From the IMG/VR virus record IMGVR_UViG_3300021959_000147, positions 1 to 37,659 of that record: 37,659 nucleotides of DNA; one strand, given 5' to 3'. The notes under the pieces were generated by a model. The model was not told where the DNA came from. It ran no database searches and saw only the letters and a program-made list of their open reading frames with translations. This DNA comes from a virus. Taxonomy: Duplodnaviria > Caudoviricetes. Position 1 is the stretch's first letter. Each line of letters begins with the position of its first letter. A program made the translations under genes and the position numbers. Below, piece by piece: positions 1-37,659 of the stretch.

Positions 1-195
1 CACGGAACCGGCGAGTACTACGCGTCGATCAACATCCCGACGGAAGGCGTTCCGCTTCCCGTGCAGAACGCGTTCTTCAAAGAGACGCGATGGCGAGCAG
101 ACCGCTCGCGAAAGAACATGGAAATCATTACAATCGAAGCCGCGGTGCGAATCATTCGCGCCCTTGACACCCCAACCTCGGAGAACCACCGATGA
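1..195 (+). CDS. Hypothetical protein, 5'-truncated by window edge
   Basis: Frame 1 is open from base 1 (HGTGEYYASINIP...TSENHR*) to TGA 193-195, overlapping the next ATG as ATGA. Confidence 0.6.
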   Translation, partial: HGTGEYYASINIPTEGVPLPVQNAFFKETRWRADRSRKNMEIITIEAAVRIIRALDTPTSENHR

Positions 196-821
196 AGAAT
201 CTCGAAGATCACACCAAAGCAGAGAACGTCGCACGCCTTGTCTACACACAGCTGTGCAGCTGGTACGAGGGCCTCAAGACCTACCGTCGATTCGAAGACG
301 GGCCTAGCAACGGCCCCGTGCAACTCCTCACCAGCGGCGGCCCTCCCCGCATTCAGGCCGGATCCGGAAAGTACTTGTCTGAATTCAAAATCGAATTCTT
401 CGGAGACAACGTACGCATCACGGAGCTTGCGCAGAACAAGAACGTCTTTGTTTCTGGATACTCCGAGGCCGCGACCATCACCCTCATCTCAGAAGCAATC
501 GTCTGTCACGATTTCACGCAGTGCCTTGCGAACGCTTACGAGAAAGTTGCACACGAGATTCGTCGCACCGGCGAAACGCCTCCGGCTACGAGAGCAAGAG
601 CGGCCGTCACCGCAATGCAAGTCCTTCGGAATGTGCAATCCGACTGGCTCATGCAGAACCTGTATCTTGAATACATCGAAGTCGAGAACAATCAGGATGA
701 TGCGACTGGCGTCCTCGCGAAGATCACCGGAGCGTTCGAGCAACTGAGGCTTGAGGTTTCCGATCGAGACGCGGAAGAAGAAGAAGACCGCCGTCGCGAA
801 TGGGCGGAGGGTCGAGGATGA
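192..821 (+). CDS. Hypothetical protein (209 aa)
   Basis: Protein-like composition, GGAG upstream, ATGA overlaps at both ends. Confidence 0.75.
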   Translation: MKNLEDHTKAENVARLVYTQLCSWYEGLKTYRRFEDGPSNGPVQLLTSGGPPRIQAGSGKYLSEFKIEFFGDNVRITELAQNKNVFVSGYSEAATITLISEAIVCHDFTQCLANAYEKVAHEIRRTGETPPATRARAAVTAMQVLRNVQSDWLMQNLYLEYIEVENNQDDATGVLAKITGAFEQLRLEVSDRDAEEEEDRRREWAEGRG

Positions 822-940
822 AACAGTCGGAAGAAACTAATCTCGGGCCTCGACCGCAGTGCGACTGCGGCCGGGGGCCGCAAGAAGACGAAGGCATGTG
901 TATCGATTGCATTCAGGAAAGAGAGGCCGACATTGTCTAG
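818..940 (+). CDS. Small Cys-rich, putative Zn-binding protein (40 aa; not in ORF track)
   Basis: ATG 818 overlaps previous TGA; MKQSEETNLGPRPQCDCGRGPQEDEGMCIDCIQEREADIV* has CxC and CxxC; fills the gap between neighbours. Confidence 0.55.
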   Translation: MKQSEETNLGPRPQCDCGRGPQEDEGMCIDCIQEREADIV

Positions 941-1148
941 TGCAAACATGATGAGAACCGCAGTGCTCAGCAGCCTGCGGAACCAACGAAAGAGCCGGTA
1001 CTGGCTGGCGAACAAACTCGCTGCGAACGGCGTCTGTGGAACCGACGCGGTCTACCGCTGGCTCCGCGGATCAAACGACACCACGACGGCAGTCGCGCAC
1101 GCCGCGATGAAAGAGCTCAAGTGTTCCGTGGTTCCTGAGCAGGTGTAA
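933..1148 (+). CDS. Cro/XRE-like helix-turn-helix protein (start may be ATG 948)
   Basis: SRYWLANKL...DAVYRWLRG pattern and size fit a Cro-type HTH. Confidence 0.6.
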   Translation: MSSANMMRTAVLSSLRNQRKSRYWLANKLAANGVCGTDAVYRWLRGSNDTTTAVAHAAMKELKCSVVPEQV

Positions 1149-1536
1149 AGAAAAACGATTCGGACTCCCGGTACTCGGGGTCCAGATGAAACACGAAGCC
1201 GTCGAGCTCATCTAGCTCGACGGCTTTTCTTACCCATCGACGATTGTCTCGGTCCCACCTGAGTCCGCGATCCGCGGCCCACTGGTATCTGACTCGCGAG
1301 TACAGACGCGTGTACAGGAACGTCCCGATCGTCCCCAGCTTCGGGTCGAATTTCTCGTCGACCAGATCGACCGCGGATATGTACGCAGCGGAAGCCACGT
1401 CATCAGGAGACCAGCCATCGAAATATCCGCGGACGTGCATTCGCATCGACCACGCCAGAACGAGGCGATAGTTCTTGCGAACAAGCTCTTCGGATTCCGC
1501 CGGCGTCGACTGACGCGTCCGCTTCGGGGATCGCAT
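1117..1536 (-). CDS. Sigma70 region 2-like protein lacking region 4 (139 aa)
   Basis: ELVRKNYRLVLAW...DDVASAAYISAVDLVDEKFDPKLGTIGTFLYTRL resembles sigma70 region 2 (LV..NLRLV...DL.QEG..GL..AVEKFDP.RG..FSTY); ATG 1536 in TAATG overlap. Confidence 0.62.
   Translation of the reverse strand: MRSPKRTRQSTPAESEELVRKNYRLVLAWSMRMHVRGYFDGWSPDDVASAAYISAVDLVDEKFDPKLGTIGTFLYTRLYSRVRYQWAADRGLRWDRDNRRWVRKAVELDELDGFVFHLDPEYRESESFFFTPAQEPRNT
1147..1183 (-). terminator. Possible intrinsic terminator for the minus-strand transcript
   Basis: Bulged stem 1162-1170/1176-1183 followed on minus strand by TTTTTCTTT, but with an atypical 6-nt gap. Confidence 0.3.
1196..1231 (+). terminator. Intrinsic terminator for the plus-strand block
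   Basis: Perfect 13-bp inverted repeat AAGCCGTCGAGCT-catct-AGCTCGACGGCTT running into TTTTCTT, ~50 nt after the last plus-strand gene. Confidence 0.7.
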
Positions 1537-1838
1537 TAGCTTTCCCCGCTTCTCAACATCTCCAAATACTCGTCGACCGACTTGGCCGGCGTCATCGCGT
1601 CGACCGCCTTGCCCCGGTCTCGCTCTTCCTCGCGAACTGCGTACCACCTGCCACCGAGCCTCTTCATCGTGTTGAGAACGATTCTCTCCTGATCCTCGCG
1701 GGGCAAGCTGGTGAAGTGCTCGATGATCGCGTCGAGCACCTCCGACCTGTTCGCGTTCAGAGACACGGAGAGGCTCGCCACGGCGTCCGACAGGTGGCAG
1801 GCTACCCTGACCACCTTGGAGGGCCGGCCGTACGTCAC
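1536..1838 (-). CDS. Putative ribbon-helix-helix DNA-binding protein
   Basis: KVVRV strand followed by helices and NRSEVLDAII; GTGA overlap with giant gene stop. Confidence 0.5.
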   Translation of the reverse strand: MTYGRPSKVVRVACHLSDAVASLSVSLNANRSEVLDAIIEHFTSLPREDQERIVLNTMKRLGGRWYAVREEERDRGKAVDAMTPAKSVDEYLEMLRSGES

Positions 1839-4800
1839 AGGTCGCCTCCGGCGTCGACGTACGCCTTGATCAGGCTCTTCATCGTTTCCGCGATCTGATC
1901 CTTCACTCGGATCAGCTGATCAGAAGCACGAGCTCGCTCGGTTCCTCTGGAAAGCGAGCGAATCTTGTCGGTCAGATCACGCTCCTTCGACTTCAGTTTC
2001 CGCAGCCGGCTTTCGACCGACTTCGCCTTCGCTTGCATCTTCGGACTGCCGTCGACGGTGTCCCGAACAGCCTTGGCCATTGAAGGCTGTTCGCCCTCGT
2101 ACGTCTTCATCCTGACCTTGGCACTCCGAACGCGATCCCTCACCTCGTAGTAGAAGGTCGGGTACGGATTGTCCGGCCCCTTGCCGATGAACTTTCGCAG
2201 GCCGGGTACACCCTTCGCGTCGGGGAGGTCGTCGCCGAACACCGCCGACTTGTAGAGGTCGATGCCAAGAACCGCAAGCCGCTCGATGTTTCGAAGGGAC
2301 GATCCTCCGAATGTGCCGGCGAGGTACTCCCACACCTGAGGTTGCATGTCGATCGCGCCGCGGACGGCAATGTCTCCCCCGGTCAGGTGATTGATCAACT
2401 TCGCGGTGCTGTTCCAATCAATCCCGTATCGCTCTCCCGCAGATCCGATCTCCGATCGGACGGCGCCGCCGGTCTGAAGAGGCTGGTCCCCGTAGTAAAC
2501 GGGACGCCCCGTCCAACTGCGGTTCGCGATGATATCGATCGCCGCGTCTCCCATGTCTGGCAACAACGCACGCATCAATCCGTGAGCAGAATTCATCGGA
2601 GTTCCCGACACCGGGTTGAAAGCAGTCGCGTAGGAATTCGCAACCTCGCCAGCGATATCGAGCGGATTCTTCACGCCGTACGCAACTTCGACCATTCCGA
2701 ACCCAAGCTGCACCGGGATCTCTAGCCCGTACTGAAGTGGGATCTTGCTGTACTTAATCTTTCCGTTTTCGTCTCGACCCCAAGGGATGATGATGTTCCG
2801 TCGACGCTCGTACTCTGGGATCTGTTCGAGGTAATCAGGGACGCCGCTCTCGTCTTCGTCTTCTCCGCCGATTGCCATCATGGCGAAGGCCGACAACGTA
2901 CCCATTGCGGTGAGGCCACCGAACACTGCACGAGCCGGCCCCTTCCCTGTGTACAGGCCCTTCATGGTCTGCTGGTAGTTGCGGACGTTGCCCTGCACCG
3001 TTGCATTGAAGAACGCGAACACTGAGCTGAGCGGCCCGCCGAACGAGCCCTTCTTCGAGAAGTCCACCGTCAGGTTTCGAGCCATGACGCCGGCCTCTTC
3101 AGCCGACATTCCGTTCTCCCGGAGCGTCACGTAATAGCTGAACCGCCACATGTTGTCGCCGAGGTCATTCAGAACCGAGTACGTCTCGACGAACATACGG
3201 TGCATCAGGGCGGCGCCCTCGCGGACATTCGTCTCAGGTCCGGACTTGCTCAGCCGTTCCATTGCCGTGATCGTCTTGTCGACAGTCAAAGAATTGAACC
3301 ACTGCTGCTTCGCCCCTACATCCCGAAACTCCTGCCACTCCTTCGCAAGAGGACCGATCGCCTCGTTTTCTTCAGTGACATCAGCTTCGAGGTCAGGACG
3401 AACCCTTGCCCTCCACTCGCTCCTCGCGATCGTCTTCATCACCGCAGGCATTCGCTTCATCATCTGCTTCCGCATCTGATTCGGATTCATCAGACCCTGC
3501 TCTGAAGCTGCGATCATTGCGGTCTCTCCATCTAGGAGAGGCTGCCTGATCGTGAAGTCAATCGACATCCACTGCGTCGACGTGAACCGAAGCATGCTCG
3601 TGAAGATTCGGGCTGGAGAGAAGAGGAGATACACCACGGCGGAATTCCGGCTCATGTCTTGGCCGGCGTCGAGCTTCTTGATCAGCAGCTCGTCGTTGAT
3701 CTTCAGGTAGATCGTTTCGCCACGCTCGTACAGCACGCCGTCGATCTCTCGGGTCTCTTCGATTCGAACCGGGATCATCGTCTGCGGGTCTGGTTCCATC
3801 TTCTTCACCACGACCCTGTCCTTCTGCCCCTCCTCCTTGTGCATCACTCGCTTCTCAAGATCCTTCGTGGTCACGATACTGATGTGCGGGGTCGGGAACT
3901 TCTCGGCCATCCGGAGTAGACGATTGGCGATACGGCTTGTGATCGCTTCGTTTTGTGTCATCACGCGATCAACAAACAACGCCGGCGCCGCACCTCGCAC
4001 GATCGCCTTCACGGTGACTTCTGATTCCGGCCGGCCGAGAGAGTACTTGAGCTTGTCACGTCGACCAGTCGCAATGTCGATCACCGTGCCGACGCCGGAG
4101 CTTCCCTTCGAACGGCGGATCTTGTCCATCGCCGCGTCGACCGGGTCAGTGATGAACGTGCCGCCCTCGCTGCCAGTGACGTTCATGGGGACGTAGTACT
4201 TGTAGCGAGTCGTGATCCTGTCGAAGTCCTCGTTGGTGATCAGGCCAGCGTACTTCGCAATCTTCGCGGTCTCGAACGAGATCTCTTGGAAGTCAACGCA
4301 GATCTCTTCGATCTCTGCCGCCTTGGGGTCTGCCGCGTGCTCTTCAAGGAGTCTGTTGGCGGTCTCATCAGAGATGCCGCAGTTCAGCTTGCTGAGTTCT
4401 TCCTTCGCTTCGGCGCGAACCGAATTGACTTCTCGAATCCGAGCGTTTCGTTCGAGCGCATGGCTTGCTGCCATGAAGCGTCCGATCTGCTCGTTGTTGA
4501 TGCCGGCAGACTTCATTCGCTTCTTGATGCGATTCATCGTCCTCGTGCTGAACTGCCGTGCCTGTTCGGCGGACTGGCCGGGAGCAAGCCGAATCAGCTG
4601 CATCGGATCTTGCTTCTCTGCGATCCTGCTTCCCTTGACTTCTTGGATTCGGCGGATGGTTTCGGTGATCGGATACCACTCGTCTTGGAACATTTCAATC
4701 GTATGAGACCTGATGAAACGCCCGAACGCTCTCGCGTTGTGTCCGATCCCAATGCCGCCCTCGTCCTTGAGCTCTTCACCCCACGACTTGATCGGCTTTT

Positions 4801-7800
4801 CGATTCCCGAGTAGTCGCGACGCATGTATTCAAGCATCGTCTCGTCGGCGTCGGTCGGCTCCTCGTTCATGAACATCTGGAGCGGGCTTCTTGAATCTTC
4901 GATCTGGGATCGGATGTTGTCAGACAGCGAGTCCATGTGGTCGAGTGCGATCAGCCGCTCAACAGCGGCGATCGCAACGTCACCGGGATTCGTGTTCGCG
5001 TTGTACGGGTACTCCACGATCACCTGACGCTTGCCGTCTACCATTGCCGCGACCGCAAGCATTCCATTCTTTCCTTCGACTTCGAAATCGCCGGCCAGAG
5101 CAAGCGATGAACGAACTAGGGCTGGCACCTCGGCCGAGAGCTGGTCCCGGCCTTCCCTGCTAAGGGACAGCGTTCTCGGGTCCTCGGCTCGTTCGGGAAG
5201 GACGGTAACCAGACCGGACTTGGACTTCTTCGAGCCACGCTGCGGGCGTACCGGAGCGAGCAATTCGGCCTGAGTAGGACGCCTTCTCAGGTTGCGAGTT
5301 CTTCCGTCTTCGGTTTCAACCTGTTCGTACTTGTTGAAGTTTCCGCGAACGAACATGTCCACCGGGAACTTCACGCCCCACTCAACGCGGTGCATGGCTT
5401 GGGCTCGATGCCGGCCCTCGTGTCCTGTGATCTCCCAGTACCCGTTCTTCTCATCCCACTCGACGTTCAGGAACGGAGGAGATACAGGCTCACCGTTGCG
5501 AAGCTTCTGTTCGATCGCGTCGGTCCTCTCGTCCTCTTCGACCGGAGGGACCATCGCTAGGAATTCCTTTGCCGTCATCATCTTCGTCATGAAGTACGAC
5601 GCATCAGATTGATCTGGGACGGCGCCCATTCCGATCTCGCGGTCGAGCACGATCGTCTCTCGACGCTGCATGTCGATGAGAGGGCTGGACAGTGTCGGGC
5701 CAGCATCACTGGTAACGATCGACGACTTGATCTGCTCCGGATCGAACACGACGTACACGTCGCCAACTGCTCCGGTTCGGCTTCTCACGATGATGCCGTC
5801 GTAGCCGGCCTCACGCATGAGGTCGTTCATCTGTTCAGATTTCTCTTGAACTCCAAACACCTTTTCGTTCTTCGCAATTCGATCTTTGAACTCGGGGTGG
5901 TTCCGTGCGAATTCCGCACTGATGTTCAGGCGGTTGGCCGATTCGGTGATCAGTGGATTCTTCATCCGCAAGTAGACCGGGAAAGTCCTGCCGCCCTTGG
6001 CCTTCTTTTCGGCTCCAGAGTAAATGTCTGCGACCTCAGGGTCCTCTGTGAAGTACGCACCTACCCCAAGCATCCTCGCGGTTTTCGTACGGAACTTGGT
6101 GAAGTCCTCGGTGGTGACAGGAACAGCACGCATCTCTTCGTCGGTTACTGCCGTGCCAGCGCGGTGGTGCTTCGTCCCGTGGTAGACAACCTTCGGAGAT
6201 CCGTCGGCGTTCGTGACCTTCGACTCGCCGAACCACTCGCGAAACTCCACGGTCGAAACCTCTTGCCGACGTTGCATGTCGATCTCGGGCCGGCCAGTCG
6301 GCTTCTCGTTGAAGATGCCCTTGATCTGGTTCGGGTCGAACGGGATTGCGTACCGCTCATTCGGCCGGCTCGGCCTCGGTGCGATGACCACCACGCCGTC
6401 GTGACCCACGTCCTTCATGGCGTTCTGCATTGCCATGTTGAACTGTCGCTCAGCAACGGCAGACTCGTTGTCTGGATCGTTGAAGGTGTCGATTGAAATC
6501 AGAGACGTGAGAGTCTCTCGAATCGACGAGGTATCGTAGTCAGGGTGCTTGTCTTCGAACGCCTTGAGCAGAAAAGTCTGTGCTCTTCCGCTTCTTGACC
6601 TTGCACCAATCCGTTCGAGGAACTTCTCGTCTGAACGGTCAAACACGAACGGCTTCTCGATCCGGATGTATGCGGGTATGACCCGCTGGCCCGCTTCGGC
6701 GCCGGAGTACGCATACTTCGCGTAGTTGTTCGCTGTGGTCGGATCGTCCGTGAAGTACGCTCCGGCTCCGTAGACGGTCGCACCCTGTCGGCCCTTCACG
6801 TCGAACACGTTGAAATCTTCAGGCGATCCCGTGCCGTGATAGAAGACGGCAGGCATTCCTTCGGCGTCCGTGAGAACGCTGTTGCCGAACCACGCCTTGA
6901 ACTGCGGCGAGGTCGGGTCCGACTCCCGTCGCTGGAACTCGATGCCGATGTTCTCGACCGTCTCTCGAACAGACTCAACAGCCTCCGCTACTTCTCGGTG
7001 GAATCGTTCGTTGCGCGACTTGATCCCTTGAATTGCATGGTGGACGCGGAATGCTCGGGACTTCCCAATAGCCGTCGCCAGCGTTCGAGGTACTGCTCCC
7101 TTGATATTCCCAACCGAGCGGCGCAAACTTCTTCGTGCTTCGAGGCCGCGGCGGAGCGCGTCCTCAGTAAGGCGTCCGACTTCTTCTGCCTCTCGTGCAG
7201 AGAGGGATCTCCTCCACTCTGAATTCTCCTTGATGTCGGCATCAACCATCTCCTTGAGTATTTTTTCGCCGTTGTAGTTGCCGTCTTCGGCCGTGTCACC
7301 CTGAATCAAATTCGTTTCGCAAACTGTCCGGACGTATCCAAGCTCGATTCCAAGATCAGATTCGAGCTCCGAGACAAACGACGGGTCAACAACGTCATTG
7401 ACCACGGTGATCATAGTCCCCGTCGCGGTCACTTGCATGTTCCAGAAAACAAACTCTCGACCGTTCGGGTTCTCTTCCACGTATCGGTTCAGGCGGCCGA
7501 GCTTGTCAGCGCTCAACTCAACGCCCGCGGTACTGAGTAGCGTCGCATAAACCTGCCGCTCTCCGAAAGCAGGCGAGTCGATGTCCGCCGGCGGCGGCAA
7601 CGGCCGAGACATCCCGATCGACTTCTCGCCGAGCGCGTAGCCAAGCAGTGACATGAACACATCCTGCTGTTCGAAGTTCATGCCGTACATGTTCAAGCGA
7701 AGGTTCGGAGTGATCACGCCTTCGAAGTAACCGCCGACGCCCGAGCCGGACTTCCTCAGGCCCCAGTTGCTGTTGAAGATCTTGACGCCGCTCTTCGTGG

Positions 7801-10800
7801 GCAGCGTGACCTTGCCAGTTTTCTCGTCCACCTTGAACTCTGGGGTCTGCCCTCCGACGACGATGGTGTCCCGGGTGGTATCAAACCCAGCGGTGGAGTT
7901 GGGATTGACTCCGGTAGTCTCCGATCTGGCCGCGAATTGTGCTTCCAAGGCGTCGATCATTTCAGGGTCGGCGCCGCTCGCTCGCATTCGAGCAATCTTC
8001 AGCATCTCGTCCTTGGTCGCCTTCGTCATTGGCCCCGGGAGAAGAGCCGCGTACAGGCCATCCATGTACCCGTTCGTCTTCGTGCTTTTCAGAGTCGCTT
8101 CTTCGCCGGTCAGGAATTTGGCGTTCTGTGTTCTGCTGTAGTAAACGTCACCCTTCTGTGCGTTGCCTGCAAGGAAGGCCAGCATTCTGTTGATGACCTC
8201 GTAGACCGCGTACCTAGCCTTGAGCAGCTCCTCCCGCTCGGAACTGGTCAGCGGGGCTTCGCCTGAATCGTCGGCCTTGAGAGCCGCGTCAATCGCCCGA
8301 CGAAGAGATCGCTCGCTGCCCTTGTCGTTCGTAGGCCCGCCGACTTCGAGACTGATGGCCGCGGCTTCCTTTGCCTCGACCGAAGGCTGAAGGATCTTGG
8401 AGAAGTCATCTTCCGTTGCTGCCACGTTGAGGTCGATGCCCTTCGTGCCGTCATCCAAAGTGATCACGGACTCGGAGCCATTCAACTCAAGCAAACCGAT
8501 GGCACTGTCCATCGCCTCATCGAACGTACCGCTGTCCGAAAGATGAGACCAAGGGTACGCCTGAAGCTGCCACGGCGTCCAAGGCGTGAGCAGTGATTCG
8601 TCAGCCAAGGTCGCGTTTCTATCAGCGGCTCGCTCGGACGCGTCCGCAAACTCTTGAGATTCGCGGACCCTTCGGTTCACCTCTTCCGCAAGCCTTGCGT
8701 TGTAGATCGCCGTGTACAGGTACGCGTACGGGTTGTTGAATGCGGCGTTGTCCCCACCGATCTTGCCGGTCTTCGTGTTGTACTTCCGCATCCCGAACAT
8801 ATACGCGACCCAGATGTCGTTAGTCGACAGCGGTATGTCCGTGATTTCTCCTGCCAAGAACGACATCGTGTCGCCAAACGACGACGCCTTGTACGAGTTC
8901 GATCGTTCGTATTCTCCTGCGATTGCCGTCCGAGTCAGGTCGGGGGTCGGGAGAGAAACGAAGCTGTATCCCTTGGATTCGTAATCCGCAGCAATTGAGT
9001 ATGCCCGGAAGAAGTTGTCCTGCACGGGAGTCAAGGGGCTCGTGGCAGAGAGCAGGTCTGAAATCTTCCGAATGCTGTTCGTGGAAGAGAAGACCGTCCT
9101 GCTTCGGATCGCGTCGCCGCTCGCCTCGTACCAGAACCTCTTGTCTTCACGGAGAGACTCGTCCGCGAACGAAGCGTTCAGCATGTCCGCGTCCATGATC
9201 GGGAACGAGTCAGAGACGTTGTCGCTCATGCGAACATCAGTCAGCGAGTTGTCCCCCTTGAACTCTTCGACAAACGCTCGGCTCGCACTTTCGAGAGCGA
9301 GGGGCGACGAAGAACGCATGTCCTCGATCGCTTGATCTCGGATCTTCTCCATGTCTTCTTGAGTGAACGTCCCCACCGGGTAGACCACCCGCACGCCGCG
9401 TAGGGATCGGTCGTGAGCGACCGTCCCCAACGCGAGCGACGGCTCTTGGCCCGGCTCGTACGGCAAGGGTACGCCACCGGCACGGAGGTCCGCAGAAACG
9501 AAGTCCCTGAGATCCTCGGTGACCACCGCATCCTTCGACCCAACTCCACCAAGATGCTTGCCTCGCTCTTGGTACTCAATCTCTGGCCGGCCGGGCCAGT
9601 CCTCGACATCAAGGCCCTTCTCGGCTGTAACCCACGAGGGGAACTTGACAATCTTCTGCTCGGAGTACGGTCGATCCTTCGGGTGGACGAAGTCAGGATC
9701 ACTGAGCTCAGGAAGCGTGCCGTCTTCACGACGAAGATGCGGGCCGTAGTTGACCCAAGAGTTCTGGCCTCGGGTCTCGCTCGTCATTGCGGCGCGGGCC
9801 GCCGGCGTAAACATTTGAACGTGCTGCCTCCACGCGTTCTCTTCGCCTCGGGGTCCGAACTGGTGACCCTCCTTTGCGTGACCGAAGATGTCGTGGACTG
9901 CGCGGAACAAGTCGTTCACCAACTGCACATGCGGCACGCCCTCGGAGTCGAGCACTGTGCCGCCGGCCTTTCGAAGCAGGGGGTTCTGCTTGATCAGTTG
10001 ATCCATCTCAATCCGACCAGAGCCGAACGAGTCTTGTTCTCCAAGAGTCTTGTAGTAGTAGATCCTCTTGTTGTCGCGAACGTCCTGAATCATCTCGCGA
10101 CTGTTCCGGTACGGCTGGCCCTGCGAGCCCCACGGAATCATCTGGTATCCGGCGTCGCGAAGAGACTTGTACTGGCCGATCACTTCGCGGGCCATCGCCT
10201 TGTGCGACTCGACCATCTTGGGGTCGGCGAACGAGTCAGGGGCAGAGTCGAACATGTCAGCGATCACGCGAGCTCGGTCGGTGTCGACCGACACCACGCC
10301 CTCGCGGCTCTTGCTCTCGTCGTAATCGATGTTCGCGTCGAGTGCGTAGCTAGCCGCGATCGCACGGATGCCAGAGTTCGGCTCGTGCCGACCCCTCGCT
10401 TGCATCTCAACGTCGGCCGCGTCGCCTTCGATGCGGCCAGATGGCACGGTCGACGAGGTGACCTCGGCGGACATCGCGTCGAAGTCGCGGATGATCAGGT
10501 TCTCAAGCGTGCCGCCTCGACGCCTCGCCATGAGGCGGCGGAGGCGATCGCGAGTCCGCTGAAAGATCGACGCGTCCTTGTCGTACATCGAGACCAAGCC
10601 GGCCCGACGCATTCCCTCTCGGTCAGTCAACTGTTCTGCACGAAGCTCGCGGTCTCGGTTTCGGCCTTCGGCAGATCCCTGAATCCCAGCCAACAGACGG
10701 TCGAGGTTTTCTTCGGAGCCGTGCGTCGTGCGGAGGTACTTGTCGACCGCCGCAATCGTCCCCGGCTTGCCGTCGCCTTCGATATCTCGGGCGTGAATGT

Positions 10801-13618
10801 TTTCGTGCAGCATCGTCTGCACGTAGCTCTCAAGCAGAACGCGACGCAAGATCTTCTTGGCCGCCTTCGTCCTTCCGTCAGACTCGACCCCTGCTGTCTC
10901 TTGCGTCGATACCTTGACGTACCGAACCCCGGTCTCCCGGTCGTAGAATCCCAAACCGCCGTTCGCGTCTCCTTGATAGAAGACGACAGTTTCACCGAAG
11001 GGCATCGCGTCCTTTGCCTTGCGAGCAATCGGCCCGGCTTCTTCTTCGGAAACAATCCGAACCGAGTCAGCCGAGGCGTCTTCGCCATCCTTGCGGAGCT
11101 GGGCCTTTAGCTTTCCAATGCCGGCGTCTTCCTCGGCTTCTTCTTCGGCCTCTTCCGCAATGTCTTCGTCGACCGGAGACTCAGCTTCTTCTTCGGTCTC
11201 GCGAGACATCATCTCGATGGGATTGCCGTCTTCGTCGTAGTCCGTCGGGTCGAGACTAATGCCGCGAGCATCGTCCAGAAGCTTCATGATCTGGTGGGCG
11301 ATCTCGGGGTCCCTGCTTTCCGCGTACTCCACCAGCAGAAGCTGGAGCTGATCGCGAGCAACCACGTTGTCGCCAAGCATGTCGTCGATGAAGGCTTGAC
11401 TATCTTCCGACGAGCTCAGGCCCGTCAGCGCCCACAACTCGTTTTCTTGCTCGGCGGTGATTTCGTCTCCGAGCCCGTCAAGCTCAGCGATCCGAGCCTC
11501 GATCGCCATCTCCTCTTCTTCGCTCGTGCGGTCCGGGCCGGCGGCCTCGGCGGCGGCGGACAGCTTCGCCTTGATCGCAGCGTTCAGCTGATCCCGATCA
11601 TCGATGTCTTCCTCGACGCCCAGCTTCACCGCGAGGTCCAGAGCCGCTGCGTCGGTAAGCCGCTCAATGCCCCCTAGGCCGTCGGCCATCGCGGCGATCG
11701 CAGCGGCAGAGTCCTCGGCGGACTCAGAAGCGTCTGGGGCGGGGTCAGGCCCGAGAGGGACCTCGGACTCGCCTGAAGGCCCGGACGCCTCAGGGGCCGC
11801 CTCAGGGGCTCTGATCGCATCCGCGATCTGCTGCCGGATGTCGTCCTTGGCGGCCTCGCTGAGCGGATTTCCCTCGGCGTCGACGCCCGCATCCAGCATC
11901 AGCTGGAGCTCTTCTGCCATCCGCTTCTCTGCCTCTCGTTCCTTGGAGGACTTCGAAGCCTTCGAGACCTGATCACTGATCCGCTCGACGAGCTTTCCCT
12001 TCAGGATCTCCGAAGCTTCAGCCTCCGGGAGGAACAACGCTGCGTCCTCTTCCGTGATCCTTCCTTCGTCTCGAATAGTTGCGGCCAGCTTCGGGAACCG
12101 CTCGACCAGACGCTTCGCGATCGCGTTCAAAGCATTTCTGCCGAACAGCTTCGCCGAGGGCCTCGGGCCGTCGTCAGCCTCCTCTGTCTCGGCGACCTCT
12201 CCTCGAAGGATGTACTCCTTGTCAGCGTCGCTCGGGAGCTCGCCTCGGTTCACGCCTTCAGCGACCGCAGCCTCTCGTCCGAACGTCGCATCCTTGCGAC
12301 CCATCGCGCTGTTCAAGAGATCCTGAACGTCGGCTTCTTCGCCGACCTGAGCTTGCTCTTGTTGGGCCTTCTTCCTCGCGCTTCGTTCAGATCGAAGACC
12401 CTTGATCCCCTGCACCATCTTGCTTGCGTCCGACTCGCTGAGTCCGGACGCGACGAGGCGGTCCTTGAGCAGTTGCCTCTCGGCTGTTGTCGCTGATTCA
12501 GACTCAACCAACGCACGGGACTCGGCGCCGACACGCTTCGCTTGCCGTTGCTTCGCCGCTGATCCTCCGACCGCTGCCACCGAACCGATCGCACCTCCGT
12601 AGATCGCACCCTTCATCGCCGCTTCAAGAACCTCGTCCAAGGTGACGCCGCCGTTCGAAGCATCGATGCCTCGATAGAGCAGGGTCATCCCGGTCTGCAC
12701 TGCTTCCGTCACAGCCTCTTCCGCTGCTTCGCTCGTGAACCCGCCGATTGCAGTCCCGATGATCCTCGCCCCGACGCGAGGATCTCCGGTCTTGACGGCT
12801 TCGATGAAAGCCTTGTTGACCGAGGCTCGCATGTGCTTCTCGATGCCCTCTTGCCCGAAGAACGTGAACCGACGGACAACGGGAAGAGCGCTCATCTTAT
12901 TGAACACGAACTCTGAAGCACCACCGATGATGCCGACGCCGACGCCCATCATCGGGTCGTATTCGATCTCGTTGTCTTTGGTGTACTGGTAGTAGCCATC
13001 GACGGAGTTGCCCACCGCGGTCGATGTCATCATTGCGAGACCAGCCGGCCCCATCAGAATCGTCAGCCCTTGCCCCGCGACGGCGCCGAACTCGCGTGCC
13101 GTTCCGTCTGGATCATGAAACAGCTTACGAGTCTCTTCTTCGTTCATCGTGCCGAAGCCCGCAGCTATCTGGCCGCCTGCTTCGAGGAACAGGTTCCCGT
13201 TCATGTGCTGGTCGAACAAGTGGCCCAGCATCTGGTCAGCCATCTGTGACGACTTCAGGAACTTCTTGGTTCCGTCAGGCAGAGAACGCTCGATCGCGAA
13301 CTTGGCGACGCCCTTGTAGAAGTCACTGACGAATCCTCCGGTCGCTTCGTCAATAGCGCCGCCTATCGAAAGCAACGAACCGGGAGCCACGTTGGTGAAG
13401 TACCGACCGGCTTCCAATCCAAAATCGCTGACCGGCGCCACGGTCGTGTCCATCAGGTTCTGACCGTAGGTCCCACCGCCGGCCTCGGCCGGCGAGAGCG
13501 ACGTTCCCGGCTCGGCTTCTCGACGCTCGGCAATCTTTGCTCGGCTTCTCATCACCGCCTTGTAGGCGGGATCTTCCTTGTAGCTATCGTCGTTGACCGG
13601 CGTGTTTGGGTTGATCAT
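1835..13618 (-). CDS. Giant polyvalent virion/ejection protein (3927 aa) with peptidase, glycosylase-like, 2x ART-like, ParB-like and LPD38 regions
   Basis: Uninterrupted 11.8-kb ORF at the end of the structural module; Gly/Ala-rich hydrophobic N-terminal part; recognisable domain motifs listed below. Confidence 0.9.
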   Translation of the reverse strand: MINPNTPVNDDSYKEDPAYKAVMRSRAKIAERREAEPGTSLSPAEAGGGTYGQNLMDTTVAPVSDFGLEAGRYFTNVAPGSLLSIGGAIDEATGGFVSDFYKGVAKFAIERSLPDGTKKFLKSSQMADQMLGHLFDQHMNGNLFLEAGGQIAAGFGTMNEEETRKLFHDPDGTAREFGAVAGQGLTILMGPAGLAMMTSTAVGNSVDGYYQYTKDNEIEYDPMMGVGVGIIGGASEFVFNKMSALPVVRRFTFFGQEGIEKHMRASVNKAFIEAVKTGDPRVGARIIGTAIGGFTSEAAEEAVTEAVQTGMTLLYRGIDASNGGVTLDEVLEAAMKGAIYGGAIGSVAAVGGSAAKQRQAKRVGAESRALVESESATTAERQLLKDRLVASGLSESDASKMVQGIKGLRSERSARKKAQQEQAQVGEEADVQDLLNSAMGRKDATFGREAAVAEGVNRGELPSDADKEYILRGEVAETEEADDGPRPSAKLFGRNALNAIAKRLVERFPKLAATIRDEGRITEEDAALFLPEAEASEILKGKLVERISDQVSKASKSSKEREAEKRMAEELQLMLDAGVDAEGNPLSEAAKDDIRQQIADAIRAPEAAPEASGPSGESEVPLGPDPAPDASESAEDSAAAIAAMADGLGGIERLTDAAALDLAVKLGVEEDIDDRDQLNAAIKAKLSAAAEAAGPDRTSEEEEMAIEARIAELDGLGDEITAEQENELWALTGLSSSEDSQAFIDDMLGDNVVARDQLQLLLVEYAESRDPEIAHQIMKLLDDARGISLDPTDYDEDGNPIEMMSRETEEEAESPVDEDIAEEAEEEAEEDAGIGKLKAQLRKDGEDASADSVRIVSEEEAGPIARKAKDAMPFGETVVFYQGDANGGLGFYDRETGVRYVKVSTQETAGVESDGRTKAAKKILRRVLLESYVQTMLHENIHARDIEGDGKPGTIAAVDKYLRTTHGSEENLDRLLAGIQGSAEGRNRDRELRAEQLTDREGMRRAGLVSMYDKDASIFQRTRDRLRRLMARRRGGTLENLIIRDFDAMSAEVTSSTVPSGRIEGDAADVEMQARGRHEPNSGIRAIAASYALDANIDYDESKSREGVVSVDTDRARVIADMFDSAPDSFADPKMVESHKAMAREVIGQYKSLRDAGYQMIPWGSQGQPYRNSREMIQDVRDNKRIYYYKTLGEQDSFGSGRIEMDQLIKQNPLLRKAGGTVLDSEGVPHVQLVNDLFRAVHDIFGHAKEGHQFGPRGEENAWRQHVQMFTPAARAAMTSETRGQNSWVNYGPHLRREDGTLPELSDPDFVHPKDRPYSEQKIVKFPSWVTAEKGLDVEDWPGRPEIEYQERGKHLGGVGSKDAVVTEDLRDFVSADLRAGGVPLPYEPGQEPSLALGTVAHDRSLRGVRVVYPVGTFTQEDMEKIRDQAIEDMRSSSPLALESASRAFVEEFKGDNSLTDVRMSDNVSDSFPIMDADMLNASFADESLREDKRFWYEASGDAIRSRTVFSSTNSIRKISDLLSATSPLTPVQDNFFRAYSIAADYESKGYSFVSLPTPDLTRTAIAGEYERSNSYKASSFGDTMSFLAGEITDIPLSTNDIWVAYMFGMRKYNTKTGKIGGDNAAFNNPYAYLYTAIYNARLAEEVNRRVRESQEFADASERAADRNATLADESLLTPWTPWQLQAYPWSHLSDSGTFDEAMDSAIGLLELNGSESVITLDDGTKGIDLNVAATEDDFSKILQPSVEAKEAAAISLEVGGPTNDKGSERSLRRAIDAALKADDSGEAPLTSSEREELLKARYAVYEVINRMLAFLAGNAQKGDVYYSRTQNAKFLTGEEATLKSTKTNGYMDGLYAALLPGPMTKATKDEMLKIARMRASGADPEMIDALEAQFAARSETTGVNPNSTAGFDTTRDTIVVGGQTPEFKVDEKTGKVTLPTKSGVKIFNSNWGLRKSGSGVGGYFEGVITPNLRLNMYGMNFEQQDVFMSLLGYALGEKSIGMSRPLPPPADIDSPAFGERQVYATLLSTAGVELSADKLGRLNRYVEENPNGREFVFWNMQVTATGTMITVVNDVVDPSFVSELESDLGIELGYVRTVCETNLIQGDTAEDGNYNGEKILKEMVDADIKENSEWRRSLSAREAEEVGRLTEDALRRGLEARRSLRRSVGNIKGAVPRTLATAIGKSRAFRVHHAIQGIKSRNERFHREVAEAVESVRETVENIGIEFQRRESDPTSPQFKAWFGNSVLTDAEGMPAVFYHGTGSPEDFNVFDVKGRQGATVYGAGAYFTDDPTTANNYAKYAYSGAEAGQRVIPAYIRIEKPFVFDRSDEKFLERIGARSRSGRAQTFLLKAFEDKHPDYDTSSIRETLTSLISIDTFNDPDNESAVAERQFNMAMQNAMKDVGHDGVVVIAPRPSRPNERYAIPFDPNQIKGIFNEKPTGRPEIDMQRRQEVSTVEFREWFGESKVTNADGSPKVVYHGTKHHRAGTAVTDEEMRAVPVTTEDFTKFRTKTARMLGVGAYFTEDPEVADIYSGAEKKAKGGRTFPVYLRMKNPLITESANRLNISAEFARNHPEFKDRIAKNEKVFGVQEKSEQMNDLMREAGYDGIIVRSRTGAVGDVYVVFDPEQIKSSIVTSDAGPTLSSPLIDMQRRETIVLDREIGMGAVPDQSDASYFMTKMMTAKEFLAMVPPVEEDERTDAIEQKLRNGEPVSPPFLNVEWDEKNGYWEITGHEGRHRAQAMHRVEWGVKFPVDMFVRGNFNKYEQVETEDGRTRNLRRRPTQAELLAPVRPQRGSKKSKSGLVTVLPERAEDPRTLSLSREGRDQLSAEVPALVRSSLALAGDFEVEGKNGMLAVAAMVDGKRQVIVEYPYNANTNPGDVAIAAVERLIALDHMDSLSDNIRSQIEDSRSPLQMFMNEEPTDADETMLEYMRRDYSGIEKPIKSWGEELKDEGGIGIGHNARAFGRFIRSHTIEMFQDEWYPITETIRRIQEVKGSRIAEKQDPMQLIRLAPGQSAEQARQFSTRTMNRIKKRMKSAGINNEQIGRFMAASHALERNARIREVNSVRAEAKEELSKLNCGISDETANRLLEEHAADPKAAEIEEICVDFQEISFETAKIAKYAGLITNEDFDRITTRYKYYVPMNVTGSEGGTFITDPVDAAMDKIRRSKGSSGVGTVIDIATGRRDKLKYSLGRPESEVTVKAIVRGAAPALFVDRVMTQNEAITSRIANRLLRMAEKFPTPHISIVTTKDLEKRVMHKEEGQKDRVVVKKMEPDPQTMIPVRIEETREIDGVLYERGETIYLKINDELLIKKLDAGQDMSRNSAVVYLLFSPARIFTSMLRFTSTQWMSIDFTIRQPLLDGETAMIAASEQGLMNPNQMRKQMMKRMPAVMKTIARSEWRARVRPDLEADVTEENEAIGPLAKEWQEFRDVGAKQQWFNSLTVDKTITAMERLSKSGPETNVREGAALMHRMFVETYSVLNDLGDNMWRFSYYVTLRENGMSAEEAGVMARNLTVDFSKKGSFGGPLSSVFAFFNATVQGNVRNYQQTMKGLYTGKGPARAVFGGLTAMGTLSAFAMMAIGGEDEDESGVPDYLEQIPEYERRRNIIIPWGRDENGKIKYSKIPLQYGLEIPVQLGFGMVEVAYGVKNPLDIAGEVANSYATAFNPVSGTPMNSAHGLMRALLPDMGDAAIDIIANRSWTGRPVYYGDQPLQTGGAVRSEIGSAGERYGIDWNSTAKLINHLTGGDIAVRGAIDMQPQVWEYLAGTFGGSSLRNIERLAVLGIDLYKSAVFGDDLPDAKGVPGLRKFIGKGPDNPYPTFYYEVRDRVRSAKVRMKTYEGEQPSMAKAVRDTVDGSPKMQAKAKSVESRLRKLKSKERDLTDKIRSLSRGTERARASDQLIRVKDQIAETMKSLIKAYVDAGGDL
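2200..2870 (-). other. LPD38-like domain of giant protein (approximate limits)
   Basis: YLEQIPEYERRRNIIIP...KIPLQYGL...IIANRSWTGRPVY, the pattern typical of the C-terminal LPD38 domain. Confidence 0.75.
5250..5659 (-). other. ParB/Srx-like domain of giant protein
   Basis: PVSPPFLNVEWD...WEITGHEGRHRA matches the ParB-N GxHR signature. Confidence 0.65.
5678..6265 (-). other. ADP-ribosyltransferase-like domain 2 (ART-PolyVal type)
   Basis: FREWFGESKV...PKVVYHGT...GAYFT...PVYLRMKNP...GYDGII...YVVFDPEQIKS. Confidence 0.8.
6284..6925 (-). other. ADP-ribosyltransferase-like domain 1 (ART-PolyVal type)
   Basis: FKAWFGNSVL...PAVFYHGT...GAYFT...PAYIRIEKP...GHDGVV...FDPNQIKG. Confidence 0.8.
8545..9150 (-). 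other. Putative HhH DNA-glycosylase-like domain (DUF7178-like)
   Basis: Ordered motifs WY..LSATSP....N..YK..F..TNDIW..Y..LA..P.QLQA..W. Confidence 0.55.
9581..10393 (-). other. Conserved phage domain with HDxxGH motif (putative metal-binding, zincin-like)
   Basis: NDLFRAVHDIFGH (9878-9895)...FGPRGEENAW..H...ETRGQNSWVN. Confidence 0.55.
10412..11200 (-). other. Zincin-like metallopeptidase domain of giant protein
   Basis: GFYD...YV strand region, then TMLHENIH (HExxH, 10793-10807) and downstream RELRAE. Confidence 0.65.
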
Positions 13619-13629
13619 CTGGCTTTGTC

Positions 13630-15174
13630 TCAGGGAAGAAATCGTTCGAGAATCGACGTTCGGAGCGAGAGGTCATTGCCGGCTATCTGTTTGGCAACAG
13701 TGACGGCAGCTCCACGTTCATCGGGGTTGTTTTCAAGGTATTCCTTGACTTCGTCGACAGACACGAATCTTTGACCCGCGAGGGCGTTGAAGTCTTTGAT
13801 AAAACTGTCGTCAAAAGTTGCACCTGTGGTATCGATTTCGGCTCCGGGCGACGGAGCGTTCGAGATAGTTCTCGGATCGAACGGCGTTACTGCTTGACGC
13901 CTAGCCCTAGCAATAGCCGCGGCAGCTGCGTCTACAACCGACGAAGGTACTTCAGCGAAAGATGTGATTGGAGGTTCGCCATCTTCCTCTCGCTGTTCAT
14001 TGATGTATTGAAGGATGTCTCCTTCGGTGATCGGCTCGGGTTCGGCGTCGGCCTTGCCGCCCTTCTTCGAGCTGTCGACGACCGGTCGCTTCGATCCGAC
14101 CCGCTTCGAGAACTCGTAGTGCAGGGCGGCCTCTCTCTCGTCGAGAGCGGCCTGCCCCTCGGCCTTCGCGTCCTCGTCGAGATCGTCATCGAGCAATGCC
14201 ATGCGGCCCGAGTCAATGCGACGCTGGCGATCGGCGAACGCTCCGCCGCTGCGATACACCTCTGACCTGAAAGACCTCGCGTCGCTGGCCGTGTAGTACT
14301 GTCCGAACTCCGCCGGCGTCATGGTGCTCGCGTCAAGCACGAACCCACCATCACCGGACTCTTGAACCGGAACCTCGACCATCTCGCCTTCGGCGTTGGC
14401 CTGACCACGGCGAGGGCCATCCTTCGCGTCGATGATCTCTCCGTTTTCCGGCACACGCCGAGTGAGGCCGACTTCTTCTGGAGCGATGAACCGATCCACG
14501 CCCCGGCCGTCGGCGCCCTCGTTGTAGCGGTCGATGATGCGAGGGTCAGCGCCCCTGTTGATCCGACGCTCGATGCTGCGTCTTGCGAGCTCGCGTCGAA
14601 TCTCTTCCCGTCGAAGGTACTTGCGGTCGGCGGCGGCGACGCTGGACGCGTCCCGTTCCGCTTCGGTCTGGGTCACGGTCGAAAACTTGGCGTTCAGATT
14701 CTTGAGAGCTCGGGTGAGCTTCTGCTTCTTCTCAATCGTCTTCGCGTTTCGAAGCTGCCCTTCGACTAGGGAAATCCTTTCCCTGAGTCGGTCAGCTTCA
14801 TCCATGTCTTTCCGAGCGGTCTCCTCCTTGATGTCACTGGAGAAATCTTGAATGCCGACTTCGTCAGGCGTCGCGACCCGCGTTCCATCCTCGTCGGTGA
14901 CCATCAATCGATTCGGTTCGGCGCTCTGCCGCTCGGGACCGCGAGCCGCCGCCATCGCTCTCTCGTCGAGAATGCGTTGAACAGGCACCCCGCGCCTCTC
15001 AGCTTCTTTGGCAATGTCGAACCGGGTCGAGTCGCCCCCCGACATCGGGTCCACCAAGTTGGGCCGGTTGACCCGATCCAACGAACCGAACGGAACGAGA
15101 GGCTTCGGCTTTCCTCGGTACGTGTTGGAATTTTCAGTAAACAAACGGCGGGGGTTGTTTGATTTGTTCGCCAT
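13630..15174 (-). CDS. Putative internal virion/ejection protein (514 aa)
   Basis: Charged, helical/coiled-coil-like; directly upstream of the giant protein; function from position only. Confidence 0.5.
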   Translation of the reverse strand: MANKSNNPRRLFTENSNTYRGKPKPLVPFGSLDRVNRPNLVDPMSGGDSTRFDIAKEAERRGVPVQRILDERAMAAARGPERQSAEPNRLMVTDEDGTRVATPDEVGIQDFSSDIKEETARKDMDEADRLRERISLVEGQLRNAKTIEKKQKLTRALKNLNAKFSTVTQTEAERDASSVAAADRKYLRREEIRRELARRSIERRINRGADPRIIDRYNEGADGRGVDRFIAPEEVGLTRRVPENGEIIDAKDGPRRGQANAEGEMVEVPVQESGDGGFVLDASTMTPAEFGQYYTASDARSFRSEVYRSGGAFADRQRRIDSGRMALLDDDLDEDAKAEGQAALDEREAALHYEFSKRVGSKRPVVDSSKKGGKADAEPEPITEGDILQYINEQREEDGEPPITSFAEVPSSVVDAAAAAIARARRQAVTPFDPRTISNAPSPGAEIDTTGATFDDSFIKDFNALAGQRFVSVDEVKEYLENNPDERGAAVTVAKQIAGNDLSLRTSILERFLP

Positions 15175-15177
15175 GGT

Positions 15178-15747
15178 TTAGTCTTCGCATTCGACATCGA
15201 CTTGATTTGCAGCTGAAACCCAGTGGTAGCAGGAGTAGTTTGATCCGCCGATAGTCACAACGTACGGGTCAGGAAAAACAGTCATGAGAACAACTGGGTT
15301 CGGGCCGTGAGTCAGAGGCAAAAGACTCACACTTGACGGAGGATCGTCAAGCGAGCCAACCCTGACACCAAACGTGGCCCTGCTAGGGTCTACAGACCCG
15401 CCCGTAGTGGTTTGCGCTGTGTTGTTTATTTCAGGGCCATTCAACGCAAAATGGAAATACTCGTTGGTTGACCCGCTCACTGACTGACTAGAAGTTCTAG
15501 TGCCGGTAGACAAATCCGGAACCGGAGGAAGCTCGGTCCACGAATACTTCCAAACTCGGTTCGCGAGAATGGGCGTCGCCCCGGTGAGCGTCGCAAGGAA
15601 CTGAACCGGCAGAACGGCAGGACCAAAGTCTTCCGGATCAGTCGAGAAGGCGGCATCAGGATCACGCAACGACTGAGTAAGCGCAGACCGATACTCGCGG
15701 CTGAAGGGGTTTCCCGAAAGAATCGTGTTCTCATGGTCTCGATTCAT
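15178..15747 (-). CDS. Putative tail protein (189 aa)
   Basis: ATGA-coupled ORF in structural module; S/T/P/G-rich. Confidence 0.45.
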   Translation of the reverse strand: MNRDHENTILSGNPFSREYRSALTQSLRDPDAAFSTDPEDFGPAVLPVQFLATLTGATPILANRVWKYSWTELPPVPDLSTGTRTSSQSVSGSTNEYFHFALNGPEINNTAQTTTGGSVDPSRATFGVRVGSLDDPPSSVSLLPLTHGPNPVVLMTVFPDPYVVTIGGSNYSCYHWVSAANQVDVECED

Positions 15748-16607
15748 CGGATCCCAATCGAACCCGTGCCGGGGAACAATCCATCAAAGTTGATCCGTTC
15801 CCCGAATGGAACGTAGGCGTTCTCGATCAAATTCAAAGTTCCGTTTGCATTTCGGTTGACTGAGATCGCGTGCGTGAACAACCCGTTCGGGATGTATGTG
15901 AAGTTGTACGTCAAGTAGTAAAAAAGACCACCGCTTGTCTGGGTGTCTTCTCGAACGTAATCAACAGAAACGTCGTCGAACCTCAGGCTGTTCGCAGGGA
16001 AATTGATCCCGCCGTAATTGAACGACGCGTTGTTCACTGACCCGGTCGAGCTGAACATGGGCTCCAGACCGGAGGCAAGGCCCGCGTTGATCTTCCCGTT
16101 CAAAGACATGAGGAACTGGGGGGGAGTCCATTTCCTTGCCTTTGCGTACGCCACTTCGAAGGGGTCATTCGGGTTGTACAAGAGATCGCCAGCTGGCAAC
16201 CCTGTCGTGGAGTTGTACGAGTTCTCTGGGGGGTTCGAACTGCTGGTCGAATCGAATGGGCTGCGATACACGTACACGTGAAACTGATTGGATCGCTTCG
16301 GCCTCATCGTGAACAGCTGTTCATTGCCTTGATACTTCGCTGCCTCGTGGAAGTAGGTGAGCGAGATCTCGTACGTGTCCTTGCCTACCTGCTTCCCCTC
16401 CGCCTTACGGAGGGGAGCAGAGCAAGTCGACTCCGGGTGTTCGGTCTGGAACTCGACGGCCTTGCTGAGGGCGACGCCCATGCGAGTGGTGTTCCCGCCG
16501 TCGGTCGAGTCAAGCTTCACCCAGACACGTCTCGTCGCCGAGTCGTTCCTGAAGTCCTCGTTTACCGAAAGGGAAGACCCGATGATGTCGCGAATGACCT
16601 TTGCCAT
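15744..16607 (-). CDS. Putative tail hub/tip protein (287 aa)
   Basis: Beta-rich composition, TGATG coupling, position after tube-like gene. Confidence 0.4.
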   Translation of the reverse strand: MAKVIRDIIGSSLSVNEDFRNDSATRRVWVKLDSTDGGNTTRMGVALSKAVEFQTEHPESTCSAPLRKAEGKQVGKDTYEISLTYFHEAAKYQGNEQLFTMRPKRSNQFHVYVYRSPFDSTSSSNPPENSYNSTTGLPAGDLLYNPNDPFEVAYAKARKWTPPQFLMSLNGKINAGLASGLEPMFSSTGSVNNASFNYGGINFPANSLRFDDVSVDYVREDTQTSGGLFYYLTYNFTYIPNGLFTHAISVNRNANGTLNLIENAYVPFGERINFDGLFPGTGSIGIR

Positions 16608-16912
16608 CAGATGCTGAAGCCTCTCTTGCAGACATCCAAGAGGTCACGAAGAAGAGAGACGATCTCATCGTCTCGGCTCGTGTCCTGCGTGGGGCCGGCC
16701 CCGGCGGCGCCGGTTTCTTGAACGGTCAGGGTCTGTGCGGCGACGCTCGACGCGACGGCTTCGCCGATCTCTTCGGCAGCAGGAGCCGCGGAGTCACCAG
16801 AGCCGTCGGGGGCGCCGACGGCTTCATCAGGAGAGGACGGCATGTCGGGAAGGTCACCGGATGCGGTAGCTTCCTCGATCAACCTTGCGAGTTCGTCTGG
16901 GTTGATGTTCAA
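16607..16912 (-). CDS. Acidic low-complexity protein (101 aa)
   Basis: Fills gap between neighbours; disordered middle, C-terminal helix EIVSLLRDLLDV. Confidence 0.6.
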   Translation of the reverse strand: MNINPDELARLIEEATASGDLPDMPSSPDEAVGAPDGSGDSAAPAAEEIGEAVASSVAAQTLTVQETGAAGAGPTQDTSRDDEIVSLLRDLLDVCKRGFSI

Positions 16913-16914
16913 AT

Positions 16915-17313
16915 TCAGGTTCCATCAAAGACCTTGAACTGAAGCTCCGCCGTGCCGGTGGTCGTCGTCTTTGCGAAGACGGCCACTGCTGCGGGCATGG
17001 TAGAAGCCAGCCGGCCGATCGAATACTCGCCGGGCTTCAGCATCAAGAAGGGAACGAACGAACCAGAGGGGCCGCGGCCGACCTCGACGGACAGCGTCGT
17101 CGAAAGGTTCCGGAAGAAGTACATTCCGCCGCTCGCCAGACCCGAGGTCGTAGCGACGATCTCGGTTCCGGCTGAAGCTTCGGTGACTTCCTTGACCCCG
17201 CTCGCCATTTCGAGATCGGAGAGATCGATCGAAAGCGAGCCGGGCTCGATTCGTTCGCTGAAGTTCGTCGACGAAGCGACGATGGATCCGTTGAATGTGA
17301 TTTCGTTTGCCAT
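16915..17313 (-). CDS. Small beta-rich putative structural protein (132 aa)
   Basis: Start reassigned to ATG 17313 (MANEIT...), 1 nt after previous stop; YFFRNL...VEVG...LKPGE. Confidence 0.6.
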   Translation of the reverse strand: MANEITFNGSIVASSTNFSERIEPGSLSIDLSDLEMASGVKEVTEASAGTEIVATTSGLASGGMYFFRNLSTTLSVEVGRGPSGSFVPFLMLKPGEYSIGRLASTMPAAVAVFAKTTTTGTAELQFKVFDGT

Positions 17314-17314
17314 G

Positions 17315-17836
17315 TCAAGAATTAGCCTTTTCGAGCTTGGTGTCGTTGTCAGTCTGATCGTCCAACGCAAGATATCCAGTCAGCTGTAGAGCCACCAGAG
17401 GAGACTTCTTCGAGAAGTTCATGGATGTACTTTCGATCATCAGGCGGCCTCGGATCGCTCGGGTCGAGCCGTGGTAGTTGATCTCCATGAGGTAATCACC
17501 GTTGCCGGCGGCCGTGAGAGATCCGTTCGATGCGTACTCGCTGCTGTCTTCCATGTTGACGAGGCCGATCACGTTCTCAGAGAACGCGTATCCTCCGATT
17601 TGAATCCTTGCACGAAGCATGGAGCCATGGTCGTAGGTGGCAGCTGTATCCCCGTCGCCGGTGGTCTCCACAACCTGAACCGCGAACGCAATGGCGAATG
17701 TCTCCGCCTTGATTCGAATCTTGGTCGTGCCGGCGTCATCGTTGCCGACACCGTTTCCAGTCACGTCGTCGATGGTATTGGTGAGGAACACGTCACTGAC
17801 GGTTCCCGGTTTTGCGAGTAGGTTGTAGTTTGGCAT
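17315..17836 (-). CDS. Tail tube-like protein (173 aa)
   Basis: FAIAFAVQVVETTGDGD...Y loop and alternating beta strands resemble siphovirus major tail proteins; follows adaptor. Confidence 0.45.
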   Translation of the reverse strand: MPNYNLLAKPGTVSDVFLTNTIDDVTGNGVGNDDAGTTKIRIKAETFAIAFAVQVVETTGDGDTAATYDHGSMLRARIQIGGYAFSENVIGLVNMEDSSEYASNGSLTAAGNGDYLMEINYHGSTRAIRGRLMIESTSMNFSKKSPLVALQLTGYLALDDQTDNDTKLEKANS

Positions 17837-17839
17837 GGT

Positions 17840-18628
17840 TTAGCCCGTGTAGGTGACGTTGGTGGAGGTCCTTCGGCCACGATACGTGCCGTCGCTGTTG
17901 TCTGCGTTCGGTCCAAGGTTCGAAGGCATGTAGAGTCTGCGGTCGGCCGACACGCTCGCCGCCAGACGCTGCCCGAACAACTCCATGTACCGGCCGGGAT
18001 TGTCGGTGGTGAGGTTCTCCGCGACCGCAAGGCACGAGGCGATGATTGTCTCGCCGTGCATCTGGCCGCCCGGCATCTGGGTTGCCGGCGGACGGTCGGT
18101 GAACTCGCCGACTGTCGCCACGTACTGGTAGTTCAGGGTGTACGCTTTATCCGGCGTCGGGAACAAGTGCATCTGAAACCGGCTGGGACGATCAGGCTCG
18201 CCAGACGACGCCGACTTCGGCGAGATCGCGCAAGTGTCCGGCCGGCCAGAAGAGAGTGTCTCTTGTTGCTTCCTTGCGTTGAACGCTGAGAGGCTCGTCA
18301 CCGAGATCGGGCGAGTCGCTCCATCGCTCGACGATTGGTAGCTGAGGTCGCCGACGATGCCCCCGAAGTTCTCAGGGAGGTCGTACGTCGACGTGGACGC
18401 GGTGGTGGTCAGCGTGCCTTCCGGCCGGATCCAACTCCACGTATGCGAATGAAGGTCCCCCCCGACCGGAGGCGGGCTGAGGAACTGCCTCATGCCACGG
18501 CGTACGCAGGCGTCGACATCAGCCTTCTCACGATCGGGAAGGGTTTCATAGCTCCGACCGAATTGCAGGTATCTGCAAATCTCAGATCGAAGCTCACCCA
18601 AGTTCAAGCTCAGTCCAGAATCAGGCAC
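17840..18628 (-). CDS. Head-tail adaptor, podovirus-type
   Basis: LGELRSEI N-terminal helix; TLTTTASTSTYDLPENF; HLFPTPDKAYTLNYQY; C-terminal helices. Confidence 0.7.
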   Translation of the reverse strand: MPDSGLSLNLGELRSEICRYLQFGRSYETLPDREKADVDACVRRGMRQFLSPPPVGGDLHSHTWSWIRPEGTLTTTASTSTYDLPENFGGIVGDLSYQSSSDGATRPISVTSLSAFNARKQQETLSSGRPDTCAISPKSASSGEPDRPSRFQMHLFPTPDKAYTLNYQYVATVGEFTDRPPATQMPGGQMHGETIIASCLAVAENLTTDNPGRYMELFGQRLAASVSADRRLYMPSNLGPNADNSDGTYRGRRTSTNVTYTG

Positions 18629-19121
18629 GGAGTTCCCTCACAATCTCTTCGGCGATTCGCTTGCCCTGCTCCATGCCGGCGTTGTAGGAGGACTCCTTTT
18701 CCTTCGCCTCCTTCTTCCGCGTGCCGGGCTTCTCGAAGAACAGGCCCGCCAGAAGGCCGAGTCCGCCGACGGCGAACCCGCCGAAGGGGACGCCCCCAAG
18801 GGCGGCCTCGGCGGCGCCGAGACCCGTGTTCGCCATGGCCTGAACGAACCCCAGAAGCTCCTGCCCCCGGGAGATGGACCCCGAGAACTTGTCGCTCTCG
18901 ATCTCCACGAACTGGACCCATCGGTCCCACTCATGGCCGGCGTCGGTCAGGGTGATCGACGGCGGCGTCGCAATCGATCGCTGGACCCCGCTCGGAACCT
19001 TGACCTTGATCAGGTCAGACGCCGAGCATCCGCCGGCGAGAGCACTGAACAAGACCACCACACCGATACAGGCCGCAGCCAAACCCAGCGCCGCCTTGTT
19101 GTTCTTGATCCATTCAATCAT
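18621..19121 (-). CDS. Lipoprotein with C-terminal hydrophobic segment; possible spanin-like lysis protein
   Basis: Start reassigned to ATG 19121; basic N-terminus, hydrophobic stretch, LAGG-C lipobox-like site; GGFAVGGLGLLAGLFF near C-terminus. Confidence 0.5.
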   Translation of the reverse strand: MIEWIKNNKAALGLAAACIGVVVLFSALAGGCSASDLIKVKVPSGVQRSIATPPSITLTDAGHEWDRWVQFVEIESDKFSGSISRGQELLGFVQAMANTGLGAAEAALGGVPFGGFAVGGLGLLAGLFFEKPGTRKKEAKEKESSYNAGMEQGKRIAEEIVRELRA

Positions 19122-19293
19122 TCGAGGTCTCCGTAGGATCATTTTCGGAACGAAACGGAACCAGATCATTCAGGGCGTCACGTCTTTTGCGACATCCGCA
19201 TCCCTTGCCCTTTTTCTTGGCTCGCTTTTCGACGAAAGACTTGATGCCTGTTTTCTCGGTAGCTCTCTCGATCAAATCACCTAGCCCCCGCAT
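19114..19293 (-). CDS. Small basic GLGD...CGC..R...LN phage protein (start may be TTG 19341)
   Basis: MRGLGDLIERATEKTGIK...GCGCRKRRDALN; motif pattern recalled from phage hypothetical proteins. Confidence 0.65.
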   Translation of the reverse strand: MRGLGDLIERATEKTGIKSFVEKRAKKKGKGCGCRKRRDALNDLVPFRSENDPTETSND

Positions 19294-19349
19294 GGGAGGA
19301 TTGAATTCAGGCTCTCGGCTATGACCCCCTTGATTCTGCAAAGGCTCTC

Positions 19350-20309
19350 CTAGCTGAAGGTGACAGACGTGGTGCTGGATGTGCAGACGTTTCCAATATG
19401 AGAGTTCTGATACGCCCAATCATGCCCGACACCACGGTCGTCAAATATAACGAGGCTGCTTGGAAATGACGGCCGATTGTATCCCGAGCTGGTCGGCGTC
19501 AGCACGCCTTCGTAGCCCGTCAACCCAGAAGTGCCGTTCCAAATACTTGCCTGAGGGTCTGCGTGGAAATCAGGACCCGAGGTCCACGGGTATCTGATCG
19601 GGTTGCTCACGTTGATTGACCCGTATCTTGCTGCCATCGGGGTCACACTGGGAATTGTGCCGGGAGAATGATTTGGGACGGGCTTCTGGTACACCGACTC
19701 TTGCGACGGAGAAGTCCGCAAGTCGGGAACGACGTTTCCCGAGCTGGTCGTCAAAGACGATGACCAATACAACGCGGCGCTTTGAGTAGATCCCCAATGG
19801 CTGTATCCGTTTATTGCAGCGAAAGGATCTAGGACAGTCATCTCCATTCTCATAAATGGCGTGCCGGTCGGCATTGTCGTTTGTTGCAGAACGTAATTTG
19901 TCGAGCTGGAATTCAACGTCCAAGAGTAATTCGGGGTCCCGTCGAGCTTATGAAGACCAACGTCGTCGGGAACTTGAGTCGTTCCGAATTGCGGAGTTCC
20001 GCCTACATATCTGTCTACTCGGAATTGTTCTGATCCACTCGAATATCCAGAGGGCGGATTGGTGTAAGAGATCGAGTGAGTCCCAACGACCCGGTCGTAT
20101 CTGAACACGCAGAACTTGAAATCAAAAAACATCCCCAGAGTCATCGACGTTTCGTATGAAAAAGCAGTCCCCGCCGTTGAGAAAGGCGGATGCAAAAGCT
20201 CTGCTTCAACCCTGAATGAAGAGGAGAAGCTGATGTTTGTGGGATAGTCGCTCGGCAGGCCACAGCCAAGTTCATCTGAGCAGCAACAGGCCGCCGACGA
20301 CATGCTCAA
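19350..20309 (-). CDS. S/T-rich putative virion appendage protein with N-terminal CCC (319 aa)
   Basis: Long ORF, visibly lower GC, beta-rich composition, AACCC start. Confidence 0.55.
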   Translation of the reverse strand: MSMSSAACCCSDELGCGLPSDYPTNISFSSSFRVEAELLHPPFSTAGTAFSYETSMTLGMFFDFKFCVFRYDRVVGTHSISYTNPPSGYSSGSEQFRVDRYVGGTPQFGTTQVPDDVGLHKLDGTPNYSWTLNSSSTNYVLQQTTMPTGTPFMRMEMTVLDPFAAINGYSHWGSTQSAALYWSSSLTTSSGNVVPDLRTSPSQESVYQKPVPNHSPGTIPSVTPMAARYGSINVSNPIRYPWTSGPDFHADPQASIWNGTSGLTGYEGVLTPTSSGYNRPSFPSSLVIFDDRGVGHDWAYQNSHIGNVCTSSTTSVTFS

Positions 20310-20563
20310 TCTCTGTCCTCCAGCCGGTTGACCCTCAGAACCAAGTCAGCGATCGCCTTCGAGTGGCTATCGTCCGTGACCGTGCTCATCACCTGAGCAC
20401 GGACTAGGTCGGACGCGATAGCTTTCAGCTCATCGACCGAGTCGGTGTTCTGCTGGAGAACATTGTTCGCGGCCCCGAGCGACATGAACACGCCGGCCAC
20501 CGTACAAAGAAGAATGAACCCTTGAAGCAGGTTCACGAATCTGTTCACTTCTGTTTGGCTCAC
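20306..20563 (-). CDS. Small membrane protein (one TM plus coiled coil), holin candidate
   Basis: LLQGFILLCTVAGVFMSLGAA hydrophobic segment followed by heptad-like tail. Confidence 0.55.
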   Translation of the reverse strand: MSQTEVNRFVNLLQGFILLCTVAGVFMSLGAANNVLQQNTDSVDELKAIASDLVRAQVMSTVTDDSHSKAIADLVLRVNRLEDRD

Positions 20564-20694
20564 GTCTTGTCCATCTTGTCTTTGATTTCAGCAAGGTCAC
20601 GGCGAATACCTTTCACCATGGTGTAGTAAACCAGCACCCACACGATCAGCGGAGTGAGATTGTTCTCAAGGATTGGAATGATCGAAGGTTCCAT
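20560..20694 (-). CDS. 44-aa single-TM protein, holin-like (not in ORF track)
   Basis: MEPSIIPILENNLTPLIVWVLVYYTMVKGIRRDLAEIKDKMDKT*; TGATG overlap upstream and GTGA overlap downstream. Confidence 0.7.
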   Translation of the reverse strand: MEPSIIPILENNLTPLIVWVLVYYTMVKGIRRDLAEIKDKMDKT

Positions 20695-21329
20695 CAGTCG
20701 GCTCCCGGCTCATAGGTGTCTGACCACTGACCGAACAGGATCCCTAGATCCTTCCCGTCAACGACCCCGTCGAAGTTCAAGTCTGATCGAGGCTGATCGC
20801 TCCCAAAGTCAGCCAGCAGAAGCCCCTGATCCTGAGCGTTGATGACGCCGTCTGCGTTGATGTCCGCGATCTGGTCGGCTCGACGGATCGTACAGCCCCA
20901 GTTGATGTCCTTCGTCACGGTGTCGTTTGCCGGGACCGAGAAGACGTAATCAGAGACGATCCGCTGCTTGTCGGCATCCCAGCAGAGGTCAGATCCCTGC
21001 TCGAAGATCGGGACGAAGCCATCGTCGATGCGAGTCGACATCCGGTACTGAACGTCCCGTACCCCGTTGCTGAGGTTCTGAACCTGAGCGGTGCCAGACA
21101 CGCTGAACTCGCCAACTGCTGATGTCGCAGGCCGGATGTACGTAACCATCAATGCTCGCGTCTCAGTGTTCGCTTGCGAGTTCACTTCGATCGCGTTGGT
21201 CTCGGTGCCGTCGGATTCAACGTAGGGCAAACGAGTCGTGGTCATTGGGAGAAGGCGAGGGCTGCACGGCTCCAGATCGGGAGCGTCCTGTACAGCAACA
21301 ACAGATAGGAAGAAGAGTTCAATCATCAA
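20694..21329 (-). CDS. Secreted protein with C-terminal dockerin/EF-hand-like duplicated motif
   Basis: Hydrophobic N-terminus; ADINADGVINAQDQGLLLADFG...SDLNFDGVVDGKDLGILFGQW at ~20720-20867. Confidence 0.8.
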   Translation of the reverse strand: MMIELFFLSVVAVQDAPDLEPCSPRLLPMTTTRLPYVESDGTETNAIEVNSQANTETRALMVTYIRPATSAVGEFSVSGTAQVQNLSNGVRDVQYRMSTRIDDGFVPIFEQGSDLCWDADKQRIVSDYVFSVPANDTVTKDINWGCTIRRADQIADINADGVINAQDQGLLLADFGSDQPRSDLNFDGVVDGKDLGILFGQWSDTYEPGAD

Positions 21330-21541
21330 GGATCTCCGGTGGGATCCTCGTAATCAAGAGTCAGAAGAACAGCGGCAGCAGCCTGAAGTTCAACAGCCTT
21401 TGCTTGGAACTGGGCAATCAAAGCGTCGTCAATCGAAGAACGCTGTTCGACTACCGTGTAGTACTCTGAAAGGTTGGCAAGCAACGCTTCCATCTTTGCG
21501 AGAGTCTTGAGAATTTCACCAAACGTAAGAATCGACTGCAT
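21326..21541 (-). CDS. Hypothetical helical protein (71 aa)
   Basis: Fills gap, overlaps next gene by 4 nt. Confidence 0.6.
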   Translation of the reverse strand: MQSILTFGEILKTLAKMEALLANLSEYYTVVEQRSSIDDALIAQFQAKAVELQAAAAVLLTLDYEDPTGDP

Positions 21542-21544
21542 TGT

Positions 21545-24271
21545 TTAGTCCTCGATGCGGATCAGAAAAGAGAAGGTCATGGGCGACCATGAGCCATCGT
21601 TGTATTCAGAAGTCCAAGTCGGAGCGCCCGTTGAGCCATTGCTGAAAGTGAGCAGGGAAACGGTGCTGTTCCAAGTACCCCACGTTCCCGTGTAGGTGTA
21701 TTCAGTGCCCAAGGCTAAGTTGGCGTTCTCCTTGTTCCCCTGCCTCATACGAACAGTGCAAGTGGATGAAGGCCGCCCATTGTCAAACGCGGTCTTGTTT
21801 GCAGCGGCGTTCGTGCCAGACCATTGAACGAGAAGCCGGTTGTTGCTGAACAGAAACATATAGCCGGGGTTCTTAGTGTCCTCGATCACGTCAGTCATGA
21901 GCCTTGCGTACTTCCGGCCCATGAACAACTTCGGGTTGTTGGAACTCGCACCCGCATCGCTTCGGCAGTTGTACGTTGAACCCATCTGACTGAAGACGCC
22001 CGCGAACTGAAGTCCGTCATTGACAAAGGGTGGCTTCCAGTAGCCTGCTTTCTGGCCGCCCTCTGAAGAAGTCACCAACGTGTTTCGGGTTCCGATTGGA
22101 CCTCGCCAACCACCATTAACCGGGTCCGTGGTAAATTCCTTGACGTCGAACGGAATGCCTCCGAAGCCTGTTTGATACGAGGAATTGGTTGACTTTCCGA
22201 AAGCGTGCCAGCCTCCAGAGAACGAGTAAACGTTGCTAGTCCCAATTACCGAACTATGGTTGTGATAGAAGTGATGATCAGGCATCGTTGAGTAGTTGGT
22301 ACTTCTGTTCTGGTACCCACTCGAAAGGCATCGGTCTTGAGGACTGCTGTATCCAACCAAACCGGCACTGTTAGCGGTTGCAACAAGGTTGGTTCCAGAA
22401 CCCATCGTCTCGGTCAGCGGGAATCGCTCCTTTTCACTCGAACTCGTGTTGAGTGCCGAGTCCACGAAGGTCTGGATCGCATAGGAATCCCAGTCGTAGA
22501 GAGGACCGTCGTAGTCAGACCACAGATAAACCGGACCGGGATCCCGACTCGTTACCAAACACCCAACCGGAGATGTAGCGAACGAGTTGTAGTCGAGCGT
22601 TCCGTAGATGCAATCTGCCTTCAACGAAGTCTTGGCAGACCCGTACTCAATGTTCGCTCCCTTGTCCCAAGCCTTGGTCCCTCGCTTAAACGCGAACCAC
22701 TTCACACCATTATTGTCAGCGTTGTAAGTGTTGTAGGAAGTCGTGGAGGCTTGGAACTGCATCTGTGTAGCGGATGCACGATTGAACGTCGTGAACGGGT
22801 GATCCCCGCTTGAAGCGTTCACCATGCTCGACGAGTAATTGAAGACCGAAGACCAGTCGTCGTACTGGACATCGACGTTCCCTGCTGACTGCGAATTCTG
22901 ACCTGCAACCAACGCGGTGCGGGGGTAGAACGTATCCCACTGCGGTCGGAACTCAATCTTGACAGGGACATCATCCGCCCAGCCGTCAGCATTTTCTCCG
23001 GTACCGGAGTTCTCTTCAAAGTCCGACTGCGTCATTGCCGGACCCTTCAAGATAATGTCACCGTTGCCTGTCACCTGATCCAGTTCATCGAAGACGTACT
23101 TGTTGCCGTTGATCCAGACCCACAACACCGGAATTCCATAGTCGTCAATGTAGTCCTGACCATCGGTTACGAAACTTCCGTTGGTCAGCCGCATAGTCAT
23201 GCGACCGCTAACCAACTTGATGTACTGAGCGTTTGCAAAAAGCGTTCCGGAACGAGTCCACGAAGTGTTGCTGTCCAGTGTCCACCAATTGTTTCCACTT
23301 GCCCAGAAGTTGATGGCAGTTTCCTGCGACTCCCACGGAGTGACTTCGCCGTCATAGTCAGTCCAGTTCGAGACACTAGTCCCGGGATCAGCAGACAGGT
23401 TCACGACCACAAACTCGTTGGTCATGTTCGTAGACGAGTGGAAAGCCGTAGCACCAGACTTGGAACGAACGAAGTTGTATCCGCCGCCTGATCCAGAGTA
23501 TGACGCAATAAACCAATCGCGGACAGTGGTTGATCCAGTACGTTCCCACCAGACTGCAACGTAGGGAGGAGCAGTGCTTAGAGTTCCGCTGTTGACCGTA
23601 TTGTCAACCTTCAGAAGAGTCAGTGCTGACGTGCTAGTGGACTTGACCCGACGAGGGGTGTCGTAGTTGCGGGACGCCTTGACCTCTTCGGGGTAAACGT
23701 AACCCGAAACGCTCTGGGAAGCACCAAAGTTTTCGTAAACCGTGATGCCGTCTTCGTAGACCATCCAGTCGCTCGGACCATCGTAGTCACGGAACCCTGC
23801 AATAGTTCCGGGGTCTTGAGTCAGGTACACGACAACATGCCGGGTCTTTGACGTGCTTGTAACATTCGACGATCCGGGACCGTACAGGTGGGTATACCTG
23901 TTTCCGCTTCCGGTTGTTCCGTTCCACTCGTATACGGCCCAATCCGAGAAGTCCCACACCGCAATGAACGGAGCAAACCCGGAAGTCAAGTATGCGTTCG
24001 CCGCCGCATTCCAGTGGCGGTATCCGCTGCTGACTCCGTCTTGTCTTCCGATTGCAGAATACGCAGTCGATGCCGCCAACTGGTCGACTTGCTGGGTCTC
24101 GTACGGAATCGCTTCTTCAACAAAGAAGATTCCATCGTCGTAGTCGTCCCAATCCACGCCAGATGACGCAGGCTCCCAGACGAGATCGTTGCCCTTGTAG
24201 ACCTTCAGTACGGCACTGTCGCCGAACTTCAGGTCTGCAATATCATCTGATCCAAACTTGAAGTCTGCCAT
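21545..24271 (-). CDS. Distal tail fibre / receptor-binding protein (908 aa)
   Basis: N-terminal LKFGDSAVLKVYKGNDLVW docking-type motif; S/T/G/N/aromatic-rich; lower GC; internal repeats. Confidence 0.7.
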   Translation of the reverse strand: MADFKFGSDDIADLKFGDSAVLKVYKGNDLVWEPASSGVDWDDYDDGIFFVEEAIPYETQQVDQLAASTAYSAIGRQDGVSSGYRHWNAAANAYLTSGFAPFIAVWDFSDWAVYEWNGTTGSGNRYTHLYGPGSSNVTSTSKTRHVVVYLTQDPGTIAGFRDYDGPSDWMVYEDGITVYENFGASQSVSGYVYPEEVKASRNYDTPRRVKSTSTSALTLLKVDNTVNSGTLSTAPPYVAVWWERTGSTTVRDWFIASYSGSGGGYNFVRSKSGATAFHSSTNMTNEFVVVNLSADPGTSVSNWTDYDGEVTPWESQETAINFWASGNNWWTLDSNTSWTRSGTLFANAQYIKLVSGRMTMRLTNGSFVTDGQDYIDDYGIPVLWVWINGNKYVFDELDQVTGNGDIILKGPAMTQSDFEENSGTGENADGWADDVPVKIEFRPQWDTFYPRTALVAGQNSQSAGNVDVQYDDWSSVFNYSSSMVNASSGDHPFTTFNRASATQMQFQASTTSYNTYNADNNGVKWFAFKRGTKAWDKGANIEYGSAKTSLKADCIYGTLDYNSFATSPVGCLVTSRDPGPVYLWSDYDGPLYDWDSYAIQTFVDSALNTSSSEKERFPLTETMGSGTNLVATANSAGLVGYSSPQDRCLSSGYQNRSTNYSTMPDHHFYHNHSSVIGTSNVYSFSGGWHAFGKSTNSSYQTGFGGIPFDVKEFTTDPVNGGWRGPIGTRNTLVTSSEGGQKAGYWKPPFVNDGLQFAGVFSQMGSTYNCRSDAGASSNNPKLFMGRKYARLMTDVIEDTKNPGYMFLFSNNRLLVQWSGTNAAANKTAFDNGRPSSTCTVRMRQGNKENANLALGTEYTYTGTWGTWNSTVSLLTFSNGSTGAPTWTSEYNDGSWSPMTFSFLIRIED

Positions 24272-25638
24272 TAGACAATCACATAGAGAGTGTTCGGATC
24301 ACGAGTAATCGCTGCGTACTGCGAGGAACTGCACTGAATGATTCCGGTGATCGAACCCGCGGATACGCCAGTCATCGCGGGGCTGGTGACCGGCGCAGTC
24401 AGGGCAGCCTGCGCACCAATGTCCGTAAGAACCTCGGCTGCCGTCCTGCTTTCAAGGCCGCTTGCAGTGAATCTTGCATACTCGTCATCAGCAACATCAG
24501 CAGCATCTACCTTGACGGCGTTGGTATTGGAAATTCCAAACGTCAGTGCAGCCTGCCCACCGATGTCCTCAAGCGTCTGGGCTGCTGTCCGACCTTCAAT
24601 CTTCGTGCCAGCAACCCGAAGAAAGTCGTCGTCCGCAACATTCGCATCTGCTTGCAGAATGCTGTTCGATCCGATGCCTGCGTTGTATTGCGATGCCGTG
24701 CCAAGGCTTGGCTTGCCAGACAAAGACCCGTACCCGATGGCTGTACCAGACCACGTCCCGCTGGTGATTGTCCCGACCGTGGTGATACTTCCGCTTCCAG
24801 CAACAGGAGAGAAGTCACCAGTGGCCGAGGTCGCTGCAGTTCCGAGTCCAAGATTCGTGCGAGCAGTACTTTCGCTGGTGATCTCGCTCAGGTTGTTCGA
24901 GCCGACCATGTCGCCGGTCCCGGTCCCGACGCCGATCGCCGATCGGGCTGCGGCTTGGCTCGCTGCTGCGAACACCGCCTTGCCAACAGTCGTCCCACCG
25001 AGGTTCGTTAGAGCGGTAGCCGACGAGTTGAGGTCGGCGAGGTTTTGCGACGTTTGAGCGAGGTAGTTCGTGAGACCGGAGTTCGTAATGAACTCCTGCG
25101 TGTCGTTCGACTCGACGAGGTTCTCGAAGTACTGCGGCGTCGTGTCTGCCTCGATCGTCGCGTGGTTCTTCACGCCGAGGACGGTTCGCATTCCCGCACT
25201 GTCGGATGCGTTTAAGAGAGAAGCGACATTCGCAGGAAACAACGCTGTAACGTCTGCCTTCAGACCCGCCGATGCCGCCGTGATTCTTCCTTGCTGGTCG
25301 ACCGTGAACTTCCCGACCGCGTACTCGGCGGGAGTCACCGCCGTATTCGCGATCGATATCGTCCCGCTCGTCGTGAACCCGCCGCCGCTCAGACCCGTCC
25401 CGGTATTTACCTGCGTTACCGTGCCGGTCCCGCCTCCGCTCGCGTTCACGGTGATCCTCGTGCCGTTGACCGAGGTCGTGACGTTCGTCCCGCCGATCAC
25501 GGAGAGCGTCGAAGAAACCGGCGAGCCACTTCCGCTATCGGCGGCTGGCGTGAACGCAGACCCTGCGGATCCCTGAGGCCCGGGAGCACTGATCTCTACC
25601 ACGTTCGTGACCGGGTTGATTACTACCTCGTTGGTCAT
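24271..25638 (-). CDS. Proximal tail fibre (455 aa)
   Basis: Start reassigned to ATG 25638 (ATGA overlap); GTVTQVNTGTGLSGG, TVDQQGRITAAS, NLS...ARTNLGLG repeats; C-terminal QYAAITRDPNTLYVIV. Confidence 0.8.
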   Translation of the reverse strand: MTNEVVINPVTNVVEISAPGPQGSAGSAFTPAADSGSGSPVSSTLSVIGGTNVTTSVNGTRITVNASGGGTGTVTQVNTGTGLSGGGFTTSGTISIANTAVTPAEYAVGKFTVDQQGRITAASAGLKADVTALFPANVASLLNASDSAGMRTVLGVKNHATIEADTTPQYFENLVESNDTQEFITNSGLTNYLAQTSQNLADLNSSATALTNLGGTTVGKAVFAAASQAAARSAIGVGTGTGDMVGSNNLSEITSESTARTNLGLGTAATSATGDFSPVAGSGSITTVGTITSGTWSGTAIGYGSLSGKPSLGTASQYNAGIGSNSILQADANVADDDFLRVAGTKIEGRTAAQTLEDIGGQAALTFGISNTNAVKVDAADVADDEYARFTASGLESRTAAEVLTDIGAQAALTAPVTSPAMTGVSAGSITGIIQCSSSQYAAITRDPNTLYVIV

Positions 25639-26009
25639 GATCGAGCCTCTCCATATACGTTGAACGTGCCATTCGCGAGAGTATCGACGACGCCACCTTG
25701 GCTTCTTCGGAGCTCGAAAAAGTACACGGTGGTTTTCCCGCGAAGTCCAAGGCGAGTAATTTGAGCAGGAGGCACGGTGATTGAGAACTGCCCGTTGCTC
25801 AGATTGCCACCGGCAGTCACAGCGATCTCTCCGGTGCTCGTCGACCAAACCACCTGAGAGACCGGGTCGTCATCGGAGTCACGGATGTCCATCTCGATCA
25901 ATGAGCTGGAAAGGTTCACGCCGGCCCCAGCCGAGTCCTTGTAGTGGACTGCGATGCTCAAGGTGTCGGTGAGGTATGCAGACAGACTAGTCTTTCCCGG
26001 AAACGCCAT
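25635..26009 (-). CDS. Fibre-attachment (BppU-like) protein
   Basis: GVNLSSSLIEMDIR...GQFSITVPPAQI...YFFELRR...TLANGTFNV pattern; precedes fibre. Confidence 0.6.
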   Translation of the reverse strand: MAFPGKTSLSAYLTDTLSIAVHYKDSAGAGVNLSSSLIEMDIRDSDDDPVSQVVWSTSTGEIAVTAGGNLSNGQFSITVPPAQITRLGLRGKTTVYFFELRRSQGGVVDTLANGTFNVYGEARS

Positions 26010-26442
26010 CAGTGGCCTCCTTTGGGTCGAATTCTATTTCAACTTCAGCACGAGGAGAAGACTCAAGGTCTGCGTAGTACTTGCAGCTCTCGCCTTTCCA
26101 GATGATGCAGTCATCCGTGAAGACAGAGGCATCCGTGAGGCCGTCCCTGAGAGCCTTGTCGAGGTTATCCAGATCAGGCTTCAAAGAATGAACCACCCCC
26201 TTGCGCTTCTTCAGCCTCTGGGGCCGTCGAAGGAAGAAGGTGGTTCGAATCACCACCGGCCCTGAAATTGGAAGCTCACCTTCGCCGAAGGATTCCCACG
26301 CTGCGATGCCAGCCATCGTTCGAAATGTATTCGCCGAAGAGGGCGTGTACATTCGGACACCGCCACCTACCCGGGTTGCCCGGGCTCGGGGTTGGGGCTT
26401 GGGCTCGCATTTGACGATGAATTTCCGAACAACTTGAGCCAT
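25987..26442 (-). CDS. rusA: RusA family Holliday junction resolvase (start may be 26469)
   Basis: PKPQPRAR, KPDLDNLDKALRDGL, DDCII, PRAEVEI. Confidence 0.92.
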   Translation of the reverse strand: MAQVVRKFIVKCEPKPQPRARATRVGGGVRMYTPSSANTFRTMAGIAAWESFGEGELPISGPVVIRTTFFLRRPQRLKKRKGVVHSLKPDLDNLDKALRDGLTDASVFTDDCIIWKGESCKYYADLESSPRAEVEIEFDPKEATDGVSGKD

Positions 26443-26870
26443 ACGAGCCCTTTCGTCAGCTGACCCCATAGATCGGGGCTCCGACTTGCGAATGAGAACG
26501 GGATCGACCTCGCGGCGTCCCGCAATTCATTTTCGGAACACGTCGCCAAATCCCGAGCAACCTTGGCCCGAAACTCCTCGACATCACGATCGTACTGAGC
26601 CTCAGCTTCAGCATCCTTCATCGAGTCAGTCCAGACCGACTCCAGCCGCTCCGGCTTGAGATGGTTGTAGGCGTCAAGGATCCACTTCAGCTGAGGAGTA
26701 GCGGAAGCGTATTTGACGCGAACCTCGTCCATCGCTTCCATCAGCCTTGCGGGATTCTTGTCCTTGAGCTTCCTATACCAGAGCTTCCTCGTCGGCTCGT
26801 TCAAGTCTGCGTTGGGCCAATACTCCCCGAGCCTTTTTCTCGCGTCATTCATCGACGGTTCATTGTTCAT
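26367..26870 (-). CDS. Putative helicase loader/inhibitor-like replication protein
   Basis: GGAGG SD before ATG 26870; YWPN...LWYRKLKD...AMDEV...PQLKWI resembles SPP1 G39P-type N-terminal domain. Confidence 0.45.
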   Translation of the reverse strand: MNNEPSMNDARKRLGEYWPNADLNEPTRKLWYRKLKDKNPARLMEAMDEVRVKYASATPQLKWILDAYNHLKPERLESVWTDSMKDAEAEAQYDRDVEEFRAKVARDLATCSENELRDAARSIPFSFASRSPDLWGQLTKGLVWLKLFGNSSSNASPSPNPEPGQPG

Positions 26871-27294
26871 TTTTGCCTCCCTGTAGAAACGCTCGAACTG
26901 CTGATCTGCCCTCCAAGCCACTCGCTTGGAGCATCATTCTCTTCGTGTCTTCTGGTATCTCGCGATACCTGTTCATCGCGGTGCAGCACGCCCCTGCGCT
27001 GAGGTCCAGAACCTTCCGGATCTCTGGGGTCGTGAACTGCATGCCCCTGAGCTGGCCCACGATGAACGCCATGCAATCCTGACGATCTTCTGCATCGCCA
27101 TAGTCAGCTTCGTTCAGCCCCTGACGGACCTTCGCTGGCCGGCGAGTGATATACGAACAGCTATCCTCGTCGATGCACCCGTGCCTCCAGTACCTGAAGG
27201 GCAGCGAGTACATCATGCACCAATTCCTGATCACCGCATTCATCATCTCCGTTCTCTTCGGAGTGACCATCGCGTAGTCAGTAACTCTAGCCAT
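26860..27294 (-). CDS. HTH protein with DnaA domain IV/TrpR-like C-terminal half
   Basis: RQDCMAFIVGQLRGMQFTTPEIRKVLDLSAGACCTAMNRY resembles RQIAMYL..EL...SLPEIG..F....TV..A. Confidence 0.4.
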   Translation of the reverse strand: MARVTDYAMVTPKRTEMMNAVIRNWCMMYSLPFRYWRHGCIDEDSCSYITRRPAKVRQGLNEADYGDAEDRQDCMAFIVGQLRGMQFTTPEIRKVLDLSAGACCTAMNRYREIPEDTKRMMLQASGLEGRSAVRAFLQGGKNEQ

Positions 27295-27499
27295 TCATCT
27301 CCTCGCTCATCTGGTCTACGAACTCTCGAACCCACTTGCAACGAATCAGGAACCGGCCCTTGTCCTTGCCCGATCGGAACGCCCGAAGGCGTCCCGATCG
27401 GATCCAGTCTCGGACTCGCTCATCCGTGACCCTCAGCCACTCAGCGGCTTCCTTCACCGTAACGAACGACTCATCGTGGTATTCAGAAGGGGATGTCAT
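27287..27499 (-). CDS. Excisionase-like HTH DNA-binding protein
   Basis: FVTVKEAAEWLRVTDERVRDWIRSGRLRAFR...FLI. Confidence 0.88.
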   Translation of the reverse strand: MTSPSEYHDESFVTVKEAAEWLRVTDERVRDWIRSGRLRAFRSGKDKGRFLIRCKWVREFVDQMSEEMNG

Positions 27500-27737
27500 C
27501 GGAGCTCACCGCCTTCTTCTCTTCCGGCGCCGGCGTGTCCTTCTTCGGCTGCGGCTTTCCGATCTTCAGGCTCATGTACTTCTGGCCGCCCGCCGAGTCG
27601 CGGAGCCACGCGGCAATCTCGAACTCTTCGCCGTCCTCAAGAATGCCCCTACCCTTGTAGTCGGGCTGGTTCTCCTTCTCCTTGCGATCGTTCTTGAAAA
27701 GGGATCCGAATCCGGGCTTGTGTTGAAATCCACTCAT
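27483..27737 (-). CDS. Small single-stranded DNA-binding protein
   Basis: GSLFKND...QPDYKG...IAAW...YMSLKI and acidic tail DDIPF; next to ERF. Confidence 0.8.
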   Translation of the reverse strand: MSGFQHKPGFGSLFKNDRKEKENQPDYKGRGILEDGEEFEIAAWLRDSAGGQKYMSLKIGKPQPKKDTPAPEEKKAVSSDDIPF

Positions 27738-28360
27738 GACTTGCTCTCCTTGCTCGATTCGAGCATCTTCTGAAGTAGTTCTTCGGGCATCTGGCTAACC
27801 TTCGTGATCCGCCGACCTTCGACGGCAGACGCCCTTTCCATGCAGCTCTCAAGCCAGCTTCCGCCGTCGGCCTTCAGCCTTGCAGCCTCCATCACGGCAG
27901 AGACCAAGGGCGAGCCGGGGTCGGCCGGGGCGGTGACCGCCGGCTTCCGGACGGGCTCGTCGTCCGACCTGTTGTCGACCTCCAGCTCATCAACACGCGG
28001 AACGAGCAGCAGGTCTCGAAGCGTGTAGCTCAGAGCGGTCGTGACCGCCCCGAGGACGGCCTTGTCAGCAGGCCGACCCTTGGTCTCGACGATTGGGATG
28101 TCCGCGCTGAAGTGCCGCTCCTCTCCAGAATCGGCGTGGGTCAAGCAGAAGTTGGAACGAACCAGCGTGCCTTCTACGAACCAAGACGAACGGTTGAACA
28201 GAAGGCCGTTCGAGATCAGCGCCTTCCTGAGTTGGCCGACCATGCCATCCGCGGACACGTAGTCGTACTTCGCGAACTCGTTCCTAGCGTTCTTGACGAC
28301 TCCGGCAACGTCAGCCTGAGCGGCCAACAACGCCTTCGCCAAATGCTTCTCGTTTTCCAT
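27734..28360 (-). CDS. erf: ERF family ssDNA annealing protein
   Basis: ALLAAQ...KNARN...YDY...LTHADSGE...GAVTTALSYTLRDLLLVP; ATG 28360 in TGATG overlap. Confidence 0.85.
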   Translation of the reverse strand: MENEKHLAKALLAAQADVAGVVKNARNEFAKYDYVSADGMVGQLRKALISNGLLFNRSSWFVEGTLVRSNFCLTHADSGEERHFSADIPIVETKGRPADKAVLGAVTTALSYTLRDLLLVPRVDELEVDNRSDDEPVRKPAVTAPADPGSPLVSAVMEAARLKADGGSWLESCMERASAVEGRRITKVSQMPEELLQKMLESSKESKS

Positions 28361-29139
28361 CAGTGGTTCTCCTTCAAGAGCCATGCAGGGGGTAAAACCT
28401 CGACAGGTTTGTCGTACGAAATCCAGTAGTCATTCTTGCTGCGATTGTAGAACTGCCCGAGCCATTCCAGCACGGTCTTCCGACCGAGGTCCAGTGACTC
28501 GCGGGACATCTTGAACACGCAGACTTCGAACGGGGCCGTCTTCTCGACGGCCACGAAGAAGAAGTCGGTGATCGGATATCCGCATCGGGCCGCGCCAGAC
28601 GAATACCACGCTGCCTGAGTGTGGTAGAAGTAGTTGAAGATCTGTCGGCCGAACGCCGCAGGGGTCGCATCAATCGTCGTCTTCAGGTCGACCATGATCG
28701 TCTTCTCGACGATCGCGTCGGCCTTGCACTTGCAGTCAATTCCCCACAGATCATCCTTCCAGTAGCACTCGGTCTCCGCGACCCATGACCCTTGGAACAG
28801 CTCCTTCACCACCGGGTGATTGTGGACCGACTCCGACATCCGAACCGCAGTGTCGTACTGATCCTTCGTGAAGACCATTTTATCAGCGTTATCCGACTCG
28901 AACTCCTTCCACTTCTCCTTGCCAACCTTGGTTCGCTTCGAGACTTCCGGAGCCACGGCGACGTGCTTCGGAACGAGGTGGGGTTCGAGGACGCAGAGAT
29001 GAGCAAGCGTACCGAGACGCATCGCCTCGGTCTCCGCCGTGCCGTTCTCCATCTGGTGCTTCACGCGAGCAGCGCCCTTCGAGAATGCCTTCAGGGTGCT
29101 GTGGTTTACGCCGGGGTGGTTCCAGTATTGCTCATCCAT
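28360..29139 (-). CDS. RecE/exonuclease VIII-like PD-(D/E)xK nuclease (DUF3799-like)
   Basis: NHSTLK, GTLAHLCVLEP, CKCKAD, VDLKTT, YHTQAAWY, FVAVEKTAPF. Confidence 0.92.
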   Translation of the reverse strand: MDEQYWNHPGVNHSTLKAFSKGAARVKHQMENGTAETEAMRLGTLAHLCVLEPHLVPKHVAVAPEVSKRTKVGKEKWKEFESDNADKMVFTKDQYDTAVRMSESVHNHPVVKELFQGSWVAETECYWKDDLWGIDCKCKADAIVEKTIMVDLKTTIDATPAAFGRQIFNYFYHTQAAWYSSGAARCGYPITDFFFVAVEKTAPFEVCVFKMSRESLDLGRKTVLEWLGQFYNRSKNDYWISYDKPVEVLPPAWLLKENH

Positions 29140-29174
29140 GCCGAAACCCTACCATTCGAAAAGAAACGTGTCAA
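29139..29174 (-). promoter_or_regulatory. Sigma70-type promoter, probably leaderless
   Basis: TTGACA (29174-29169), 17-nt spacer ending TGG, TAGGGT (29151-29146), 6 nt, then ATG 29139; no SD. Confidence 0.75.
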
Positions 29175-29187
29175 ACCGTGCGAGGAC

Positions 29188-29224
29188 AAAAGAAAACCCC
29201 CCGCCGGCCGAAGCCAGCGGGGGG
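29188..29224 (-). terminator. Intrinsic terminator closing the head operon
   Basis: CCCCCCGCTGGC-TTCG-GCCGGCGGGGGG followed by TTTTCTTTT. Confidence 0.92.
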
Positions 29225-29246
29225 CAGGAGTTGCGTCCTGTACCGA

Positions 29247-29933
29247 TCAGGAACGTGGGACTTCCGCGTAGACCCAGTCGACCTCTGCAAGAGCAGTGGA
29301 TGTTGGCTGCGTCACAAAGAGGCCCATCGCGTTGTCGTCGAAGTGGCCGGTGATAGGCACCGGGACATCATCAACAAGCGTCGCGACCAAGACGCCGTTC
29401 ACGTAGAACTTGGCGTGGTACTTGTTTTCGATTCGCTTCAGCGTCCCGCCGAATTCAAAGTTGGCGGCGGAAGTCCAACCTTCGCCAAGCGCAGTCTGCG
29501 AAAGAGTAACCGCCACTTCGCTTCGGGTGCCGTTGTTGTCATCGAGGTAGCAGGTGACAACATCCTGCGCCGGGGTCAGGCCACAGGCGAGAGCGATCGC
29601 GAACGAGTGGCTGAGGCCAGCCGCTGATCCAGCAGCATCCCCGAAGCCGCATTCGAACTCGCTGTCCCCGTTGTGCGCACTCAGCTTCGCCTTAACGACA
29701 AACGAGATCTCGTCGTTCTTTTCGAGCTCGGGGGTGATCATCGCCCCGATCATCGTCGAGACATCTGAGCCGTCGGCGTTGGTCATAGCTCCGCCACCGA
29801 GGGTCCAGTCAGCAACCGTGAAGCTCGACTGGGCGACGCCGTTGAAGTCTTCGAAGAAGACAATCCGTTCGGTCTCGGCGCGAGTCGGAGGCCCCTGTGC
29901 GCCTCGGTTTACAGTAACAATTGAGGTACTCAT
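29247..29933 (-). CDS. Putative capsid decoration protein, beta-sandwich/lectin-like
   Basis: Between capsid gene and terminator; FFEDFNG...KFYVNGVLVAT...EVDWVYA. Confidence 0.55.
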   Translation of the reverse strand: MSTSIVTVNRGAQGPPTRAETERIVFFEDFNGVAQSSFTVADWTLGGGAMTNADGSDVSTMIGAMITPELEKNDEISFVVKAKLSAHNGDSEFECGFGDAAGSAAGLSHSFAIALACGLTPAQDVVTCYLDDNNGTRSEVAVTLSQTALGEGWTSAANFEFGGTLKRIENKYHAKFYVNGVLVATLVDDVPVPITGHFDDNAMGLFVTQPTSTALAEVDWVYAEVPRS

Positions 29934-29954
29934 TGGAGTTTTCCTTCCCGCCTA

Positions 29955-31115
29955 TCAGGCGTAGACAAGCTTTGCAGCGTCGTTCTTGAGGACGAAGTTG
30001 CGACGACGATCGGTGCAACGGATGTTCATCGAGAGGTCGACATGAGTGGTCATGACAGTGTGCTGGTTCGGCGCGGTGTCCGGCCCAGTCTCACGCATGT
30101 ACTCGCCTTCGAGGAAGCACGACTCGAACACGCCCCAGTTGATCCCGTAGATCGGGAACGCTGCGGCGCCACCAGTGAGAGTGACGTTCGAATCAAGGTA
30201 CGGGCAGTAGGTAAGGGGGATACCCCGGAAGACCACCTTGCCGTCCGTCGCAGCGACATCCATTCCGAGGTTGTCGTTGCGGCGAGCAAGGACCTCTTCA
30301 AGGTACGAGATAACCTTGTAGTTGGTGTAGAGGCCGTAGCGGTTGCCCTTGTTGTAGTCCGCAACCTGAGCGCCGGGGATCGGCTTGAAGTTGCACTTGG
30401 TGTACGCCTCACGAAGCTCAGCGACCATGTCGGAGAACCCGGTCGAATCCGGGTTACCGCCACCAGTCTGTCCATGGCCGTTGCCGTCGGTGGCGTACGT
30501 CGGAGCAGACAACGAGGCAACGCTGTCGCTGTACACGCCCTGCCAGTTCTGCCAGCGAGGAGTATTGGCGGGGTTGATACCGGCCACATCGGTGAACCCG
30601 GTAGGAACTCCGCCGAGGAATCCAGAAGTGCTGGTGTCGGCGTCCGAGATCCAGTACCCGACACCGTAGATCTTCTTGTCGTCGGCGGGTCCGGTGGGGA
30701 CGCCCCAGAAACGCTTCTCGATGTGCTCGGCAAGCGAGATCATCGCATCGTTTCGACGGATGCGAACGAGGTCCACGATCTGGGCGGGAGCACGGTTGAT
30801 CGCGATCTCTCGACGCTCGATCGAGTAGTTCGCAGTCATGTGCCGGTACGGGATCTGAGCGGTCGCCATCACATCAGCGACGTTCATCTGGTCGACCTCG
30901 TACAGGCCGGTGTCCCGTGCGGAACCCGACTGGTCAGTCATGAGGTTCCACTGGATGTTGGGGCCGCCGGTGAAATTCACCCGCGACTCATTGAGAAGCT
31001 CGCGAAGAGCACAGTGGTCCTGAATGTCGGTCGCGATCTCGGTGAACCGAGCGCGGCCGAGCTCGTTCTGCGTCGTCTTGATCAGATCGACGAGATCGTT
31101 GGCTTGCAGACTCAT
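29955..31115 (-). CDS. Major capsid protein
   Basis: AGGAG SD, 386 aa, after scaffold; GGPNIQW, AQIPYRH...NYSI...E...N...IVDLV, GINP....WQN, FRGIPL. Confidence 0.85.
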   Translation of the reverse strand: MSLQANDLVDLIKTTQNELGRARFTEIATDIQDHCALRELLNESRVNFTGGPNIQWNLMTDQSGSARDTGLYEVDQMNVADVMATAQIPYRHMTANYSIERREIAINRAPAQIVDLVRIRRNDAMISLAEHIEKRFWGVPTGPADDKKIYGVGYWISDADTSTSGFLGGVPTGFTDVAGINPANTPRWQNWQGVYSDSVASLSAPTYATDGNGHGQTGGGNPDSTGFSDMVAELREAYTKCNFKPIPGAQVADYNKGNRYGLYTNYKVISYLEEVLARRNDNLGMDVAATDGKVVFRGIPLTYCPYLDSNVTLTGGAAAFPIYGINWGVFESCFLEGEYMRETGPDTAPNQHTVMTTHVDLSMNIRCTDRRRNFVLKNDAAKLVYA

Positions 31116-31134
31116 TAGAAACGCTCCTTACCGT

Positions 31135-31836
31135 TCAACCATTGATTCCGAGCTCACGCATCCGAGCCTCGACGGCCTTCTTCGCTCGATCGCGAGCCGA
31201 TGCCGACTCCCCGGTTCGAGCAGAAGGACGCGAGATGATCTGACGCTCGCGAGATTGAATCTTCTTGGTGAACGAGTTTCGTTCTTCGTTGATAGCTGCG
31301 TCGGGGAATTCCGAACGCAACGCCTTGTCGAAAAGGTCGGAGTCAGAAGGCATCTTCTTCTTGGTGGCCTTGTAGCCACTGCGAAGAATTTCCATCTGAT
31401 CCTGTACCCGCTGCCGGTTTGAAGATTCGGTCGGGGATGGCTCATCCGATCCGAAGATTTCCTCTCGTCCTGCGAACAGGTCGGTGGTTGGCTTTGCCTC
31501 CGTCGGCGCCGCCGCCACCTTCGCGGCGAGCTTCTTCTCCAGATCGTTGACCTTTGCAGTCATCGTTCCGAGAATCTTCTCTACCGCAGAAGCCAGCTCT
31601 GAGTCGAGGAAGTCATCGGCCTTGCCGATCGTGACTTCTTCCCCGGCCTCGATCACTGGCTCTTCGGCCACCTCTTCGACAGCGGAATGTTCATCGCTGG
31701 CAGGAGTGGCGTCCTCGGTCACGGGCTCGGGATCGCTGGAATGTTCGTCAGCGACCTCGTCTCGTACGACCTCGGTGGGGTCTTGAATGTCGAAGGGCTC
31801 TCGCTCTTCAACGACGTTTGATTCGTTCTCAGTCAT
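31135..31836 (-). CDS. Capsid scaffolding protein
   Basis: Acidic disordered N-terminus, helical middle, basic C-terminal helix; directly upstream of capsid gene. Confidence 0.7.
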   Translation of the reverse strand: MTENESNVVEEREPFDIQDPTEVVRDEVADEHSSDPEPVTEDATPASDEHSAVEEVAEEPVIEAGEEVTIGKADDFLDSELASAVEKILGTMTAKVNDLEKKLAAKVAAAPTEAKPTTDLFAGREEIFGSDEPSPTESSNRQRVQDQMEILRSGYKATKKKMPSDSDLFDKALRSEFPDAAINEERNSFTKKIQSRERQIISRPSARTGESASARDRAKKAVEARMRELGING

Positions 31837-32191
31837 AGCCTTGCCTATCCCTCATTCCGAGGGCCTTCATAGCAGCTCGTCTGTGAGCGGCGTTTTCGAA
31901 GATGGCCCGCCCGTCGCGGGTGTAATTCAAGTTTACACCCTTGGCACGCATCTCCTTCATCATCTTCGGAACTTCGTCAGGATGAGTCCCTGCGGAATCC
32001 GATGTCATCGGCCATCCGGCGGAATTCGGGTTCACGCCCGAGTGCTCGCATCCGATACATCGAGACCAGAGAACTTCATCGATCAGCAAGTCTCCGTCGT
32101 GCTTGTCAGTGCGATTGCACATCTCAGCGACGGACATCATCATCTTCTTCTCTTCCCCGGTTTCTGGATGGGTGAAGATGTACGTCGGCAT
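31829..32191 (-). CDS. Hypothetical protein with degenerate FmdB-like N-terminus
   Basis: MPTYIF start, one CxxC (CIGC); TGATG coupling. Confidence 0.55.
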   Translation of the reverse strand: MPTYIFTHPETGEEKKMMMSVAEMCNRTDKHDGDLLIDEVLWSRCIGCEHSGVNPNSAGWPMTSDSAGTHPDEVPKMMKEMRAKGVNLNYTRDGRAIFENAAHRRAAMKALGMRDRQGYD

Positions 32192-32568
32192 CAGCGTCCG
32201 CCCTTTCCGCCCGTGTTCCCCCGAGGTCGATTATTGGCGGTGCCGCCCTTGTTGCCGAAATCGCCGGGGCCTACCTTGCGAGTGCCGCCGCCACCCTTGT
32301 TGAATGTGCCTTCTCGCTTCTCCCTCGCGGCTTTCTTTCGCTTTTCAAGGTCGGCCGCGGCAGCTCTCCGCTTGGCTTTCTCTGCGTTCCTCGCGATGCG
32401 TTGAGCGTGACGACCCTGCGGCCTACTCACATTCATCCCGCTCACCAAGGTCCCCTTGGTGATGTCGACCTTCGGCTTGGGAGGATCAGGCTTCGTGTAG
32501 TCCGCAGACCTGTCTTTGAAACCCGCACTGAAACGGTCGGCCATTGCTTCGTATTCGTCCTTCGCCAT
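32191..32568 (-). CDS. Basic Gly/Lys/Arg-rich protein (125 aa)
   Basis: Start reassigned to ATG 32568 (TAATG overlap). Confidence 0.7.
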   Translation of the reverse strand: MAKDEYEAMADRFSAGFKDRSADYTKPDPPKPKVDITKGTLVSGMNVSRPQGRHAQRIARNAEKAKRRAAAADLEKRKKAAREKREGTFNKGGGGTRKVGPGDFGNKGGTANNRPRGNTGGKGGR

Positions 32569-32696
32569 TACTTGTACCTCATTTTCTTCATGACCTTCTT
32601 CGCCGGCTTCTTCTTGGAAGTCTTCTTGGCGGCCTTCTTGGCCGCGGCCATGCCTGCTTTGGTGTAGGGGAACTTCTTTCCGTTTACGTTCGGCAT
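32568..32696 (-). CDS. 42-aa Lys-rich protein (not in ORF track)
   Basis: MPNVNGKKFPYTKAGMAAAKKAAKKTSKKKPAKKVMKKMRYK*; TAATG overlaps on both sides. Confidence 0.85.
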   Translation of the reverse strand: MPNVNGKKFPYTKAGMAAAKKAAKKTSKKKPAKKVMKKMRYK

Positions 32697-32830
32697 TACT
32701 TCTTCCTCGCAGTCTTCTTGGAGTCTCTGAAAGCCTTGTCGGTCGGCGCACCCTTATCGCCCTTCTTCCGCATCTTCTTCCCTGCCTTTTTCTTCGCGTT
32801 GATGTTCGCGTACAAACCACGCTTCGCCAT
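32696..32830 (-). CDS. 44-aa Lys/Arg-rich protein (not in ORF track)
   Basis: AGGAG SD; MAKRGLYANINAKKKAGKKMRKKGDKGAPTDKAFRDSKKTARKK*. Confidence 0.85.
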   Translation of the reverse strand: MAKRGLYANINAKKKAGKKMRKKGDKGAPTDKAFRDSKKTARKK

Positions 32831-32844
32831 AACGAGCTCCTAAT

Positions 32845-33105
32845 TCAAGAACAGTTCCATCGCTTCCGCGCAGCCTTTCCACGCGGCCCATCCCATCCCT
32901 GAGATCGAGCACAGAAGGACTTCCTTCTTGAGGCCCGCTTGCCTGTCGGGTTCTTCTCGGTGACAGCAGTCTTCAGCTTACTACCGGGGTTCTGCTTCCG
33001 GTACTTCTTCACGCCCTTCGCCGTCATGCCGGCGCCGGCCTTGACCGACCGCTTGTCGCCAGAGCTGACGCTCATTCCCTTCATGCTGCCTTTCTTCTTC
33101 GCCAT
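32845..33105 (-). CDS. 86-aa basic protein (DUF6321-like)
   Basis: GMTAKGVKKYR..NPGSKLKTAV...RRKSFCAR...RKRWNC. Confidence 0.8.
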   Translation of the reverse strand: MAKKKGSMKGMSVSSGDKRSVKAGAGMTAKGVKKYRKQNPGSKLKTAVTEKNPTGKRASRRKSFCARSQGWDGPRGKAARKRWNCS

Positions 33106-33106
33106 G

Positions 33107-34894
33107 TCAGTTCCCCGGCCGCTGCATCATCTGGTCTTGCTGGGGCGTCGGGTTCATGCCGAGCATCGCCTGTGACATCACGGTGTCCCGTGCCGCACGA
33201 GTTCCACCAGTCGGCGTGTACTTCCTCGGCGCCGATCCGCCAGAGGTCCGCGTCTCGGCACTCGAAGCTTGGGCTTCGGCTTCGCCGGTCGGGTCCGGCG
33301 GCGACCCCGCCGGCACGACGAGCTCCATCACCTCAGGGGTGTTGGTCAGCTCTGCCACCTGACGAGTGAACGCAGCGGCATCCAACATCAGCCCCTGCTG
33401 CTGCATTACTGGTGCGAGGGGCAACAGGTAGTTCGTCATCGTGCTGGTGATCGTCTGCAACCGCTGTGCAGGAGAGGCGTCCTGCATCGATACCGGAGCG
33501 ATATCCATCTCAAGCTCAAGGTACTCGGACTCCTTGCGGTCGGCCGGCTTGAACTTGGTGGGAACGGAGACGCCGCTCTGGCCGAGCGGGATCTCTAGAT
33601 CAAACTCTCGCACCGGGTCGTAGAACACCCAGCTCGAAACATCCTGAAGCACCTTTTTGGTGAAGGTCAGCATTCGGCTCTGCATATCGAGAACTTTCTC
33701 GCTGCTGCTGGCCTTGATCAGTTCCTCCTGCCCGAGCGTCCCGGCGGTCTGGCTCAAGCCGGCCATCGCATCAAGGTTGCCGGCGAGGTAGCTGAACATC
33801 TCTCGCATCTGGATGGTGAACGCGGCAGCCACCTGATCCGGCCCGCCAAACCGCATCTCCTTCGTCGCCTCAGGGCGGTCGACGCGAACGATGTCGCCGT
33901 CGTCCGCTTGAAGGATTCGGTTCCCGTCTTCGTCGGCGGCGCCAGCCACCACGGTGATCGTCTTCTGCCGTTCGAGCTGACGGATCAGCTTTCGGAACGC
34001 GCGGTTCATCGCGTCGTTCATATCGATCAAGTTGGTGATCGGCGGCACAGGCACGATCGTGCTGCTCATGTCCCCGAGGCCAAGGATGTGGTAGGGGCCA
34101 AGCTCGGGACCGTCCCAGTCGACTTCGCGAAGAGCCTTGCTAGTGTCGATGTTTCCAGACGGATCTGCGGCGAAGGTCGCCATCACCCGGTCGTACGGCA
34201 ACCAGATGTCCCAGAGCTCGACCATCGGGAATGCAGCGCTGTTGTCGGAGAAGTAGTTGTCCTCGTTGACCAGACTCTGAATTCGGCTGTCGCCGTACTC
34301 GTTCTGAGACAGGTTCGTCGCAGCCCTGAGATCATCGGCGTCCTTGCCGAAGATCCCCGACTCCTTCACCTGTTCAAGGGGAAGGAGGTAGCGGTTTCCG
34401 CAGTATTGCATCGACTCGAAGCGACGTGCGTTCATGTCGAGGAGCAGGTCGTCGGGGTCGATCGGGTCGACGAACGGAAGGCCCGAGTCATGCAGCTGAC
34501 CATGAAGCTCGGCTTGAACTCCCTCAGTCAATCCGACCTTGGCGGCGCCCACGAAGAAGATCGAGTCGAACACGACGCGGGACAGCGTGTCTCGAAGATC
34601 GATCTCTTTGATTGTCTGGTTGATCGTGAGCTCAAGCTTCTTCGCCAGAGGCGAAAGCTCTCGCTTGCGGGATGAAACCGTTACCGCGGGGTTCCTTGCC
34701 GCAAGGTTCCTCGCGAACGTCTGGACCGCGATGCTCAACATGTTGATCGGCATCTTCTCGTTCACATCGTCGCCGCGACCCCAATGCTGGCCGACGTACG
34801 CACGAACGAACTTGTGCCTTCGCTCGCGGTAGGGAGTGAGCTGTTTCCTGCTCCACTCAACCGCGGTCTGAAGCTTCTGGTACTTGCTCACCAT
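33107..34894 (-). CDS. Portal protein
   Basis: 595 aa directly after terminase; PINMLSIAVQ...LAARNP, VDP.DLLLD, VELWDIW, TAGTLGQE patterns of P22-like portals. Confidence 0.85.
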   Translation of the reverse strand: MVSKYQKLQTAVEWSRKQLTPYRERRHKFVRAYVGQHWGRGDDVNEKMPINMLSIAVQTFARNLAARNPAVTVSSRKRELSPLAKKLELTINQTIKEIDLRDTLSRVVFDSIFFVGAAKVGLTEGVQAELHGQLHDSGLPFVDPIDPDDLLLDMNARRFESMQYCGNRYLLPLEQVKESGIFGKDADDLRAATNLSQNEYGDSRIQSLVNEDNYFSDNSAAFPMVELWDIWLPYDRVMATFAADPSGNIDTSKALREVDWDGPELGPYHILGLGDMSSTIVPVPPITNLIDMNDAMNRAFRKLIRQLERQKTITVVAGAADEDGNRILQADDGDIVRVDRPEATKEMRFGGPDQVAAAFTIQMREMFSYLAGNLDAMAGLSQTAGTLGQEELIKASSSEKVLDMQSRMLTFTKKVLQDVSSWVFYDPVREFDLEIPLGQSGVSVPTKFKPADRKESEYLELEMDIAPVSMQDASPAQRLQTITSTMTNYLLPLAPVMQQQGLMLDAAAFTRQVAELTNTPEVMELVVPAGSPPDPTGEAEAQASSAETRTSGGSAPRKYTPTGGTRAARDTVMSQAMLGMNPTPQQDQMMQRPGN

Positions 34895-36582
34895 TCACGA
34901 GCCTTTCTGGCGAGCTCTTCTGCTCGCTCCCTGCGGAAGCCGATGCTTTCTTGAAGCTGTCGCGGCTCCGCGGGTGGTTTGGTATTCCTTGATCCCATCA
35001 CGAGACTCAACAGGGCGTCCGCTGTCACGCGGTCTCCGTGATTCATTTTCGCACCTGAGGGATCTGTGCCATGCGAACGCGAGTGCTCGATACCCCCTCC
35101 TGACGCATAGATGATCTCCCGGTGTTCTTTCAGCGCTTCAGCCGATCGATTGATAAACCTACCAGCGTACAACGCGTTTCGGTAGTTCCCGAAGAGGGTC
35201 ATCTTGGTATCTCGGGTCGGATACCAACCGAGAAGCTCGCTCTGCTTCTTGGAGAGGCGTCCCTCGCTCTCCCTCAGGTACACCTCGCGATATCCCAGCT
35301 CGTCGACGACCATGTCTCCGAAGATCCGGCCGGGGCCGGCGGCCTCCCAGATCATGAACGCACCTCGATTGTTGATCCCCCTGAACCACTTCGCGATCGC
35401 GACGGCGTAGGTCCCGAGCTGGTCCGGCCGAAGGTTCGGAACAGCGAACTCGCCCACCTTCTCTCCGGTCTTCTTATCACCAATAGAGAGCACCGAGTTG
35501 CTGGCGCCGGTCCCGGTCGCAATGTCGACGCCCATCGCGTACTCGCGGTCGCGGGGCAGATCGCCGGCGGCATCGGGATGAATCCATAGATGCAGCTGGC
35601 CCTTGGGATCGTCAACGAAGACACCTTCACCCTCCTGAAAGTCAATCCGACCGACCCGATACGGAGGGCATACGTTCTTTCCCGAAAGCTCGGAGAGCTT
35701 TTCGGGATCAAAGAACAAGCTCTGACTCGCGGAGAAGTCGATGTCCAGCTCTTGAGCGACTTCGACTGAAGAGATGCACCGCTTCACCTCGCGGTCGTAC
35801 CAAGGGGAACGCTGCTTCCCGTTCTCGGTGTACAAGCCCTCCGCCTTGATCGGATGCTGGCTCCAGTGCATTCGGATTCCGGAGATGTCCTTGTTCTCTG
35901 ACACCGCATGGAACGCGTTTCCGGTTCCGTTCGGGGTACTCATGAACACTCGGCACATCGTCGCGTCACGCGTCGACGACAGCACGCTGAACCCGTCCTG
36001 AAGATCGAACGCCGCGAACTCGTCAAGCAGGATCGCGGTTCGCCGGTCACCACGAGCCACCTGACCCGTCGTCGACTCGCCGTCGATCGACGATCCGGTC
36101 TGCCGGTTGGTCAACCGCAGCTTGTTCCGCTGGTAGTCGGGCAAGAGCCAAGACGGCAAGCAATCCAGAACATAGTCGAGCTTCCAGAACAGACTCTTCG
36201 AACCGCCGTCGACGTACGACTCGTTTCGAGACACCAACAGGTAGCTCTCTGCGATGCTCGCGAACAGCCATCTCCAGAGGAACGTGGTGAGCAGCAACCA
36301 CGATGCACCCATGTCCCGCGACTTCAGGATCTTGATGTCGCGAATCCCGATCGCGCCACGCATTTGCGACAAGGCTTCTCGTTGGTAGTCGTACAGGATG
36401 AACGGTTGGCGGCTCGGGCTTCGCCGCGGGTCGTACGTGAACGCGAAAGTGTCGAAGAAGAACTCCGGATCCTCCTTGCACATGTACCAAATCGCGTTCG
36501 CGTTCTCTTTCGACTGGTATCCGAACCGAATCACCTCAGCACGGAAGTCGAGGTTTGCTTTCGTTTCACGCGGTGCGGTCAC
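34888..36582 (-). CDS. terL: Terminase large subunit
   Basis: ILKSRDMGASW (Walker A), ILLDEFA (Walker B), MSTPNG, GVDIATG and HGDRVTA nuclease motifs. Confidence 0.95.
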   Translation of the reverse strand: MTAPRETKANLDFRAEVIRFGYQSKENANAIWYMCKEDPEFFFDTFAFTYDPRRSPSRQPFILYDYQREALSQMRGAIGIRDIKILKSRDMGASWLLLTTFLWRWLFASIAESYLLVSRNESYVDGGSKSLFWKLDYVLDCLPSWLLPDYQRNKLRLTNRQTGSSIDGESTTGQVARGDRRTAILLDEFAAFDLQDGFSVLSSTRDATMCRVFMSTPNGTGNAFHAVSENKDISGIRMHWSQHPIKAEGLYTENGKQRSPWYDREVKRCISSVEVAQELDIDFSASQSLFFDPEKLSELSGKNVCPPYRVGRIDFQEGEGVFVDDPKGQLHLWIHPDAAGDLPRDREYAMGVDIATGTGASNSVLSIGDKKTGEKVGEFAVPNLRPDQLGTYAVAIAKWFRGINNRGAFMIWEAAGPGRIFGDMVVDELGYREVYLRESEGRLSKKQSELLGWYPTRDTKMTLFGNYRNALYAGRFINRSAEALKEHREIIYASGGGIEHSRSHGTDPSGAKMNHGDRVTADALLSLVMGSRNTKPPAEPRQLQESIGFRRERAEELARKAREW

Positions 36583-37100
36583 GATTCATCCTTGATCGCC
36601 ATGTTCTTCACCTGTTGCACGATTCCAAGCAGTCGTTCTTCATCTTCGATCTGCCGGCCAGTTGTTTCGAGGTCTTTCTTCGCTGGGAGCATGATCGGTT
36701 TGTACAGCTCGCTCCAGAACTTCCCGGTGTTCGTCGCCGACGCCCTTGCCCAGATCATCATGTTCCACGATGTGAGACTCGGAGCGTTCTTCGCTTCGGC
36801 TTTCGGGTTGGTGAGGTTCTCTGCAACCCACCTGACGTTCCGAACATCCGTCGCCCCTTCACCGCTCTCGCCGCTGGGCGGCTCGGCGGCGGGTGTCTCC
36901 GGAGTCCATCCCGTCTTCTTCAGCCATTTGTCGACACGCGGGTCGTTTAATGCAATTCCAACCATCTCGTCCGCCCCGTCCTCTGCATCGATCGGCTCCA
37001 TCCCGTTCTCGCGGAGCTGGGCGTGGCTCGACTGCCAACGCCTACGGACTGCCGGGTAGTCATCGAGGAAGAGCGGTCTGATTTGACGCCATTGACTCAT
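36579..37100 (-). CDS. Hypothetical protein, candidate terminase small subunit (start uncertain)
   Basis: GTGA-coupled upstream of terL; ATG 37100 preferred because the 38 upstream codons look non-coding; function from position only. Confidence 0.5.
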   Translation of the reverse strand: MSQWRQIRPLFLDDYPAVRRRWQSSHAQLRENGMEPIDAEDGADEMVGIALNDPRVDKWLKKTGWTPETPAAEPPSGESGEGATDVRNVRWVAENLTNPKAEAKNAPSLTSWNMMIWARASATNTGKFWSELYKPIMLPAKKDLETTGRQIEDEERLLGIVQQVKNMAIKDES

Positions 37101-37659
37101 GGGGCTAGGTTCCGAAACTGGTAGTGCTGGATATCCAATACTCCGACGCCACGATCGGACAGCTTCAGGGCTTCGTGGTCGCCTCTTCCTTGCGGCGTCG
37201 TAGCAAGTCACCACCGCACCGGGTCGCCTGACGACTTCACTGCCCGGGTGTCTGGATCGTACAGGCTAGGTGGCAGGTTGGGAGGAATCCCGGACGACCT
37301 GAACCAATGGTCCGGGACGCATCCGCCTGTCCGAAACTGGGTGGCATCGCTTCGATTTCCTGTTTTTGCAGGGAGTCGCTGCGCCGTCCTCGCTGGGCAA
37401 CATCGTTGAACGTCTCTCGCATTGCTACCGCTCGCCGGCCCCCAAGGGCCGGGCGGCGAAAGCGATGCCGTCGACTGCGAAACCTGTAACAGTTCGAAAA
37501 GGCTCCAATTGGCGGAGAGCTAAATCTGTATCGTCCGCCGGCGGGGCGGGTCCGACTCGCATTCGCTCGCGACCCCTCCGAGCGAACGAACGGGCTAGCG
37601 CCCTCGCTCCGCTCGGTTCTACTACTCTGATCCCCCCCCTCTCAGTCTCCCCACCCCTG

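Follow-up and report, generated by a model that had tools for sequence, protein, structure and literature searches.

Giant proteins that are encoded in the virion module of phages and combine a zincin-like metallopeptidase (MPTase) with ART-PolyVal and LPD38 domains were described as polyvalent proteins by Iyer et al. 2017 (PMC5512222). Their paper proposed that zincins of this kind process their own chain, with DdrB of phage P1 as a processed case, though its accessible text contains no cleavage site or joint motif. The accessible text of PMC9503650 has nothing further on cleavage sites, and our search of the literature, mostly of papers available without subscription, found no description of joint tags in such proteins. 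Related giants with an LPD38 domain are known from cultured podophages (phi24B gp47/933W L0134, Bcep22 gp75/JC1 gp69, PTXU04_00025). According to the accessible parts of the respective reports, such proteins were detected in JC1 and phi24B virions, PTXU04_00025 is required for efficient PTXU04 infection, and the phi24B authors proposed that the peptidase of their giant protein attacks peptidoglycan. N4 gp50, as far as its description in PMC13434306 is accessible, has a membrane-binding N-terminal part, an HExxH domain and a large C-terminal part, and is ejected like beads on a string. Finally, the gp65/gp66/gp67 polyproteins of crAss-like phages are fused virion proteins with a zincin, for which autoproteolysis is likewise proposed and which are called "likely cleaved" (bioRxiv 2020.03.07.982082), the accessible text giving no cleavage site.

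The protein described here is a polyvalent protein with the same kinds of domains as those of Iyer et al. 2017, to which we add candidate sites, their lineage-specific variants and a mapped crossover point. With the LPD38 giants of cultured podophages it has the C-terminal region in common (22-25% identity), whereas those proteins have other cargo and another tag. Its general build is like that of N4 gp50; the N4 protein, in contrast, has one cargo enzyme and is intact as a recombinant protein (accessible text of PMC13434306), and it was not among the LPD38-region matches listed. The crAss-like polyproteins differ in cargo and in phage group.

The locus and its giant protein

The window, i.e. 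the whole stretch of DNA analysed (37,659 bases), represents most of a podophage-like genome. Its minus-strand genes run in the order large terminase, SU10-like portal, capsid, adaptor and tail genes, ending in a 3927-aa ORF. Major capsid, portal and large terminase lie at 29955..36582 (minus strand). Capsid and tail genes are separated by genes of the same orientation for RusA, an ERF single-strand annealing protein and an exonuclease VIII-like protein (25987-29139, the latter two at 27734..29139). No tRNA genes were found in the window. A small protein among the virion genes (20694-21329, minus strand) has a weak dockerin-like match that stays below the cut-offs in both Pfam (E=0.0016) and NCBIfam (GC-type dockerin, E=4e-4). 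The gene immediately preceding the giant one, at the place where a second ejection protein would be encoded, specifies a charged protein of 514 aa (13630-15174, minus strand) that has no family match and does not contain the tag described below.

The giant gene (1835..13618, minus strand) is the last gene of the virion module. Pfam detects ART-PolyVal (PF18760) twice and LPD38 (PF18857) once in its product. By the usage of Iyer et al. 2017 it is a phage polyvalent protein: several unrelated domains, including members of the ART-PolyVal and LPD families, are joined in one large chain, the gene lies within the virion morphogenesis module, and domains are gained and lost mosaically among relatives. 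For the last 1000 residues, matches occur in 336 of 50,697 cultured phage records and include giant proteins of 933W-type, Bcep22-type, Vibrio and Ruegeria phages (20-31% identity in this part). By analogy with these proteins, we infer that the giant protein is packed in the virion and injected with the DNA.

A repeated tag

A sequence-only reading of the window had drawn attention to seven copies of the pattern [ILV]-[ED]-[MYF]-[QM]-x-R, which we call the tag, and had interpreted them as candidate cleavage sites at domain boundaries. All seven are where that reading placed them, at residues 801, 1070, 1347, 2226, 2446, 2648 and 2929 of the single 3927-aa ORF, and the claimed extension to GRPEI[ED] is present at two copies. 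Shuffled sequences contain 0.053 copies on average and two at most, none of 2000 shuffles reaching seven. When patterns of the same shape were built from any of 19 residue classes, a list that contained the classes of the sequence-only reading, the best pattern in the real protein was the one originally proposed (-log10 p 12.7), as compared to 3.7-7.4 for the best pattern in each of 40 local shuffles. A chance or hand-fitted pattern is ruled out by these two tests. Unguided motif searches over 121 proteins, which had been suggested as a check, were on the other hand of little help: the signal was weak and the tag was not ranked first in the giant protein, even though 22 of the 121 proteins exceeded the 95th percentile of the null and tags of other lineages surfaced. 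The automatic guided motif test likewise missed the giant protein itself (p=0.10).

The conservation of the tag was followed in relatives designated by P numbers (120 proteins listed of 735 matches, with six more fetched from loci). The unchanged pattern occurs in 2-5 copies in each of the five relatives P0005-P0009 (40-49% identity), and just 14 matches are seen across the 110 distant proteins P0011-P0120. The core of the pattern is real, but its third position varies in relatives, and what is kept is hydrophobic-[ED]-x-[QM]-x-R. In P0005-P0009 the core residues are 0.93-1.00 identical at five of the six orthologous sites tested (copy 5 was left out because of module loss), while the flanks range from 0.07 to 0.72; copy 1 is the least conserved, its core being only 0.60 identical.

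Synonymous differences between copies had been taken to point to selection on the peptide, and the codons agree with this. Among the 59 codon pairs of the seven copies that encode the same residue, 24 are identical, as compared to 23.9 expected from the codon usage of the gene, so DNA identity is not maintained beyond the demand of the peptide and it is the peptide that is kept. A DNA repeat under selection can be ruled out on the same grounds, a 17-nt repeat being common to copies 5 and 6 only. In the structure model (overall pLDDT 48) the copies fall in low-confidence segments.

Modules, boundaries and swapping

All modules of the giant protein are on the minus strand, and they are described here from the N- to the C-terminus. 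The N-terminal region (aa 1-800, 11219..13618) has a hydrophobic segment at aa 179-197 by hydropathy and, in PHROG, weakly matches N4-like virion RNA polymerases in their N-terminal part (E=3e-4); it is likely the membrane/ejection part. Tag copy 1 (IEMMSR, aa 801, 11201..11218) precedes a predicted zincin metallopeptidase, which extends over about aa 845-1058 (10445..11086) according to motifs and alignment, and copy 2 (VEMQAR, aa 1070, 10394..10411) follows it. Next comes the HDxxGH module (9581..10393), which is bounded by copy 3 (IEYQER, aa 1347, 9563..9580). The block of 873 aa between copies 3 and 4 (residues 1353-2225, 6944..9562) is untagged, probably contains two or more domains and has no direct Pfam match; its first part is weakly similar to DUF7178 regions found in other polyvalent proteins, through a 15.5-bit overlap with the PF23802 region of P0043. 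Copy 4 (IEFQRR, aa 2226, 6926..6943) opens the first ART-PolyVal module (6284..6925; PF18760, E=6e-23), copy 5 (IDMQRR, aa 2446, 6266..6283) the second, ART2 (5678..6265; PF18760, E=3e-23), and copy 6 (IDMQRR, aa 2648, 5660..5677) a module with the word GHEGRHR (5204..5659) that has no Pfam match and that, as we assume, resembles ParB. A small conserved module of about 115 aa (4835..5182) is preceded by an eighth tag position (about aa 2806-2812, 5183..5203), where a full tag is present in six of nine aligned relatives (P0005-P0010); the site has decayed in the giant protein and in P0001, P0003 and P0004. Copy 7 (LEYMRR, aa 2929, 4817..4834) marks the start of the conserved C-terminal region (1835..4816), which contains LPD38 (aa 3598-3776) and is common to giant virion proteins of cultured podophages. 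The domain names of the sequence-only reading thus stand for the two ART-PolyVal modules and LPD38, which Pfam confirms, and in part for the zincin, which has motifs and alignment in its favour but no library match; "glycosylase-like" and "ParB-like" were matched in no library.

The HDxxGH module is widespread and mobile. It has no Pfam family match, yet it is highly conserved, often with 40-50% identity between distant phages, and most of the 735 matches cover this part. It was found in 213 cultured phage records, 199 of them mycobacteriophages, and is annotated as a structural protein in Rhodococcus phage E3. In cultured phages it occurs also as short separate genes. A second metal site might be formed by its H-D-x-x-x-H residues and a GEE word further downstream.

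The tags coincide with boundaries of homology. When 115 distant proteins are aligned to the giant protein by BLAST, coverage goes up and down at copies 2-7; 25 alignments run across copy 2 and only 0-5 across each other copy. The profiles of ART, HDxxGH and two more modules begin 6-14 residues past a tag. The proposal that tags sit at domain boundaries holds in this sense, although not every boundary is tagged, as the 873-aa block shows.

Modules are also gained and lost exactly at the tags. ART2 is missing from tag to tag in P0001, P0002, P0004 and L010-L012, P0010 lacks the GHEGRHR-word module from the tag onward, and P0009 has three tagged ARTs. The event can be followed at the nucleotide level in L010, L011 and L012, whose DNA follows that of the window through copy 5 and resumes the match with the first base of copy 6; these loci encode proteins of the lengths of P0004 and P0001 and are therefore not independent of them. 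The crossover, which may have been either a gain or a loss of ART2, falls in 11 identical bases that open both copies. A module-swapping joint had been offered as an alternative to cleavage, and this role is borne out, the DNA crossover being inside the motif. It is compatible with cleavage and with every rival reading discussed below; the proposed alternatives are not mutually exclusive, and the swap joint is a demonstrated by-product of a peptide signal. The ERF and exonuclease VIII-like genes are a plausible route for crossovers in such short homologies.

One may go further and regard the tag as only a recombination joint, or as a structural start element of the modules, which spreads by crossing over and has no signalling role. 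Crossovers inside the tag, the fixed spacing from tag to module start and the presence of ERF, exonuclease VIII-like and RusA genes in the phage all fit this view. We nevertheless consider it decidedly unlikely: synonymous positions within the tag are free (24 vs 23.9), the copies lie in low-confidence segments of the model, and one and the same module has a tag that differs from lineage to lineage and is missing in zincin-less kin.

Tags in other polyvalent lineages

Other polyvalent lineages carry their own tag at the same joints, namely RYS/RFS, FMP, FLP, LFQ, KxQ and LxSRR, with for example nine regex matches of RYS/RFS in P0043 and seven FMP tags in each of P0030 and P0086 (tag classes, lineage patterns and the cluster pattern were set by eye). 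In 8 of 10 clusters a mechanical comparison of windows found that the stretches before ART and after HDxxGH resembled each other more closely inside a lineage than across lineages (p=0.019); against random windows of the same protein the p value was 0.042. In the proteins of 933W, Bcep22 and Vibrio K248 the zincin is immediately followed by an aromatic-Ser word. In the lineage of P0102, P0106, P0108, P0114 and P0045, an LFQ-type word lies about 35 residues before HExxH, at the position of the first strand of other zincins. A strict rule that tags occur only downstream of the zincin fails, since the LFQ lineage is tagged before its late zincin and copy 1 of the giant protein precedes the zincin.

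The predicted zincin and its probable link to the tags

The embedded domain is a predicted zincin peptidase. Its HExxH motif occupies residues 938-942, and H938, E939, H942, D945 and E991/E995 do not vary among 11 aligned proteins with identities as low as 40%; in addition, the domain can be aligned with about 100 other HExxH domains. A zincin-like MPTase is defined at the sequence level, in the accessible text of PMC5512222, by a HExxH helix, a downstream Glu as third ligand and an Asp, and the domain has the helix, the downstream Glu and an Asp three residues after the motif. Two low-confidence AlphaFold2 models (pLDDT 48-50) show the expected order of helix, three strands and helix. No match was found in domain libraries, and with these low-confidence models Foldseek and VIA-align gave no informative PDB match. 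The viral structure library returned only other uncharacterised polyvalent proteins, and the ESM Atlas only unnamed clusters. Close relatives are almost absent, with two matches among 1.84 billion representatives and none in further searches.

Several comparisons across lineages link the tags to the zincin. In the guided motif test a repeated tag (p<=0.05) was found in 20 of 99 HExxH proteins and in 0 of 28 without the motif, or in 15 of 39 and 0 of 11 clusters, respectively. This test is weak. Some HExxH words among the 99 do not belong to zincins; of the 28, two have a HExxxH variant and tags and a third is a fragment. In the largest cluster, from which P0075 was excluded and in which many proteins are near-copies, there are 36 tags in 25,202 residues after the zincin (1.43 per 1000 aa), 7 in 18,505 residues before it (0.38 per 1000 aa; 13 proteins) and 4 in 35,409 residues of zincin-less kin (0.11 per 1000 aa; 12 proteins). 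P0082 and P0089 bear a tag at the same HDxxGH start where each of the nine zincin-less kin compared has none. A zincin ahead of the HDxxGH module goes with a higher tag score after that module (medians 4.2, 2.35 and 1.39 over 24, 14 and 9 clusters, p=0.006), while the score before HDxxGH does not differ with zincin position (p=0.56).

The tag type follows the zincin tree more closely than the cargo tree. Among 47 proteins (51 of 127 were labelled by eye, and 4 without a cargo domain were dropped), tag class requires 8 changes on the zincin tree, the minimum being 6, 10 on the cargo tree and about 31 when shuffled; the LFQ word is inside the zincin window, so there is some circularity in this comparison. 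On well-supported branches each tag class has one origin on the zincin tree, as opposed to 2-3 origins for four classes on the cargo tree. An independent-pairs test on the cargo tree, which corrects for phylogeny, leaned in this direction as well (of 11 pairs, 2.2-3.7 for and 0.7-2.0 against), but none of the four thresholds used gave significance (median p 0.6-1). The idea that the zincin reads the tags is thus supported by the cross-lineage comparisons but not by the phylogeny-corrected test, and since the zincin is passed on along with the N- and C-terminal scaffold, the two cannot be told apart by co-variation.

Cleavage, binding or another protease

Zincins often cut before a hydrophobic residue. 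A repeated site at module joints, as in a self-processing polyprotein, is present in the giant protein, and the occurrence of the HDxxGH module as separate short genes speaks in favour of release by cutting. As the best of the readings, we give an even chance to the proposal, which is built on sequence comparison, that the protein is packed whole, ejected, and cut at the tags by its embedded zincin in the host. The whole protein would be packed in the head, its N-terminal part would anchor in the inner membrane, and the chain would enter the host as beads on a string. The zincin would then fold and cut at the tags, freeing up to eight pieces of about 85, 30, 31, 96, 25, 23, 32 and 112 kDa, and the freed ADP-ribosyltransferases and other cargo would act apart. 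As tags share short DNA identity, recombination could move a module in frame with its tag, and the giant gene would thereby be a plug-in cassette system.

Among proteins of similar build, the best studied is the N4 virion RNA polymerase (vRNAP, gp50), which speaks against cutting. In the accessible text of PMC13434306 the recombinant protein, with its HExxH domain, is not degraded and its density is contiguous past the HExxH subdomain; PMC5512222, in its accessible part, adds that N4 vRNAP is packaged unprocessed and that ArdC and TraC1 are both transferred whole. A trigger that acts after ejection would reconcile the intact N4 protein with cutting, as an added assumption. N4 gp50 (L013), whose structure is solved, has the word TLFHS at residues 2385-2389, which is like the LFQ tag class and lies directly after the HExxH subdomain. 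The same observations can be read differently: the tag may stay uncut and bind to the zincin or another part of the scaffold. It would then be a docking or ratchet signal, either keeping the chain in order inside the head or setting the pace at which the chain threads through the tail. Such binding would account for the co-variation of tag and zincin, and likewise for an N4 protein that is intact even though a tag-like word follows its zincin, and N4 vRNAP has in fact been modelled as one membrane-anchored chain (accessible text of PMC13434306). It would leave unexplained, however, why the catalytic residues H938, E939, H942 and E991/E995 are invariant in 11 proteins down to 40% identity, and why the tags stand directly before each module start, as expected of a release site; we regard binding without cutting as rather unlikely.

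The prohead protease of T4 works in trans while the head matures, cleaving propeptides off many proteins. Its motifs and those of SPN3US are, like the tag, short and repeated, and in the accessible accounts they are cut in head-packaged proteins, including ejection proteins. The tag might accordingly be a cutting site for another protease, either a phage maturation protease or a host enzyme. The portal-fused proteins P0035 and P0041, in which a Mu-type portal is joined to a 3100-aa polyvalent chain, contain four copies each of their own YA[TI] tag (0.07-0.11 expected) and no zincin, so tags can serve another reader. A search for the genomic locus of P0035 found none. Unlike the T4 and SPN3US motifs, the tag of the giant protein is confined to that one protein: the capsid, scaffold-like and other virion proteins checked do not contain it, apart from one word in the portal (33107-34894, minus strand). 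This word, LDMQSR at residue 402, is kept in the portal of the relative G001 (L014; 78% identical) and is probably a coincidence in a conserved stretch. No prohead protease was recognised in the window or in G001, which is 97% complete, although a divergent one could be missed. In G001, where 32 of 56 listed ORFs were scanned and alternative-frame ORFs left out, there was no S78 protease, nor any other protease family except for one weak M78 match. The latter is an IrrE/M78-like HExxH ORF (L016:3364-3927, plus strand; E=9e-4) that lies outside the structural module; as a weak peptidase candidate it counts for this reading. The agreement of tag type with the zincin tree counts against it, and altogether we find cutting by another protease quite improbable.

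Coming back to cutting by the embedded zincin, the proposal can be widened, somewhat short of an even chance and hence tentatively, to the LPD38/N4-type ejection proteins of many podophages. These may be self-processing polyproteins with a lineage-specific protease-and-tag code, in which the zincin would free the cargo inside the host, the tag would co-evolve with the zincin, and the tag DNA would be an in-frame joint that gives captured effectors a release site.

Implications

The giant protein belongs to a known class; what is new is the tag code with its link to the zincin, and a swap point resolved to the nucleotide. Self-processing of such proteins has been proposed since 2017 without sites, and the mapped sites, fragment sizes and protease-tag pairs make the hypothesis directly testable. 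If it is true, tailed DNA phages would use polyprotein processing in the style of RNA viruses, and the delivery of several anti-host enzymes through one ejection protein would be explained. Module boundaries in thousands of giant proteins that lack annotation could then be read from the tags, and the embedded zincins would be a source of small sequence-specific proteases.
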